The translations under genes and the position numbers were made by a program. This document shows, piece after piece, positions 1-64,000 of a stretch of DNA of 64,000 nt. Every line of letters begins with the position of its first letter. Positions within the stretch are counted from its first letter, which is position 1. The notes beneath the pieces are model-generated. The model did no database searches. It was not told where the DNA came from and was given only the letters and a program-made list of their open reading frames with translations. Source of the stretch: an uncultured Geobacter sp. (GTDB lineage: Bacteria; Desulfobacterota; Desulfuromonadia; Geobacterales; Geobacteraceae); the NCBI GenBank assembly GCA_903915655.1, contig CAIWTU010000039.1:24113-88112 (forward strand). The letters are read 5' to 3'.

Positions 1-717
1 GGCAAGGATGGCGCCGCAGTTTCGACCATCGAACATTTGATGGCGGCCCTGTTTGGAACTGGAATTGATAATGCGCATGTTGATATAGATGGTCAGGAAG
101 TCCCGATAATGGACGGTAGCGCCGGACCGTTTGTAGCTGCACTGCGGGAAGCCGGCACAAAGGTACTTTCCAGGCCGAGGAAATATATGGTGGTTACGAA
201 AGCTGTTACTGTTCTGGACGGCGACAAGAAAATCACAATAATTCCTTCACGCTATTTCAGGATTTCATTCGATATGCGTTTCAACCATCCTGTTGTAAAC
301 AATCAGTTTAAAAGCATGAAATTTTCTGCCGACACCTTCGCTGCAGAGTATGCTTCCGCCAGGACATTCGGTTTCCTTGCCGAGGTCGAGACACTCAAGG
401 CTAACGGTTTGGCACGGGGCGGTTCTTTGGAAAACGCGGTTGTGATTGGTGACGATGGAATTCTCAACGAAGAAGGATTGCGTTTTGCAGATGAGTTTGT
501 ACGGCACAAAATTCTTGATTCTACCGGGGATCTATATCTGGCGGGGTACAGGATAATAGGTCATGTGAAAGCGTTCAAATCGGGACATGATTTGAATCAT
601 AAGATGGTAACCGAACTCCTTGCGAAAAAAGATTGCTGGAAACTGGTTGACCAGACTGAGATAGAGGATTCAGAGGTTTCATTCCCTTTGTCAGAGTTAA
701 TCTGGTCAGAAGCGTAA
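1..717 (+). CDS. lpxC: UDP-3-O-acyl-N-acetylglucosamine deacetylase LpxC, 5'-partial (N-terminus outside window)
   Basis: Frame 1 is open from base 1 (GKDGAAVSTIEHLMAAL...). It continues into the listed 226-aa ORF with LpxC-typical FVRHKILDSTGDLYL and AFKSGHDLNHKMV segments. A strong terminator follows. Confidence 0.9.
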   Translation, partial: GKDGAAVSTIEHLMAALFGTGIDNAHVDIDGQEVPIMDGSAGPFVAALREAGTKVLSRPRKYMVVTKAVTVLDGDKKITIIPSRYFRISFDMRFNHPVVNNQFKSMKFSADTFAAEYASARTFGFLAEVETLKANGLARGGSLENAVVIGDDGILNEEGLRFADEFVRHKILDSTGDLYLAGYRIIGHVKAFKSGHDLNHKMVTELLAKKDCWKLVDQTEIEDSEVSFPLSELIWSEA

Positions 718-744
718 GTAGGAATTTATCTCCCCCCCTTTGAA

Positions 745-772
745 ACAGCCCGTAAACGGGCTGTTTTTTTTT
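745..772 (+). terminator. Rho-independent terminator of lpxC
   Basis: Hairpin acagcccg-taaa-cgggctgt followed by a run of 9 T. Confidence 0.85.
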
Positions 773-808
773 GTCATTCCTATACAAAAGTTGCAATTCC
801 TTGAATAA
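768..808. repeat. Direct repeat copy 1 (tttttgtcattcctatacaaaagttgcaattccttgaataa)
   Basis: About 40 nt, near-identical (a few mismatches) to 3737-3776. The two copies bracket the roughly 3 kb cassette. Confidence 0.75.
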
Positions 809-816
809 CGAAAGCC

Positions 817-1077
817 GTGGAGATAGGAACAATAGTCACCAGAGTATGCGAGCGTTACGGAATAGCAGCAGACTCATTGCTTGAGCAGAGCCGCAGAGCA
901 ACAATTACAGTAGCCCGGAGCGTGATCTGCTATCTGGCGGTACGTCGTGCCAGGCACAGTGGCTCCCTGGTAGACAGGTTGGTGAATCTGCAACGAGCCG
1001 GAGTTACTGTTGCTGCTGGGTGGGGGGAGAAGTTGGTGCAGGACGATCCTGTTCTTTTGGGAATAATCAACAAATAA
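817..1077 (+). pseudogene. Probable C-terminal fragment of a REP-associated/IS200-like transposase carrying a DnaA-C-like HTH
   Basis: The 86-aa ORF (…LLEQSRRATITVARSVICYLAVRR…GSLVDRL…) resembles the DnaA_C-type HTH tail of such transposases. No catalytic N-terminal part is present. Assignment is from memory of the family only. Confidence 0.4.
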
Positions 1078-1253
1078 ACTACTCTACCAGAAGGCCCCCG
1101 TTTGCCCCGGACGAGCAATCCTGATCGCAGACAGCACTCTTTTTCATGCACACCTTCCTCATGTAAAATGCTCCATCCTTGACCTGGGTCATAAGCTTTC
1201 TTCGTTTATGTAGCTATCCTGAAGCCACTACAACGAGGGGAGGGCCCACGATC

Positions 1254-2657
1254 ATGGCACCACCAGTACAACAAACCGCTGTCAAATCCATACAAGAATA
1301 CTTCCAGTGCAAGCTGAGGGAACCCCGCAGACTCTGTCTCGTCACAGCGCCAGACGGCTCCGTTCACCCGGCTCTGAAGGAGTTTCCGTCGCGCCTGTTC
1401 GTCGAGACGACGACCCGCTGCAACCTGCTCTGTGCCATGTGCGTCAAGCAGACGCCCGACTGCGGTGTCGTCGACGGGGATCTTTCCCCGGAAACCTTCG
1501 CTGCCCTGGAATCGGCCCTGCCCTACTGCGAGGCGCTGGTTCTGAACGGCATCGGTGAGCCGCTGCTCAATCGGCACTTGGAAGCGTTTGTTGCCCGTGC
1601 AAAAGTGCTGATGCCGGCCGGCAGCTGGGTCGGTTTCCAGAGCAACGGCCAGCTCCTAGACGAAGCACGGGCGGTTGCCCTGGTGGAGGCAGGTCTGGAT
1701 CGGCTCTGCATGTCCCTGGATTCGGTCTGCCCCGATACCTTTCGCAAACTGCGGGAGGGGGGTGATGTACTGCATCTGGACCGGGCACTGGCAGCGCTGC
1801 GCACGGCAAAGAAGCGGAGCGGGCGGACGAATCCCCGCGTGGGGCTCGAGTTCGTGCTCATGAAGGACAATGCCGGCGGACTGCCGGAGACATTGCGCTG
1901 GGCGGCCGAACGCGGTGTGGATTTTGCCATCGTCACCCACCTTCTTCCCTATGACGGTAAACACGTTGAGCAGATCGCCTATGACAGCAACACCGATGAA
2001 GCGGTCGCCTTCTTCAAACCCTGGAAGGAACGGGCAGAGGCGGAAGGTTTTGATCTGCGCCATTATTTCAAGACCATGTGGAACTACCTGCGTACCCCCG
2101 AGGAGCAGCGTATTGTTGATTTTGTGAAGGAAATGCAGGCCGAGGCCAGTGCACGGGAGTTGTTCCTCAATATGAAGAACCTGCTTGACCGTGACGAGAG
2201 CTGGGTTGCGGAGCTGGAAAGTATTTTTGCTGAAGCGCGGCAGGTTGCTGCTGAGACTGGTGTCGAACTGACTCTGCCGGAGGTGTTGCCTAAGGGGGAT
2301 CGCCGCTGTGATTTCGTCGACCGGGGTGGTGCCTTTATCTCCTGGGATGGTGCCGTACACAACTGCTACTTCCTCTGGCATACGTTCAGCTGCCACTTTT
2401 CCGGGCGGAAGAAATACGTGGAGGCCAGGGTGTTCGGTCGCTTGTCCGAGCACTGCATGAGGGATATCTGGAACGATCAGGCGTTCCGCTCCTTCCGGAA
2501 GGAGGTGCTGCGCCACGAATACCCCTTCTGCTCCAACTGCAACCTGGTGCCCTGCGAATATATCTATGCGGAGGAGTTCGAACAGGATTGCTTCACCAAC
2601 CAGGTGCCCTGCGGTGATTGTTTCTGGTGCATGGGATTATTCAATTGTCTCCAGTGA
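1254..2657 (+). CDS. Radical SAM / SPASM-domain protein (peptide- or cofactor-maturase-like)
   Basis: CNLLCAMC (CxxxCxxC) radical-SAM cluster motif after FVETTTR. Cys-rich C-terminus typical of SPASM (CYFLWHTFSC…FCSNCNLVPC…CGDCFWC). ATG at 1254 is preceded by GGGGAGGG; the longer ORF from 1179 is less likely. Confidence 0.85.
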   Translation: MAPPVQQTAVKSIQEYFQCKLREPRRLCLVTAPDGSVHPALKEFPSRLFVETTTRCNLLCAMCVKQTPDCGVVDGDLSPETFAALESALPYCEALVLNGIGEPLLNRHLEAFVARAKVLMPAGSWVGFQSNGQLLDEARAVALVEAGLDRLCMSLDSVCPDTFRKLREGGDVLHLDRALAALRTAKKRSGRTNPRVGLEFVLMKDNAGGLPETLRWAAERGVDFAIVTHLLPYDGKHVEQIAYDSNTDEAVAFFKPWKERAEAEGFDLRHYFKTMWNYLRTPEEQRIVDFVKEMQAEASARELFLNMKNLLDRDESWVAELESIFAEARQVAAETGVELTLPEVLPKGDRRCDFVDRGGAFISWDGAVHNCYFLWHTFSCHFSGRKKYVEARVFGRLSEHCMRDIWNDQAFRSFRKEVLRHEYPFCSNCNLVPCEYIYAEEFEQDCFTNQVPCGDCFWCMGLFNCLQ

Positions 2658-2873
2658 GAGGTGAGAAGTAAGAAGTCGGGAGGCAAAAGGCAGAATGAGG
2701 CTGAGAAAGCGGTTGGAAATGATAGGGGTGTTGCTTGCAGTGCCGATGGTATCGGTCAGGGCGACCAGATATTCGTGACTGCAATCGTCTGATGAGGGTG
2801 AGTTTCAGGTAATAAACGTTGCAGCCTTTTCGTTCAAAGCCTCCCAGAAACTCCCCCATTAACCAATCGGGCA

Positions 2874-3200
2874 TCACGCATCTAATAATCGCCGTTGTAA
2901 CAGCCTCTGCATATCGCGACGGCCATCGACAATCAGCAGAACGTAGACCTCCTTGTCCAAGATTCGGTAAATGATACGGTAGGGTTTGAAGAAGATCTCG
3001 CGGTATTCGCGAATCCCTAGCGCCGCCAGTTCTTTAGGATAGTCGCCCCGCTCTGGGAATTCAGACAACCTGGAGAAGGCTTTCTCGATTTGCTCCAAAA
3101 CGTAGTCCGCTTCTTTAGGCGTATCATGCAGAGCGATGTAATCATAAAGCACTACGAGATCACGTGCCGCATCATTGGTTAGCAAAACCGCGAACGGCAT
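2874..3200 (-). CDS. ParE/RelE-family toxin
   Basis: 108 aa with a typical ParE-like profile (…YDYIA…FPERG…REIFFKPYRIIYRI…VYVLLIVDGRRDM). Its start overlaps the antitoxin stop by 1 nt. Confidence 0.85.
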   Translation of the reverse strand: MPFAVLLTNDAARDLVVLYDYIALHDTPKEADYVLEQIEKAFSRLSEFPERGDYPKELAALGIREYREIFFKPYRIIYRILDKEVYVLLIVDGRRDMQRLLQRRLLDA

Positions 3201-3475
3201 CAGTAGCCCTCCCGCCGTGCGCGCAGACGTTTAATCACATCTTCTGCAGACAGGACCTTGCCTTCCTCAATCTGATGCATCCCAAGCGCCAGTATTTTCA
3301 AGAGAGCCATTGTTTCCTGGGTTTGCTCGTAGCTCTCGATGTCCTGTATGACCACCTTGGCTTCGCCATTCTGGGTGATAATCAGCGCCTCTTGCTGTTC
3401 GCCCAGGTTCCTTACAATTTCGGCGGCATGGGCCTTGAGGTAACTGATGGGCTTGATCTGGCTGGACAGCTTCAT
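3200..3475 (-). CDS. Phd/YefM-family antitoxin
   Basis: 91 aa. The N-terminus …ISYLKAHAAEIVRNL…ALIITQNGEAKVVIQDIESYE… is a classic Phd/YefM fold signature. It sits upstream of, and overlaps, the toxin gene. Confidence 0.85.
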   Translation of the reverse strand: MKLSSQIKPISYLKAHAAEIVRNLGEQQEALIITQNGEAKVVIQDIESYEQTQETMALLKILALGMHQIEEGKVLSAEDVIKRLRARREGY

Positions 3476-3657
3476 TGGAGTACCTCCACTTCTTAAATAT
3501 GACTAAATATAGTCCATAAACAGGTCTATAGTCAAGATTAATGATTTTCTCGATGCTGAGTCTGATGGATGTCATTTCAATACAGGGGAGACAATATGAT
3601 CTAAGCAGGGTACGAACAGGTGCAACCGTTTCAGTAACCTGAAAATAGAATTGAGAT

Positions 3658-3737
3658 GAGCCGTATACGAGGCCCGTACGTACGGTTCTATGAGAGGGAT
3701 GAGGTGAGATTGATCTTCTCACCTCACCCTGCTAGAT
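3658..3737 (+). mobile_element. Group II intron 3'-terminal remnant (domain V plus domain VI), no intron-encoded protein present
   Basis: GAGCCGTAT-ACGAGGCCCGT-AC-GTACGGTTC (3658-3688) fits the domain V consensus: lower stem GAGCCGUAU/GUACGGUUC, a 2-nt bulge and a short upper stem. It is followed by a long hairpin (gaggtgaga…tctcacctc) with an unpaired A on the 3' arm, like domain VI. Confidence 0.5.
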
Positions 3738-3776
3738 TTTGTCATTCCTACATAAAAACTGCAATTCCTTGAATAA
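3737..3776. repeat. Direct repeat copy 2 (ttttgtcattcctacataaaaactgcaattccttgaataa)
   Basis: Near-identical to 768-808. It begins immediately after the putative intron 3' end. Confidence 0.75.
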
Positions 3777-3847
3777 TTGGGATCTTTCGGTTACAGTAAA
3801 TCCGGGTTACCTGCAAATTACCGTATCTCGCAGGAGTTGTTCTGGAG

Positions 3848-6142
3848 ATGATTTCCTGGACTAACGAGAGTAATTTTATTAAACAGGCTGCAGGGAAAGA
3901 TATGGGAAACAAGAAAAGAGATCTGCTGACCCCTTATGAATTGCGTAAACGGAAACGGGAAGCGATTATTATCGCTGTTTCAACTCTCTTTATTGTTTTT
4001 CTCACCCTGGCGGAGTTCCAATTATCCAGACTTAGCCCTGACTTTCCTGCCGGTAACAATATCCTGATTTTTGGACTCATAAACGTAATTCTTCTTCTCA
4101 TAATACTACTCGTATACCTGGTGTTTCGTAATATTGCCAAGTTGATGCTGGACCGGAAGAGTAATCCATTCGGAGCCAAACTGCGAGGCAAACTCGTACT
4201 CGCTTTCGTGGGGATATCCATTATTCCGACCATTTTACTTTTTTTTGTCTCTGCAAGCTTCATTAACATGAGCATAAAACGGTGGCTTAATAAGCAGGTC
4301 GAAACTGCGCTTGAGGAGTCTCTGAGTGTTGCTCAGACTTACTACAGGAATTCTGAAGAGAACGCGATATTTTATGGCCGGCAATTGAGCAGGATTATAA
4401 AAGAGGAGAAGCTGCTTAATGAGCAGAATCTGCCTCAACTGAAAGAACTGATACGACAGAAGCAGAAAGAGTATAACCTCGGAATAGTAGAGGTGTTTTC
4501 CGCGCAACATGAAGAACTCGTACGCGCTTCTAATCCCAAAGTGCCACTGGGCGAATTTGTTAACCCCTCTTCAGCTGATATCAAGAGTGTACTTGGGGGG
4601 CGTGAGTTTGCCAGGGTGAACCGGGCGGGGGAGGCAGACCTGATCAGAGGTATAGTTCCGGTCTACTCCAGTTGGAATTCCCGGGATGTTGTAGGGGTGG
4701 TAGTTGTAAACTATTACGTTCCCTACTCTCTGGTAAATAAAATGCAAAAAATATCGAGCGAGTATATAAAGTACCGTCAGATGAAAATGCTGAAATCTCC
4801 GATAAGGAGCGGATATATACTGACTCTGTTTCTTATTACTGTTGTCATAGTTTTTCTTGCCACCTGGTTTGGTGTCTATCTTGCCAACAGTCTTACTACT
4901 CCGATCAAGGAGTTGGCGGAAGCTACCGGGAGGGTTGCTGAAGGAGACCTGGACATACTTCTCGAGGGTGAGGGGGGTGATGAGATAGGGATGCTGGTTG
5001 CTTCCTTCAATAAGATGACGGAAGATCTCCGCAACAATCAACTCGCTATCAGAGAGACCAACGCTGAACTTACCGGAAGCAACCTGGAGCTGGAACAGCG
5101 GCGCCGTTATATGGAAATAGTCTTGCGCAACGTAACGGCCGGTGTCATTTCCGTCGATAAGGAAGGGATCCTGACTACGGTCAACAAGTCTGCCGAGCGC
5201 CTGCTCAACATCTCCACGGAGAACGTTATCGGCAAGCACTTCCGCGAGATTCTCAGAACGGCCCAACTGGATATTATCAAGGGACTTTTGCGTGATATGG
5301 TCTTGTCCAAAAAAGACACAATCTATAAGCAGGTTACCTTGCCTCTTAAGGATACAACACTTACGCTGCTGGTCAATCTGACGGTATTGAAGGACGAGAG
5401 CGGGGAGTTTATGGGAACAGTAGTGGTGTTCGATGACCTTACCCAGTTAATCAAGGCACAACGAATGGCAGCCTGGAGGGAAGTTGCCCGAAGAATTGCC
5501 CATGAAATTAAAAACCCGTTGACGCCGATCAAACTTTCGGCCCAACGGTTGCGCAAGCGCTATCTGTCACGTTTCGAGGAGGATGAAAAAGTATTTGATG
5601 AATGTACGGATATGATAATAAAATCGGTAGATGAACTCAAAATCCTGGTCGATGAGTTTTCCAGTTTTGCTAGGATGCCGGCTGCCCAGCCGGCTGCCAA
5701 TAATTTAAACGAAATAATCCGGGATTCTATCACCCTTTATCAGGAGGCCCACCGCACTATAAACTTTACTTTCCGGGCTGACGACTCCATTCCTGTCCTG
5801 AAGCTCGACCGGGACCAGATCAAACGTGTTCTGATTAATCTATTGGATAATGCGGTTGCAGCGGTTGACGGAAGTGGGGAAATAGATATTGAGAGCATCT
5901 ATAACAGGGAATTGCAGATGGTAACCTTTATCGTTGCAGACACCGGTCACGGAATAACTCCGGAAGACAAGCCGAGACTTTTTGAGCCCTATTTCTCGAC
6001 TAAAAAGTCAGGTACTGGTCTCGGACTTGCGATAGTCAACAGTATAATTGCGGATCATAACGGTTTTATTCGTGTGAAAGATAACGAGCCAAGGGGAACC
6101 AGGTTCATAATAGAGCTACCAATCACAGGTGCGTGGGGTTGA
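3848..6142 (+). CDS. NtrY-like membrane sensor histidine kinase (TM, HAMP, PAS, HisKA, HATPase)
   Basis: N-terminal TM segments and a HAMP-like segment (PIKELAEATGRVAEGDLD). PAS region, H-box HEIKNPLTPI, N-box LLDNAV, G-boxes DTGHGI and GTGLGL. The start may be the ATG at 3902. Confidence 0.88.
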   Translation: MISWTNESNFIKQAAGKDMGNKKRDLLTPYELRKRKREAIIIAVSTLFIVFLTLAEFQLSRLSPDFPAGNNILIFGLINVILLLIILLVYLVFRNIAKLMLDRKSNPFGAKLRGKLVLAFVGISIIPTILLFFVSASFINMSIKRWLNKQVETALEESLSVAQTYYRNSEENAIFYGRQLSRIIKEEKLLNEQNLPQLKELIRQKQKEYNLGIVEVFSAQHEELVRASNPKVPLGEFVNPSSADIKSVLGGREFARVNRAGEADLIRGIVPVYSSWNSRDVVGVVVVNYYVPYSLVNKMQKISSEYIKYRQMKMLKSPIRSGYILTLFLITVVIVFLATWFGVYLANSLTTPIKELAEATGRVAEGDLDILLEGEGGDEIGMLVASFNKMTEDLRNNQLAIRETNAELTGSNLELEQRRRYMEIVLRNVTAGVISVDKEGILTTVNKSAERLLNISTENVIGKHFREILRTAQLDIIKGLLRDMVLSKKDTIYKQVTLPLKDTTLTLLVNLTVLKDESGEFMGTVVVFDDLTQLIKAQRMAAWREVARRIAHEIKNPLTPIKLSAQRLRKRYLSRFEEDEKVFDECTDMIIKSVDELKILVDEFSSFARMPAAQPAANNLNEIIRDSITLYQEAHRTINFTFRADDSIPVLKLDRDQIKRVLINLLDNAVAAVDGSGEIDIESIYNRELQMVTFIVADTGHGITPEDKPRLFEPYFSTKKSGTGLGLAIVNSIIADHNGFIRVKDNEPRGTRFIIELPITGAWG

Positions 6143-6207
6143 AAGGCGCCTAACAATGAACAGTCGGTATTCTGTACACTCTATGCTGAAATAATCAGGG
6201 AAGGGCT

Positions 6208-7584
6208 ATGAACGAAAAGATACTTGTTGTAGATGATGAAGAAAGCATTCGGACATCACTCACCGGCATACTGGAAGATGAGGATTTTACCGTTTCTTCT
6301 GCCGCTGAAGGGTTTGAAGCTCTGGAAAAAGTGCGGAGGGAGATGCCTGATCTGGTTCTTCTCGATATCTGGATGCCCCGCATGGATGGTCTGGAAACCC
6401 TTCAAAGGCTGAAGGAGATGAATCCTTCTCTTTTCGTAATCATGATGTCCGGCCACGGTACCATTGAAACGGCGGTTAAATCTACCAAAATAGGTGCTTA
6501 CGATTTTATTGAAAAGCCGCTGTCGCTCGAAAAACTTCTTGTTATCATAAAAAACGCCCTTTCGATGAAAAAGCTGAGGGCTGAAAACGATTCTTTACGG
6601 GAACTTGCTTTTCAGGACCAGGAGATGACCGGAAACTCCCGGTCAATGAGCAAATTGAAAGAGCAGATAAAACTGGTCGCCCCCACCAATGCCTCTGTCC
6701 TGATTAACGGAGAAAACGGAACCGGCAAGGAGCTGGTTGCCCGTTCCATCCATTATTACAGTCTGCGCCGGAACAAGCCCTTCCTGGAGATCAATTGTGC
6801 GGCAATACCGGAAGCGCTGATCGAAAGCGAGTTGTTCGGCCATGAAAAGGGTGCTTTTACCGGTGCAGTCGCCCAGAAGAAGGGAAAATTTGATCTGGCC
6901 GATGGCGGCACAATTTTCCTGGATGAAATCGGCGACATGTCGCTCAAAACGCAGGCCAAGCTGTTGCGCATCCTGCAGGAGAGAAAATTCGAACGGGTCG
7001 GTGGGACCCGGACCATTGAAGTGGATGTTCGAGTCATTGCTGCAACCAACAAGATCCTTGAGGAAGAGATGAAAGCCGGTAATTTCCGGGAGGATCTTTT
7101 TTACAGGCTTAACGTGGTCCCCTTCACGGTTCCGCCGCTTCGCGAGCGAAATGAGGATATCTGTCAGCTGACAGACCATTTCTTGAGTATCTTCTGTAAC
7201 CGGGAAGGGCGTGATTTCAAGGTTTTTACACCGGAAGCCTTGAGGTTGATGAAGAATTATGATTGGCCGGGGAATGTTCGGGAATTGAAGAATATTGTCG
7301 AACGTCTGGTAATCATGACTCCGGACACAACCATACAGGTAAATCATTTGCCGTCATATATCGCAGATAAGCATACGATCAGGGAAGAGGTTGCCCCTTT
7401 ACGGGAAAACGTCCAGGATCGAAGTACTCTGCGCGAAGCAAGGGAAGAGTTTGAAAAAGAATTCATAATCCTGAAACTGGAAGAAAATCACTGGAATATC
7501 AGCAAAACAGCCGAATCTATTGAGCTTGAGCGGAGTAACCTCTATCGCAAGATCAAGAGTTACGGTATTGATAAGAAGAAGTGA
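6208..7584 (+). CDS. Sigma-54-dependent response regulator (NtrX/NtrC family)
   Basis: Receiver domain (VVDDEESIR…LLDIWMP). AAA+ Walker A GENGTGKE, GAFTGA loop (EKGAFTGA), and a C-terminal Fis-type HTH. Confidence 0.92.
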   Translation: MNEKILVVDDEESIRTSLTGILEDEDFTVSSAAEGFEALEKVRREMPDLVLLDIWMPRMDGLETLQRLKEMNPSLFVIMMSGHGTIETAVKSTKIGAYDFIEKPLSLEKLLVIIKNALSMKKLRAENDSLRELAFQDQEMTGNSRSMSKLKEQIKLVAPTNASVLINGENGTGKELVARSIHYYSLRRNKPFLEINCAAIPEALIESELFGHEKGAFTGAVAQKKGKFDLADGGTIFLDEIGDMSLKTQAKLLRILQERKFERVGGTRTIEVDVRVIAATNKILEEEMKAGNFREDLFYRLNVVPFTVPPLRERNEDICQLTDHFLSIFCNREGRDFKVFTPEALRLMKNYDWPGNVRELKNIVERLVIMTPDTTIQVNHLPSYIADKHTIREEVAPLRENVQDRSTLREAREEFEKEFIILKLEENHWNISKTAESIELERSNLYRKIKSYGIDKKK

Positions 7585-7719
7585 AAGAAGGGACGATTTA
7601 TTGCCGTTATATTTAAGCTGAAAGATTACGGAAATTTTTCTGTACGGCTCCTATAACTAATTGCTAATCGACTGGTCAGAATCTGAAATATTTATTAATA
7701 TGAAGAGTGAGAGGTAACG

Positions 7720-9876
7720 ATGATGGTTCCCGATAGTTCTTTATCCTATATTGAGGCAGATTCCCAGGATATCCTAGCATTATATCGTTCATCTTCAACT
7801 GTCGCGGTTGAGGTAGATGGTTTTCAGTCAAAAAAGTGCGATGCCTTCATCTGTGCTGTGAAGGAGGGTGATTTATTCTCTATTTATCTGGTACTTCTGG
7901 CAAATGAAACCAGGAATACCCTCCTCTATACCTTCAAGACGCAGCCCAATACCGAAGGAGTGTATGCCGACAGAATGGAGGAGGCTGTCGGTTTTGCGAA
8001 AGACATCGGCTTCACGATGCAAAGTGTTAATCTTGACTACAGCAAGGCCTTGCGCGAGGTCATTATTAGCGATACCCGGGTTATCCGTTTTCCCAAAGTA
8101 ACCAAAAAAGGAGCTTCCGGGAAAATTGTCTCCAGAGCTACAGCTGCGGATAAAACTGTGATGTCTCTTGGTAAAGACGAAAATATCATTCCGCCTTCTG
8201 GCAAGGTTGAAGAAGAGAAATTTGTCGCAGATAAAAATGGAGACAAAGGAGTAAAAGAAGAGAAATTCGCTATTGGTGGATCTCTTGACGGGGGGGTGAT
8301 AGTTCCAGAACGTCATGATAAAGAAGAATCCGCCGGTATCAGGGTAGAACTTGCGAAGGTGACAGCTGAAAAGTATTCCGCGGAAAAGGCATCGGCCGGA
8401 GAACTGGCTGCGGCAAAATCCGAACTGGAAGGTTTGAAAGCGGAAATCACTAGAAGTGAGGCGATTGCACGGAAAGAGCTTGCTGCTGTCAGAACTGAGA
8501 TAAAGAATCTCTCCGGAGTGAAAGTATCTCCTGAAAAGCCGTTGGCCGATGAATTGACAGCTGCCCGTGTCGAACTAGAAGGCTTGATTGAGCAAAAAAA
8601 CTCGGCTCAGGGAGTTGCGGTTAAAGAACTGGCCGCAGTGCTTACCAGGATTGAGCAGTTATCAGAGGGAAAAAGTGCTGCCGAACGGTCAGCCGCAGAT
8701 CGTTTGTCGGCTGCGAAAACAGAGCTGGAAACCGTGATAAAAGAGAAAGCGCTTCTTGAAAAAGTTGCAGTTGAAGAGTTGACTTTTGTAAGGGGTGCGA
8801 TAAAAAATCTTGCCGAGGCGAAGAGCGACACTGAAAAGGCTCAAGACAGGGAGCTCTCTGCTGCCAGAGCCATGCTGGATGAATTGAAACGGTTGAAAAA
8901 ATTGGCCGAAGCAACTGCCAGTGAAGAGCTCTCTTTATTGTCGGATGAAGTAAAAAAAGTTGCGGCAAAAAAGGGGCTAGCCGAAAAAACCGCGATCGCT
9001 AATCTGTCGAATCTGAGAAATCTGTTGCAGGGGGTCATAAGCGAGATTATATCTGCAGAAGGAGCAGTCATCCGGCTTTTTTCCGATATCAGGGGCGAGG
9101 CGGAGGGGTTACTTCCGAAATTCGGAGTTATAGAAAACTTGCCATATCAGGAAGTTGCTGCCGGTAAGGACGAGACAAATGAAGTTCAGGTCAAGATAAA
9201 AACTGCTAACGTACAGACCGATCGGGATAGAAAACCGAGAGATGCAGCTGCCGAAGAAAAGGGTGCTGAACAGAAGGGTGCTGAAGAGGTTGAAACGAAC
9301 CGGTTTGCTGGAACGATGTTGCCAGACAGAGGAAACAAGCCGAAAATCGATGCCGCAGAGGAGAGTCGGCTGTTGGAACCGGCTGACTCAGTTCCCTTTG
9401 AAGAGCCGGAGACCCTCTTCTCTGGCAACGAGAAAATAGACAATGCCGGCTTCCCCTCACTCCCCGCAGAACAATCTTCAACTTCTTTCACAAAATTCCA
9501 GGTTGACCCATCTCTTTCCTTTATAGAGTTCAGATCTGTCGAAGATGTAATTGCAATATACCAATCGTTAAATGTTGCAAGGGTCAATACGCTGGGCCAT
9601 AAGCCAGAGAATGCTGAAGCCTTTATATGTGGTCTGAATAAAGGAGGAAAGCCTTCAGTTTATATAGCTTTACAGCTTATTGACAAAAAAGAGACACTCG
9701 TTTATCTACCTGAGGCACAACCTGCAAATTCCAGCGAGTACGACAAAACAGTTCAGGCTGCCGTTGAATTTTTCGAGAGAGCCGGTTTTATAATGGATAC
9801 CTTTGCACTACGTGGTAAAGAGGAAAGCCATGCTAAGATTATCGAAAAAATACCGGTGTTGCGCCGCGCCCCCTGA
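7720..9876 (+). CDS. Hypothetical protein with duplicated terminal globular domains flanking about five 50-aa coiled-coil repeats
   Basis: N-terminal (aa ~20-115) and C-terminal (aa ~600-705) segments align with each other (AFICAVKEGD…IYLVL vs AFICGLNKGG…VYIAL; AVGFAKDIGFTM vs AVEFFERAGFIM). The central ELAAVRTEIKNL…ELEGLIEQK unit repeats with a 50-aa period. Confidence 0.7.
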   Translation: MMVPDSSLSYIEADSQDILALYRSSSTVAVEVDGFQSKKCDAFICAVKEGDLFSIYLVLLANETRNTLLYTFKTQPNTEGVYADRMEEAVGFAKDIGFTMQSVNLDYSKALREVIISDTRVIRFPKVTKKGASGKIVSRATAADKTVMSLGKDENIIPPSGKVEEEKFVADKNGDKGVKEEKFAIGGSLDGGVIVPERHDKEESAGIRVELAKVTAEKYSAEKASAGELAAAKSELEGLKAEITRSEAIARKELAAVRTEIKNLSGVKVSPEKPLADELTAARVELEGLIEQKNSAQGVAVKELAAVLTRIEQLSEGKSAAERSAADRLSAAKTELETVIKEKALLEKVAVEELTFVRGAIKNLAEAKSDTEKAQDRELSAARAMLDELKRLKKLAEATASEELSLLSDEVKKVAAKKGLAEKTAIANLSNLRNLLQGVISEIISAEGAVIRLFSDIRGEAEGLLPKFGVIENLPYQEVAAGKDETNEVQVKIKTANVQTDRDRKPRDAAAEEKGAEQKGAEEVETNRFAGTMLPDRGNKPKIDAAEESRLLEPADSVPFEEPETLFSGNEKIDNAGFPSLPAEQSSTSFTKFQVDPSLSFIEFRSVEDVIAIYQSLNVARVNTLGHKPENAEAFICGLNKGGKPSVYIALQLIDKKETLVYLPEAQPANSSEYDKTVQAAVEFFERAGFIMDTFALRGKEESHAKIIEKIPVLRRAP

Positions 9877-9886
9877 TTTTAATGTT

Positions 9887-9918
9887 AAAAGAGTAAAGAC
9901 CGTTTGATTTCTTTACTC
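9887..9918. terminator. Hairpin between convergent genes; T-run on the minus strand (speA terminator)
   Basis: gagtaaag-N12-ctttactc, preceded by aaaa on the plus strand, which reads TTTT after the hairpin on the minus strand. Confidence 0.5.
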
Positions 9919-9970
9919 GGCACGGCCGGGTAAATCCGGCGGTTTCAAGTTTTTGAAGCCGATCCTGCTA

Positions 9971-11878
9971 CTATTTTCCCAAATATGTGTAGGACTGCAG
10001 CGTCTTGTCCAACAGTTCTAGGAAATGGCTGCTTTCTTCGATAGAGATCTTTTGCAAGGCAACGCTCTGTTCAAGATTGTTCTGAACACGCTTTAATATT
10101 TCGTTTCCATCGTACTGTACATATTTCAGGCTTTCCCATGTTGCATCGCCATTAATCACGGTATCAATCTTGTAATTGGTCTTTTTATTGAATGTTATGT
10201 GGACCGCGTTCGTGTCACCAAACAGATTGTGCATATCGCCAAGTATTTCCTGATAAGCGCCGATCAGGAAGAAGCCGATATAATATTCCTCGTCAGCCCG
10301 GATCTTGTGGATCGGGAGAAATTTGGTTCTTCCGTTCTCGCCGACAAAGCTGGTGATTTCGCCGTCTGAATCACAGGTTATATCCGCTATGGAAGAAATA
10401 ACATCCGGTTTCTGATGAAGCCGCTGGATCGGGACAATCGGGAATAACTGGTCGATCGCCCACGAGTCCGGAATCGATTGGAATAGGGAAAAATTGGCAA
10501 AATAAGTCTGACGCAAGCTGAGCTGGAAATTCTGCAATTCCTCAGGTATTGGCCTGATTTTTTCTACTATGCTGTTTATCTTCCTGATAATTTTCGAACA
10601 GACCCATTCCGCGATTGCTCGCTCATTTAAGTTGAGATAGCCAAGATTAAAAAGGCTTACCGCCTCCTGGATCAGTTGGATCGTATCGTGGTAATCTTCA
10701 CGTAGCGAATGCCGGTCGATACTTTTATAGATATCGACCAGTTTTGTTACCGTTGGCGACAATTTTTCCGGCTGGGTCAGAATTGATTCAAAATCCGGCA
10801 TGAGGTTCTGAGTGTTGGTGTTTAATATGTTGGTAACCAGTACGGAATAATGGGCAACGGTTGCCCGACCCGACTCAGATATGATGTTCGGACAGTCGAT
10901 ACCGGCATCGTCGCAGATATTTTTTATCTGGTAGATTACGTCATTGGCATATTCTTCGACGGAATAATTTACGCTTGAAAAGTAGCTCGATTTTGATCCG
11001 TCGTAATCAACGCCAAGTCCCCCCCCGATATCAAGATACTCCAGGTTTACGCCGAGTTTCTTCATTTCCACGTAAATTCGAGTTCCTTCGATCAGCGCGT
11101 TTTTTATTTTGTCGATTTTTGTTATCTGGCTGCCGATGTGAAAATGTAGCAATTTCACGCTTTCAAGGAGATTGTGCTTTTCGAGCATGTCAATAGCGGC
11201 TATGATCTCAGAGATCCTTAAACCGAATTTAGCGTCCTCTCCACCGGAGGTTGCCCATTTTCCGGTTCCCTTTGACGATAATTTTACCCGTATTCCGAGT
11301 TTGGGTACAATTCCGGTTGTTTCGGAAAGCTCGATAATTTTTTCGAGCTCAAACAGTTTTTCTACAACAATGGTTATGTCATAACCGACCCTGTTTGCAT
11401 ATAGAATCGTTTCGATGTATTCCGTATCTTTGTAACCATTGCAGATAATCGGCAGGCCGCTCTCTGTGGCCAATGAGATTGCAGCTACCAGCTCCGGTTT
11501 TGAACCGACCTCAAGGCCAATTGAGTATTTCTTCCCGAAAGTTGTGATTGCCTCTACAACCTGTCGTTGCTGATTAACTTTGATAGGATAAAATGTCTGA
11601 TATTTCGAAGGGTAATTATTTTCATGGATCGCATTTTTGAAAGCACGGCTGATCGATGCTATCCGTCCTTCGAGGATGTTCATGAACCTTAGGAGGATGG
11701 GCGGTTTGATTTTTCGTTTGATAAGGTCATCAACAAGCGATTTTAACTCGATTGAGTGTTTTGAATTAGGCGAAGGGTGAACACAGATGTTCCCCTTTTT
11801 GTTTATCGAGAATAAATCGGCGCCCCAGTTGTTGAGATTGTAGATTTTGGCGGAATCGTTAATTGACCAGCGTTCCAT
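9971..11878 (-). CDS. speA: Biosynthetic arginine decarboxylase
   Basis: 635 aa. N-terminus MERWSINDSAKIYNLNNWG… and overall length and profile are typical of SpeA (PLP-dependent, group IV decarboxylase). Confidence 0.92.
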   Translation of the reverse strand: MERWSINDSAKIYNLNNWGADLFSINKKGNICVHPSPNSKHSIELKSLVDDLIKRKIKPPILLRFMNILEGRIASISRAFKNAIHENNYPSKYQTFYPIKVNQQRQVVEAITTFGKKYSIGLEVGSKPELVAAISLATESGLPIICNGYKDTEYIETILYANRVGYDITIVVEKLFELEKIIELSETTGIVPKLGIRVKLSSKGTGKWATSGGEDAKFGLRISEIIAAIDMLEKHNLLESVKLLHFHIGSQITKIDKIKNALIEGTRIYVEMKKLGVNLEYLDIGGGLGVDYDGSKSSYFSSVNYSVEEYANDVIYQIKNICDDAGIDCPNIISESGRATVAHYSVLVTNILNTNTQNLMPDFESILTQPEKLSPTVTKLVDIYKSIDRHSLREDYHDTIQLIQEAVSLFNLGYLNLNERAIAEWVCSKIIRKINSIVEKIRPIPEELQNFQLSLRQTYFANFSLFQSIPDSWAIDQLFPIVPIQRLHQKPDVISSIADITCDSDGEITSFVGENGRTKFLPIHKIRADEEYYIGFFLIGAYQEILGDMHNLFGDTNAVHITFNKKTNYKIDTVINGDATWESLKYVQYDGNEILKRVQNNLEQSVALQKISIEESSHFLELLDKTLQSYTYLGK

Positions 11879-11963
11879 AATTTACCAACTTTCTGTTAAA
11901 GAAGTGTTCAGAATAGAGAATTAACAGCTATTCTGATATCAGACATCTGAACGCTGACCGCTT

Positions 11964-13118
11964 TCACGATAAACGTGACTTGAAATCTTCGTAGGTAAAG
12001 CTGCGTATGACCTTGAGTTCTGCAGTTCGTGGCTCAAAAGTGCAGATGTGAGGGAGGCAAATACCGTTAAAGGTCGTGTTCTTTACCATTGTGTAGTGAG
12101 CCATGTCAAGGAAGGCGAGTCGATCACCGGGGTGTAGCGGCTGTTCGAAGGACCAGTCTCCGATAACGTCTCCGGCAAGGCATGAGGGGCCTCCCAAACG
12201 ATAAGTATGTGGCATTTCCCCCGGTTTGAAACCACCTGCTATCTCCGGACGGTATGGCATCTCAAGAACGTCTGGCATGTGGCAGGCCGCAGAAACATCC
12301 AAAATGGCAATATCGGTCTGATTATGGACGATATCGAGCACTTCTCCCACCAGGATGCCGGTACCAAGAGCGATAGCTTCGCCTGGCTCAAGGTAAACCT
12401 CGAGATTGTACTTCTGTCGGAAATGGAGGACCAGTTCAACCAGTCCGTCGATATCGTAGCCTTCACGGGTGATATGGTGCCCTCCGCCGAGGTTGAGCCA
12501 TTTCATTCCCGACAGAAACCGGCCGAATTTCTCCTCAAAGGCTTGAGCGGTTCGTTCCAGTGGTTCAAAAAGCTGTTCACAGAGGGTATGGAAGTGGAGG
12601 CCTTCAACACCCTTTAGAGACCGCCCCCCGAACTCCGCAAGGGGGATGCCGAGCCGAGAGCCGGGCGCGCAGGGGTCATAGAGCGCGGTGTGACCTTCGG
12701 AATGTTCCGGATTTACCCGAAGACCGATTGAAACCCTGCCGCAGTAGGGCTGCCATAGAGGACGGAATCTCTCAAGCTGGCTAAAGGAATTGAATACGAT
12801 ATGGTTCGAGGTCTCAAGCAATTCCGCTACATCCGACTCGCTGAGGCCCGCGGCAAAACTGTGGACTTCACGACCAAATTCCTCCCGTCCCAGGCGGGCT
12901 TCCCAGGGCGAGCTGGCGCAAACGCCATGGAGTGTCTGGCGGATAACACCGAAAAGACTCCACATGGAAAAACCTTTTAGAGCAAGCAGTATTTTCGCTC
13001 CGCTCCTGCTCTGGACCTCATCAAGCAGGGCGAGATTCTCACGCAGCCTGCCGAGGTCAACCACGTAGGCTGGAGAAGGGGCCAGTTCAACTATTTTGTC
13101 AATTTTAATGTCGGTCAA
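11964..13118 (-). CDS. nspC: Carboxynorspermidine/carboxyspermidine decarboxylase
   Basis: 384 aa of the group IV decarboxylase fold (…SPAYVVDLGRLRENL…ALKGF…). It lies adjacent to the saccharopine-dehydrogenase-like gene and speA, the canonical alternative polyamine pathway context. Confidence 0.85.
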   Translation of the reverse strand: MTDIKIDKIVELAPSPAYVVDLGRLRENLALLDEVQSRSGAKILLALKGFSMWSLFGVIRQTLHGVCASSPWEARLGREEFGREVHSFAAGLSESDVAELLETSNHIVFNSFSQLERFRPLWQPYCGRVSIGLRVNPEHSEGHTALYDPCAPGSRLGIPLAEFGGRSLKGVEGLHFHTLCEQLFEPLERTAQAFEEKFGRFLSGMKWLNLGGGHHITREGYDIDGLVELVLHFRQKYNLEVYLEPGEAIALGTGILVGEVLDIVHNQTDIAILDVSAACHMPDVLEMPYRPEIAGGFKPGEMPHTYRLGGPSCLAGDVIGDWSFEQPLHPGDRLAFLDMAHYTMVKNTTFNGICLPHICTFEPRTAELKVIRSFTYEDFKSRLS

Positions 13119-13210
13119 TGGTCTCTGCCTATATGCTGAAGGGGCGGTTTTTACCGTCCGAAGAGGCGCCGTTTCGAGGCGCCTACAAAAACAGTGATCC
13201 TCTTTTATCT

Positions 13211-14407
13211 TTACAGTTCAAGCCAATCCCCACCTTCAACTACAGTCCAGGGAAGTCCCATTTCAGCAAGCGTTGCCAGAAACGGATCGGGATCGAACTG
13301 TTCCATGTTGAAGACCCCGGCGCCGCGCCATTTCCCAGTGAGCATCATTATTGCTCCCACCACTGCCGGTACGCCGGTGGTGTAGCTGATTGCCTGGGAC
13401 TTGACCTCCTGGTAACAGAGTTCGTGGTCACAGATATTATAGATGTAGACCTGTTTTTTCTCCCCGTTCCTGAGCCCCTTTGCTACCACGCCGATGCAGG
13501 TGCGCCCTTTGGTCAGCGGGCCAAGGCTACCTGGATCGGGCAGCAGCGCCTTGAGGAATTGCAGCGGAACTATCCTTTGGCCGTTAAACTCTATTTCGTC
13601 GATACGGGTCATGCCAACGTTCTGCAAGACTTCCAGATGCTTGAGATAGTTGTCCGAAAAGGTCATCCAGAACTGTGCCTTGCGGATAGTCGGGATATGT
13701 TTGACCAGAGACTCCATCTCTTCATGGTACATCCGGTAGATATTCATCGGTCCGATCCCCGCAGGGAAGTCGTACTGCCGCTTGGCAGTGAGTGCGGGAG
13801 TTTCGAGCCACTGACCATTTTCCCAGTGCCGGCATGGCGCGGTTACTTCGCGAATATTTATTTCCGGGTTGAAATTGGTGGCAAAAGGCTGACCATGGTT
13901 GCCCGCGTTTGCATCGATGATGTCGATCTCGTGGATTTCGTCCAGATAATGTTTGGCTGCGAGTGCAGTGAATACATTGGTGACTCCGGGATCGAAACCG
14001 CTTCCCAGAAGCGACATCAGACCTTTCTCCCTGAAACGGTCATGATAGGCCCATTGCCAGCTGTACTCGAACTTTGCTGTTTCCAGCGGTTCGTAATTGG
14101 CGGTGTCCAGGTAATCGACCCCCGTTGCCAGGCATGCGTCCATAATCGTCAGGTCCTGGTAGGGGAGGGCGACGTTGATAACGAGCCTCGGTTGCTCGCG
14201 TTTGATCAACTCTATAAGTTCGGGGACGTTATCGGCATTTACCTGAACCGTTTTTACCGGATAATCTATTTCCGCCGCGATAGCCCGGCATTTTGATTCC
14301 GTACGTGAAGCAAGGGTAATTGCGGTAAATACGTTGGAAGCCTGGGCGCACTTGTGAGTTACGACCCCGCCTACTCCTCCTGCCCCGATTATCAATACTT
14401 TGCTCAT
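13211..14407 (-). CDS. Saccharopine dehydrogenase-family carboxynorspermidine/carboxyspermidine dehydrogenase
   Basis: 398 aa with an N-terminal Rossmann motif KVLIIGAGGVGGVV. It is the first gene of the operon with nspC and speA. Confidence 0.8.
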   Translation of the reverse strand: MSKVLIIGAGGVGGVVTHKCAQASNVFTAITLASRTESKCRAIAAEIDYPVKTVQVNADNVPELIELIKREQPRLVINVALPYQDLTIMDACLATGVDYLDTANYEPLETAKFEYSWQWAYHDRFREKGLMSLLGSGFDPGVTNVFTALAAKHYLDEIHEIDIIDANAGNHGQPFATNFNPEINIREVTAPCRHWENGQWLETPALTAKRQYDFPAGIGPMNIYRMYHEEMESLVKHIPTIRKAQFWMTFSDNYLKHLEVLQNVGMTRIDEIEFNGQRIVPLQFLKALLPDPGSLGPLTKGRTCIGVVAKGLRNGEKKQVYIYNICDHELCYQEVKSQAISYTTGVPAVVGAIMMLTGKWRGAGVFNMEQFDPDPFLATLAEMGLPWTVVEGGDWLEL

Positions 14408-14578
14408 CTGTAAGTCCTCTTTGCATGTGAAATGAAAAAATGCTTCAGGGAAAATGCGTTATTCAGAATTATTCTCTTGCCGGAATAAGCAAAAAAAATT
14501 TCTAGCGTGCCAGCCTCTTGCAAATGTGAAAACAGTCGTCATTCCTGGAGAGGAAAATCTTTCTGCCTGAACATCGTG

Positions 14579-15124
14579 CTAATAGTAAAATGTCGGAGGG
14601 GTTACCACCCACAATATCCTCGCCGGCCCTTTACCAATATTTTTCACGGAATGCTTCCTGTCGGAACAAAAATAGAAGCATTCATCCTTCCTTAACGTGT
14701 GCAGCTTCTCGTCCAGCCTCAACTGAACTTTTCCGAGCAGAACGAATCCGAATTCCTCCCCTTCATGGAACTGCTGCTCGTCCATTTCTTCTCCTGGCGC
14801 AAGAGTTACGAGAACAGGGTCCATCTCCCTGTTCTGTGCTCCAGGCACCAGAAGTTCGACTTTTATTCTTTCATCACTGGAAGCCTGTACCCTGGCATCC
14901 TTGCCGTAGACAATATCCTCGGCATCGGTCGTGTCGCTGAAAAATTCCTGCATGCTGACTCCAAAGACATCCAGGATGTCCTTCAGGGTAGCAATGGAGG
15001 GGGAAGTGGCATCATTTTCGAGCTGGGAGATGAATCCCTTGGTAAGGTCGGCACGGCTTGCCAACTCTTCCTGGGTAAGAGAGTTGATAATCCTCAATCG
15101 CTTCAACCCCTCGCCTATTCTCAA
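14579..15124 (-). CDS. XRE-family HTH transcriptional regulator with C-terminal cupin domain
   Basis: HTH_3 signature (LKRLRIINSLTQEELASRADLTKGFISQLEN) followed by a cupin-like beta-barrel segment (…HEGEEFGFVLLGKV…). Confidence 0.85.
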   Translation of the reverse strand: MRIGEGLKRLRIINSLTQEELASRADLTKGFISQLENDATSPSIATLKDILDVFGVSMQEFFSDTTDAEDIVYGKDARVQASSDERIKVELLVPGAQNREMDPVLVTLAPGEEMDEQQFHEGEEFGFVLLGKVQLRLDEKLHTLRKDECFYFCSDRKHSVKNIGKGPARILWVVTPPTFYY

Positions 15125-15420
15125 ATAATCCTCCCGGTATGATAACGGTAAGCTTTTCTGCCAATTGAATAAGTTTAGTGATTCTAAACTTTATGTTTAA
15201 CAAGGTCAGGTTTATAATATAACGGAAACAAGCTGTCAATAATTATTTTCAATGGCGGACACTATATCTCCCCCTCGCTGCAGAATGACTTTGCAAATTC
15301 ATTGACATCCTACTGTTGATTTATTACCTTTACACCGACCTGCGGCAATGTGAGAAAGCTGGGGTTACCGGGGAGTTCTTATCCAGGGGCGGGTTATGAG
15401 CATTTAACAAGGAGGCGACA

Positions 15421-16233
15421 ATGATTAATGAGGCACTGGTAGGGTTTATAGGTGGCGGTAATATGGCAGAAGCCATCATAAAGGGATTATTGGCTGGAGG
15501 AGTCTCGTCATCTAATATTACGGTATCCGAACCTCTTGAAAAACGGAGGAATTTTCTGAGTGAGACCTACAAGGTAAATGTATCCACTGATAACGGAGCC
15601 GTAGTTTCGGCCGCTTCGCTAATCATTATGGCCGTAAAGCCACAGGTATGCGTCAAAATTCTTGAGGGGATAGCAAACGACAATTTCCATGGGAAACTGG
15701 TTGTTTCAATAATGGCCGGGGTGAGAACGGGAACGATAGAAGCTGCCCTTGACTCCGGTGTCAGAGTAGTAAGGGTTATGCCCAATACTCCGGCACTCGT
15801 GCTTGAAGCAGCCACAGCCATATGCCCCGGCTCCTGTGCAACAACTGAAGATGTTGCACTTACCACTACTATCTTTAACCTCCTCGGCAAGACATGCCAG
15901 GTTGAGGAAAAGCTTCTCGATGCGGTAACAGGTCTTTCGGGAAGCGGCCCGGCTTATGTATTTACCTTCATTGAGGCGCTTTCCGATGCAGGAGTCAAGA
16001 ATGGCCTCCCCCGTGATGTCGCCACCATGCTTGCGGCGCAGACCGTTTTTGGCTCCGCGAAAATGGTGCTGGAGACTGGGGAGCACCCGGCTCTGTTGCG
16101 GGAAAAAGTTACCTCTCCGGGCGGGACGACTATTGCGGGACTCCATGTTCTGGAGCTGGCAGGCTTTCGGGGAACTGTCATGACGTCGGTGGATGCTGCG
16201 ACAAACCGTTCGTCGGAATTGGGGAAGAAGTAA
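15421..16233 (+). CDS. proC: Pyrroline-5-carboxylate reductase
   Basis: 270 aa. NADP-binding GFIGGGNMAEAI and the C-terminal …VTSPGGTTIAGL… signature. Confidence 0.93.
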   Translation: MINEALVGFIGGGNMAEAIIKGLLAGGVSSSNITVSEPLEKRRNFLSETYKVNVSTDNGAVVSAASLIIMAVKPQVCVKILEGIANDNFHGKLVVSIMAGVRTGTIEAALDSGVRVVRVMPNTPALVLEAATAICPGSCATTEDVALTTTIFNLLGKTCQVEEKLLDAVTGLSGSGPAYVFTFIEALSDAGVKNGLPRDVATMLAAQTVFGSAKMVLETGEHPALLREKVTSPGGTTIAGLHVLELAGFRGTVMTSVDAATNRSSELGKK

Positions 16234-16254
16234 ATTGGAGTGAAGATCCACCGG

Positions 16255-16437
16255 TCATCGATCGGGAATATTTCCCCCGGCACGGTTCAGACGGTCATAA
16301 AGTTCTATCTGCTCCTGCATGGAAAGCTTTTTTCTGCAACTCCCTTTATGACCGAGACAGATTCGGCATCGGTCGTCGCTGCACCATTGGCAGTAGGTGC
16401 AGTCCGGGCAGGGGTGCTTTTTGTCGTCATTTGTCAT
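16255..16437 (-). CDS. Small cysteine-rich protein (8 Cys in 60 aa), function unknown
   Basis: HPCPDCTYCQWCSDDRCRICLGHKGSC gives CxxC-type spacing suggesting metal binding. It is convergent with proC. No family was recognised. Confidence 0.4.
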   Translation of the reverse strand: MTNDDKKHPCPDCTYCQWCSDDRCRICLGHKGSCRKKLSMQEQIELYDRLNRAGGNIPDR

Positions 16438-16577
16438 GGAGCCTCGTACATAAGGCGAAAGGGAGTGGCTTTGGCATATCCGGTGGAGTTATTCAGATCC
16501 GTGCGGGTCGTGCCGGTTATTAGGCTGCAATTGTATTGCTGATGCCAACCAATGATTATTTGCGGTACATCTTGAAT

Positions 16578-17393
16578 CTAATAGGCACTATTCTGCTTTG
16601 GCGTCGTTCCGGTCAGTATCCTGATAAAAGCACTCCCCTGGTCAGAGTTAACCATCAGAAAACGTGGGAGTTTCATAGGGTTGTCGCCGGTGCCGGCAAG
16701 GTGCCGCTCGATGGTAAATGCCGTCTTGTATCCTGAAGCGACGGCCCTGCTTATCAGGAAGTCGTCATAGATCCCGAATGGCCAGCCAAGCATGTCGATA
16801 GTTCCTCCCAGCTCCTTTCCGAGTCTTTCCTGAGATTTCCTGAGTTGAGAATTGACTAATTTTTCATATTCCGCCTGTTTAAGCTTCTTCTTTTCCCGTT
16901 TGAAATTGGGGTGCCAATAGGTATGGGACTGAATGTCGAACAGCCCAGTTTTTTTCAGTGCGCGCAGCTGCTCCCAGGTCATGGCATAGCTGGCGTTCGA
17001 GATTGCGGAAGGGTAGGCGAAGACCGTAACGGGGATATTATATTTTTTCACCAGCGGCAACATGCAGGTATAAACCGAGATGTGCGCATCATCTTCCACG
17101 ATAACAACCGATTTGGGTGGTGGAAAGGGCCCTTTTTTTATATAATAATCGACTAGTTGACGCAGGGGGATTACCGTGTAACCGTTATCTTTAAGATATT
17201 TCAGGTGTGACTCAAACACCCTACTGGTTACTGTCATTGAATCGGATACCTCGGATCCAAATCGATGGTAGAGCAGAATCGGGACACCGGCCGGTCTCCT
17301 ATCCTGCGGGTGCTCCACGGGGGGGGCGGCGGACGCCGATGTGATGCAGGCGAAAAATAGGAGAAGGTAAGTCACCATCAAGCGTAATGTCAT
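16578..17393 (-). CDS. Secreted polysaccharide deacetylase (NodB-homology) family protein
   Basis: Signal peptide (…FFACITSASA) and a PILLYHRFG start of the NodB domain. HTYWHP motif. Confidence 0.8.
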   Translation of the reverse strand: MTLRLMVTYLLLFFACITSASAAPPVEHPQDRRPAGVPILLYHRFGSEVSDSMTVTSRVFESHLKYLKDNGYTVIPLRQLVDYYIKKGPFPPPKSVVIVEDDAHISVYTCMLPLVKKYNIPVTVFAYPSAISNASYAMTWEQLRALKKTGLFDIQSHTYWHPNFKREKKKLKQAEYEKLVNSQLRKSQERLGKELGGTIDMLGWPFGIYDDFLISRAVASGYKTAFTIERHLAGTGDNPMKLPRFLMVNSDQGSAFIRILTGTTPKQNSAY

Positions 17394-17641
17394 TTTTGGG
17401 GATTTCTCCTTGTTCTGTTGGTAGGTTCAAGATTCTAGCACCCGGTGGCGGGGTCATGCAACCTATTAATTCGCTCACTATCGGTAGATAAAAATTCAGT
17501 GAAAGTGCAGCGGACCCTGACCATCACTCTCTTGACATTGCAGCGGTTGTAGGTTAATTTTGCATTTGAAAATGATTCGGGTTCCATGTGGTCCGATTAG
17601 GGCTCCAAGTCCGGGGCCTTTTGCTGCACAGGGGGGATTTT

Positions 17642-18016
17642 ATGGAGGTTGCTCTTTCCATCGGGCTTTTTGGCGCTGTCGGATGTCTGGCGCGCTATTT
17701 CCTTTCGGGCTGGGTATATGGGATGTTTGGCAGATTTTTTCCATATGGAACTTTTGTTGTAAATATTGTGGGAGCATTTCTGATCGGACTCATAATGGAA
17801 GTTGCCCTGAGGAGCACCCTTATTCCGCCAACTCTTCGCTTGGGGCTTACTATAGGTTTTCTGGGCGGCCTTACCACCTTCTCCACATTCAGCTACGAAA
17901 CGTTCAGACTGCTTGAGGACGGAGAGTTTTTTATCGCATCGGCAAACGTATTGCTGAGTGTGCTGACTTGCCTTGCGTTTACCTGGGTCGGGATAATTAC
18001 CGCACGTTATCTGTAA
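17642..18016 (+). CDS. crcB: Fluoride ion channel CrcB/FluC
   Basis: GAVGCLARY…, FVVNIVGAFLIGL…, GFLGGLTTFSTFSYE are CrcB signatures. ATG at 17642 follows a GGGGGG Shine-Dalgarno sequence. Confidence 0.9.
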   Translation: MEVALSIGLFGAVGCLARYFLSGWVYGMFGRFFPYGTFVVNIVGAFLIGLIMEVALRSTLIPPTLRLGLTIGFLGGLTTFSTFSYETFRLLEDGEFFIASANVLLSVLTCLAFTWVGIITARYL

Positions 18017-18037
18017 GAGTGTCGGAGGGTAAAGAAA

Positions 18038-18403
18038 ATGACTAAATTTGCAGGCGAAAAGATGTTGATGCGGATACACGTCAGCGAAAGCGATAAGCAT
18101 GGCCATATGCCGCTCTATGAAGCTTTAGTGGAACTTTTCATGAAAGAGGGGTTTGCCGGAGCAACCGTATTGCGAGGGGTTGCGGGGTTCGGGCCACATC
18201 TTGTCTATCATAGCAGCAAGCTCTTGGACATATCAAAAAGTCTGCCGATGATTGTAGAGGTTGTGGCGAGTGAGGATAAGGTTAATGCCGTCATGCCCAG
18301 GATCGATGAAATGATGCAAGGTGGGCTGATCACCCTTGAGTCTGTGCGTGTAATCAGGTATTGTGACAAAAATGATAAGGAATGCCTTCTCCATTCGCCG
18401 TAA
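18038..18403 (+). CDS. DUF190 (PII-like) protein, commonly linked to crcB
   Basis: …LMRIHVSESDKHGHMPLYEALVELFMKEGFAGATVLRGVAGFG… matches the DUF190 pattern. It lies directly downstream of crcB. Confidence 0.8.
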   Translation: MTKFAGEKMLMRIHVSESDKHGHMPLYEALVELFMKEGFAGATVLRGVAGFGPHLVYHSSKLLDISKSLPMIVEVVASEDKVNAVMPRIDEMMQGGLITLESVRVIRYCDKNDKECLLHSP

Positions 18404-18423
18404 AAGTGTAACTCAATGATCTG

Positions 18424-18945
18424 ATGGCGGGAAGTATGACAAATATTATGAAGGATATGAAAAAACTGTTGCTTGAAATGACGGTTATCATTTTTGTCGC
18501 CTCACTGATAGGAATAATCCTTAACCACAAGATGCTCCTGAAGGTCTGTTCGGGGAGATTTGATCTCTCCAAGATAACTTCTCCCGGCGTCCAGAGAATG
18601 GAGAAAATCCCGATGCCGGTCGGGCTTCTCCAGGCAAAGGAACTCTTCGAGCGCAAAGAGGCGGTTTTTGTCGATGCCCGCGATGCCTCGTTTTTCTCCC
18701 GTGGACATCTCAAAGGGGCCGTTCTGATGCCGCTCGGGGAATCAGAACTGAACCTGGCTCGATTTATGGTTAAGGTTCCATCCTCGGCCACCCTGGTTAT
18801 CTACTGTAATGGCTACGATTGTCGTGACAGCATGACATTAGGTGCTAAATTGATGGAGAAGGGATACCGGAAGGTTTATGTTTATGAGGGAGGTTACCCG
18901 GAATGGAGAGACGCCGGTCTCCCTATAGAGAGAGAAGCGCCATGA
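18424..18945 (+). CDS. Membrane-anchored rhodanese-domain protein
   Basis: N-terminal TM helix and a rhodanese active-site loop context (LVIYCNGYDCRDS…GGYPEW). Confidence 0.8.
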   Translation: MAGSMTNIMKDMKKLLLEMTVIIFVASLIGIILNHKMLLKVCSGRFDLSKITSPGVQRMEKIPMPVGLLQAKELFERKEAVFVDARDASFFSRGHLKGAVLMPLGESELNLARFMVKVPSSATLVIYCNGYDCRDSMTLGAKLMEKGYRKVYVYEGGYPEWRDAGLPIEREAP

Positions 18946-19379
18946 TGCGGAACAGGAAGAGATATTTCCGGATTTTGGTACGAATTGTCCTGGGCCTTGT
19001 TTTTATCTACGCTTCGATCCACAAGATTCGCGATCCGGTTGCCTTTGCCGGCGCTGTTGCCGCCTACAACATCCTCCCATACGGCTTGAACTTTCTGGTA
19101 GCGGCGATTCTTCCCTGGGTCGAATTGATCTCTGGTCTCCTTCTGGTTATCGGATACAGGGTAAAGGCCGCGGCATCAATCGTTATTGCCATGAACCTTT
19201 TTTTTATAGTGGCGCTTTCCTCGACTATTGTTCGTGGACTTGACATCGATTGCGGTTGCTTCAAGCAGGGAGGGGGGAAAACTCCAGCCTGGGAGGTAAT
19301 TATCAGAGATGTTATCTTCCTTGTGACAGCAATATTTCTGGTTCTCAATAAACAAAAGCCCGGTAAACGGTTAAGCTGA
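18942..19379 (+). CDS. MauE/DoxX-family membrane protein
   Basis: Four TM helices with FIYASIHKIRDPVAFAGAVAAYNILP typical of MauE/DoxX. ATGA overlap with the rhodanese gene stop. Confidence 0.7.
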   Translation: MMRNRKRYFRILVRIVLGLVFIYASIHKIRDPVAFAGAVAAYNILPYGLNFLVAAILPWVELISGLLLVIGYRVKAAASIVIAMNLFFIVALSSTIVRGLDIDCGCFKQGGGKTPAWEVIIRDVIFLVTAIFLVLNKQKPGKRLS

Positions 19380-19412
19380 TGGTCCCTATTCTTTATTTAT
19401 CAGAGGTGCTGC

Positions 19413-20000
19413 TTGGAGATTAATATCTTGTTTGTAATATCTGCCTATCTGCTTGGCTCCATACCGACCGGGCTTCTGCTGGCGAAGGCCTTTTGCGGGG
19501 TTGACATCCGTTCGACCGGGAGCGGTAATATCGGGGCTACCAACGTCTATCGAACTATCGGCCCCAGAATAGGTATCCTGACCCTGTTTGGTGATTGCCT
19601 CAAGGGGGCGCTCCCGGTTGTGATTGCGAAAAGTCTTGCTCTCCCGGTATACTGGATTGCACTTATCGGTCTGGCGGCATTTCTGGGACATGTATATACT
19701 GTTTTTCTCGGTTTCAAGGGGGGAAAGGGAGTTGCAACCGCGCTCGGAGTTTTCCTGGCGGCATCCCCTTTGGCAGTTCTGGTTGCGTTGGTTGTTTTTT
19801 CGCTGGTTCTCTACAGATGGCGATATGTATCTCTAGCGTCTATTACCGCATCGGCGCTGATGCCATCCCTGGTGGCGCTTATTGATGGAGAGCCGGCTAT
19901 TGTGTTGATGACCCTTGTGATAGCGGCAGTTGTAATATTAAAGCACAGGGAAAACATCAAAAGGCTCAAAAACGGTACGGAAAATAAATTCAAGGCATAA
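19413..20000 (+). CDS. plsY: Glycerol-3-phosphate acyltransferase PlsY
   Basis: AYLLGSIP…GSGNIGATNVYR…GGKGVAT signatures. TTG start. Confidence 0.9.
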   Translation: MEINILFVISAYLLGSIPTGLLLAKAFCGVDIRSTGSGNIGATNVYRTIGPRIGILTLFGDCLKGALPVVIAKSLALPVYWIALIGLAAFLGHVYTVFLGFKGGKGVATALGVFLAASPLAVLVALVVFSLVLYRWRYVSLASITASALMPSLVALIDGEPAIVLMTLVIAAVVILKHRENIKRLKNGTENKFKA

Positions 20001-20234
20001 AAAAGCCGGCATACCGACCCATTTCATCGGCTGTAGATTATGCGGGGTATCAGAGGCTCTTGTAAAACTCCGGGAATGTCAAGAAAATACCTTCCTTGCA
20101 GGGGGGAATGCTTTTGGGCGTGCCTCATTGATTACCGGGCTGAAACACCGACGTACCGGTGACGGCTGGAAGAGGCAAAGGGAGTGGGGTGACGATCTGG
20201 TCGTGAGAAAAGGTGCCTGTTGCCAGGCATAAGG

Positions 20235-20687
20235 CTACATGTCTGTAAGGACCTTTTCATCGTAGATCGACTCCAGGATGTACTTATGTCTTTTCTCCTC
20301 ATTTGCGAGCATGAGGAAGAGCTTTTTGAGTTCCGGATCATCGGTCATCGCTTCCGCCTCATTATACAGTCTGCATGACTTTTCTTCGCCCTTCATGGAG
20401 TAGACCAGAATTTCCTGGTAGGTCATATCCTCCCGGTATGGGATATCTATCAGATATTCGCTGATTTTCAGGTCCGGAACCTTCTTTAACTTGTAAAGGG
20501 CAATTTTTTCCTTATTCAGTTGCTTTATAAATCGAATATGCTCTTCCTCCTGCTTTGCCATTTCATCGAAGAGTTTTCGGGCGGAGGGACTTGCCGACAT
20601 CTTTGCAGCGGATTTATAGAGCCTGAAGGATGCATCTTCTTTTTCCAGTGCAAATTCCAATATGTCTTCTATCGTACCGAATTCCAT
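20235..20687 (-). CDS. Rubrerythrin/ferritin-like four-helix-bundle protein
   Basis: Two E…EEEH / E…EKRH diiron-type helices (MAKQEEEHIRF, LANEEKRHKYIL). Confidence 0.75.
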   Translation of the reverse strand: MEFGTIEDILEFALEKEDASFRLYKSAAKMSASPSARKLFDEMAKQEEEHIRFIKQLNKEKIALYKLKKVPDLKISEYLIDIPYREDMTYQEILVYSMKGEEKSCRLYNEAEAMTDDPELKKLFLMLANEEKRHKYILESIYDEKVLTDM

Positions 20688-20823
20688 CTGTCATGCCTCC
20701 TTTTAGCGAGGACCCGTAAAGTCTTTTTTATGGATAGAGTCCATGACTCTTTTAACAACAAATGTTTACATTGTCAAGAAAGGTTAGGGTCTAGCCACTA
20801 TCTCCGGGATATCTTGAGAATAT

Positions 20824-21966
20824 ATGTTCGAACTATTTAAGAGGATCGGTTCCTTAATTATGAAGTTGACCTTGTCGAGAAAGAATTTACTTGGGATCTC
20901 GCTCTTTATAACTCTGGTTGTAACTCTCCCACTCAATATCTATCTCATTTTCCTCCTATCCTCTCCCGGGACAGGCAAGAATGTCAAGATCTTGGATCTC
21001 CGCGAAGGATACAGCCTGAAAAAAATTGCCGGGGAACTCAAACGTTCACGGATTATTTCTAGTGAATGGCTGTTTATACTTTATGCCAGGCTCCAGGGGG
21101 TTGATGATAAGGTCAAGGCTGGCGCTTACCAGTTTAATGATGGTATGAAGCCGCCGAATATCCTCCATAGATTGATAACAGGCGAGGTTTATAACTTGAG
21201 GTTTGCGGTTCCGGAAGGATATTCCATCTACCAGATTGCCCTCCTTCTTGAGAATCGAGGTCTGTTCCGCCGGGAGGCTTTTCTTGCACAATGTTTCAAC
21301 CGGTCTCTGCTTGCCGAACTCGGAATAAAGGGACCAACTATTGAGGGGTATCTTTACCCAAGCACCTATAATATAACCCCACATACTACCGAGGCTGATC
21401 TGATCAGGGGGATGGTAAGCCAGTTCAAGAAGCGCTTCTCTCCGGAAATGGGTATAAAGGCGAAAATGCTGCGTATGGATACCAACGAAATTCTGACCCT
21501 TGCATCCATGGTAGAAAAAGAGGCTGTTTCGCCTGCAGAACGCCCGTTGATAGCTTCGGTTTTTCATAACCGGTTGAAGAGAAAAATGCCTCTCCAGAGC
21601 GACCCCACAGCCGTATACCGGTCGCGGGCATTTGCCGGGAAGATTTCAAGGCGTGATATTCAGAGCGATTCACCTTACAATACCTATAAAATCAGTGGGC
21701 TGCCCCCCGGACCGATCGGCAATCCGGGAATTGAAGCGATAAATGCCGTGCTTAGTCCGGCTAAAACGAAGTATCTTTATTTTGTAGCCAAACTGGATGG
21801 TACCCACTGTTTTTCGACCACTCTGAACGAGCATAACAGGGCGGTGCATAAGTATCTGAGATCCGGAGCAGCCGTTGCGGAGAGTTCGGAACCGACAGCT
21901 CCGGAGTACCGGAACGATTATCCGGTAATAAAAAGTGGGGTAGATTCAGGGCCGGTCTCTCCATAG
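20824..21966 (+). CDS. mltG: Endolytic murein transglycosylase MltG (YceG-like)
   Basis: N-terminal TM anchor, YceG domain signatures (…EGYLYPSTY…, ILTLASMVEKEA, PLQSDPT, YNTYKISGLPPGPI). Confidence 0.9.
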   Translation: MFELFKRIGSLIMKLTLSRKNLLGISLFITLVVTLPLNIYLIFLLSSPGTGKNVKILDLREGYSLKKIAGELKRSRIISSEWLFILYARLQGVDDKVKAGAYQFNDGMKPPNILHRLITGEVYNLRFAVPEGYSIYQIALLLENRGLFRREAFLAQCFNRSLLAELGIKGPTIEGYLYPSTYNITPHTTEADLIRGMVSQFKKRFSPEMGIKAKMLRMDTNEILTLASMVEKEAVSPAERPLIASVFHNRLKRKMPLQSDPTAVYRSRAFAGKISRRDIQSDSPYNTYKISGLPPGPIGNPGIEAINAVLSPAKTKYLYFVAKLDGTHCFSTTLNEHNRAVHKYLRSGAAVAESSEPTAPEYRNDYPVIKSGVDSGPVSP

Positions 21967-22082
21967 GCGCCTGTAATCCGGTTTTTCAGGTGTCTGATGA
22001 AATATACGGTCTGATAAATCAGCCTCATTATTTGTTAATAAAGGGGAGAGCAATTCCCTTGCGGGGAGAAACTACGCTGGAT

Positions 22083-22829
22083 TCAGGGTAGATTGGTGAA
22101 GAGGAGGGAACCATCTGCCAAAATCGCTCTCCTGATCCGGTTTTTTTTGTGTGAAATCTCGCGATAAGTAGTTTTAAGTTGCCCGGCATCGCCCTCTCCT
22201 GAAAAAGAGGAGGTTACATTAACCCCCTCCCTCCATGCCTCAAAGTGGAGATGCGGTCCGGTTGAGCGTCCAGTCGAGCCGGAAAGCGCGATAACCGTAT
22301 CTCTCCCGGCCTCTTCACCTGATGCTGCCATGTTGAGGCTGTTATGGGCGTAAACGGTTCTCATTCCATCCTGGTGTTGTACAATTATCATCTTTCCGTG
22401 ACCAGGCTCGTCGCCGCTGTAAACAATTCTTCCCGCAGCCACCGGTTTTATAGGTGTCCCCACCGGAATAGCTATATCGACTCCCTTGTGAAAGCGGAAA
22501 ACACCGTCAAAAGGGTCGCTCCGCATGCCGACCAGAGAGGTTATTCTCCCTTGCACAGGGAGGGATGCCTCTTGAGAAGAGGCGCCTGCTTCTCCCCCCC
22601 GGGTTGCCATCCTTGGGGTTGTTAAGTTTTTTCGCTCCGGCTTTCTTACCCCCTTGTTTGGAATTATTTTCCGGGCAGGTGCGGGTTCTCTGATAATCAG
22701 GATAGCTCCTTGATCTGACGGTGAATCGGTAAAACATTCAACCCCGTCTTCAGAAACATATCTGTAAATATCAGCAAAAGCCTCACTTGTGGAGAATATA
22801 AAAAAGATGAGAAAGAAACCGGCTATCAT
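22083..22829 (-). CDS. M23-family (LytM-type) peptidase
   Basis: Signal peptide. HKGVDIA…GTP…, HLHFE metal-binding motifs. Confidence 0.85.
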   Translation of the reverse strand: MIAGFFLIFFIFSTSEAFADIYRYVSEDGVECFTDSPSDQGAILIIREPAPARKIIPNKGVRKPERKNLTTPRMATRGGEAGASSQEASLPVQGRITSLVGMRSDPFDGVFRFHKGVDIAIPVGTPIKPVAAGRIVYSGDEPGHGKMIIVQHQDGMRTVYAHNSLNMAASGEEAGRDTVIALSGSTGRSTGPHLHFEAWREGVNVTSSFSGEGDAGQLKTTYREISHKKNRIRRAILADGSLLFTNLP

Positions 22830-22986
22830 TGCGATAGTGATGCTCCTTGGTAATTTTCAGACCTAAACCCTCTTTCGGCAACGATCTATTCAATACGGAT
22901 AGTATACAGATTGAGAAACTCTTTAGCAAGTAAAGGGGGGGGAGGGTGAGAGCGGCAATTAGAGCCGGATAATAATTCAACTCTTT

Positions 22987-24141
22987 CTACTTCTCACTCT
23001 TCGAATGCCGCAGTTCGATCACCGTTATTTCCGGATGCGCCAGGAAGCGGATTGGCGGCCCCCAGACGCCGGTCCCCCTGTTCACGTAAAGGGCCGAGTT
23101 CAGGGGGAGCAGCGAATAACCTGTCCTTACAGGATAAAAGAGATAGGTCAACAGGTTGAAGGGGAATATCTGCCCCTTATGGACATGACCGGACAATTGC
23201 AGGTCGAATAGACCGAGGCTTTCCTGTTCTATAACAGGGCGATGTTTGAGAAAGAGGGTAAATTTTTCATGGGGCAGTTCCTTTAGCAGGGTCTTTTCCG
23301 AAACCGGTGTCTCGTGGCTGATCCTGCTGACCAGAGGGTCATCTACCCCGGCGATATTAAGCAACCCGCCAGCCACCACATTTTGCCCGCGCAAAACCTT
23401 GAACCCCGCTTTCCCGGTGAAAGAGAGGGAGTTACTGAACCCTGCGTAGACCTCATGATTGCCGGTAACTGCATATTTGCCGTATCTCGGTTTGATATCA
23501 TTCAGAAGTTCAGCCATTCCGGGCATCCCGTTAATTTCCCCATCCAGAAGGTCACCGGTAGATACAAGAATATCGGGCGAGGCTGCCTTGACCTTGTCAA
23601 TGATCTTCGAGAGGCGCTCTTTTCTTACGATCAGCCCCAGATGCATATCGGATATCTGTACAATGGTCAGTCTGCCGGCGGATTCGGGAATCTTCGATGT
23701 CACAATTACCAGTCGCTCGCTCTTTATATCCATAGCCTCGAAGTAACCATAAAGAGTAGCAGCTGTTCCGAAGACAAAGGGTAGAGCAAGGGCGACTCGC
23801 TTTGAGAGAAAAAATGGGGTAAAGTCCCTCTCGGAGAGAAACCGTGCGCAATGAAAAACTCCATGATAAATATCTGTGATCAGTGAGGCGCAAAAATAGA
23901 GGAAGAGGAACCCCATCCATGAATAACCTGCATAGGCCAGGATCCGTGCCGAAGTTTCCACCCCCACTCTTTCCAGCACTCTGACCAGAATCGGGGTAAA
24001 TACCATTGCCAGCAGGAAGATCGCGAGAAAGGAGCCGGAAAAGGCGCCAAAGGAGAAGGCTGCCTTGACCTTGAGGAAAAAATAGAGATGCATACCCCCA
24101 TACAGGATTAAAAAAGCGAGGAGAAACAGGCTCATCACCAC
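22987..24141 (-). CDS. Membrane-anchored metallophosphoesterase (YkuE/YaeI-like)
   Basis: N-terminal TM helices, then calcineurin-like motifs (ISDMHLG, TGDLLD, GNHE, GHVH). Confidence 0.85.
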   Translation of the reverse strand: MVMSLFLLAFLILYGGMHLYFFLKVKAAFSFGAFSGSFLAIFLLAMVFTPILVRVLERVGVETSARILAYAGYSWMGFLFLYFCASLITDIYHGVFHCARFLSERDFTPFFLSKRVALALPFVFGTAATLYGYFEAMDIKSERLVIVTSKIPESAGRLTIVQISDMHLGLIVRKERLSKIIDKVKAASPDILVSTGDLLDGEINGMPGMAELLNDIKPRYGKYAVTGNHEVYAGFSNSLSFTGKAGFKVLRGQNVVAGGLLNIAGVDDPLVSRISHETPVSEKTLLKELPHEKFTLFLKHRPVIEQESLGLFDLQLSGHVHKGQIFPFNLLTYLFYPVRTGYSLLPLNSALYVNRGTGVWGPPIRFLAHPEITVIELRHSKSEK

Positions 24142-24162
24142 TCCATCCGCAGCTGAAAATAT

Positions 24163-24519
24163 TTAATTCTGGTTACTTTCTGAACTTATCAAGAGGCTCA
24201 AGAGAGAACTTATGATACTGAAAACCAGCGCACCGAGGAAAGCGTGCCAGTACCCGGCAATTACAAAACCGTGTACAAGCTGAGCTACAAGGTAGAAGAT
24301 GAAGCCGTTAATTATAAGGGTGAAAAGCCCTAGGGTAAGGATATTCACCGGCAAGGTCAGCACGATAAGCACCGGCCTGACGAAGGCATTCAGAAGCCCA
24401 AGGACGAGAGCTGCGGCGATGGTGGCCAGCCAGCTGCTTATGCTGATACCGGAAACGATATGTACGACCAGGAAGAGGCTGATACCGTTGATAAGCCACC
24501 TTAGCAAAAAACGCTTCAT
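24163..24519 (-). CDS. Small 4-TM membrane protein of the PF04020 (phage-holin-4_2-like) family
   Basis: MKRFLLRWLINGISLFLVVHIV…LNAFVRPVLIVLTLPVNILTLGLF… follows the characteristic pattern of this family. Confidence 0.75.
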   Translation of the reverse strand: MKRFLLRWLINGISLFLVVHIVSGISISSWLATIAAALVLGLLNAFVRPVLIVLTLPVNILTLGLFTLIINGFIFYLVAQLVHGFVIAGYWHAFLGALVFSIISSLLSLLISSESNQN

Positions 24520-24770
24520 TGAGATACTCCTGATTCATCCCCTGATTCTACAGAACCATAACCATCTTCCTTTAAGAATCTGTATTCACGAATGATACCA
24601 TCAAACAGATAGTTATCAAGTCGGAACTAGAGACGGTTCGCATAGTTGTAAAAGGATAAATTCAACGGAGGAAGAGAGCTCTTGAGGCCCGCCGGAAACG
24701 GTAGATACTTGCCATGCAGACAGCCTCTGATATATTTAATCTGCTGTCATGTTTTCATAGGAGAAATTGA

Positions 24771-27700
24771 ATGAATCTCAGCAATGATGACTCCGGATTG
24801 ATGCCTGCCGAACGTGATGCCTGTGCTATTATCTGTTACGCCAACAAGGAGGGAAAGCCGACTCACGGCAATCTGCAGCGGACTGTAGAAGCTCTTGTCA
24901 AGATGGGACACCGCGCAGGGGAAACCAACGGCGAGGGAGATGGGTGCGGGGTCCTGACCGATATTCCGCGTCTGCTCTGGAGGGTTATACTTGAAGAGGC
25001 CGGCATGGCGCCGGAAATTGCCGAATCTCCAGAGTTTGCCGTAGGTCACTTCCTGATACCAAAGGATCTCCTCGCTGGGCGCCCGGGACTCCAGAACGAG
25101 ATTCTCCGGTTATGCAGTGAAAAAGGAGCAGTGGCGCTTTTAGGGCGTACGGGGGTGGTTCGTAGTGAAGTCCTTGCCGCCAATGCCCGAAAGAGTGAAC
25201 CGGTTTTCTGGCAGATTGCCCTTGATTGCCGCAACCAAAAAAATGCTTCTCTCCTCCTTTATGAACTCCAAACGGAGATAGAGCGGGACTATCCCCTCCA
25301 TATCGCTTCCCTCTCAAGGGAGATAGTTGCCTATAAAGTGCATGGGGCCCCGGAGTTGCTCTCCCGCTATTATCCAGAACTCAAACGGCGCGATTTCATG
25401 TCGTCTGTCACAATCGGCCACAGCCGCTATTCCACCAATACCCTTCCCACAGTGCTTCTTGCGCAGCCGTTCAGTATGCTGGGTCATAACGGCGAGATCA
25501 ATACCATTGCCCGTCTGCGCGAGGAGGGGCGTATCCTCGGTATTCCCCTCCCGGTGGGGGGGAGCGACTCCCAGGACGTGAACAGGGTGATGGAGGGACT
25601 GATCAACCTTTATGGCCTCACTCTTTTTGAGGCGATCGAGATGATATTCCCACCCATCTTTACCGAGATGGATCGTATGGGAGAGGAACTCCGGTCCATG
25701 TATACCTGGTTTCGCAGGTTTTTGTCCGCAAGCGCCCAAGGACCTGCCGGGATCATTGCACGGTGCGGTGGCCGTTGTGTATTCAGTGTGGATGCGATGG
25801 GCCTCCGTCCGCTCTGGTTTGGTGAGACGGAAAGAGAGTTTTTTGCTTCATCCGAGCTTGGAGTTGTCCCCCATGAGGAGATAATTTCAGACCCCAAACC
25901 ACTGGCGCCGGGTGAAAAATTGGGATTGCGGATCATACCCGGCAGGCCGGTTCAGCTCCTTGAACACCACGAACTGCGTGCGGAGACCCTTGCGCTTTTT
26001 CAGAGGAAAACAGACCTTGCCGCGTATGCCGGAAAGCTTGTCCGCGGGACCGCTCTGGAAGGAGCGTTAAGTCCGGCAGAAACCGGCTTCAGCAGGGGGA
26101 AGAGGTTCCAGCAGGAAAATCTGTTGATTGCCATGGGGTGGAAGACCAACGATGTTCTTTCCCTCAGGGAAATTGCCAAAAACTGTAGCGAACCGATCGG
26201 GTCGTTGGGGTATGATAGTCCGCTGGAAGCCCTTGCCGACCGGACGCTGCAGAATCTGGCCGATTATTTCAAGGAACAGGTTGCGGTGGTTACAAATCCG
26301 GCCATCGATCGGGAGAGGGAGGCAGCTCATTTTTCCACAAGGGTTTATCTTGGGCCAAAGCCCGTGATGCGAGGGGTGGCGCTCCCGGCGGTCGAACTGG
26401 CGGTCCCCCTGCTTCTCGGGGGGGAGCGATTGGGACAGGGGAGGGTACTCCCGGAATCGGGAGAAATGACCGGGAGCTGTACAGTTGAGTCGCTGCTGGC
26501 TCACTTTGGTCAGGGGAAAGGGAGGTTCCGCATCCTCTCCTGCACTCTCGGCCCGGATGAATCGATCCGTCAGGGACTGGAACGGCTGCAGAGAGAGGCG
26601 CAACATAACGTTTCCCGTGGCTGCAGGCTTTTGCTCCTGGACGACAGCAGGGCATTTGGCCCTTCAAGGAGCTTTCTCGATTCCGGTCTGGCAGTTGCGG
26701 CTCTGCACAAGTCCCTTTTGGAGAGTGTTGACGCAGATGGAAAGAGCCTCCGTCGGAAGACCTCTCTGGTGCTTCGTTCAGGGTCTCTCCGCAACCTCCA
26801 TGATCTTATTTTTACACTCGGGATGGGTGCCGATGCATTGTGCCCTTATCTTATGTGGGAGCTGGCTGCCCGTGAAGAAGGGGGTGTCAGCCACCTGATG
26901 GTGACCATGCAGGCCGGACTGGAGAAGGTTATGTCAACCATGGGAACCCATGAAATCGGTGGCTACGGCAAGTATTTCGCCTCGATAGGTCTTTCCTCGG
27001 AACTGGCCGAAATCTTTGGTACCCCCAATTTTTGCGGATCTGCCCGTAAAGGTCTCACCCTCGCGCGACTGGAAGAAGACAACCGGTCACGCAGGGTAAT
27101 TGCTCGCAGCAGCGGGAAGCAACCGATGGAGACCCCGTTTCGTCTCTACCCGAAGATCTGGAAAATGGCGGGATCCGTGGCCAAGATGGAGGAAAACTAC
27201 TCCGACTTTGCAGGTCTGGTCCGGAACCTGGAGAAGGAGACCCCTCTGTCGATCAGACATCTGCTCGACTTCCGGTTCAGTGGTGAGCTGACGGTGGATC
27301 CGGAAGAGGTCGATACTACGGTAGGTGAACACGCTCTCCCCATCCTGATTTCGGCCATGAGTTTCGGTTCCCAGGGGGAGACCCCCTTCCGAATCTATGC
27401 CGAGGCAGCAAAGAAGCTTAATATCATCTGCATGAACGGCGAAGGCGGGGAAATTGTCGACATGCTTGGGAAGTACCGTAAAAACCGGGGCCAGCAGATT
27501 GCGTCCGGACGCTTCGGGGTAAACATGGAGTATCTCAATTCGGCCGATATACTCGAAATCAAGGTTGGCCAGGGGGCGAAGCCGGGGGAGGGGGGGCATC
27601 TGCCGGGATTCAAGGTAACAGAAAAGATAGCTGCTGCACGTAACGCAACTCCCGGCGTTTCGCTCATCTCTCCCTCAAATAACCACGACATTTATTCCAT

Positions 27701-29306
27701 AGAGGATCTGGCGCAGCTCGTGGAAGAGCTCCGCACGGCAAACCCCTTTGCCCGTATCTCGGTCAAGGTTCCTTCCGTTGCAGGTATCGGCACTATAGCC
27801 CTCGGGATTGCCAAGGCAGGGGCCGACATAATGACGATTAGTGGTTTTGACGGCGGCACAGGGGCTGCCCGCAAACATGCCATCAAGTATGTCGGCCTTC
27901 CAGTGGAGATCGGTGTTCGCGAGGCCCATCGCGCCCTGACGGAAGCGTTACTGCGCCATAAGCTGGAGGTATGGGCGGACGGAGGGATGAAAACCGGCCG
28001 TGATGCTGTAAAGCTTATCCTGCTGGGGGCCAACAGGGTCGGGTTCGGGACCATGGCCATGGTAACTATTGGCTGCACGATATGCCGTGGTTGCCACCTT
28101 GGGAGCTGTCACGTCGGGATTGCAACCCAGATAGAGACTCTGGCCGAGGCGGAAAGAAAGGGGCTGAAACGGTTTGTACCGCGTATCATGGAGAACGGTG
28201 TTATTTATCAGGCCACCTTTTTCCGGGCACTTGGTCAGGAAATCAGCGCTATTACCGCCAAACTCGGGTTCAGTCGCACCCAGGAGCTGGTGGGGAGGGC
28301 CGATTTGCTTTTTCAGGCACGGGGTGAATACTTGCTTGATCTTGCCGATTTACTGGCTCCTCCCGTAGTGAGAGAGGTGCGGGAGGAGAGAGACAAGGTA
28401 TACATCATCCGCAAGCCGCTGAATTATCTTACATCTGTCATTTCAGCGCTGGTTACCGAGGCCTTTGACAGCGGCGAATCCTCCGTCCACTATGATGACG
28501 ACAGCGCCTCCAGTTCTGACAGAGCGATCGGTACCTACCTGGCGGGTACCATGATTCGCAACAGAGGAGAGGGAGAGCGGATGGAGAAGGAGGCGTTGCT
28601 CCATTTCAGGCGTGACTCCATCCCCGGCAACGGCATGGCGGCCTTTAATATAAGGCCGATAAAAATAATAGTGGAAGGGGGCGCTCAGGATGGTGTCGGC
28701 AAATGTGCCAGCGGTGGGAAGATTGTTGTTCTGAAGGGGGAAAATCGTAACGGAGTGCGGGTTGGGGGTTCGGTAGGGAAAGGTCTGGCTTACGGCGCGC
28801 AGGGAGGAACCTTTCTGATTCAGGGGGATGCCGATAGTCGTGCCTGTATCCGGCTCTCTGGCGCTGACGTGCTGTTGGGAGGAAGAATACGGGAAAAACT
28901 GGACGACAATATGGGGAGTCTGGCTGAACGGGCTAATATCAAGGGGTTTGCCTTCGAGTATATGACGGCGGGGAGGGTGGTTGTCCTCGGTGACCCTGGG
29001 CCCTGGATCTGTTCAGGGATGACCGGAGGGGTGGTATACTGCTACCTGGAGCTGGAGAAAGGTATGAATAGGGACGCCCTGCAACGGCGGATTGCCATTG
29101 GGGCAGGTGTCGAGATTTGCGACATGGAGGAAGATGATGTTGAGCAGGTCACGGAACTCCTGCTTCTTTATCAGCGGGAGTTGCTCCATTCACATCAGGA
29201 GGAAGATGCGCGCTGGCTTGAGGGAGTTATTTCCGGATGCCGCAGCAATTTTGTCAAAATTGTCCCAGTAAAAGCCAGGTTCAGGTCGCTCCGGACAACA
29301 GAGTGA
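24771..29306 (+). CDS. gltB: Glutamate synthase large-subunit-like protein (GATase-2, central, FMN and GXGXG domains fused)
   Basis: 1511 aa. Ntn amidotransferase start (…DACAIICYA…), FMN domain (…ISAMSFG…KVGQGAKPGEGGHLPG…ISPSNNHDIYSIEDL…), and a C-terminal GXGXG domain. Confidence 0.9.
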   Translation: MNLSNDDSGLMPAERDACAIICYANKEGKPTHGNLQRTVEALVKMGHRAGETNGEGDGCGVLTDIPRLLWRVILEEAGMAPEIAESPEFAVGHFLIPKDLLAGRPGLQNEILRLCSEKGAVALLGRTGVVRSEVLAANARKSEPVFWQIALDCRNQKNASLLLYELQTEIERDYPLHIASLSREIVAYKVHGAPELLSRYYPELKRRDFMSSVTIGHSRYSTNTLPTVLLAQPFSMLGHNGEINTIARLREEGRILGIPLPVGGSDSQDVNRVMEGLINLYGLTLFEAIEMIFPPIFTEMDRMGEELRSMYTWFRRFLSASAQGPAGIIARCGGRCVFSVDAMGLRPLWFGETEREFFASSELGVVPHEEIISDPKPLAPGEKLGLRIIPGRPVQLLEHHELRAETLALFQRKTDLAAYAGKLVRGTALEGALSPAETGFSRGKRFQQENLLIAMGWKTNDVLSLREIAKNCSEPIGSLGYDSPLEALADRTLQNLADYFKEQVAVVTNPAIDREREAAHFSTRVYLGPKPVMRGVALPAVELAVPLLLGGERLGQGRVLPESGEMTGSCTVESLLAHFGQGKGRFRILSCTLGPDESIRQGLERLQREAQHNVSRGCRLLLLDDSRAFGPSRSFLDSGLAVAALHKSLLESVDADGKSLRRKTSLVLRSGSLRNLHDLIFTLGMGADALCPYLMWELAAREEGGVSHLMVTMQAGLEKVMSTMGTHEIGGYGKYFASIGLSSELAEIFGTPNFCGSARKGLTLARLEEDNRSRRVIARSSGKQPMETPFRLYPKIWKMAGSVAKMEENYSDFAGLVRNLEKETPLSIRHLLDFRFSGELTVDPEEVDTTVGEHALPILISAMSFGSQGETPFRIYAEAAKKLNIICMNGEGGEIVDMLGKYRKNRGQQIASGRFGVNMEYLNSADILEIKVGQGAKPGEGGHLPGFKVTEKIAAARNATPGVSLISPSNNHDIYSIEDLAQLVEELRTANPFARISVKVPSVAGIGTIALGIAKAGADIMTISGFDGGTGAARKHAIKYVGLPVEIGVREAHRALTEALLRHKLEVWADGGMKTGRDAVKLILLGANRVGFGTMAMVTIGCTICRGCHLGSCHVGIATQIETLAEAERKGLKRFVPRIMENGVIYQATFFRALGQEISAITAKLGFSRTQELVGRADLLFQARGEYLLDLADLLAPPVVREVREERDKVYIIRKPLNYLTSVISALVTEAFDSGESSVHYDDDSASSSDRAIGTYLAGTMIRNRGEGERMEKEALLHFRRDSIPGNGMAAFNIRPIKIIVEGGAQDGVGKCASGGKIVVLKGENRNGVRVGGSVGKGLAYGAQGGTFLIQGDADSRACIRLSGADVLLGGRIREKLDDNMGSLAERANIKGFAFEYMTAGRVVVLGDPGPWICSGMTGGVVYCYLELEKGMNRDALQRRIAIGAGVEICDMEEDDVEQVTELLLLYQRELLHSHQEEDARWLEGVISGCRSNFVKIVPVKARFRSLRTTE

Positions 29307-29379
29307 GGTTTGGAGTTGAAATCTGCAAAATACGGGTTAGAATGGTTCTAGTAGTTATAAACTTATTCAAGGAGGAGAT

Positions 29380-29538
29380 ATGGAGAGCTATCGATGCGTA
29401 ATCTGTGACTATATTTATGACCCTGTCCAGGGTGATCCTGCCAACGGTGTGGCCCCGGGAACATCATTCTTTGAGATTTCCGATGATTGGGTCTGCCCCG
29501 TTTGCGGTATGGATAAGGGCAATTTTGAGAAAGTCTGA
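29380..29538 (+). CDS. Rubredoxin (52 aa; below the ORF-track length cutoff)
   Basis: My own translation gives [52 protein letters not shown], with two CxxC knuckles and the YxYD/W signature. AGGAGG sits 7 nt upstream. Confidence 0.88.
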
Positions 29539-29593
29539 CCTGGCAGAGGGGAGAACTCCGGGCGGAAGCTAATTTTGTAGGAGGAATAGGGAG

Positions 29594-29782
29594 ATCCCAA
29601 ACAAACCGTTTGTTGACCAGAATATCTGCATCAGTTGCCGACTTTGTGTAGAATCAGCGCCGGAGGTGTTCCTCATTGATAATAATGATCTGGCTGAGGT
29701 ATACGATCCTTTTGGAGTCACTGAAGAAAAAATACAGGAGGCTATTTACAGCTGCCCTGTGAGCTGTATCTACTGGGATTAA
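29594..29782 (+). CDS. Small single-cluster ferredoxin (CxxCxxC…CP); start codon uncertain
   Basis: The frame reads …IPNKPFVDQNICISCRLCVESAPEVFLIDNNDLAEVYDPFGVTEEKIQEAIYSCPVSCIYWD*. There is no ATG/GTG/TTG between the upstream in-frame TAA (29570) and the Cys motif. AGGAGG at 29579-29584 sits 9 nt before an ATC. Confidence 0.55.
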   Translation: MPNKPFVDQNICISCRLCVESAPEVFLIDNNDLAEVYDPFGVTEEKIQEAIYSCPVSCIYWD

Positions 29783-29819
29783 TGTCGCGCTAACCCTCGA
29801 TATCCAGGCAGTTATAATA

Positions 29820-29888
29820 AACGAGGCCCTCTCCTTTAACCTCCTGCTTCAACATCTGGAGCAGGAGGAAAAGAGAAGGCCTCGTTTT
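29820..29888. terminator. Long bidirectional hairpin terminator between convergent genes
   Basis: acgaggcc…cctcctgct / agcaggagg…ggcctcgt arms (about 26 nt each, imperfect centre), flanked by an A-run upstream and TTTT downstream. Confidence 0.75.
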
Positions 29889-29916
29889 ATTGCAGTATGC
29901 TAATCTACTCTACCAA

Positions 29917-30258
29917 TTATGCGGCAGGTTCATCGCTTTTTTTGTGCCCTTCGCAAAACTTCTCCCGTTCCTTTTCCATGGCTTCCTTGCCGGCCTCGAT
30001 TGCGGAACTGAGAATAGACTTTTTCTCCTTGATCAACTCTTTTCCTTCATCACAGGTTGTCTTGATCCTTTCCTGAGCGTCCCGGGCATAATCTCTGATC
30101 TTTACGGCTGCATCATCAGTGAGGTCTTTTATCTGTTCGCGGACCTCTTTACCTGTTTTTGGTGCAAAGAGCAGAGCCAGACCCGAACCGATAGCCGCAC
30201 CGGCCAGAAAAGAAATTAACACCGTTCCAATGTTTGAATCTTTATCTTCGTATGCCAT
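29917..30258 (-). CDS. YtxH-domain protein
   Basis: N-terminal TM plus GxxxG (FLAGAAIGSGLALLFAPKTGKEVRE), then a charged helical tail. This is the classic YtxH pattern. Confidence 0.75.
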   Translation of the reverse strand: MAYEDKDSNIGTVLISFLAGAAIGSGLALLFAPKTGKEVREQIKDLTDDAAVKIRDYARDAQERIKTTCDEGKELIKEKKSILSSAIEAGKEAMEKEREKFCEGHKKSDEPAA

Positions 30259-30259
30259 T

Positions 30260-30652
30260 TTAAATTACCTCCTTTTTTAGGATTCTTCCAACAGTATATT
30301 TGCTCGCGGCCTTTAAACCTTTGAGCCAGAGCGATGATCTGCAGAGGAGAGTCGCAGCCTCCCCTACCACGATATTGATCGTGCTGATATTGCGGCCGGT
30401 ATCACCCAAAGCATCCATGAAGGCCTTTACTTCTCCCGTCCGCGAAGAGAGAGCGCCAGTCACAAGCCGCAGGTTTGCTGTCAACTCATTGAACTCCTTC
30501 AAGATTGGCTGCAGTTGCGATTGAACATCGGTGATATACGTTCTTATGGAAACCGCGGTTTTTTTGATTTCGATCAAGGCGGAGATCATAAAGCCTGCCA
30601 GTACAATAAACGTAAGCGCAATTACGGCTGCAGCAAAAGCAATAAATTCCAT
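30260..30652 (-). CDS. DUF948-like membrane-anchored protein
   Basis: Single N-terminal TM helix followed by a helical region (…IEIKKTAVSIRTYITDVQSQLQPILKEFNELTANL…). It is paired with the YtxH gene, as is common. Confidence 0.7.
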   Translation of the reverse strand: MEFIAFAAAVIALTFIVLAGFMISALIEIKKTAVSIRTYITDVQSQLQPILKEFNELTANLRLVTGALSSRTGEVKAFMDALGDTGRNISTINIVVGEAATLLCRSSLWLKGLKAASKYTVGRILKKEVI

Positions 30653-30715
30653 ATTATCAGTCCCTCCACTTCAGATGAATTGTACACCATAACGCGAGAA
30701 TTCCAATACCTCAAG

Positions 30716-31588
30716 TCACCCCTTCAAGGCTGCCAGCATTGTTCTGCCCATCTCGGTCGGGATACGGCATACGGAAACTCCGCACTCCATGAGGGTTCTG
30801 ATTTTGTCTTCAGCCTTTCCCTTGCCGCCGCTGACTATCGCCCCGGCATGACCCATTCGCTTGCCCGGCGGCGCCGTCAGCCCGGCTATGAAGGAAGCCA
30901 CAGGTTTTTGCATATTCTCCATGATCCAGTGAGCTGCTTCCTCTTCGGCTCCACCACCGATTTCACCAATCATGAAAATTCCCTCGGTTTCGGGGTCCTG
31001 GTTAAAAAGAGTCAGGATGTCGATGAAATTCATGCCGATTATGGAATCGCCGCCAATGCCGACACATGTAGTCTGGCCAAGTCCGATATCGGTCAGCTGT
31101 TTCACTGCTTCGTAGGTCAGGGTGCCGCTCCGGGAAACCACCCCAATCTTACCCTTTTTGTGGATGGAACCGGGCATGATGCCGACTTTACACTCTTCTG
31201 GGGTAATTATTCCGGGACAATTTGGCCCGATCAAGAGAGTTTTGCTCCCCTGTAGAGTCCGTTTTACCAGTACCATGTCGCGCACCGGTATTCCCTCCGT
31301 GATACAGACAGCAAGGGCAATCCCGGCGTTATCCGCCTCCAGAATTGCATCCGCAGCCCCTGACGGCGGGACGAAAATCATAGAAACATCGGCTTCGGTA
31401 AGGCGGACTGCTTCTTCTACACTGTTAAAGACCGGTATCCCTTCTATCTCCGTGCCGCCTTTGCCCGGCGTCACGCCGGCCACGATTTTAGTGCCGTATT
31501 CCCTGCACTGGCAGGAGTGAAACAGGCCGGTCCTCCCTGTTATCCCCTGGACGACTATCCTCGAATCCTTATTTACAAGAATGGACAT
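30716..31588 (-). CDS. sucD: Succinyl-CoA synthetase alpha subunit
   Basis: 290 aa. …VVQGITGR…, SRSGTLTYE, and the GHAGAI phosphohistidine loop. Confidence 0.94.
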
Positions 31589-31633
31589 AAAGTAAATTAC
31601 TCCGTATTTTTTTATGCAGCGTCAGCAGCCGGT

Positions 31634-32791
31634 CTATTGCAGCATCTTCACTATCTTCTCGACACCGTCACCCAGGTAGTCGGCATACTGCACGTTCAGC
31701 CCTGATTCGAGAAGCAGCTTCCTGCCGACCTCGACCTTTGTTCCATCCATTCTGACAACTATTGGGAGTGGGCAACCAACGTCAGAAGCTGCCTCTATGA
31801 TTCCCTGGGCGATCACGTCACAGCGCATGATGCCGCCGAAAATGTTGACAAAAATTCCTCTCACGTCCGGATCCTGAAGTATTATCTTGAACGCTTCGGC
31901 TACCCTTTCCTTGTTTGCTCCCCCCCCTACATCCAGAAAATTGGCAGGCTCGCCGCCGTACTCCTTCAGCATGTCCAGCGTTGCCATGGCTAATCCCGCG
32001 CCGTTCACCATGCAGCCGATATTGCCCATAAGCTTTATATAGGAAAGCTCGAACGCTCCTGCAGTTATCTCCAGCGGGTCGATCTGGGAGCAGTCGATCA
32101 TTGCAGGGTAATCCAGATGGCGATAAATTGCGTTGTCGTCAAAGCTTATTTTCGCGTCCATGGCTAGGAGCCATCCGGCTCGAGTTACCACCAGGGGGTT
32201 TATCTCCACCAGCGAGCAGTCTTTTTCCAGTGAGCATCGATACAGGTTGAGCATAAGTTTTACACAGTCTTCGCATAGTTCCCCCTCCAGGCCGAGACGG
32301 AGAGCCAACTTGCGGGCCTGAAAGGGACGGAGCCCGGTAAAGGGATCGATAGTCAGGGTGAGGATCTTTTCCGGGGCATTCACCGCCAACTCCTCTATAT
32401 CCATTCCACCTTCAGCCGATGCGATGATGCAGTAGCGGGAACTGTTCCGGTCAAGGGTGATAGAAAGATAGAATTCACGCTCTATCTCTACAGCCTCCTC
32501 TACCAGAAGTCGCCTGACAACGAGCCCCTTGGGGCCTGTCTGCGGAGTAACCAATACCTTGCCGAAAAGGCTTTTACCTGCTTCCAGCGCCTCTTCCGGA
32601 CTGTTGACCAATCGGACGCCGCCTGCCTTGCCGCGGCCTCCGGCATAAATCTGTGCCTTTACGACGCAGCGTCCTCCCAGCTCCCTGGCTGTCCGTTCTA
32701 CCTGACGGGAAGTCAGGGAAACATGTCCGCGCGGGACCTGAATACCGAATGATTGTAATATCTCTTTGGCCTGATACTCGTGGATATTCAT
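31634..32791 (-). CDS. sucC: Succinyl-CoA synthetase beta subunit
   Basis: 385 aa. MNIHEYQAKEIL…, ATP-grasp region, NIFGGIMRCD. Confidence 0.94.
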   Translation of the reverse strand: MNIHEYQAKEILQSFGIQVPRGHVSLTSRQVERTARELGGRCVVKAQIYAGGRGKAGGVRLVNSPEEALEAGKSLFGKVLVTPQTGPKGLVVRRLLVEEAVEIEREFYLSITLDRNSSRYCIIASAEGGMDIEELAVNAPEKILTLTIDPFTGLRPFQARKLALRLGLEGELCEDCVKLMLNLYRCSLEKDCSLVEINPLVVTRAGWLLAMDAKISFDDNAIYRHLDYPAMIDCSQIDPLEITAGAFELSYIKLMGNIGCMVNGAGLAMATLDMLKEYGGEPANFLDVGGGANKERVAEAFKIILQDPDVRGIFVNIFGGIMRCDVIAQGIIEAASDVGCPLPIVVRMDGTKVEVGRKLLLESGLNVQYADYLGDGVEKIVKMLQ

Positions 32792-33066
32792 GAAAACTCC
32801 ATTAATAAGAATTACAAGTTTGCCATTATAGCAGATGAACAGGATAATTCAAGATGGTTTCGCAAATTCTCAAAACGCCAAGTTGCGGCTTCAACCACCT
32901 ATTCTCCTTTGACAAGAACGGAGAGCAGCTATATAGTCTATATCAGCTGCTCTTTACCTCTGCAGACCGTTCATCCGGGCTTCCTGTAGCGCTGGTTGGC
33001 GATAGCAGAGGTCATGGAGTTGAATGCTCTGACGTCCAAGATATCTTGATAAAAAAAGGAGTGTCG

Positions 33067-34209
33067 ATGACTTCGACCCGATTTCCATATGCACCCGTAT
33101 TAATCTCCATCCTGGGCGCGAGCGCGCTCGTTTCCTGCGCAACGCAGCCGATTTCTCTTTCACCAGGGAAAATAGCGCCGTCGGTCCTGGTTACAACTGT
33201 ACAAGGCGGAATCAGTGACGGCCGCGGCCGTTTTCGCGAAATTTTCAAGGAGGTCCTTTCTGCCCAATGCTCAAAACTCCCGGCTGGAGTTCCCTGCGAT
33301 GATAGCATAAACCTCTGGAAACTGTCAGGGGAACCAGCTGCCACAGGGAGACCTGCCCCCTCCGGGCGATCCGGGGGCACTTTGCGCGTGGTGGTCGTCC
33401 CCGGTGTGATGGCCGAGTGCGTTGCGGACAAATCGATGGCCTTTGGAGATGCCCGGGCCCGGCTGGAAGAGCTTGGCTATGAAACTGACTACATCCAGAC
33501 AGGGGGTCGCCAGGGGAGTGACCACAACGCCGATCTTATCCGCGATGCAGTCATGAGGATGCCGACCGGAAAGAGGCTCATATTTGTCACCCACTCTAAA
33601 GGCGCCGTTGATACCATGGAAGCGCTTGTGAAATATCCCTCCATTGCCGAGCGGACTGCCGCTCTGCTCAGCGTTTCAGGCGCGGTCAACGGGTCCCCTC
33701 TGGCGGAAGCTTTCCCGGAGTTTCTCTTTAAGCTCGCTCATCAGATACCGCTTTCATCATGCCTTCAGGGAGAAGGGGTCGAAGCTGTGGAAAGCCTGCG
33801 CCGCAACGTTAGGATCTCCTGGCTCTCCACGCACCAGCTGCCGAAGAGCGTCCGCTACTATTCACTGGCTGCCTTCACCTCGCGAGAGAATACTTCCCGG
33901 ATTCTGCGCCCATTCTACGACATTCTCTCCAAGACCGAACCACTCAACGACGGCATGGTGATATGCTCAGACGCAATTGTTCCAGGCTCGGTCTTGCTTG
34001 GATATCCGAACGCAGACCATTTTGCGGTGGCTATGCCATTTACCGGGGAAACTTCCAGCACGCTTGCCTGGCTTATCGACAAGAATGATTATCCTCGCGC
34101 AGCGTTGATCGAGGCTGCAGTGCGCTTCGTTGAGGAAGACCTCGCGCAGGCCGATCCGTCCCATCCCCGCTTGGCAGGCAATCATGATCGGGAAAGCGGG
34201 GCGAAATGA
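33067..34209 (+). CDS. Lipoprotein, alpha/beta-hydrolase (lipase/esterase-like)
   Basis: ATG at 33067 is preceded by AAGGAG. Lipobox-like signal (…GASALVSC), nucleophile-elbow-like VTHSKGAVD. The longer ORF from 32854 lacks an RBS or signal. Confidence 0.65.
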   Translation: MTSTRFPYAPVLISILGASALVSCATQPISLSPGKIAPSVLVTTVQGGISDGRGRFREIFKEVLSAQCSKLPAGVPCDDSINLWKLSGEPAATGRPAPSGRSGGTLRVVVVPGVMAECVADKSMAFGDARARLEELGYETDYIQTGGRQGSDHNADLIRDAVMRMPTGKRLIFVTHSKGAVDTMEALVKYPSIAERTAALLSVSGAVNGSPLAEAFPEFLFKLAHQIPLSSCLQGEGVEAVESLRRNVRISWLSTHQLPKSVRYYSLAAFTSRENTSRILRPFYDILSKTEPLNDGMVICSDAIVPGSVLLGYPNADHFAVAMPFTGETSSTLAWLIDKNDYPRAALIEAAVRFVEEDLAQADPSHPRLAGNHDRESGAK

Positions 34210-34682
34210 CCAAGAAGAAGCTGGCATTGATGATGGAGTGGCTTCGGCCCGCCGGCTTAGGGGTTGTCATTTATTGCGCATACTATTTCGGCAACGAGGC
34301 CATAGGAAGATTTCATATTCTGGGACCATTCGCAGTCATGCTCATGTCAGGCACAGTGGCCTTTGAATCTCTGATACTGGGAGAGGCGGCCTCGGAGAAA
34401 ATTGGCTATGCTCCCCATCGTCCTTATCAAATACAATCGGGCCTCGCTAATGCGGCCACAGCGATAACAGCTTTACTCGTTTATCTGCTCGAGTGGGGAC
34501 GATACGCGGAGGCAACCATCGTCACAGCGATGTTGATCTTCTTCACCCTTTCGGCGGCAAATCACCTTGCCACAGCGATCGTGGGATGCAACATGAGACC
34601 TGTTAATCTGCTCCGTCCGGCCATGACGTTGTTATTGATCGGTTTCCTCCTTCCCCCCATGATCAAAGCGCTGACTCAGTAA
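34206..34682 (+). CDS. Hypothetical integral membrane protein (4-5 TM)
   Basis: Hydrophobic helices throughout. ATGA overlap with the upstream hydrolase gene suggests translational coupling. Confidence 0.55.
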   Translation: MTKKKLALMMEWLRPAGLGVVIYCAYYFGNEAIGRFHILGPFAVMLMSGTVAFESLILGEAASEKIGYAPHRPYQIQSGLANAATAITALLVYLLEWGRYAEATIVTAMLIFFTLSAANHLATAIVGCNMRPVNLLRPAMTLLLIGFLLPPMIKALTQ

Positions 34683-34724
34683 TGCTTCTTAACAGAAACA
34701 GAGGGGTCGTCCATTGACGGCCTC

Positions 34725-36500
34725 TCATACCAGTCCCTTCAGTTCATCTATCAAATCACCGAGAAAATCATATCCCTGCTGCCAAAAACCGTGGTCGGAG
34801 AAGTCGATACCGGCGAGTTTTACCGTGTCGGCCGGGGATTGCGAGCCGCCGCTTGAAAGGATCGCTTTGTATGCCGGTACAAAGGGGGTCCCCTCCTGCA
34901 GGTATTTGTGGAAGAGCGAAAGAACGAGCAGCTCGGCAAAGGTATAGGAATAGCAGTAGAATCTTGCATGAATGAAGTGGGAAATGTAACTCCAGCCCCA
35001 TCGGTACGGCTCGATCATTTCCACGGCGTCGCCGTACAGTTTTGCATTCTCTTCCCACCAGGCGTCACAAAGCCGGGATGAGACCAGAAGGCCATTGGCG
35101 CGTTCCAGATGCATCCGCTCTTCAAAACGGGTCAGAACATTTTGACGGAAGGTGGTGGCGATAATATCCTCTATCTTGGCGCAGAGGAGTGAAATCTTGA
35201 TATCAGGGTCGTTCTCACTCTCCAGCATGTGGCGTGTCAGGAGCATTTCGCTGAACACCGACGCAGTCTCTGCCAGTGGCAGGGGGGGGTGGTAATTGAG
35301 GATGGTCTGGCGCTGGGCCAGGACAAAATGGAGCCCGTGTCCAATTTCATGGGCAAGAGTGGAGACGTCGCGCAGGTTGCCGGTGAAATTCAGCAGCAGG
35401 TACGGGGGAAGGGACGGCGTCATCCCCATGCAGAAGGCGCCCCCCGCTTTCCCATGGCGTGGGGCGACATCCACTCTTTTCCCGGTGAAAAATTCTGCTG
35501 CGATCTCCCGGCAATCGGTATCGAAATCTCTATAGGAGTCGAGTACGAGTTTAACGGCTTCGTCGAACGAATATTTGCGGGCTGTTTCTCCAATGGGAGC
35601 GAAAATGTCGGTGTTTTTCAGCTTCGGAATCTTCAGCAGGCGTGCCTTTAGACGGAAATAGTCCCGGGCAAGGGGGTAGTTTTCCTCGGTAACGGCCATC
35701 ATCTGCTGCACCGCTCTGGCGGAGAGCTCGTTGGCCAGATGGGTCGGTTCCATCGGAGAGGGGTAATTGCGTATTTCCAGTTCTTGGGAATGGTCCAGGG
35801 CAACCGTATTGAAGACAGTAGTGAAGGTAATACCTTCTTCCTCGTGCCGTTTGAGAAAAGTGCCGAAGGCCCTTTCCCTGATAGCCGGAAGAGGGTGGTG
35901 AAGCATCCCGAGCAGTTCCTCTCCGGTGAAATCCCTCTCCTCATCGTCGATCTCCATCCTGTAGCGGAAAGAGGCCGAGAGCTCATCAAAGAGGCGCGAA
36001 AAGGCGTCGACCCCGGTGAGGCTTTTCTGCTTCAGGAGCCGCTCTTCCCGCTCGGGGAGGGTGTGGGGTCGGAATTTGCGTATGCTCTCCAGAAAATGAC
36101 GATAGAGGGAAAGTTGAGGGTCTTGCAGCAGTCGGGAAAAAGAGTCATCGGGGAGTTCGATCAGTTCCAGATCAAAAAAAAGCAATTCCCGTTCCATCTT
36201 GTTGCCGAACTCCGCCGTCTGCTGGGAGAGCCTTTTATATGTATCATTCTCGCTGTCCGCCGCGAACAAGAGGTAGGCGTACAGTTGCGGTTTTGCTGTC
36301 AGTTCCTGGAGAGCTTCGAACTCGAGCAGGACCCTGCGGAGCTCCTCCGCATCGAGTGAGGCGACCTTCCCGAAATATCGCTCCCGAAAAGTCCGTGCCT
36401 GCGCAGTAGCCGCTGCAATATCCCTCTCAACTTCTGCCCCCTCCGGTGAAGAGTAAAAAGTAGTGGTGTCCCATAACAGGTTCTGATCAGAAAAGTCCAT
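34725..36500 (-). CDS. pepF: Oligoendopeptidase F-family M3B metallopeptidase
   Basis: 591 aa with the HEIGHGLH zinc motif plus the downstream E of the M3 family. Confidence 0.88.
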   Translation of the reverse strand: MDFSDQNLLWDTTTFYSSPEGAEVERDIAAATAQARTFRERYFGKVASLDAEELRRVLLEFEALQELTAKPQLYAYLLFAADSENDTYKRLSQQTAEFGNKMERELLFFDLELIELPDDSFSRLLQDPQLSLYRHFLESIRKFRPHTLPEREERLLKQKSLTGVDAFSRLFDELSASFRYRMEIDDEERDFTGEELLGMLHHPLPAIRERAFGTFLKRHEEEGITFTTVFNTVALDHSQELEIRNYPSPMEPTHLANELSARAVQQMMAVTEENYPLARDYFRLKARLLKIPKLKNTDIFAPIGETARKYSFDEAVKLVLDSYRDFDTDCREIAAEFFTGKRVDVAPRHGKAGGAFCMGMTPSLPPYLLLNFTGNLRDVSTLAHEIGHGLHFVLAQRQTILNYHPPLPLAETASVFSEMLLTRHMLESENDPDIKISLLCAKIEDIIATTFRQNVLTRFEERMHLERANGLLVSSRLCDAWWEENAKLYGDAVEMIEPYRWGWSYISHFIHARFYCYSYTFAELLVLSLFHKYLQEGTPFVPAYKAILSSGGSQSPADTVKLAGIDFSDHGFWQQGYDFLGDLIDELKGLV

Positions 36501-36632
36501 TTAAGTAAAGTCTCCTGGCAATTAGGATGCGTTGTCTGAATCTTTAAATCGGTGTAGAGGATCTTTGAAATCTGTTTTCAGCTTCTCGCCACGGATAGGG
36601 GGTGGCATGAAGCCGTCCGGTTCTTATATCTG

Positions 36633-38069
36633 TCAAGAGAGAAATTTGGCAGCCCTGTGCAGTGCCTGATCGAGATCGGCAATAATGTCGGCTGGATGTT
36701 CGGCTCCCACGCTGAGGCGAACCATGTTCGGAGGGATGTTTGCCAGAGCCCGCCCTTCATCTCCCTGCTGTTGATGGGTAGATATCGCCGGTATGGTGGC
36801 AACGCTTTTTATCCGGCCCAGATCTGTCGCCCGCCATATGCGCTGAAGTCCATCGAAAAAGAGTCGGGTCTTTTCTATCCCCCCCTTGACGCAGAATGAG
36901 AGGAGATGCCCATACCTGTTGATCGGCCTGCCATACTGTTCGTCGTGTTCCGCATCCACCAGCCACATGTACCGGCTGGCGAGCTCGTGCAACGGATGAT
37001 TGGGGAGACCCAGGTATTGAACAGATTCAATCATCGGGTGGCGCTCGAGGAATAGGGCGACCTCCATCGTATTGCGGCTCATAAGGTCCATCTTGGAGCG
37101 GAGCGTCCGGATGTCATTCAACGTCATAACCGCCTGCATCGGATGGAGATTAGGCCCGAAATCGCGATTTTGCTGGTACTTGATATAAAGGGAAAAATCG
37201 GTTTTTAGTTGATCGTCGTCAATGTTGGTTATAAGGTTCTTTCGGGCTATGACGGCGCCGCAGACGCCGAAGCCGCTGCTGGTGAGGCTCTTGGTGGCGG
37301 ATTGCACGACGATGTCTGCGCCGTGGCAGATGGGACGGAGTAGCGCCGGTGTTGCTATTGTGGAATCGCATATCAGGGGGATATTGTGGCTGTGTGCCAG
37401 CTCTGCTACCGCCTTGATATCGAAGAAACCGAGTTGGGGATTGCTGGGCAACTCTCCATACAGGAAACGGGTATTCCGGTCGATCTTGGAGGCCCATTCA
37501 TCGAGGTTGGTCGCGTCCAGAACCCAGCGGCATTCTACATTCTGCTCCTGCATCAGGCGAACGCTAAACTGCTGGTATGTCCCGCCGTAACACTGGACTG
37601 TAGCAACAAAATTCCGCTTTTCGGTTTTAACTTTCCCGACCTTGAGAAATGGATGTACGGCTGTCATTATGGCTGCCATTCCCGAAGAAGTGGAGCAGCA
37701 GGAGGTCTCGACGTCCCCCCCGTATCCTTCGAGCAATGCCAGGGTCCATTCGTAGTAGTAGGTCGACGGGTTGGCTATTCGTGAGTAACACCAGGCCGGG
37801 ATCTTGTAGGCGAGTGCGGCGGCCATCTCATCCGAGTCCCGAAATGCCTGGGCGGTACTCATGAAAATAGGCTCAATGATAGATCCCTGGTAGTCTTCGA
37901 TCGCATCCGTGACCGTATAAAGCCCATGGACAGCGATTGTATCGAATCTCCACTTCTTTACCACCTCGTTGATGTAGCTGTCCCGTTCCGACAGATATTT
38001 ATTGTTCTGATCGATATACCTTTGCATCCCTGCCGAGTTTACTGCGTCATTACCCTTTGACATAGTCAC
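36633..38069 (-). CDS. PLP-dependent Cys/Met-metabolism enzyme (O-acetylhomoserine/O-acetylserine sulfhydrylase-like)
   Basis: Fold-type I pattern with …DIVVQSATKSLTSSG… (PLP lysine) and …TIATPALLRP…. At 478 aa it is longer than typical MetY. Confidence 0.8.
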   Translation of the reverse strand: MTMSKGNDAVNSAGMQRYIDQNNKYLSERDSYINEVVKKWRFDTIAVHGLYTVTDAIEDYQGSIIEPIFMSTAQAFRDSDEMAAALAYKIPAWCYSRIANPSTYYYEWTLALLEGYGGDVETSCCSTSSGMAAIMTAVHPFLKVGKVKTEKRNFVATVQCYGGTYQQFSVRLMQEQNVECRWVLDATNLDEWASKIDRNTRFLYGELPSNPQLGFFDIKAVAELAHSHNIPLICDSTIATPALLRPICHGADIVVQSATKSLTSSGFGVCGAVIARKNLITNIDDDQLKTDFSLYIKYQQNRDFGPNLHPMQAVMTLNDIRTLRSKMDLMSRNTMEVALFLERHPMIESVQYLGLPNHPLHELASRYMWLVDAEHDEQYGRPINRYGHLLSFCVKGGIEKTRLFFDGLQRIWRATDLGRIKSVATIPAISTHQQQGDEGRALANIPPNMVRLSVGAEHPADIIADLDQALHRAAKFLS

Positions 38070-38121
38070 ACCCCCTGTTCAAATAACTGATGCGCGATTT
38101 TTATAAAGTCCCGGGTTGTCG

Positions 38122-39919
38122 CTACTCTGCCTCATCGAAACCGGCAATTGCCCGGAGGAACTCTGCCCCGTACTTGCCGAGCTTGTGTTGCCCGACTCCG
38201 CTTACCTGCAGCAATTCTTCGGCGGTTGAGGGACGCATGGCTGCCATCCCGGTCAGAGTGACGTCGCCGAACACTACGAACGGAGGGACCCCCTCCCTGT
38301 CGGAGATCCTTTTGCGCAGGGTGCGCAGCTCCTGGAATAGCCCCTCGTGACGCGCGGGAAGCGGCCCCTTTGCACCCCCCTTCTTTGGCGCTATTGTCTT
38401 CAGGCGGGGGCGGGCCAGGATCAGCCGCTCTTCGCCGCGCAGAAGGGGTCGAGCGGCCTCGGTAAGCCTGAGCACCGAATAGTTGGCCAGATCCTGCTCA
38501 AGAAAGCCGAGGTGCACCAGCTGGCGCAACAGACTACCCCAAGCCTCTTGAGGAAGATCCCGGCCGATGCCGAAGGTGGAAAGCCGGTCATGCCCCAGCT
38601 GCCTGATCCGCTCGCTGTTGGAACCCCGCAGCACGTCGATCAGATGCCCGGTACCGAATCTCTGCCCGACCCTGAAGACGCAGGAGAGGGCCTTGCGCGC
38701 CTCTTCCGTGGCGTCAAACCGCTCCGGGGGGAGAAGGCAGATGTCGCAGTTACCGCAGTCATCGGCTAACCGTTCGCCGAAGTAGCCGAGGAGCACCCGG
38801 CGCCGGCAGCTTTGCGCCTCGGCAAAGCCGATCATGGCATTGAGCTTGTGCAGCTCGATCCGGTTCTGTTCCTGATTTCCCCCCCCCCTGGATCAGGGCG
38901 CGGGCAACCACCACATCGCCGTAGCCGAACAGGAGGAGCGCTTCGGAGGTGAGTCCATCACGCCCGGCCCGGCCGGTTTCCTGGTAGTAGCTTTCGATGT
39001 TGCGGGGGAGATCGTAGTGGACCACGAAACGGACGTTCGGCTTGTCGATCCCCATCCCGAAGGCGACCGTTGCCACCACGATCTGCAGATCATCGCGCTG
39101 GAAAGCCTCCTGTACCCGCCGGCGCTCACGGTCGGGAAGTCCGGCATGGTAAGGCGCTGCCCGAAAGCCTGCCTCGGAGAGACGGGCCGCCACGGCATCT
39201 ACCCTTTTGCGGGAAAGAGCATAGACGATTCCTGGGTCACCGTCGCCCCGCTCCCGCAGAAAAGCCCTGAGCTGGGCGAACGGTTTCACCTTATCCGTGA
39301 CCGTATAGCGGATGTTGGGACGGTCGAACCCGGCCACGTAGCAGGTGGCGTGCTCGAGCCCGAGTTGCCGGACGATGTCGGCGCGGGTCTGGGAATCTGC
39401 GGTCGCGGTCAGGGCGATCAGCGGCACGTTGGGGAAAAGGGTGCGGAGCCGGCCAAGCTGTACATATTCGGGACGGAAGTCGTGTCCCCACTGGGAGACA
39501 CAGTGGGCCTCGTCTATGGCAAAGAGGGAGACGGGAAGTCCCTGCAGCCGCTCGATGAAAGAGTCTGTCATCAGCCGCTCCGGAGCAACGTAGAGAAGCT
39601 TGAGCCGACCGGCGTGGAGTTCGGCCAGCACCCTGCGCGACTCCTTTTCGCCTAAAGTAGAATTGTAGAAGGCTGAAGCTACGCCGTTGGCGGTCAGCGC
39701 GTCCACCTGATCCTTCATCAGGGAGATGAGGGGAGAGACAACCAGAGCCGTCCCTTCCCGGTGGAGGGCCGGGACCTGGTAGCAGAGGGATTTACCTCCC
39801 CCGGTCGGCATGAGGACAAAGGCGTCCTCCCCGCGGATGAGCCCGGTGACGATCTCCTCCTGATAGGGTCGAAAGAGAGTGTAGCCGAAGACTGTTTTCA
39901 GGGTTTCACGAATGGTCAT
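38122..39919 (-). pseudogene. recQ: ATP-dependent DNA helicase RecQ, frame broken by a 1-nt indel in a G10 (plus-strand C10) homopolymer at 38879-38888
   Basis: Upstream ORF has the DEAH helicase core (FGYTLFRPYQ…, PTGGGKSLCYQ, FAIDEAHC). Downstream ORF has …IGFAEAQSCRRRVLLGYFGE…CGNCDICL, winged-helix and HRDC regions. Removing one G restores …QGGGNQEQNRIELHKLNAMIGFAEAQ…. Confidence 0.88.
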
Positions 39920-40030
39920 GGAAACCTCGATATAAAAACCTGCACTGAGTCCGATTAATTCTTGGTCGGGGCAAAAAAGAGGCCTGCTTTCCGGCAGACC
40001 TCTTACTTCACTTTTTCGCTTTAGTAAGTG

Positions 40031-40159
40031 AGCCTCTTGCAAAAGTCCTTATCACCCTTCGACAAGCTCAGGGCGAACGGACTTTACTCCAATAGCTGGT
40101 TGCTATCCCGTTCGTGGTGAGCTTGTCGAACCATGAACGGGATACTTTTGCAAGAGGCT
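40031..40159. repeat. 129-nt imperfect palindromic intergenic (REP-like) element
   Basis: Outer perfect 16-bp inverted repeat agcctcttgcaaaagt / acttttgcaagaggct. Inner inverted repeat ttcgacaagctcagggcgaacgg / cccgttcgtggtgagcttgtcgaa. Confidence 0.7.
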
Positions 40160-40503
40160 AATCTGAATAGCATATCCTAAAATACCTTTGATTGGAAGAA
40201 CACATTGAACAAGTACGGACAAATACCGGATCTTTTTGAAGACGGGAGGGAAATCAATTTCAAGGCTTTTCTAAAGATACCGAGGGTGTCTTTGATAAAT
40301 AGAAATATATTTGTACATAAATGATAACGGATGATTTCATCATAAAATTCCTGCTTGATAACTGCATATGCGTGAAAGCGCATATGCAGAGGGGAGTCGC
40401 GGATACCATTCTGCCAGAAACGCCGAAAACTACCAATATCGGCGCTGCATCTCCGTAATTCCCGGATTAATACGAAATCATATGCCATCCCCCACTGGCG
40501 ACT

Positions 40504-40612
40504 CCGCCGGAATTCCTCCAAAGGTGCGAAAATTTAATAGAAATTCCATTGGACAAACGCAAACCAGGGCTGCTAAACTGCCGTAGGCGAGAGAATAAAT
40601 TCCTGTCCGATT
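40504..40612 (+). promoter_or_regulatory. Conserved leader-like element, copy A
   Basis: Shares CCGCCGGAATTCCTCC…ATAGAAAT..CATTGGACAAACGCAAACCAGGG..G.TA..CTGCCGTAG.CG…TCC with copies at 47989-48108 and 49468-49553. Confidence 0.5.
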
Positions 40613-40974
40613 TATCGATTAAGGAAAATTCAGAATCCATTAACTTTTTCTTGAATGGGTTCCATACAGCCAAAGAGAGTGGCATATTAGTGGGTCAGGA
40701 GGCGATCCTGGCCTTTAAGCTTCCAAAGACAGCAAAAGAAATTGATGTAGAGATCAAAAAAGCGCTGGAGAGTGGTGGCCTTTATCCGGCCAGAGCAAAG
40801 GTTTCTCAGTCTGTCCAGTGAGTGGTTTCCGGGGGGCGCTTGCTCATTGGGGGAGCGCTCACCCCTTCAGAGGGCGCCCCCCGCCAACCTAGAATTGTCT
40901 TTCTCTAAAGAGACAGGCGAAAGAAACCGGAGCATTTGCTAAATGAAGACAACTTAAAACAGGAGGCAGGAACA

Positions 40975-41427
40975 ATGAAAAAGATCGGATTAGTAATAGG
41001 CGTATTGGCTATTTTAGCGCTGTTGCCTGGCGGCGCTAAGGCTGAGTGCGTGCGGGATTGCCTGCTCACTTACAGCACCTGTCTAACTCTCTGCAGTCAA
41101 ACAGGGAAAGGGGATGATGCTGCGTGCACCGCCCACTGTCAAAAAGGACGTGACGGTTGCATCGAAAGATGTGAAGCCAATAATCGGCGGAGTGAAAATA
41201 GTACAGATCACAAAAAGGTTCAATCATCTGCGGCAAATGATTTTATGGCTAAGAATATAGTGCTTGCTTCGGGTCGTGATGACAATGATCAGCCCTGTGT
41301 TGTAGGTGGAAAATATGTTGGAAACTGCTCACTAAATAAGCCCTATTATAATGCATTCAATGGAAAATGTTTTGCAACTTTGAGTGGTTGCGGCGGAAGC
41401 TCAAGCTGTGTCCGTTGCGGTAATTGA
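40975..41427 (+). CDS. Secreted cysteine-rich protein, unknown function
   Basis: AGGAGG then ATG at 40975. Signal peptide MKKIGLVIGVLAILALLPGGAKA. The mature part has about 17 Cys in CxxxC/CxxC-like spacing. Confidence 0.65.
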   Translation: MKKIGLVIGVLAILALLPGGAKAECVRDCLLTYSTCLTLCSQTGKGDDAACTAHCQKGRDGCIERCEANNRRSENSTDHKKVQSSAANDFMAKNIVLASGRDDNDQPCVVGGKYVGNCSLNKPYYNAFNGKCFATLSGCGGSSSCVRCGN

Positions 41428-41590
41428 TTGAAAAGCAGCTCTTTTCCATACGCCCGTTGAGTATCTTTGCTCCGTAGCCCATGCGAAGGCAAACTACCTT
41501 GGTCTCCTCGGTGAGCATGAGCATGGATGGGAGGTCGTGACCGGGCCATATGGTCGCGGCTTGAGGGTAAGAAGTCGCTGCAGGAGATTA

Positions 41591-42106
41591 ATGATGACGC
41601 AAGTGGAGAGGAAATCCATGACTGAAGTGGCATATGTGACATCAGACCAAACATCACACGGCATACCGGGTAGTGCATTTGCAGGGTTGATGGAGGCGGT
41701 GCTTGAAAAGAATCTGCCCTTCCGGTTCAGCGCGTCCGGCAGCAGCATGACTCCTTTCATTCAAGACGGCGACACCATTACCGTCGCGCCTTTGCCCTTG
41801 CAGCTCAGTCCGGGCGATGTAGTGGCATTTGTCAATCTGCACAGTAATCAGCTGATGATTCATCGCATAATTCATGCTTCACCGGCAGGATATCTTATCA
41901 AAGGTGATAATAACAGAGTGCCCGATGGGCTGATGCCTGCATCGAGTATTATCGGCCATGTTTTCCGAGTAGTGCGACGGGGCCGGCAGGTGCGGCTTGG
42001 TCTCGGTATCGAACGCTTCTTAATTGCATGGCTCTCAAATCGCTGCTGGTTGACGCAGTTACTATCAATGGGGCTGCGCATCACAAAACAGGTCTATCGT
42101 CCATGA
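41591..42106 (+). CDS. S24/S26 (signal-peptidase-I-like) serine peptidase
   Basis: SGSSMTPFIQDGD (nucleophile Ser) and IKGDNN (general-base Lys / GDN box). C-terminal hydrophobic segment. Confidence 0.7.
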   Translation: MMTQVERKSMTEVAYVTSDQTSHGIPGSAFAGLMEAVLEKNLPFRFSASGSSMTPFIQDGDTITVAPLPLQLSPGDVVAFVNLHSNQLMIHRIIHASPAGYLIKGDNNRVPDGLMPASSIIGHVFRVVRRGRQVRLGLGIERFLIAWLSNRCWLTQLLSMGLRITKQVYRP

Positions 42107-42293
42107 CACAGCTTGTCGAGGTCATCGCCATTTTGGGTTTTCCGCTCCGGGCGCCCGGTACGACCTTCGACCTGCGCCGGGGGACGCTTCGCGAGGGGTG
42201 GAAATCTTTTGTACCGAAGGTGCGTGACATCCGTTCCCGGAGGAGGGAGTATCTGGAAAATTGCCGGGCATGCCCGGAATTACCCGACAAGCG

Positions 42294-44153
42294 ATGAAAG
42301 ATCATCCTTCGATTTTTGTACGGCTGCGTCAGCAGGCCCCCTATATTCCGAAGACCATGCGGCTTATCTGGCGTGCATCGGGGGTATGGATGGTCGCATG
42401 GCTCATGCTTCTGCTGCTGCAGGGCGCACTTCCGGTAGCCCTTGTCTATATGACCCGGCATGTCGTTGACACCATTTCTGGCATTGCCGTAAAGAGCGGC
42501 ATGGGCGGCAGCATCTTGTTGCCACTTGTCACTCTGGGTCTTTTGCTGCTCGCCGGACAGATTTTTCTGAGCACAGGCCAATGGGTGCGCACCATCCAGA
42601 GCAATCGCATCCAGGATTATATGTCCGGCCTGATCCACGTTCAGGTTATGGCGGTGGACCTGAGTTTTTATGATTCCTCGGTCTATTACGACCGGCTGCA
42701 CCGGGCAAGGATGGATGCCATGACCCGCCCGCTTGCCCTTCTTGAGGGGATGGGCAGCCTTTGTCAGAACGCTATTACCCTTGCCGGTATGGCCGCCCTG
42801 CTTTTTTCGTACTCCTTCTGGATACCGATCCTGCTTTTTACTGGCACAGCTCCAGCTCTCTGGGCCACCGTCCGTTATGCCGGACGGTTGAACGATTGGC
42901 TGCGCAGTAATACCGTAGAAGAGCGTCGCTGCGAATATTATGATTGGCTGCTTACCATGCGGGATGCGGCCCAGGAGCTTCGGTTCTTTGATCTTGGCGC
43001 TCACTACCGCTTTGCGTATCAGCGACTGCGGGCTCGTCTGAGAAATGAGAAGGAGCGGCTGGAAAAAGGAAGGTTTCTGAGCGAACTCGTGGCCGGTGTT
43101 TTGGCCCTCCTGACAACAGCCTTGGCCATGCTCTGGATGATCTTTCGGACCATAGCCGGCAAGGCAGGCGTTGGCGACATTGTGCTCTTTTACCAGGCTT
43201 TCGGGCAGGGGCAGCGGCTTATGGCAAACCTGCTGCGTAATACCGGCGAGATATATCAGAACGTGCTCTTTCTTGAAAACCTTTTCGAACTGCTTGAAAC
43301 GAAGCCAAAGCTCTGCGATCCGGAAAATCCGTTGCCGGTGCCAAACTTGAATGAGGATCTCCGGTTCGAAAACATAGAGTTCCGATATCCCGGGAGTGAG
43401 CGGACCATTCTGAAAGAGTTCAATCTCACCATGAAGGCGGGGGAGATCGCTGCCATCGTCGGTGAAAACGGCGAAGGGAAATCAACCCTAATTAAGTTGC
43501 TCTGCCGGTTCTACGATCCTGACAAAGGCCGTATCACGGTCGACGGTAGTGACATCCGGGAGTTGAGCCAAGTAGAGTGGCGCGGGCAGATCACCGTACT
43601 TTTCCAGGAGCCTGTGCGCTACCACGTATCCGCCTCTGAAAATATCGCCCACGGCAATATTGCCGGCAATCCTACGCAAGAGAGTATCGAAAAGGCTGCT
43701 GAAGCATCCGGCGCCTTTGATCTCATCGAGCGCCTGCCCGAAGGGTTTCAGACGGTTCTCGGCAAATGGTTCGGCGGCGCTGAGCTGAGCGCGGGGGAGT
43801 GGCAAAGGGTTGCTCTGGCCAGGGCCTTTCTGCGACGTGCCAGGCTGATCATCCTTGATGAGCCGACAAGCATGCTTGACGTCTGGTCTGAAGCGAGGTG
43901 GTTTTCACGGTTCCGGACACTTGCCGCCGGAAACACCGTGCTCATCATCAGCCATCGTCTCACGACGATCATGCAGGCAGATGTGATTCACGTTATGCAG
44001 GGGGGCCGAATCACCGAATCGGGGCGTCACGAAGAGCTGCTGAACAAGCATGGGCGTTACAGTGAGGCGTGGGAAAGCCAAAAGTCGCGACCCTGCTTTG
44101 ACACGCGAGGGAGCTGTACGGGTCATGGCGATTGTACTGCGGCGCCGGTCTGA
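42294..44153 (+). CDS. ABC exporter, fused permease and ATPase (no C39 peptidase domain)
   Basis: Six-TM N-terminal half. Walker A GENGEGKST, signature LSAGEWQR, Walker B LIILDEPTS. Confidence 0.87.
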   Translation: MKDHPSIFVRLRQQAPYIPKTMRLIWRASGVWMVAWLMLLLLQGALPVALVYMTRHVVDTISGIAVKSGMGGSILLPLVTLGLLLLAGQIFLSTGQWVRTIQSNRIQDYMSGLIHVQVMAVDLSFYDSSVYYDRLHRARMDAMTRPLALLEGMGSLCQNAITLAGMAALLFSYSFWIPILLFTGTAPALWATVRYAGRLNDWLRSNTVEERRCEYYDWLLTMRDAAQELRFFDLGAHYRFAYQRLRARLRNEKERLEKGRFLSELVAGVLALLTTALAMLWMIFRTIAGKAGVGDIVLFYQAFGQGQRLMANLLRNTGEIYQNVLFLENLFELLETKPKLCDPENPLPVPNLNEDLRFENIEFRYPGSERTILKEFNLTMKAGEIAAIVGENGEGKSTLIKLLCRFYDPDKGRITVDGSDIRELSQVEWRGQITVLFQEPVRYHVSASENIAHGNIAGNPTQESIEKAAEASGAFDLIERLPEGFQTVLGKWFGGAELSAGEWQRVALARAFLRRARLIILDEPTSMLDVWSEARWFSRFRTLAAGNTVLIISHRLTTIMQADVIHVMQGGRITESGRHEELLNKHGRYSEAWESQKSRPCFDTRGSCTGHGDCTAAPV

Positions 44154-44351
44154 AAGACGCAGTTAAATGGACCGAGCAGTTCACCCTATCTGGAGATGCA
44201 GGATAGCAACAGTGGTGCCGAAAAAATAGTGCGGGACGTGCCGGATAGTGGCAATTCTCCGGTCGAAATATTCCCTTGACATACAATTGAGGTTTATGAT
44301 CTGCTTTCAAAGTAACTTCTTATCTAAAATATCAAAAAACGGAGGTGCATA

Positions 44352-44534
44352 ATGAAAAAGGGCAAAAAGAGTTGGGAAACTCCCCAGTTGATCGCCATTA
44401 CACGCCAGCAGCCGAGGGCAAATGTGCTATCTGCATGCAAATCGGGCTATTCCGCTGGGTCGAATGAGTCCAATGGCAACTGCTATTCGGTTGGTACTAC
44501 ATGTGAAACCTGCAGTTCCCGGCCAAGTTCGTGA
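44352..44534 (+). CDS. Candidate ribosomal peptide precursor (60 aa; basic W-x-x-P-x-L leader, Cys/Ser/Thr/Gly-rich core)
   Basis: GGAGG sits 6 nt upstream of the ATG. MKKGKKSWETPQLIAITRQQPRANVLSACK leader-like half, then SGYSAGSNESNGNCYSVGTTCETCSSRPSS. Confidence 0.55.
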   Translation: MKKGKKSWETPQLIAITRQQPRANVLSACKSGYSAGSNESNGNCYSVGTTCETCSSRPSS

Positions 44535-44624
44535 CGCCAAAAGTCTATGGGTAGAGGGATAGATGTAGCCTGTCGGCAAAATGTCCAATCTTTGCATCCC
44601 ATGCTGTAATCAGAGGAGAATAAG

Positions 44625-44975
44625 ATGAAAAAAGAGACCATCGAAGCTGGAGTAACCACCACTTCTGTAGAAACCCCAGCGGAAGCATCAGCTCAAGAAA
44701 CCCTGCACGGTCGCTCCGTCTTTGCCATCGAGATGACCGCCTCCGGACTCTCCGTTCGCACCGTCTTCCTGAGCGACCAGAACCAACTCATCGAAATGCC
44801 GGCGCTATTCCCGGATGTGCATTATGCTCTGTCCCAGATTGACGAGCTGCGCCGCATGGTCATGGAGCGTTTTGCCGAGGCGGCGCAGATCGGCGCACAG
44901 GTTATCGCAGCGCAGGCTGCTGAGCAGAACCTGAAAACAGCAGGAAAGCGGCGATTTTCAGAAGCGCCAGCTTGA
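44625..44975 (+). CDS. Hypothetical protein
   Basis: Good RBS (GAGGAG). 116 aa, no recognisable motif. Confidence 0.45.
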   Translation: MKKETIEAGVTTTSVETPAEASAQETLHGRSVFAIEMTASGLSVRTVFLSDQNQLIEMPALFPDVHYALSQIDELRRMVMERFAEAAQIGAQVIAAQAAEQNLKTAGKRRFSEAPA

Positions 44976-45290
44976 TGCCGTAGATGGGCGCCTCAGCAAT
45001 AAGATTGATGCCATGTCCGCCGATCTGAAGGCTCACCGGGCTGACACCGAGGCTCATCATGGGGTGTATTTGGTGAAGGAAGGTTGAGGAAATTGGTACG
45101 GGCGGCGGGAGTTAGAATCAAATCATACAATTGTCCGTTTAGCATCACTTTGCGCCAGAGAGAGTCTTTGACATTTTCGTTGTTGTGATATAGAACATAT
45201 GGAAGCATCTGAAAGAGCCAAACCTCGAGTAATCGCGGGACGGAAAGCCACGGGTCCCCAAGGGACGGCCGGGTTGCCGGATGAAACAGT

Positions 45291-45677
45291 TTGAAGACCG
45301 GAGACCAGGGCCCGCGGCGAGACGTAGCGGGCCTCTTTTTTTTCAGCGGGGCCGAATCGGGCGCTGCTAAATTTGTTTCCGGCCGATTCACCGAGGCAAA
45401 ATTACTGATTATATCGCAACCGGTGTCAGCATCGTTTATCTACCCAATTCCTGAAAGCACTTTCAGCCATAGCAACCCAACGGCGCAAGTTGCCCTGGAA
45501 GCACGGATGGCTTACGGTTCGCCACTTCCGGCATGGATGTCGTTTGATCCTGTCCGCAAGGTTATAATGGGGACACCACCAGAAGGTGCTACGGGTGGAT
45601 TTGAGATCAGAATCACAGCCAAAGACCAGTTTGGCGGTGAGGCGCAGACGTTCCTTAAGATAACTGTCGGGATGTAA
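45291..45677 (+). CDS. Possible remnant encoding a single dystroglycan-type cadherin-like/putative-Ig domain
   Basis: The C-terminal 80 aa (…GSPLPAWMSFDPVRKVIMGTPPEGATGGFEIRITAKDQFGGEAQTFLKITV) match the LPxWLxFD…GTP…G.Y.I.V.A.D pattern. The N-terminal part looks non-coding and there is no RBS. Confidence 0.35.
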   Translation: MKTGDQGPRRDVAGLFFFSGAESGAAKFVSGRFTEAKLLIISQPVSASFIYPIPESTFSHSNPTAQVALEARMAYGSPLPAWMSFDPVRKVIMGTPPEGATGGFEIRITAKDQFGGEAQTFLKITVGM

Positions 45678-45806
45678 CTTTGACGGCCTTTTGGTTATTT
45701 GATGGGGTAATGATGAGGGAAACTGGCAGATGATGAGGCACTTGGCGACATGGTGGTGCGGATCAAAAAGATTTCCGGCATCGGTTAACGCAACCTTATC
45801 GCAACG

Positions 45807-47741
45807 TTGAAAATGCAAAGCGAGTATATGAATAGTATAGAAGAGTTAAATCAAATACTGGACAACATTCGGGAACATATTGCAACTGTCCCTGGCGATG
45901 TTGATGCCCTGGCTGACCTGGCAGCGGTGCTGGCGCAACTGGGGCAAACAGAAGAAGCATTGACCATGTTGTTATCGGCGCTTCAACAGTGCCCCGATCA
46001 TCTCGGACTACAACACAACCAGGCTGAACTATACCGGAATACGGGAATGATAGATCAAGCCGAAAGCCTGTTTACAAAATTGGTCACTAAATACCCTCAT
46101 TTTGTTCCCGCCTATCAATCGCTCATCCTTATTCTGGTCGGCCGCCTGGAAACAGGCCAACTGACAACAGGGCAATTTGCAGAAGTTTCGAGGCAAATTG
46201 CCATATACAGCAGCAACAAAGGTAACGCCCTGCTGGACATCGGGCAGATTGAATCCGCAGAAGCAGCTTACGTTGATGCCCTGAAATATTGGCCGGATTA
46301 CCCTGCCGCGCACTCCAATTTATCGAATGTATCGCGGATGATGGGCCAGGTCAGTAAAGCGGAAATGTCCGCGCGCACAGCGTTGGCATTACGCCCGGAC
46401 TTTGCTGGGGCCTGGAATAACCTTGGCACCGCGCTTTCAGAGCAAGGTCGATGTGCAGAAGCGATGGGTTGCTATCAACGTGCCCTGACTCTCGATCCAG
46501 GTCAGGATGGCGCACGACACAATGCGGGCAGCGGCAGCCTGTTTCTTCAACTGTATCGGGATGATCTTACGGTTGATCAGGTAGTAAAAGTGCATCGAGA
46601 ATGGGGGAAATCTTATCCATTTGCTGCCCTTCCTGAGGCTGTTGCCCTAACCGGCAAGCTCCGTGTCGGTTTTATATCCGGCGATTTTCGGGAACATTCG
46701 GTCATGTATTTTGTTGAAGCCCTTTTGGAAAAGCTCGATCGCACAAAGTTTGAAATTGTCTGTTATGCCAATCAAACCGGGGAAGACGCGGTTACCAGGC
46801 GTATAAAAGCGTTGCCTCTCAAATTGCGACAAGTCGCCGCGTTGTCTGATACTGATCTATGCGATCAGATCAGAGAGGATCAATTGCATATTCTGATCGA
46901 TTTGAGTGGGCATACAAAGGGTCACCGAGTATACGCGCTTGCCAACAAACCGGTTCGCGTGATGGCGCATTGGCTGGGCTATCCTTTTACCAGTGGCCTG
47001 CCGGCTTTTGATTATCGTATCAGCGACAGGTGGGCTGACCCTGAAGCATCCGCAGCAGAACAGCACACCGAACAACTGGCTTATTTAACGGGAAGTCAGT
47101 TCAATTATCGTCCCAAAGCTGATGCGCCTGAAGTGAACGCGCTACCGGCCGCAAGCAATGGCTTTATCACTTTTGGCTCGCTGAACAACATACAGAAGCT
47201 GAATCGAAGCGTGGTTTCGGTCTGGAGCCAAATTCTGCTGAACATCCCGGATAGTCGTCTGATTCTGCAGAACAAATTATTGGCTGATGCAGGTGTTGCC
47301 GGAAGAATCAGAGGTATGTTTGAAGCGTTTGGCGTGGATGCTGCTCGCCTGGATTGTAGCCCCGCCTCTCTAAACCATCTTGCAAGGTACCATGAGATCG
47401 ACATCGCGCTGGACACCTTTCCCTACAATGGCGCGACAACAACCTGTGAGGCGCTCTGGATGGGCGTTCCGGTGCTAGCGCTTGCGGGCGATGGTTCCGT
47501 TGGGCGTATGGGCGCGAGTATTTTATCGGCCATCGGCATGGAATCATGGCTGGCAAATTCGGTGGGTGACTACATCCGTCTGGCTCAGCGCCACAGCGCC
47601 CTGCCTGATAATCTGGCTCTGCTTCGCAAAGGTTTGAGACACCGAATGGCAGGAAGCCGTTTGTGTGACGAAGAGGAATTTGCAGTTGATTTTGGCCGAT
47701 GCCTTAGAGAGATGGTTGGGTTCAGACGGGTGGATCGGTAA
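45807..47741 (+). CDS. TPR-repeat protein fused to a GT41 (SPINDLY/O-GlcNAc-transferase-like) glycosyltransferase domain
   Basis: N-terminal TPRs (…AYVDALKYWPDYPAAHSNL…, AWNNLGTAL…YQRALTLDP). C-terminal LRVGFISGDFREHSV…, DLSGHT…, DTFPYNGATTTCEALWMGVPV are typical of the family. Confidence 0.8.
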   Translation: MKMQSEYMNSIEELNQILDNIREHIATVPGDVDALADLAAVLAQLGQTEEALTMLLSALQQCPDHLGLQHNQAELYRNTGMIDQAESLFTKLVTKYPHFVPAYQSLILILVGRLETGQLTTGQFAEVSRQIAIYSSNKGNALLDIGQIESAEAAYVDALKYWPDYPAAHSNLSNVSRMMGQVSKAEMSARTALALRPDFAGAWNNLGTALSEQGRCAEAMGCYQRALTLDPGQDGARHNAGSGSLFLQLYRDDLTVDQVVKVHREWGKSYPFAALPEAVALTGKLRVGFISGDFREHSVMYFVEALLEKLDRTKFEIVCYANQTGEDAVTRRIKALPLKLRQVAALSDTDLCDQIREDQLHILIDLSGHTKGHRVYALANKPVRVMAHWLGYPFTSGLPAFDYRISDRWADPEASAAEQHTEQLAYLTGSQFNYRPKADAPEVNALPAASNGFITFGSLNNIQKLNRSVVSVWSQILLNIPDSRLILQNKLLADAGVAGRIRGMFEAFGVDAARLDCSPASLNHLARYHEIDIALDTFPYNGATTTCEALWMGVPVLALAGDGSVGRMGASILSAIGMESWLANSVGDYIRLAQRHSALPDNLALLRKGLRHRMAGSRLCDEEEFAVDFGRCLREMVGFRRVDR

Positions 47742-47988
47742 GGATACGCTACCCAGTGATGTCGCGGAGAACGCCCTATCCGCGACCGCCTTTGCCGTTT
47801 CCGGCAGTCTGCTGAAAGGCTCCTCTCAACGCCAAAAACCTCCCCTATGCAAGAAAAATGATTTTTTTCAACAGTCGCTGTATTCAGCCATCTCCTCCTG
47901 ATCTGGTTTTAGGCTAACGGTATTCTTGGGTATCTCATTTTTGAATTGTTCCACTTTCGATGGGTGACCCCGCTTCTTCAATTTCGAT

Positions 47989-48108
47989 CCCGCCGGAATT
48001 CCTCCCAACATGTTGAAACTTATAGAAATATCATTGTACAAAAGCAACTTAGAGGTGGTAAACTGCTGTAGCCGGAAAAGTAAATCCCTATTCGGAACCT
48101 ATCCGAAA
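47989..48108 (+). promoter_or_regulatory. Conserved leader-like element, copy B (immediately 5' of the metzincin gene)
   Basis: Aligns with copies A and C. It is followed by the hairpin ttcgga-accta-tccgaa, an AGGAGG RBS and the ATG at 48140. Confidence 0.5.
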
Positions 48109-48139
48109 TAATCGTTCAACCTCAGGAGGAATTACCACG

Positions 48140-49426
48140 ATGAGAGAGAGAATAATTGCCGTCCTCTTTGTATTTTGCCTCATCTTCAATTACGGATGCA
48201 CGGGAGGCGGAAGCGTTGATGCCGGGCCTTCGCTCTTTACGGAGAACACCCAGCAGGGACACCCCACCCCCAGCAGCGCTCTGGGGTATGTCAGATATAG
48301 GTTCGTTGATGTCGCTGACAATTACCTGGTCGATGCAAGAGTGACCCGCCTCACACTCAATCTATTCTCTGATCTCTCCTACTCGGCGGTGCGTGATTCG
48401 TTTGAGCAACTAGAGGACGGTTCGTACGTCTGGACTGGCCACATCGTGGGCGTCCAGAACAGCGAGGTCGAGTTCGTGAATGACGGTGGCTCGGTGGTGG
48501 GCATTGTGCGCGTCGGCTCGCGCTCGTACGAAGTGGGATATGATGATGGGTGGCAGATAGCGGCAGAGCTCGATCCGAACCTGCCAGAGCCGACAACCGA
48601 TGCGATAGAGATAGATCCGACCAAAGAGGCCGCGCAGTCCACGAAGGGATCTGCAGCGGCCGTGCCCCCCACGAAGGCGTCTGCGGATGATGGATCGGTG
48701 ATCGATGTCATGGTGGTCTACACTGCGGCAGCTCGTAAAGCGGCCGCTGGGATAGGTGATCTGCCGGACAAAGGTATCAGGGCAAAGATCGATCTGGCGG
48801 TCAAGGAGACCAACCAGGGTTTTGTGAACAGCGGAGTGAACACCAAGGTGCGTCTGGTTCACGCGGCGGAAGTCAGTTTTGACGAGAGCGAGATGACCCC
48901 GAGTGAAGCATTGTCGGAGATGAAGGATGGGAAAATCGGCTCGGTTCATGCGTGGCGCGATACCTATAAGGCAGATCTTGTCGTGATGCTTGCCCTCTAT
49001 CCGCGCGAAGACGTCTCAGGTGAATCGCTCGGCGTCGGGTATGTGATGAGTGGTCGGTATCTGGATAAGCAGACCCTCGTATATCCGTTTGAGCACTTGG
49101 GGTACAGCATCGTAGGCGTGAACTATGCGACAGGCTACTACACCTTTGCCCATGAGATGGGCCATAATATGGGTCTCTGTCATTACTATGACGTTTCGAC
49201 GATCACCGCGGCGGAGTCAGGCGGTTATGCGTGGAAGACCACGTTGTTCAGGTCGATCATGGGGCCGCCGGCGGGAGTGCCCAGAATCAACTACTGGTCG
49301 AATCCCAGCGTCAAATATAGCGGGTTGGCGACCGGAGGAACGGGTCTGGACGGAAGCTTTGTTTACGGAGGGAATGAGGCCACTGTCCTGAACTGGACAC
49401 GCGCCATCGTCGCGAAGTTCCGATAG
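48140..49426 (+). CDS. Lipoprotein zinc metalloprotease of the metzincin clan (reprolysin/M12B-like)
   Basis: Lipobox-like signal (…LIFNYGC). HEMGHNMGLCH is the HExxHxxGxxH motif. Confidence 0.8.
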   Translation: MRERIIAVLFVFCLIFNYGCTGGGSVDAGPSLFTENTQQGHPTPSSALGYVRYRFVDVADNYLVDARVTRLTLNLFSDLSYSAVRDSFEQLEDGSYVWTGHIVGVQNSEVEFVNDGGSVVGIVRVGSRSYEVGYDDGWQIAAELDPNLPEPTTDAIEIDPTKEAAQSTKGSAAAVPPTKASADDGSVIDVMVVYTAAARKAAAGIGDLPDKGIRAKIDLAVKETNQGFVNSGVNTKVRLVHAAEVSFDESEMTPSEALSEMKDGKIGSVHAWRDTYKADLVVMLALYPREDVSGESLGVGYVMSGRYLDKQTLVYPFEHLGYSIVGVNYATGYYTFAHEMGHNMGLCHYYDVSTITAAESGGYAWKTTLFRSIMGPPAGVPRINYWSNPSVKYSGLATGGTGLDGSFVYGGNEATVLNWTRAIVAKFR

Positions 49427-49467
49427 CTTCGTTTCAGCGTTCCTATTCGGTGGTGAAGACTAAGAAG

Positions 49468-49553
49468 TTGCTAATATTTTATAGAAGTTTCATTGGACAA
49501 ACGCAAACCAGGGGTGGTAGCCTGCCGTAGCCGAAAAAGCAGATTTCTATCCG
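49468..49553 (+). promoter_or_regulatory. Conserved leader-like element, copy C (lacks the GGAATTCC head; no downstream gene)
   Basis: TTGCTAATATTTTATAGAAGTTTCATTGGACAAACGCAAACCAGGGGTGGTAGCCTGCCGTAGCCGAAAAAG… aligns to copies A and B. It is followed by a terminator and then the AT-rich island. Confidence 0.5.
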
Positions 49554-49560
49554 TAAAAAA

Positions 49561-49590
49561 ACCCTCCAGACAAGTGTTAGGAGGGTTTTC
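49561..49590 (+). terminator. Rho-independent terminator-like hairpin at the island junction
   Basis: accctcc-N12-ggagggt followed by TTTT, preceded by an A-run. Confidence 0.6.
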
Positions 49591-49831
49591 TGGTTTGCTA
49601 CTTCTTCAGTTTAAACTTTACAACTTTAAATAACTATGCGCACTCATAAGTGTTACATCTACTATGTAAAGATATCGCCATACAGTAAATTAATTAGTTA
49701 GTTATATACATTATAAAAGAACAGTTGTAAATATTTATTTTTTGCATAAATTGTAAAGTAAATTCATAACATACCGAAATTAATAACATCACTATTCACA
49801 GCCTAAAAAATATTCAATAAGATACAAATTT

Positions 49832-50452
49832 CTAAATAACTTCACTGCCACTAACAGGATTCAACTTTTCATTTTCTTTCGCTTCCAGTTCCAACTTACT
49901 TATTTCTTCCAGATAACGAAAGAGCGTGCGTCTGCCGACGCCGGATATCTTACAAACTTCAGCGGCTGTGTAGTCAGAATTATCATACAGAATCTTTGCC
50001 TGTTCCAGCTTTTTTTCATCAGTTCTGGGCCTGCCGCCCGTTCGTCCTCTTGCCTTGGCTGATTTTCTGCCTGCTTCTGCACGCTCGGACTTCAGCTCCC
50101 TCTCGAGCTGGTTGATGACGCCCATCATCAAAAAGAAAGCTCTCCCACTAGCGCTCGTAGTGTCTATGCTTTCCCGAAGGGATTTGATGTTGATTTTTTT
50201 AGCGGTGAACTCGTTGGATAATTGGAGTAGGTGCGTCAGCGAGCGAGTCATGCGACTAAGCTCTACCACAACGATAACATCACCAGGACGGACATATTGT
50301 ATCAACCTGTCCCAATCAGGTCTGGACTCGGTAATACCGCTGGTTTTGTCCGAAAATATCTTTTTACACCCTGCCGCCTTCAGCATATCAAGCTGACTAT
50401 CGAGGTTCTGGTCGCGACTGCTGACGCGGGCGTATCCGATTAATTCTGACAT
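49832..50452 (-). CDS. Serine recombinase (resolvase/invertase family)
   Basis: IGYARVSSRDQNLDSQ catalytic-Ser motif, and a C-terminal HTH (…AAEVCKISGVGRRTLFRYL). Confidence 0.92.
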   Translation of the reverse strand: MSELIGYARVSSRDQNLDSQLDMLKAAGCKKIFSDKTSGITESRPDWDRLIQYVRPGDVIVVVELSRMTRSLTHLLQLSNEFTAKKINIKSLRESIDTTSASGRAFFLMMGVINQLERELKSERAEAGRKSAKARGRTGGRPRTDEKKLEQAKILYDNSDYTAAEVCKISGVGRRTLFRYLEEISKLELEAKENEKLNPVSGSEVI

Positions 50453-50476
50453 AAAGTTCTCAATAAAGTGGATTGA

Positions 50477-50899
50477 CTACTGAGAGCCAGCTTTTCGGGA
50501 TTCCATAATTTCGTCATATTGTTCCCAAAATTCCCCAAGTTGATAGGGACAATAAAAGATGAAAGGAACGCCATCTACTCGAACCATCAATCCAAGTGGC
50601 CTCAGCTCCTGTTCTGCATACAAGTAGGCGAGGAAATCCCACATCCGCCGAGGTGGCTTATGATAGCATTCAGCTCCTCCTGTGGCATTTGTATAAGCTC
50701 CCCAAGCAGCTGCGACGCTCCCACCACTCCATTTTTGAAGCTCTGGATATTGCGACTTAAGGCTGTTCCCAAAATCAACTCGTTCGTCAGATAGATACTC
50801 GTCTTCTTTGTACACATAGTCTTTTTGAGGTTTACGGGCCTGAGGGAGTCTTTTAAGCCTCTTCGGTTTGAATTTCAATTCCATGTGCTTTATCTCCAT
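50477..50899 (-). CDS. Hypothetical protein, co-oriented 24 nt upstream of the recombinase gene
   Basis: 140-aa ORF with no recognisable motifs. Tight spacing suggests an operon with the recombinase. Confidence 0.5.
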   Translation of the reverse strand: MEIKHMELKFKPKRLKRLPQARKPQKDYVYKEDEYLSDERVDFGNSLKSQYPELQKWSGGSVAAAWGAYTNATGGAECYHKPPRRMWDFLAYLYAEQELRPLGLMVRVDGVPFIFYCPYQLGEFWEQYDEIMESRKAGSQ

Positions 50900-51105
50900 T
50901 ATCGGTTAATAGGTAGCAACATGGGTACTATAGTGCCATAACTCAACTCAACTGTCAAGTTTATGCACTATGAATATGGCATAAGTTATGACATGACTTA
51001 TTGTGTAATAAACAGCCTGTAAAAGGTCGTAGGGTAGGGGTGTCAAAAGTGTACTTTTGGCACTGGCACAAATGTCCTTGTTTTAGTACGAAATGTTTTT
51101 TAATT

Positions 51106-51639
51106 TCAAACACCGCTCATAACTTCAAGTATATAATTAGTTTTCCGTTCTGAATAATTTTTGACTAAATCAACGACTACTTCTCTATCATTTAACTCGC
51201 CTTCGATATTGTATTTAATATGCATTTTGTAATCCTTATACTCTAGTGGGACATGATATAAAAACAAAGCCATCATTGTTTGGTTATCATAAGGTTGGCT
51301 TTGAGCAGATTGTGTATTTTTATCATTAAATATAATGTTATTATCTTTATACATAATTACCAATTCTTTAACATTTGCAGTAAAAACTGTTGGTGTTTTT
51401 TTGTCTATCCAAATATTAATTTTATATGGAGATGCAAATGCAATAACATTATTATTTGTGTGCTCAGTACTATCTATTCGTATAGTTATTGCTGTGTTAT
51501 CTTTATTTATGTTGATACTGTTATAGTCATATTTTTTTATTACAATGTTATACTTAATAACAACAATTGATATTATTAATAACAAAAATCCGATTATATA
51601 TTTAAGCATATTAGTGACTCCTGTCATATTTAATGGCAT
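51106..51639 (-). CDS. Hypothetical membrane-anchored protein (very AT-rich gene)
   Basis: N-terminal TM helix (YIIGFLLLIISIVVI). Asn/Ile/Lys-rich composition reflects the low GC. Confidence 0.45.
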   Translation of the reverse strand: MPLNMTGVTNMLKYIIGFLLLIISIVVIKYNIVIKKYDYNSININKDNTAITIRIDSTEHTNNNVIAFASPYKINIWIDKKTPTVFTANVKELVIMYKDNNIIFNDKNTQSAQSQPYDNQTMMALFLYHVPLEYKDYKMHIKYNIEGELNDREVVVDLVKNYSERKTNYILEVMSGV

Positions 51640-51743
51640 TGCCTTAACTCGGGGCGATTAAATATCTCATTTCAGTGTCTAACCGGCCAATTGCATCAGA
51701 TACCAACTGAATGGTCGAACCGTCGCCGAACGTCACACAGGGC

Positions 51744-52013
51744 TTAACCAAACCAAGAAAACCAAGAGAGAATTTTTTCCATTATTTTTTCTCCCACCAA
51801 AGCTCCAAGCAATCCACAACCGAGAAGAATAAAAAGGAGGAATATTTTTGAGCTCTCATAAAAAGCAGATGGCGATTCCTTGATATAGTAGGAAAATATG
51901 CCTAAAACACCTAAGATTATTCCTCCCCAAAAGCCTGTCATACTCCAACAAGACTTACAGTTTGTAGAGTTGCTTGCGTCTATATTGTGTTCATTTTTTA
52001 TCTGTTTGCCCAT
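51744..52013 (-). CDS. Hypothetical small 2-TM membrane protein
   Basis: 89 aa with two hydrophobic helices (FWGGIILGVLGIFSYY; IFLLFILLGCGLLGALVG). Confidence 0.45.
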   Translation of the reverse strand: MGKQIKNEHNIDASNSTNCKSCWSMTGFWGGIILGVLGIFSYYIKESPSAFYESSKIFLLFILLGCGLLGALVGEKIMEKILSWFSWFG

Positions 52014-52598
52014 AAATCACCCGATAAAGTTATATTGGACATAATTGTGCCTCCTGGCTATAAGGCAACGTTGGCTGTGGAGGGAGCATGCTATTCGGTG
52101 GACTAAAATCAACTGGGTTATTTCTGTTACGATAGTCGTTTTTTAGTTCATTATAAATTTCACTAGATGTTTGTTTTACAAAATCGAAAGTCGTTTGCAA
52201 TACAGGTTTTCCTGGGGATACGCGGACATCGAATAATTTACTTTTCGACCCTAGTTACATACTCCCCCAATACAACAGAAAAGACCCCAAGGGCAAGGGG
52301 TCTTTTCTGTTTCAGTCATATCATAACTAACCGTTTTTACTTAAATTATACCAACTGGTATTATTGAGTGTTGATTATAAAGAGCAAATTGAAGCAAGTC
52401 GCAAATATCGAAAAATTACGAAATATTTGTTAATAAGTATTTATGGCAAGTAAAAGAGCCGTTTCAGACTCAATTATGAGGGATGTAAAAAGTGTATTTT
52501 GCGCAAAAAAAAGACCTGGATAATCATCCAAGGCTTCTCACGTCATTTATATCTGACATTTCCTCTCCTATCTACAGGTATGCCAGCGTCGTTTCAAA

Positions 52599-53174
52599 CT
52601 ATTTCCGCATAGCAAACACTTCCCTGATATCAGTTTGTTTGATAAGACCACTCTCTATAACCAACATGTCATAAACTGTATTGACTTCAGTAAATCTCAG
52701 AAGAGACATATTGATGCTATTGCAAACATCAATTCGACACCATTTTGACGAATCATCAACCGTGACGTGCCGCCGGCAGACGAAAGGGCGTGACTTGTAG
52801 ATGGAACAAGAGCCTTTCTTCAGGAAAGGACAAGGGCTTCCGTAAGTATTCCCAGTAATTATTTCCTTCGCAGGCTTAATACCCTCAGTTTTTCTGATAT
52901 ATTCAACTTCCAGTTTAGATATGGATACTTCAATGTGGCAGCAATGTGTGCATCCTTTTTTGCATGGTGTGAATTTTTGTATGAATTCAAGGAGGTCGTC
53001 CATAAATTCATATAGAGATTTCAACTTGCTGAAGTAATTGCCGCTATGCTTCATAAACCTGGCCACAAGCTGCTCTTCTTGAGACTTTAAATGAGGAGGA
53101 AGCGTACGAGCTATTAGGTCGCTGTTTTTCTGAGCCCTTAATCGGGCTTGTTCCTTTTCATCTTGTTCAACCAT
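52599..53174 (-). CDS. YkgJ-family cysteine-cluster (CxxCxxCC / UPF0153-like) protein
   Basis: FTPCKKGCTHCCH… and …GSPCPFLKKGSCSIYKSRPFVCRRH are the two halves of the YkgJ Zn/Fe-binding motif. It lies 56 nt downstream of the E2-E1-JAB gene. Confidence 0.75.
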   Translation of the reverse strand: MVEQDEKEQARLRAQKNSDLIARTLPPHLKSQEEQLVARFMKHSGNYFSKLKSLYEFMDDLLEFIQKFTPCKKGCTHCCHIEVSISKLEVEYIRKTEGIKPAKEIITGNTYGSPCPFLKKGSCSIYKSRPFVCRRHVTVDDSSKWCRIDVCNSINMSLLRFTEVNTVYDMLVIESGLIKQTDIREVFAMRK

Positions 53175-53230
53175 ACCGTTACTCCTCCTTTCCTTGTATA
53201 AGACAGACTACTTGTCGTCAGCGTTTGAAA

Positions 53231-55474
53231 TCAATAATCACCGTAGTCGGCAAAGCATGTCAGCTCACGGTTATACCAAATCAGGTTGAATGCTGGGATG
53301 CCGAGCCGTAATTTCCTGATTTTCTGCAGCATCGCTTCATCAATCCCAGACGGTGCACTCCCGTACAGATGACTGTGCCACGTGCCGAGATATGTCAGCC
53401 CGGATGATTTCAGAATATTGGTGATTTTGTCCCTCAGTCCATCAATCCCCAGCACAAACAAACCACTTTTTCGAATGGAATCAGGTGGTGCTTCTAAAAT
53501 CCTGGTTACAATGGCGCACTTTCGCGCCAGACAGAGCCGTCCGATTAGTAACCCACCGGTTTCAACATCAGGCCACTTCCCGACTTCCTGTTCCATGGAA
53601 TCGAATGCAGAAGACAGCACTCTGAGCTCCCAGTCCCTATTCTGAAGATTCACGACGTGGGTTTTCCCGAGAAATGCCGTTTCCCATTTCAGAGACATTC
53701 CCATATCGGACATGCAACCGATTGATATCTCACCATCAACCTGGATATTACCCTCGTACGCCAGACGGGCGCGTTCGGCCATTGCTGCCGAATACATGGA
53801 TATTTTCGTATCCGGAATGACCATGGTATATGAGCCGCAACCCTGACCGGTTGAATGGCGCCGAAATCCATCGCCAGAACCCATTAGCACATTGGACACC
53901 GCTTTATTGTCGATTGTCGAATCGAACATAGCGGCATGCAAATCATCGACTCGGGGGTTTCGTCCTTTCCCTTCAATGGTAATAAAGCCGAGTTTCCCTT
54001 CCGAATATAGACCTGTCTGAAAAACTCGTGAGTTATTCTGTGCGGCAGGGAGTGACGCCAAAGTCTCTCGTACATTAATCGAAGCGGTGGAATCAATCAC
54101 CAGGCTATTCTTTTCGAACAGCCGGTTCTCATTCTTTGCGACAAAATCCTGCAATGACTTTGGATAAGGGGTGGCCTCGATATTAAAAACGTCGATTTCC
54201 TTTTTCAGCAATTCTGCCTTATTTCCAGAGGTCTTTGTGAGAGCATGTCGAGCAAGGTTGTGCTCGGACATGCTTCTGTTGTCTATCAACTTAAAAGGTC
54301 CATGCCCGGCTCTGCAAAGGTGCAGCGCTATTTTCGAGCCCAAGCTTCCGCACCCTACCTGTATAATCGATTCCATCTGGGCTGGCGATGAGCCTGACAA
54401 CCCCTGCAGCAATTCAGGCCCTACTGCATGGAGGTGACAAATGATATCAACCGGAGAATCCTTGTCAGCAAATCCTATTGTATCGAACTTCACCCGGACC
54501 CGGTAAGCAAGTAATTCAAGGTTGGTGTTCTGGTTTATTAATGGCAATGGCCTTCTTACACAATGCACCGTTATCACATCGACAATCCGTGATGTATCCC
54601 TTAGCCGGTTCCAGAGAGATTGAATCTCCTGCCAGAAAATTTTATATGTGCCGTATACCTTGCTCTTTTCCCGCAGCTCACCAAGATTTGTAACGGTCTC
54701 GGGGAAGTACTCGTTGACAACCATATCTTTGTCGGGCCAACAAAACAGCAGGGGTCTTGTGTTTAACGAATAATTATCCTTTTTATAATCTCGTTCAGTT
54801 ACATCGGAGATAAACCTGCCGTCCAGTTTTCGTGGGGTATAGTCGACAACGCTGCAACGTGAAATGTTATCAATTTCAAAACTTTCTACAGCTAGATACT
54901 TGCTGCCTGCAATGTCGGTTATTAATGACCGAAGCTTTGCATGCTGATAGACGATAAAGTTATCAAAAGTGTCGTAACGAATTGGTTCCCACCCTTGATT
55001 CGGGTTGATAAGACTGTTGCTTGCTGCCTTCATCAACCAATCCTGCACCTGGTAAAGTATTTCAGTCAATCCAAGCCCTCGATGCAGCAGGTCATCCAGA
55101 GAACCTTCATATATACAAGGCTTTACGAAATCATCTTCAGAACCTGGATTGATATGAGGCAGATTCCTTGGGAAATCCTTTCGTAAAAAAACCGTAGGCG
55201 CTTTCCGCGGGTAGTTTGCCGGGAACCTGAAATAGACAGGTTCGCAATCCTTAACGCCCGTCGAGCTGATGCCAGCCTTGATTGCCCTGTTTGGGAGTGA
55301 TACTGCAAAGCTGGTAACGATTATCCAGCCATTTCCGTTCTGTATCGGCTCATCGAAAATTTCTAAATCCGGAAATGTATCCATTTCCTTGAGCGCCAGA
55401 ACGATTGCCTTGGGAATCGGCAAGACATAAGCCTTATCTTTCTTCTTATCCTTACCCATGAGAGTGCGGTTCAC
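53231..55474 (-). CDS. E2-like / E1-like (ThiF) / JAB (JAMM) triple-fusion protein, Cap2+Cap3-like
   Basis: aa ~75-125: YFRFPANYP…PHINP…KPCIYEG (UBC-like HPN…C). aa 371-410: IQVGCGSLGSKIALHLCRAGHGPFKLIDN (E1 Rossmann GxGxxG). aa 636-712: VETGGLLIG…GTWHSHLYGSAPSGID (JAMM E…HxH…S..D). The listed start is GTG at 55474. An ATG at 55459 overlaps the MBL stop (ATGGGTAA). Confidence 0.8.
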   Translation of the reverse strand: MNRTLMGKDKKKDKAYVLPIPKAIVLALKEMDTFPDLEIFDEPIQNGNGWIIVTSFAVSLPNRAIKAGISSTGVKDCEPVYFRFPANYPRKAPTVFLRKDFPRNLPHINPGSEDDFVKPCIYEGSLDDLLHRGLGLTEILYQVQDWLMKAASNSLINPNQGWEPIRYDTFDNFIVYQHAKLRSLITDIAGSKYLAVESFEIDNISRCSVVDYTPRKLDGRFISDVTERDYKKDNYSLNTRPLLFCWPDKDMVVNEYFPETVTNLGELREKSKVYGTYKIFWQEIQSLWNRLRDTSRIVDVITVHCVRRPLPLINQNTNLELLAYRVRVKFDTIGFADKDSPVDIICHLHAVGPELLQGLSGSSPAQMESIIQVGCGSLGSKIALHLCRAGHGPFKLIDNRSMSEHNLARHALTKTSGNKAELLKKEIDVFNIEATPYPKSLQDFVAKNENRLFEKNSLVIDSTASINVRETLASLPAAQNNSRVFQTGLYSEGKLGFITIEGKGRNPRVDDLHAAMFDSTIDNKAVSNVLMGSGDGFRRHSTGQGCGSYTMVIPDTKISMYSAAMAERARLAYEGNIQVDGEISIGCMSDMGMSLKWETAFLGKTHVVNLQNRDWELRVLSSAFDSMEQEVGKWPDVETGGLLIGRLCLARKCAIVTRILEAPPDSIRKSGLFVLGIDGLRDKITNILKSSGLTYLGTWHSHLYGSAPSGIDEAMLQKIRKLRLGIPAFNLIWYNRELTCFADYGDY

Positions 55475-56615
55475 TTATTATGGCTATTCCCGCTCCCCCT
55501 GCCGACATCTTTTTCTTGCCCGGGGGTTGTATCCCATCGACAGCAATGGTGAATTCCATCGGTTCATGTGTCGTTTCGTTTGGATATTCTCCAGTACACC
55601 TGAAATTCTTTGATATTTTAAGATATTCCTGCTTCGCAGCATAGCAAGGAGGGTCGGTCTCATCATCTTTGATAGCTCTGCTGGTGGAGATAATAAAGGC
55701 ACCTTCATTTGCTTGTGAGAGCGCTGATATTGCATCCGCATCAACCTTAGGGTCGTCGCATTGACTCCTGCTATCGAACGACAGGACATGCCACGAACAG
55801 TGATGGGGGATTTGGAGCAAGTCGTATTTTAAGTTGTCGAGGTTGTACTGATACTTCGCCCACAATTTATTCCAGATGGCGACCTCGGCGTCACCACCCG
55901 TCAAAAAGAGGCAGGCATCCTGGTGAGAAGCGTCTGCGGCAATATGAAATTGGATAATTATACTCGAGTGGTTTTTTACCAGGGTCTTCTCGTCCTCTTC
56001 ATTTTGAAGCGAAAACGGCCCCAAGACTCTCATCCATGCAGCTGTTGAATGAGTGCCATTGATTGCATAAAAAATTTCCCCCTGCTTTTTCAAGATTCCT
56101 TCCAAGCCTTCGGACTTTTGGTCTTCGTCCTCTCCAATAATCAGAATCCTGTCACCGTCCGTGATACCTACTCCATAGTTGTCTTTATACTGTTTTACGC
56201 GCCGCTTGGCTTCTGTACTGAAAGCCTTCGCGTCTTCAGTAAGCGTGTGGTTTTTACTTGCTCGCCTGAAAACCATTGGAGATGACCATATCTCTCTGAC
56301 AAAAATCTTCTTTTCTTCCCCTTCAGGAGGCTCATCAACGTAATCATTGGGTTTCCCCAGATGAAAATGATTCTGCAGGCCTGTACAGTGGTCTTTATCA
56401 GGGTGGCTTAGAACAAAAACATCAACATATGGCCGGCCCTTATCATCGGTTTTAATCCGTTTTCTCAATTCTGAAGCGACATCACATGCATCATCTTCTG
56501 GATTGTCAGCTGCAGTGCGGATGTTCACGTCAATGAGAATGTTGGTGTCATCAATAAGGGTGATGAGGGTCATGTCGCCGTTTCCAACAGGGAAGAATGT
56601 TATCTTTGCGCTCAT
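55452..56615 (-). CDS. Metallo-beta-lactamase-fold protein (ComEC/Rec2-type MBL signature), C-terminus …EPHSHG
   Basis: ITFFPVGNGDMTLI and VFVLSHPDKDHCTG (HxDxDH-type motif), later IPHHCSWH. The gene's 3' end overlaps the E2-E1-JAB start. Confidence 0.8.
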   Translation of the reverse strand: MSAKITFFPVGNGDMTLITLIDDTNILIDVNIRTAADNPEDDACDVASELRKRIKTDDKGRPYVDVFVLSHPDKDHCTGLQNHFHLGKPNDYVDEPPEGEEKKIFVREIWSSPMVFRRASKNHTLTEDAKAFSTEAKRRVKQYKDNYGVGITDGDRILIIGEDEDQKSEGLEGILKKQGEIFYAINGTHSTAAWMRVLGPFSLQNEEDEKTLVKNHSSIIIQFHIAADASHQDACLFLTGGDAEVAIWNKLWAKYQYNLDNLKYDLLQIPHHCSWHVLSFDSRSQCDDPKVDADAISALSQANEGAFIISTSRAIKDDETDPPCYAAKQEYLKISKNFRCTGEYPNETTHEPMEFTIAVDGIQPPGKKKMSAGGAGIAIISEPHSHG

Positions 56616-56696
56616 ACGGTCTCCTTGTGCTGCTATGATATTGGCAATAAATCTGTTTCAATAAATTTGTTGAACCAGCTGGCAAAAAAAAGAAAA

Positions 56697-57284
56697 TTAT
56701 TTTATGCGATAATAAATAAATTCGATGCCGCCTGAGGGGGCCATCTCTTCACGCCTCATGATGTAACCGCTTTCCCATAGCTGCTTGAGCTTGGTACTAG
56801 CGTTGGTGAGTTTCAAATCCAGTGCCGATGCTGCCGTTGAAGCTGTAGTCTCAGCAACTGTCAGGATATAATGGAGCAGGTCTGTGTTCCCTTTAGTTGG
56901 GCTCTGTCCTAACAATTTCCATGAGTCATCTTGCCATGAGAATAGCGGTTGTTCCTTCTTGTCGGCCGCCACATCGAGGTTCTCTATCAAGTCGTCATCA
57001 TCCAGGTCGACAATGGCGATTGCGTGCCTGGTGCGGAATCGGCTGGCTATCTCGACAACGCTCTCTCTTGAAAAGGATGCGTCAGTACGTTGTATCCCGG
57101 CAAACGATACCTTGAAAATATCAATTTCAGGATGTCTTTGGATAAAGTTTTCAAGAAGTTTGCCTACCTCTTTGCCTTGGGCATTTCCCCAACCGTCCGG
57201 GCTTTTCGTGAGGTCGACCAATTTGACAACACCGCGAGTCTGATTCATGCTTTTTATTGAACCAGAATTTTCCATATTTGTCAA
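56697..57284 (-). CDS. STAS-like (DUF4325-type) domain protein with C-terminal winged-helix HTH
   Basis: N-terminal …VVKLVDLT…GKEVGKLLENFIQRHPEIDIFKVSFAGIQRTDASFSRESVVEI… resembles DUF4325/STAS-like. C-terminal …LLHYILTVAETTASTAASALDLKLTNASTKLKQLWESGYIMRRE… is MarR-like wHTH. ATGA overlap with the upstream GHKL gene. Confidence 0.6.
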   Translation of the reverse strand: MTNMENSGSIKSMNQTRGVVKLVDLTKSPDGWGNAQGKEVGKLLENFIQRHPEIDIFKVSFAGIQRTDASFSRESVVEIASRFRTRHAIAIVDLDDDDLIENLDVAADKKEQPLFSWQDDSWKLLGQSPTKGNTDLLHYILTVAETTASTAASALDLKLTNASTKLKQLWESGYIMRREEMAPSGGIEFIYYRIK

Positions 57285-58156
57285 TACTTAAAATCAAAGG
57301 TGATATGTGTGCCCTTTACCGGCAGGAGTTCAAGGAAGCAATAGGCGGTGTCATGAGTATATACGTCATCGGCGGGGACAAGGTTTACGCGGGTATCTGC
57401 AAGTCGGACATGAAGCTTGCCATGGAACTGTTTCGCCTTCCTGGCACATGTCGTCAATCCACAGCCGTGACCACTTTTTTTCCGGTGTCTTGTAAGACCC
57501 TTCTCAAATGCGTCAATCACTATTTCGATATCTGTCGCATCCTTGTATTTCTTTGGTAGTTTGGGTCGAAGGGTTCCAAGTAGGCCTTTCCCGCTATCGG
57601 ACACAATAACCATAATTCCATTCTTGTATGTCTGCAGTGCCGCAAATGCGTCCAATTTTGTGGAGCTGTGCCTAATCACATTGTCAATCAGCTCGCCAAA
57701 AATTGTGAAGGACGCCTTGCCGAGCTTCTTGTCCTTGGTTTCAAGGGCATCAGCAAGGCGGCCGGGAAGTTCCGCGTCATCTTCATCGATGCGGACAATT
57801 TCCACCAGCCCCTTATTGGATTTTTTGTACAGCTGAGCGCCGGAAAATAAAGGTTTGGCAGGGAGTATTGTGACGTGGGGGGCAATGTGGTCAAAAAATC
57901 CCATTCTGTTGAAATAACCCATTACTTCAGAGTCTTCATTCTGGAAATCGATGGTTACTAATTTCCCCTCTGCTGAAAGTTGGTTGATGAGGCTTAAAAA
58001 TATTACGGCGGCATCGATAAGGATTTTTGAGCCTGGCAGAATTTCAAAACAAACTGACTCTTTCCCCTGAATTGCCTCTTTAGCTTTCCAGAGAATACCC
58101 TCAAGCTTGTCACCACCAATCCATACGTCTTCCGGGAAAGAGATTCTCGGCATCAT
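57281..58156 (-). CDS. GHKL (SpoIIAB/RsbW-like) ATPase/kinase with N-terminal STAS-like region
   Basis: N-box FGELIDNVIRHS, G1 VSDSGKGL, G2 SGHGCGL. The N-terminal 130 aa (…ILIDAAVIFLSLINQLSAEGKLVTIDF…MGYFNRMGFFDHI) look like an anti-sigma-antagonist-type fold. Confidence 0.72.
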   Translation of the reverse strand: MMPRISFPEDVWIGGDKLEGILWKAKEAIQGKESVCFEILPGSKILIDAAVIFLSLINQLSAEGKLVTIDFQNEDSEVMGYFNRMGFFDHIAPHVTILPAKPLFSGAQLYKKSNKGLVEIVRIDEDDAELPGRLADALETKDKKLGKASFTIFGELIDNVIRHSSTKLDAFAALQTYKNGIMVIVSDSGKGLLGTLRPKLPKKYKDATDIEIVIDAFEKGLTRHRKKSGHGCGLTTCARKAKQFHGKLHVRLADTRVNLVPADDVYTHDTAYCFLELLPVKGTHITFDFKY

Positions 58157-58458
58157 TTGACGGCCCTTTTGAGATGCTACTCTTGCGGAAGTGATTTATG
58201 CTGGCGCAGAGCTCTGCGATGTGAACTGACCAACAAGACTTCGGGTTTCAATTTCCGGCAATAAATAATTCCTGACCTGGATGTTATTACATTTTATTCA
58301 TACGCTCATATTCCCTCATATTCAAGAAGTTTTGATGCCGTAACTTCACAATTTAACAATAAAATACATACTTTGGTGTATTTTCAAATTGATTATATTT
58401 AGCAAACTGGCATTCAGCATCATGTTTCAAAAAATTACGAAATGTTTATTTTGACCCC

Positions 58459-58487
58459 TTGACTCCCACTAACACTTCCGATAGTAT
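58459..58487 (+). promoter_or_regulatory. Sigma-70-type promoter for the HTH-DUF499 operon
   Basis: TTGACT (58459-58464), 17-nt spacer, TAGTAT (58482-58487). It lies about 40 nt upstream of the ATG at 58526. Confidence 0.55.
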
Positions 58488-58525
58488 CTTCCGTAAAATT
58501 GAAACATCTAAAAAGGTACGGTTTT

Positions 58526-58804
58526 ATGGCACATGAAATAGTTGTAATAGGCTTGGGCACAAACGAGAAAGCCAGCAGCATTCTCAAAGCCGAATTGACC
58601 AAACGCGGCATTTCCTACACAAAACTGGCGGAGCTTTTAAACCAGCGTGGGTGGAAGCTGAACAAGCCGGCGGTCGACAACAGAATGAGCCGCAGCGGCT
58701 TCTCTGCTGACTTCTTCCTTGATTGCTTGCGGGTAATTGGCTGCGAAAATATTGGTGTACTAGTAGACAAACCTGTGAAGGACCTTGTGAAGAACTCCGA
58801 TTAA
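58526..58804 (+). CDS. Small HTH protein (DUF6471-like)
   Basis: …LKAELTKRGISYTKLAELLNQRGWKLNKPAVDNRMSRSGFSADFFLDCLRVIGC… resembles the DUF6471 pattern as I recall it. The ORF track starts at a TTG at 58499. Confidence 0.5.
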   Translation: MAHEIVVIGLGTNEKASSILKAELTKRGISYTKLAELLNQRGWKLNKPAVDNRMSRSGFSADFFLDCLRVIGCENIGVLVDKPVKDLVKNSD

Positions 58805-58834
58805 CCCAATTTTATTTAATTCTATGGAGAGACT

Positions 58835-61800
58835 ATGAAAACCGTACGCGACGCCTGTGTGCTTCAAGACAATGCCCTGGACATCCATGTAAGCGACCAG
58901 ATTGAACAACTTGACGAACTCATCGCCAACGAAAAGGACGGGCGTCTTTTCTTCGAGAAAACCCATATCACCGAAGGCATGAAGACCCTCATGATTGAGG
59001 GTATCGCCCGCCTTGCCGGGAAATCGAATCAGGCTATCTTCCATCTCAAACAGGCCATGGGCGGCGGTAAAACTCACTTGCTGGTCGGCTTCGGGCTGTA
59101 TGCCAAGCATGCCGTACTGCGAGACGAATACTGCTCCGATATTCCTCACATAAAAGCTTTCGCCGGCGCCAAGGTTGCCGCCTTCAATGGCAGGAACAGC
59201 CCGGCCCATTTCGTCTGGGGCGAGATAGCCGCCCAATTGGGGAAAGCAGAGCAGTTCAAGAAATTCTGGGAAAGCGGCCCCAAGGCTCCCGACGAGCAGG
59301 ATTGGGTATCCCTCTTCGATGGTGACACCCCAATCCTCATCCTGCTCGACGAGATGCCACCATATTTCCACTATCTCGACACCCAGCAGGTTGGGAACGG
59401 CACCGTTGCCGATATCGCCACCCGCGCCTTCGCCAATATGCTGACCGCCGCCAGCAAAAAGGCCAATGTTTGCGTCGTGATTTCCGACCTGACCGCTTCG
59501 TACGATACCGGCACGAAGTTAATTCATAAGGCGCTGGAAGATGCCCGCCAGGAGGTTGGCCGCCAGGAGAGGAACATCACTCCGGTCGACCTCGCCGGTA
59601 ACGAGATTTACGACATCCTTCGCAAGCGGATGTTCAAGAAGCTCCCCGACCGTGCGGTAATCGAAGATATCGCTGCCTCATTCGGCCGGGCCTTGGAGGA
59701 AGCGAGCAAGGCAAAAGTCGTGAATCGTGGCGCTGAAGCCATTGCCGATGAAATCGTCAACACCTATCCTTTCCATCCCCGCCTGAAAAACCTGGTTGCC
59801 CTTTTTAAGGAAAATGAAAAGTTCAAACAGACTCGCGGTCTCATGGAAATCGTGTCACGCCTGATGAGGTCGGTCTGGGAGCGCCAGGATAATGATGTCT
59901 ACCTGATAGGCCCGCAGCACTTTGATTTCTCCATTTCCGATGTCAGGGAAAAGATTTCCGAGATTTCCGAGATGCGGGATGCAATAGCCAAAGACCTCTG
60001 GGACGCGAACATGTCGTCTCATGCCCAAATCATTGACCTGAACACCGGCAATGATGCCGCGTCACGTGTTGGCGCTCTTCTCTTGACTTCCAGCCTTTCC
60101 ACCGCCGTGAACGCCGTCAAAGGCCTCACCAAGGAAGAACTGCTCGAATGCCTGGTTACTCCCATCAGCGGGGCAACCGAATTTGCCACGGCATTCGATT
60201 CGTTCCATGGCGTTGCCTGGTATGTCCACCACACCCCTGAGGGCAAGTATTACTTCGACCGCCAGGAAAATCTTACCAAGCTCCTGCAGAGCATTGCCGA
60301 GGATGCCCCGGACAACAAGATTGATGAGCTTATCAGCGACCGTTTGAAGGAAAAGTTTGCCCCAACCAGAAAAACCGCCTACGACGAAGTACTGCCGTTG
60401 CCGAAGATTAGCGAGGTTGCTGACAAGGTAAGAAAAAATCGCGTACTCTTGATAGTCAGCCCTGATTCAAAGGTACCACCTGAAGAGGTCCAGCGGCTCT
60501 TTGACAGCCTCATGCAGAAAAACAACCTCTGCATCCTTACCGGCGACAAGACCCAAATGGGCAGCGTAGAAAAGGCCGCCCGGCAGGTTTTCGCCGCCCT
60601 GAAGGCAGATAAGAGGATTCCGAAAGGCCATCCCCAGCGGGAAGAGCTTGACATGAAACAGCAGCAGTACGAGCAGGATTTCACCGCAACGGTGCTGAAC
60701 CTTTTTGACAAAGTAATTTTCCCAATTCACCGTCCTGGAAAGACCGCACAGCTTGTTTCCAAGCCGCTAGATATGACCTACGACCAAAAAAAAGGATTCA
60801 GCGGCGAAGAGCAAATAGAAAAGACCCTCACCAAAGACCCGATAAAGCTGTACCTCGACATAGAACAAAACTTTGACGGTATCAGAGACAAGGCGGAAGA
60901 ACTGCTGTGGCCGGCCAACCAGGATGACTCTAGGTGGAGCGACATTCAGGACAGGATTACAGAACAGGCCGGCATGCCATGGCTGCCGCCCAAAGGCCTT
61001 GACCAGCTAAAAGCTCTCGCTTGCAATCGCGGTCTTTGGGAAGACCTTGGCAATGGCTACATCACGAAAAAACCGCAGAAGAAAAAGACTTCCGTTCAAT
61101 ATACCAATGAGACACAACGCGACGATGAAGGGTACATCAGGATTCGTATCAATCCCCTGAATGCCGGCCCATCGCCCCGTATCTATTATGCCGAGGATGG
61201 CCCGGTCTCCGAAGCAAGCCAGTTGCTTGCCGAACAGACCCTGACCACCAAGGCCATTCGTGTCCAGTTCCTGGCCGTCGACCCCTCGAATCAGTTTGAG
61301 ACCGGCCCCGCAGTTACCTGGGATGCAAAGCCAGTTATCAGGAACAACCTTCTGGATGTCGAGCCGAAACGGAAAGTGGAGCTGTTCGTTGCACCAAAGG
61401 GCGCACTCAAATATTCCATGGACGGCAGTGAACCGCGTAACGGCATCGACTATACCGGAGCCATCGAGATTTCCGATGGCGATGTCCACCTGATGGTATT
61501 TGCCGAAGCCGATGGTCTTGAAGCCAAGGAAGAGTTCAGATTCGCCGCAAAGGGGCAAAAAGGTCTCCGTATTAAGGAAACCGAGCCCGCCCGCCTCATA
61601 AGCCCGCGTGGCGGCAAGCGTTTGGATTCCCGCATCAAGGCCTTCGCCGGGCTGAAAGAAGCCAAAGAGAAGAGCGTCAACTTCGAGCGGGTCACTCTCC
61701 AGATTGGCCAAGGTAGCCAGGCTGTCACGGTCATGTTTGGAGACATCCAGGTAGACGCAGAGTATATCGAGTCGGTTCTTGAAACCGTCCTGACCAAATT

Positions 61801-61921
61801 TGATGCCACTACCCCTATCACGCTGACCTTCGCCAAGGCCAATTTCCACTCCGGCCATGACCTGAAACAGTTTGCGGATAGCTTGGGTATCGACATCAAA
61901 CAAGAGGAAGTTGAGCAGTAA
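58835..61921 (+). CDS. DUF499-type large P-loop ATPase
   Basis: 1028 aa. Walker A HLKQAMGGGKTHLL, Walker B ILILLDEMPPY. Size and gene context (DUF3780-like plus DUF1156 methylase downstream) fit the DUF499 module. Confidence 0.72.
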   Translation: MKTVRDACVLQDNALDIHVSDQIEQLDELIANEKDGRLFFEKTHITEGMKTLMIEGIARLAGKSNQAIFHLKQAMGGGKTHLLVGFGLYAKHAVLRDEYCSDIPHIKAFAGAKVAAFNGRNSPAHFVWGEIAAQLGKAEQFKKFWESGPKAPDEQDWVSLFDGDTPILILLDEMPPYFHYLDTQQVGNGTVADIATRAFANMLTAASKKANVCVVISDLTASYDTGTKLIHKALEDARQEVGRQERNITPVDLAGNEIYDILRKRMFKKLPDRAVIEDIAASFGRALEEASKAKVVNRGAEAIADEIVNTYPFHPRLKNLVALFKENEKFKQTRGLMEIVSRLMRSVWERQDNDVYLIGPQHFDFSISDVREKISEISEMRDAIAKDLWDANMSSHAQIIDLNTGNDAASRVGALLLTSSLSTAVNAVKGLTKEELLECLVTPISGATEFATAFDSFHGVAWYVHHTPEGKYYFDRQENLTKLLQSIAEDAPDNKIDELISDRLKEKFAPTRKTAYDEVLPLPKISEVADKVRKNRVLLIVSPDSKVPPEEVQRLFDSLMQKNNLCILTGDKTQMGSVEKAARQVFAALKADKRIPKGHPQREELDMKQQQYEQDFTATVLNLFDKVIFPIHRPGKTAQLVSKPLDMTYDQKKGFSGEEQIEKTLTKDPIKLYLDIEQNFDGIRDKAEELLWPANQDDSRWSDIQDRITEQAGMPWLPPKGLDQLKALACNRGLWEDLGNGYITKKPQKKKTSVQYTNETQRDDEGYIRIRINPLNAGPSPRIYYAEDGPVSEASQLLAEQTLTTKAIRVQFLAVDPSNQFETGPAVTWDAKPVIRNNLLDVEPKRKVELFVAPKGALKYSMDGSEPRNGIDYTGAIEISDGDVHLMVFAEADGLEAKEEFRFAAKGQKGLRIKETEPARLISPRGGKRLDSRIKAFAGLKEAKEKSVNFERVTLQIGQGSQAVTVMFGDIQVDAEYIESVLETVLTKFDATTPITLTFAKANFHSGHDLKQFADSLGIDIKQEEVEQ

Positions 61922-62496
61922 TGGATAAGTACCTTTTCACAGATTTTGGCGCTCCGGATGAATACGGTGCCCATATATTTAAGGTTGAAATACCTGCCTC
62001 ACGGAGTGATGCAGTCCGGATTATCGAGGACTTTGGGCTAAAGGGTGGCGACAGCGGTCTGCCTTATGAAGAGGTAAGGGTGGTTCTCCCCCGTAAAGCC
62101 TGGTCTGCCATCGCGGAAACCGCCCGGAAAAATTTCAACGAACGCCTGAAAACCAAGAAACTCCTGACTGGGCGCTGGCGAGTTGGGACAGGCAAAGAGG
62201 CCACCAAGGTTGACCGGCTACTGGGGAAAGAGCTTTGCATTTTGGCTTGGGCGGTTGAAAACGCCGACGAAGATAAATACCCGGTCGTATGCAGCAAGTG
62301 GGTCTCGTTGCGCCCTGAAGAACGCTGGTGGCTGTTTTCCATGACTGCCGCGGAAGCCGGACTTGCGGAAGATGGCGACCGTGGCTGGCGGAAAGCCCTG
62401 CTCTATGCCCTGTCGGATGGCAAAGCCGGAGAGAAGACGGTAAAGCGCCGTCGCCCGGTTGTTGATGAAGATAACCTATCGTTGTTTGGAGTTTGA
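61921..62496 (+). CDS. DUF3780-like protein
   Basis: 191 aa. The start overlaps the DUF499 stop (TAATG). Assignment rests mainly on size and position between the DUF499 and DUF1156 genes. Confidence 0.5.
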   Translation: MDKYLFTDFGAPDEYGAHIFKVEIPASRSDAVRIIEDFGLKGGDSGLPYEEVRVVLPRKAWSAIAETARKNFNERLKTKKLLTGRWRVGTGKEATKVDRLLGKELCILAWAVENADEDKYPVVCSKWVSLRPEERWWLFSMTAAEAGLAEDGDRGWRKALLYALSDGKAGEKTVKRRRPVVDEDNLSLFGV

Positions 62497-64000
62497 TGAT
62501 GACTGATAAGAAGCAAATTGTCCCTTTTTCTTTAAGAGATGCTCCGGCGCTGATTGAAACAATTTTCCCATCGCAAAAGGTTTCTGTAGAAGCTTATAAA
62601 GAGCAAATGGCAGGAAGTGGCAAAACATTAACTCCCCTTGGAAGTTTTTGGAAAGGTAGAAAACCTCTAATTCTCAATAAAGCATGTATATTAGGTTGTC
62701 TATTACCTACAACATCAAACTTAAAGAGAGATTTGGAAATTTATGAAAAATTAATGGGCATGGATGATGAATCTTTTGTTGTTCGTTTTTCCAAGCGTCC
62801 ACGAATTCAAGAAATATTATCAAAAGTAAAAATCGATAATATATACGATTACTTTAAAATCCCTCCTGGATTTGCCCTCCCAATATCTTCCCCATTCAAT
62901 ATCTCAGACTATGAAAATATGGATATAAGTTGGCGGGAAGATATTACTGAACTAGAGCGAAGAAAAATTGAAGCTAAAGCACTTCCTTCACTGTCATATA
63001 AAGAAAAGGTAAGTAATTCAAAGAGACCTGAAGAGGTAATCAGTATAATTCATAATCATATTTGGCAGGATGTTAACCAACATCTAGGTACTAACGCCTA
63101 TTCTTTCCCAGAACTAGTTGAACAATTAGGGGTAATGCGTTTTGGGCATCGTCCCAGAGTTGGAGATACATTCGCTGGGTCTGGTCAAATTCCATTTGAA
63201 GCTGCAAGACTTGGATGTGATGTTTATGCTTCTGACTTGAATCCAATAGCATGCATGCTTAATTGGGGAAGTTTTAACATTATTGGTTGTTCCAATGAAA
63301 AGAGAGTCTTGTTAGAAAATAAACAAAAGATTCTTATACACAAGATACAATCTGAAATAGAAAATCTCGGCGTTGAAGTAAATAATGAAGGGCTAGTGGC
63401 AAAAGTATTTTTATATTGTTTTGAAGCAACATGTCCACAAACTGGATGGAAAGTTCCTCTTTTACCTAGTCTTGTTATAAGTAAACCAAGGACCGGCAAA
63501 TTGATAAATGTTATTGCTAAATTAGTTCCTGATAATATCAATAAAAGATATGACATTGTAATTGTTAACGGCGTTTCAAATGATGAACTTATGTCAGCTG
63601 AAAAAAATGGAACTATACGCTCTGAAACACGTGGACAAGATACATATATGGTTCATTCTGTTAATGGGGTTGAGTATCGCACAAAGATTTCAACTTTACG
63701 CGGAGATTACCGCAACACAAATGGTAGCACAGAAAACAAGTTACGACTTTGGGGGAAATCTGATTTTATACCCAAACAAGATGATATTTTCCAAGAACGT
63801 CTTTATTGCATCCAATGGAATCGCCCAAAAAAATCCGGCAAGGGTGATGACTTTGAATTTAGGGCTGTAACTCCAGATGATGTAATACGTGAACAAATCG
63901 TTAAGGATTACATTGCTGAACATATAATTGACTGGCAATCCAAAGGATGGATTCCAGATATGCGTATTGAGGTGGGAGGTCCACCCCGTTATCAAGGTCT
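62496..64000 (+). CDS. DUF1156-domain DNA methyltransferase, 3'-partial (not in the ORF track because no stop lies within the window)
   Basis: I translated frame 3 from ATGATG at 62496 to the window end without a stop. N-terminus MMTDKKQIVPFSLRDAPALIETIFPSQKVSVEAYKE… is DUF1156-like. …VGDTFAGSGQIPFEAARLGCDVYASDLNP… is SAM-binding motif I. Confidence 0.75.
   Translation, partial: MMTDKKQIVPFSLRDAPALIETIFPSQKVSVEAYKEQMAGSGKTLTPLGSFWKGRKPLILNKACILGCLLPTTSNLKRDLEIYEKLMGMDDESFVVRFSKRPRIQEILSKVKIDNIYDYFKIPPGFALPISSPFNISDYENMDISWREDITELERRKIEAKALPSLSYKEKVSNSKRPEEVISIIHNHIWQDVNQHLGTNAYSFPELVEQLGVMRFGHRPRVGDTFAGSGQIPFEAARLGCDVYASDLNPIACMLNWGSFNIIGCSNEKRVLLENKQKILIHKIQSEIENLGVEVNNEGLVAKVFLYCFEATCPQTGWKVPLLPSLVISKPRTGKLINVIAKLVPDNINKRYDIVIVNGVSNDELMSAEKNGTIRSETRGQDTYMVHSVNGVEYRTKISTLRGDYRNTNGSTENKLRLWGKSDFIPKQDDIFQERLYCIQWNRPKKSGKGDDFEFRAVTPDDVIREQIVKDYIAEHIIDWQSKGWIPDMRIEVGGPPRYQG

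What the first reader, a model, noticed from the sequence alone, without database searches (positions are those of the whole stretch)
58499..64000. HTH / DUF499 ATPase / DUF3780-like / DUF1156 methyltransferase module, with a sharp compositional break at the methylase gene
The module is divergently transcribed from the E2-E1-JAB operon. It comprises a small HTH protein, a 1028-aa P-loop ATPase (GGGKTH; LLDEMP), a 191-aa protein and a DUF1156-type SAM-dependent methyltransferase (FAGSGQIPFEA). The start/stop overlaps are TAATG and TGATG.

This combination is a recurrent defence-island, R-M-like module whose mechanism is poorly understood. A helicase or nuclease partner would be expected beyond the window.

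The methylase gene is visibly far more AT-rich than the ATPase gene it overlaps. Its codon usage is dominated by AAA, AAT, ATT and TTA. That suggests module shuffling or recent replacement of the specificity/modification component.

The ORF track omits this gene because it has no stop in the window.
Basis: partly seen in the sequence, partly recalled or inferred. Interest (0 to 1): 0.6.

Follow-up and report, generated by a model that had tools for sequence, protein, structure and literature searches.

The report
IS-split BREX-related defence operon, swapped methylase cassette
This is an ordinary member of a recently described family of methylation-based anti-phage systems, but its methylase gene is a patchwork with a foreign AT-rich front two-thirds and is cut in two by a jumping gene just past the window, so the system is probably switched off.

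Summary
Window 58.5-64.0 kb holds DUF6471, DUF499 ATPase, DUF3780 and a DUF1156 adenine methylase, with TAATG and TGATG overlaps. This is a "Type-2 BREX-related (BR)" system (NAR 2026).

The expected nuclease-helicase exists: an intact PLD/HKD-SNF2 gene on contig C14.

The methylase gene is interrupted 100 bp beyond the window by an IS256-family element with an 8-bp target duplication (ATGCAGAA). The insertion separates motif I and the TRD from motif IV. About 15 copies of this IS break the assembly.

The GC break is real and bounded. GC3 is 0.64, then 0.25, then 0.57, with change-points at methylase codons 8 and 676.

Two close relatives (backbone 85-87% identical) are only 60-63% identical in this segment. 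Across 48 loci, identity in the segment is decoupled from the backbone. AU tests reject congruence in three clades. The N-terminal two-thirds therefore behaves as a recurrently exchanged specificity cassette.

The small first gene is not a core component. It has an Xre-type HTH fold resembling R-M controller proteins. With its palindrome-bearing promoter it also heads BREX-1 and other operons.

The parts
58459..58487 (+). Operon promoter: -35 TTGACT (58459-58464), 17-nt spacer, -10 TAGTAT (58482-58487). An 18-bp imperfect palindrome ACTAACA-cttc-CGATAGT (58468-58485) fills the spacer and overlaps the -10. It is a candidate operator for the DUF6471 protein.
   Evidence: Consensus scan and coordinates. 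The same element sits 3 nt after the -35 and 36-44 nt before the ATG in 10 of 11 DUF6471 promoters from otherwise unrelated loci. Symmetric variants occur: CTAACG/CGTTAG in L094 and CTATCG/CGATAG in L100. The strict pattern occurs once in the 3.36-Mb genome. Binding is inferred, not shown.
58526..58804 (+). DUF6471 gene (92 aa from the ATG at 58526; the listed TTG ORF starts at 58499). Candidate Xre-type HTH controller and first gene of the operon.
   Evidence: Pfam PF20075, E = 2e-20. Homologues start MxHE..., which fits the ATG at 58526. The AF2 model from a 13-sequence alignment has core pLDDT 75-87. Its Foldseek top hits are Xre regulators and the R-M controller proteins C.EcoT38IS, C.BclI and C.Esp1396I (prob 0.9-0.99, E 0.2-1). 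It is present upstream of DUF499 in only 2 of 64 family loci.
58835..61921 (+). DUF499 AAA+/STAND-type ATPase (1028 aa, BrxC-like). Walker A is GGGKTH (residues 82-87) and Walker B is LLDEMP (residues 172-177).
   Evidence: NF042962 1484 bits (cut-off 1200). PADLOC PDLC02192 positions 1-1021 of 1022. Weak Fn3-like hits at residues 846-894. Motifs.
61921..62496 (+). Standalone DUF3780 protein (191 aa), the hallmark of Type-2 BR systems. Its start overlaps the DUF499 stop (TAATG).
   Evidence: PF12635 E = 1e-68; NF042961 233 bits (cut-off 200). Junction.
62496..64000 (+). N-terminal part of the DUF1156 N6-adenine methylase gene; the ATG at 62496 overlaps the DUF3780 stop (TGATG). The frame continues 100 bp past the window to C39:88212 and is then cut by an IS256-family element. 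The rest (residues 536-1011) lies on contig C14:149-1579.
   Evidence: PF06634; NF042963 positions 1-448; PDLC02189 positions 2-427. The C-terminal half on C14 matches NF042963 positions 489-960 and PDLC02189 positions 468-943. Joining the flanks gives one open frame: 1012 codons from the TTG at 62493, 1011 residues from the ATG at 62496. Motif I FAGSG is at residue 226 and motif IV DPPY at residue 625. The IS sits after residue 535.
62514..64000 (+). Low-GC exchanged cassette. It continues to about C14:566, i.e. methylase codons ~8-676, about 2.0 kb in all. It covers the DUF1156 domain, the AdoMet-binding region, the nested TRD and motif IV.
   Evidence: GC3 change-points. Identity to the closest loci drops from 85-87% in the backbone to 60-63% in this segment and recovers at residue ~620-650. 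The pattern is family-wide.

Best explanation
The region is a horizontally acquired Type-2 BREX-related (DUF499-centred) defence operon.

Gene order:
- promoter with a palindrome;
- DUF6471 small HTH protein;
- DUF499 ATPase;
- DUF3780;
- DUF1156 alpha-class N6-adenine methylase with a nested target-recognition domain (TRD);
- PLD/HKD-SNF2 helicase-nuclease. The helicase-nuclease gene and the 3' half of the methylase gene lie on contig C14.

Inferred mechanism, from the family description and from homology to BREX and Hma:
- The methylase marks a TRD-specified motif on host DNA.
- The ATPase, with DUF3780 as a possible modification reader, scans DNA.
- The HKD-helicase degrades unmarked invading DNA.

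Three layers of modular change are shown by sequence.
1. Methylase codons ~8-676 are a cassette of foreign, AT-rich origin. It was brought in by recombination within conserved flanks, namely the gene start and the region just after motif IV. The C-terminal third, probably the part that docks to the rest of the system, stayed with the operon. The same kind of exchange recurs throughout the family and most likely changes the recognised DNA motif.
2. The leader gene DUF6471 and its promoter/palindrome form a portable control cassette shared with BREX-1 and other operons. It most likely works like an R-M controller (C) protein or BrxR, as an autoregulating repressor. This is inferred.
3. An IS256-family element with an 8-bp duplication (ATGCAGAA) has inserted after methylase residue 535. 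It separates motif I and the TRD from catalytic motif IV, so methylation by this system is most likely lost.

Because all other genes are intact and both halves of the methylase are still open, the insertion is probably recent. It is tolerated either because it is polar on the downstream nuclease gene or because restriction needs the methylase, as in BREX and type I/III R-M. This last point is inferred.
For: Family membership:
- Curated and PADLOC hits to all four core proteins.
- Architecture as described for Type-2 BR in PMC12839542.
- The closest loci, L089 and L103, have identical gene order and lengths.

IS insertion:
- The end of C39 and the start of C14 carry the two ends of one IS.
- The transposase C-terminus is 80% identical to annotated IS256-family transposases, E = 5e-10.
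- The element has imperfect terminal inverted repeats and is flanked by the same 8 bp.
- The family model is split at positions 490/489, and the joined flanks give an open frame.
- The same duplication logic pairs 9 IS copies across contig ends, which serves as an internal control.
- No empty-site sequence is present in the assembly.

Cassette:
- GC3 change-points at codons 8 and 676.
- Identity to L089: DUF499 87%, DUF3780 79%, helicase 85%, methylase residues 651+ 82-96%, residues 101-650 46-70% apart from the motif I window.
- Identity to L103: 87%, 84% and 60%. L089 against L103: 86%, 82% and 62%.
- Among 1128 locus pairs, a backbone of 85-90% goes with a cassette mean of 66% (range 54-87%). 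Pairs at 90% or more range from 58% to 91%.
- Nucleotide profiles of six independent close pairs drop at the methylase start and recover at codons ~560-690. A control pair shows no drop.
- AU tests on the cassette alignment reject three backbone sister clades: p = 0.0004, 0.008 and 0.003.
- The cassette's GC3 is lower than its operon's in most loci, with a mean of -0.07 and an extreme of -0.27. Here it is -0.33.

Leader cassette.
Against: - No functional data exist for any Type-2 BR system. The mechanism is extrapolated from in-silico work and from Hma and BREX.
- For this locus the cassette tree does not reject a sister relation with L089 (support 58, long branches). The case for replacement here rests on the GC3 step and the 22-point identity gap, not on topology.
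- No donor was found; the best cassette match is 66% identical. L089 and L103 also have low-GC3 cassettes (0.38 and 0.37), so part of the AT-richness could be older than the split of these loci.
- The IS interior is not in the assembly, and reads could not be examined, so heterogeneity of the insertion is untested.
- The Foldseek E-values for DUF6471 are weak (0.2-1), and the palindrome arms in this window match at only 5 of 7 positions.
Confidence: 0.8

Rival explanations
1. The AT-rich, divergent N-terminal two-thirds of the methylase arose in place, without recombination. The cause would be rapid diversifying selection on the TRD, or selection for rare AT-ending codons that keep methylase expression low.
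For: The segment is the least conserved part of the protein in all comparisons. A negative GC3 offset is common in the family, which could reflect a shared selective pressure. The cassette tree keeps this locus and L089 as weak sisters.
Against: Some pairs with a 92-94% identical backbone have an equally conserved cassette: L076/L069 at 91.5% and L029/L031 at 87.6%. Others sit at 58-63%. This bimodality does not fit a uniformly fast clock. AU tests reject congruence in three clades. The GC3 steps are abrupt (0.64 to 0.25 to 0.57), lie at synonymous sites and also cover the highly conserved motif I and IV blocks. Low-GC hosts show no offset, whereas an expression-tuning bias should appear everywhere.
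Confidence: 0.1
2. The IS insertion is not fixed. The sequenced population contains cells with an intact methylase, through IS256-type insertion and precise excision acting as an ON/OFF switch, so the system is active in part of the population.
For: Both gene halves are intact and the 8-bp duplication is perfect, which is the substrate needed for precise excision. From my own knowledge, IS256 insertion and excision drive phase variation in staphylococci. The IS is highly active in this genome, with 15-16 identical ends.
Against: No empty-site sequence exists in the assembly. Every IS copy breaks a contig, as expected for fixed insertions. A consensus assembly would hide a minor variant, however, and reads could not be checked.
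Confidence: 0.12
3. The compositional break or the C39-C14 join is an assembly artefact, i.e. a chimera of two organisms or a wrong contig pairing.
For: The assembly is fragmented (171 contigs) and has an estimated 1.66% contamination.
Against: Both GC3 junctions lie inside contigs (C39 and C14) and are in frame. The two contigs are linked by an exact 8-bp duplication and consecutive family-model positions. The same logic pairs eight other IS copies. Equivalent mosaics occur between isolate genomes, for example L031 Advenella incenata against L040 Acinetobacter junii: backbone 91.6%, cassette 58.5%.
Confidence: 0.03
4. It is an ordinary type I or type III restriction-modification system.
For: It has an adenine methylase plus an SF2 helicase-nuclease, and the TRD is exchangeable as in hsdS and mod genes.
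Against: There is no HsdS, HsdR or Res-type architecture. The curated equivalog and PADLOC models assign all proteins to the DUF499/DUF3780/DUF1156/PLD-helicase set.
Confidence: 0.02

Closest known systems
Type-2 DUF499-centred BREX-related (BR) system (NAR 2026, PMC12839542). NCBIfam NF042961-NF042963 'anti-phage-associated'; PADLOC PDLC02189-02193.
   Same: The same four core genes in the same order. A standalone DUF3780. DUF499 with Fn3-like hits before its C-terminus. An alpha-class methylase with an N-terminal DUF1156 domain, a nested TRD and a conserved C-terminal third. A helicase with an N-terminal PLD/HKD domain.
   Different: The methylase gene is split by an IS256-family element. 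An extra DUF6471 leader gene is present; the paper does not mention it. The paper notes TRD variability but not the bounded cassette exchange documented here.
Hma system, also called Type-1 BR (HmaA/B/C; PADLOC PMC8565338; Halomonas study PMC11232893)
   Same: Homologous DUF499 ATPase and DUF1156 methylase (HmaC E = 1e-54, HmaB E = 4e-12). It pairs an SNF2 helicase with a nuclease. It is the only relative with experimental anti-phage data: HmaA alone restricts T4.
   Different: Hma has no DUF3780, and its nuclease is a C-terminal PD-(D/E)xK (NOV_C) domain rather than an N-terminal HKD. A complete Hma locus with a WYL regulator exists elsewhere in this genome, on C44.
TRD/specificity-domain shuffling in type I hsdS, type III mod and type IIG genes, and PglX of BREX
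   Same: A variable DNA-recognition segment is exchanged by recombination within conserved flanks, while the part that interacts with partner proteins is kept. Mosaic composition results.
   Different: Here the exchanged unit also carries the N-terminal DUF1156 domain, the AdoMet-binding region and motif IV. Exchange is between genomes, not between silent cassettes within one locus. Whether specificity changes is untested.
Leader regulators: R-M controller (C) proteins, and BrxR/CapW (WYL) and RptR (PMC12255303) as leader repressors of defence operons
   Same: A small first gene, an Xre-type HTH fold closest to C.EcoT38IS, C.BclI and C.Esp1396I, and a palindrome inside its own promoter overlapping the -10. 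It occupies the same slot as the WYL regulator of the paralogous Hma locus.
   Different: A different sequence family (DUF6471), with no sequence match to C-proteins or RptR. No binding or regulation data exist.
IS256 family insertion sequences
   Same: Transposase termini, imperfect terminal inverted repeats, an 8-bp target duplication, and multicopy expansion.
   Different: The interior of the element is missing from the assembly, so it cannot be typed to a named IS.

Membership tests
Type-2 BR (DUF499-centred BREX-related) system | DUF499 AAA+ ATPase (BrxC-like) | tested here: met
   NF042962 1484 bits, above the 1200 cut-off. PDLC02192 full length. Walker A and B intact.
Type-2 BR (DUF499-centred BREX-related) system | Standalone DUF3780 gene inside the core locus | tested here: met
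   PF12635 E = 1e-68. NF042961 233 bits, above the 200 cut-off. The gene lies between the ATPase and the methylase.
Type-2 BR (DUF499-centred BREX-related) system | N6-adenine methylase with an N-terminal DUF1156 domain, a TRD nested between motif I and motif IV, and a conserved C-terminal region | tested here: met
   The two halves cover NF042963 positions 1-490 and 489-960. FAGSG is at residue 226 and DPPY at residue 625. The gene is interrupted by an IS, so each half alone is below the 1000-bit cut-off.
Type-2 BR (DUF499-centred BREX-related) system | SNF2 helicase fused to an N-terminal HKD/PLD nuclease | tested here: met
   C14:1583-4282, 899 aa. PLDc_2 at residues 19-175, SNF2 and Helicase_C domains present, PDLC02193 positions 3-905 of 905. 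The H-x-K...GSxN signature, GLGKT and DEAH are conserved.
Type-2 BR (DUF499-centred BREX-related) system | Adenine methylation of host DNA and protection against phage | not testable with these tools
No experiment on any Type-2 BR system was found in the library.
IS256 family | Mutator-type transposase | tested here: inconclusive
   Only 24 N-terminal and 31 C-terminal residues are in the assembly. The C-terminus is 80% identical to annotated IS256-family transposases (E = 5e-10). The N-terminus gives weak hits to the same family. Pfam finds nothing on such short peptides.
IS256 family | Imperfect terminal inverted repeats and an 8-9-bp target-site duplication | tested here: met
   Left inverted repeat GAGGGTGTAAAAAGGTTTGTGTAAATGG; right inverted repeat (reverse complement) GGGCCTGTAAATAGTTTTGTGTAAATGG. 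The duplication ATGCAGAA is present on both sides. Eight further copies pair by 8-bp duplications.
R-M controller (C-protein)-like leader regulator (a works-like comparison for DUF6471) | Xre-type helix-turn-helix fold | tested here: inconclusive
   The alignment-based AF2 model has core pLDDT 75-87. All top Foldseek hits are Xre or C-protein HTH structures, with prob 0.9-0.99 but E 0.2-1. Sequence hits to HTH families are below threshold. The single-sequence model gave nothing.
R-M controller (C-protein)-like leader regulator (a works-like comparison for DUF6471) | Palindromic operator within its own promoter, and first gene of the controlled operon | tested here: met
   An 18-bp element sits between the -35 and -10 at a fixed position in 10 of 11 promoters. 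The gene is first in all 12 contexts examined. Binding was not tested.
Type I / type III restriction-modification | HsdM/HsdS/HsdR or Mod/Res subunit set | tested here: not met
   There is no HsdS, HsdR or Res architecture. All proteins map to the DUF499/DUF3780/DUF1156/PLD-helicase models.

The most novel reading that the evidence does not exclude
Two portable modules may shape BREX-related immunity.

(a) The first ~675 codons of DUF1156 methylases would be a specificity cassette. It moves between genomes by recombination at two conserved anchors, the gene start and the block just after motif IV. One ATPase/reader/nuclease chassis is thereby repeatedly re-targeted to new DNA motifs, while the C-terminal third stays as the docking module.

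(b) DUF6471 with its palindrome-bearing promoter would be an undescribed family of C-protein-like controllers. It travels as a unit and is plugged in front of BREX-1, Type-2 BR and other defence operons. It may also serve as a homology anchor for swapping whole cargo operons: L099 has the same 6A-MBL block and DUF6471, but BREX-1 follows instead of BR-2.
Probability: 0.5. Interest if true: 0.55.

Novelty: new member of a known kind. Interest (0 to 1): 0.38.

Why it matters
- The locus adds nothing categorically new. It is a Type-2 BR system, a family already catalogued in silico and by annotation pipelines.
- The family has never been tested experimentally, and this analysis gives three concrete handles for doing so.
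  1. A bounded cassette (methylase codons ~8-676) can be swapped between close backbones (this locus, L089, L103). That would test whether it alone sets the methylated motif and the restriction specificity.
  2. A natural IS knock-out of the methylase sits beside an intact nuclease-helicase. This bears on whether restriction in these systems depends on the methylase, as it does in BREX.
  3. A candidate small controller, with a defined 18-bp operator, is shared between BREX and BR operons. It is a testable addition to the short list of defence-system regulators (C-proteins, BrxR/CapW, CapR, RptR).
- For annotation, the case is a reminder that a gene running off a contig end may be cut by an IS rather than simply truncated.

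Tried and rejected
- **Read evidence:** Neither the IS junction nor population heterogeneity could be tested with reads.
- **IS body:** no contig holds the interior of the IS, probably because short contigs were filtered out.
- **IS peptides:** Pfam on the 24-aa and 31-aa peptides gave nothing. tblastn against annotated plasmids was used instead.
- **Dating by sister genomes:** none of 36 same-genus or same-family genomes has the operon. One same-order genome has a copy at 68% nucleotide identity.
- **Donor search:** the best cassette match in 5.8 billion proteins is 66% identical, so no donor was identified.
- **AU test for this locus plus L089 on the cassette:** not rejected; they remain weak sisters. 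I therefore do not claim topological incongruence for this particular locus.
- **Single-sequence fold of DUF6471:** pLDDT 64 and no meaningful PDB matches. It was replaced by an alignment-based model.
- **RptR as a possible identity for DUF6471:** rejected. RptR has a different fold and no sequence match.
- **Composite-transposon reading of the two IS copies flanking C14:** rejected, because each copy has its own 8-bp duplication.
- **** was a mistyped request that returned an error.

Full report
**1. What is in the window**

The plus strand from 58.5 kb to the window end carries four co-directional, tightly packed ORFs.
- 58499/58526-58804: 92 aa from the ATG at 58526.
- 58835-61921: 1028 aa.
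- 61921-62496: 191 aa.
- A frame opening at 62493/62496 that is still open at 64000.

Family searches are unambiguous.
- The large protein is the 'anti-phage-associated DUF499' equivalog: NF042962, 1484 bits against a cut-off of 1200, and PADLOC PDLC02192 end to end.
- The 191-aa protein is DUF3780: NF042961, above its cut-off.
- The open frame is the N-terminal half of the DUF1156 methylase: NF042963 positions 1-448.
- Walker A (GGGKTH), Walker B (LLDEMP) and methylase motif I (FAGSGQIPFEA) are present.
- The small first protein is Pfam DUF6471, not a recognised HTH family.

**2. What lies beyond the window**

The window is C39:24113-88112 of a 3.36-Mb, 171-contig genome, and the contig stops 239 bp after the window. 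A family search of the whole genome finds the missing half of the methylase (model positions 489-960) at the very start of the 6.1-kb contig C14.

Evidence that an IS256-family element splits the gene:
- The last 139 bp of C39 and the first 140 bp of C14 are the two ends of one insertion sequence.
- C39 ends with an inverted repeat and the start of a transposase (MTINTDVIDELLKHYKTPEEILGE).
- C14 begins with a transposase C-terminus (…KKWTLPIRDWKAAMNRFSILFEDRMPNL) that is 80% identical to annotated IS256-family transposases, E = 5e-10. The matching inverted repeat follows.
- The same 8 bp, ATGCAGAA, flank both ends. Removing the IS and one copy of the duplication gives a single open frame of 1012 codons from the TTG at 62493 (1011 residues from the ATG at 62496; residue numbers below use the ATG), with motif IV (DPPY) at residue 625.

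The IS therefore sits after residue 535, between motif I plus the TRD and the catalytic motif.

Two controls support this.
- The IS ends occur at 15 and 16 contig ends, and nine copies can be paired across contigs by exact 8-bp duplications. These include C39-[IS]-C14 and C14-[inverted IS]-C136.
- No empty-site sequence exists in the assembly.

**3. The rest of the system and its identity**

On C14 the methylase is followed, 3 bp later, by an intact 899-aa protein. It has an N-terminal PLD/HKD domain and an SNF2 helicase core, and matches PADLOC 'PLD_Helicase' over positions 3-905 of 905. The catalytic H-x-K…GSxN, GLGKT and DEAH motifs are conserved.

DUF499, standalone DUF3780, DUF1156 methylase and HKD-helicase are exactly the 'Type-2 BR (BREX-related) system' defined in silico in NAR 2026 (PMC12839542).
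- That paper proposes an R-M-like mechanism: methylase marks self DNA, a BrxC-like ATPase scans, DUF3780 may read modifications, and the HKD-helicase is the effector.
- I found no experiment on a Type-2 system.
- The only tested relative is Hma (Type-1 BR), whose helicase-nuclease alone restricts T4 in E. coli (PMC11232893).

None of 36 same-genus or same-family genomes carries the operon. Its closest relatives are scattered over many phyla. It is therefore island cargo.

**4. The compositional break**

The break is real and bounded on both sides.
- GC falls from 0.52-0.57 to 0.33-0.40 at about 62.5 kb.
- On the concatenated third-codon positions of the four genes, the best two-breakpoint model puts the changes at methylase codon 8 (window 62514) and codon 676 (about C14:566). 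GC3 is 0.64, 0.25 and 0.57, with a log-likelihood gain of 144.
- The tract's GC (0.358) lies in the lowest 0.07% of the genome's same-sized windows.
- Synonymous choice shifts strongly. Leu TTA is used 14 of 39 times against 1 of 93 in DUF499.

The anomalous unit is thus not the gene but its first two-thirds: the DUF1156 domain, the AdoMet-binding region, the nested TRD and motif IV. The C-terminal third has the composition of the operon.

**5. Is it a replaced segment?**

Two metagenomic loci have nearly the same operon.

| Comparison | DUF499 | DUF3780 | Helicase | Methylase cassette | Methylase C-terminal part |
|---|---|---|---|---|---|
| This locus vs L089 | 87% | 79% | 85% | 46-70% for residues 101-650 apart from the motif I window | 82-96% for residues 651+ |
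| This locus vs L103 | 87% | 84% | not available | 60% | not available |
| L089 vs L103 | 86% | 82% | not available | 62% | not available |

Three close backbones therefore carry three different cassettes. The identity step coincides with the GC3 step.

The pattern is general in the family.
- In 48 complete loci (1128 pairs), backbone identity of 85-90% goes with a cassette identity of 66% on average (range 54-87%).
- Pairs with 90% or more in the backbone range from 58% to 91%. L009/L055 have 94.6% against 63.1%, while L076/L069 have 91.9% against 91.5%.
- Nucleotide profiles of six independent close pairs drop at the methylase start codon and recover between codons ~560 and ~690. The control pair shows no drop.
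- On the cassette alignment, AU tests reject three sister groups that the backbone supports at 100%: p = 0.0004, 0.008 and 0.003.
- The cassette's GC3 is lower than its operon's in most loci (mean -0.07, down to -0.27). The offset vanishes in low-GC hosts. Here it is -0.33, the most extreme case.

Limits for this particular locus:
- The cassette tree does not reject sisterhood with L089.
- No donor exists among 5.8 billion proteins; the best match is 66% identical.
- L089 and L103 also have AT-rich cassettes.

'Replacement' is therefore well supported, but 'recent' is not.

The conserved blocks that flank the variable region are residues 26-75 and 626-650, which are 77-92% conserved across the family. 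They are natural homology anchors for the exchange.

**6. The small first gene**

DUF6471 precedes DUF499 in only 2 of 64 family loci. Its phylogeny is uncoupled from the operon.
- L094 has an 86%-identical DUF6471 in front of a very distant Type-2 BR operon (DUF499 34% identical).
- L089 has an 87%-identical operon but a DUF6471 that is only 53% identical.

In the 12 contexts examined it is always the first gene.

| Operon that follows DUF6471 | Count | Loci |
|---|---|---|
| Type-2 BR | 6 | this window, L085, L089, L094, L100, L103 |
| BREX type 1 | 2 | L098, L099 |
| DUF4236-containing | 2 | L101, L102 |
| Unknown | 2 | L104, L105 |

L099 also carries, divergently upstream, the same GHKL / small protein / MBL / E2-E1-JAB block as this window (74-85% amino-acid identity). 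There BREX-1 follows where BR-2 follows here.

Fold evidence:
- A model built from a 13-sequence alignment has a four-helix core with pLDDT 75-87.
- All its best PDB matches are Xre-type HTH proteins. They include the R-M controller proteins C.EcoT38IS, C.BclI and C.Esp1396I, CI/c2 repressors and CapH.
- Probabilities are 0.9-0.99 and rmsd is 1.5-2.5 Å over about 58-67 residues, but E-values are 0.2-1.

Promoter evidence:
- The promoter is TTGACT-17-TAGTAT at 58459-58487.
- It holds an 18-bp imperfect palindrome, ACTAACA-cttc-CGATAGT, that overlaps the -10.
- The same element, at the same distance from the -35 and from the ATG, is present in 10 of 11 DUF6471 promoters. Symmetric variants occur in L094 and L100.
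- The strict pattern occurs once in this genome.

The most economical reading is a portable promoter-operator-repressor cassette that works like a C-protein or BrxR. Binding is inferred. RptR, a recently described small defence-island repressor, is a different family. No paper in the library mentions DUF6471.

**7. Consequences of the IS**

- The N-terminal fragment (535 residues plus 7 IS-encoded residues) lacks motif IV. The C-terminal fragment lacks the AdoMet-binding region and the TRD. Methylation by this enzyme is almost certainly lost.
- All other genes are intact, and both halves are free of further lesions, which suggests a recent event.
- That a cell tolerates this next to an intact nuclease-helicase gene suggests one of two things. 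Either the IS is polar on the downstream gene, or restriction needs the methylase, as in BREX and type I/III systems. Both are inferences.
- From my own knowledge, IS256 elements can excise precisely, so a reversible OFF state is possible but untested.

**8. Verdict**

The object is a member of a described family, so novelty is modest. The added value has three parts:
- the IS-split methylase, which lies beyond the window;
- the delimitation of the exchanged cassette and the demonstration that it is a family-wide, statistically supported phenomenon;
- the DUF6471 control cassette shared with BREX-1 and other operons.

Noticed in passing
Genome contig C44 (locus L106) 4312-15552, minus strand: A second, complete paralogous system of Hma / Type-1 BR type. 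Gene order: WYL-domain regulator (292 aa), SNF2 helicase with a NOV_C nuclease domain (1176 aa), DUF1156 methylase (966 aa), DUF499 ATPase (935 aa). The genome thus holds an apparently intact Type-1 BR system and an IS-disrupted Type-2 BR system. In the Type-1 locus a BrxR-like WYL protein fills the leader slot that DUF6471 fills here.
   Followed up: partly
L099:1-12261 (Logan SRR31615017 contig) compared with window 52599-58804: The same divergent GHKL / small protein / MBL / E2-E1-JAB / CxxCxxCC block (74-85% amino-acid identity) plus DUF6471 (67%) is followed by BREX type 1 (BrxA-BrxB-BrxC-PglX) instead of the BR operon. The cargo operon downstream of a shared block has been exchanged.
   Followed up: partly
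All contig ends of the genome; e.g. C39:88213-88351, C14:1-140, C14:5957-6092: There are about 15-16 copies of one IS256-family element with identical 30-nt ends, and every one sits at a contig end. Nine can be paired across contigs by their 8-bp target duplications, which gives scaffolding links such as C39-C14-C136(rc), C9-C120, C16-C117, C41-C111, C42-C101, C43-C122, C77(rc)-C93 and C100-C104.
   Followed up: yes
C14 (L007) 4304-5158 and 5193-5909: After the helicase come an MBL-fold protein matching PADLOC candidate PDC-M48B (E = 6e-105) and a 238-aa ORF without family hits. Both are AT-rich (GC 0.38-0.42). They are probably another small defence candidate in the island.
   Followed up: no
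C136 (L107) 2748-7672, i.e. ~1.4-6.3 kb beyond the second IS: Three consecutive tyrosine-recombinase genes (409, 523 and 713 aa, weak Phage_integrase hits) sit at the right edge of the island. Beyond them GC rises to the genome's level at a ribonucleotide-reductase-like gene. They are likely the island's integration module, in a recombinase-trio arrangement.
   Followed up: partly
L009 vs L055 and L011 vs L010, between the methylase and helicase genes: In each of these close pairs one locus carries about 1.5 kb of extra DNA between the methylase and the helicase. Identity there is near zero over about 500 codons. This junction is another insertion hot-spot inside the operon.
   Followed up: no
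L101:6001-12261 and L102:1719-5729: DUF6471 homologues at 77-79% identity lead operons that contain DUF4236 proteins. In L101 there is also a large AAA_11/AAA_12 helicase with a topoisomerase-type zinc ribbon. These are uncharacterised cargo operons under the same control cassette.
   Followed up: no
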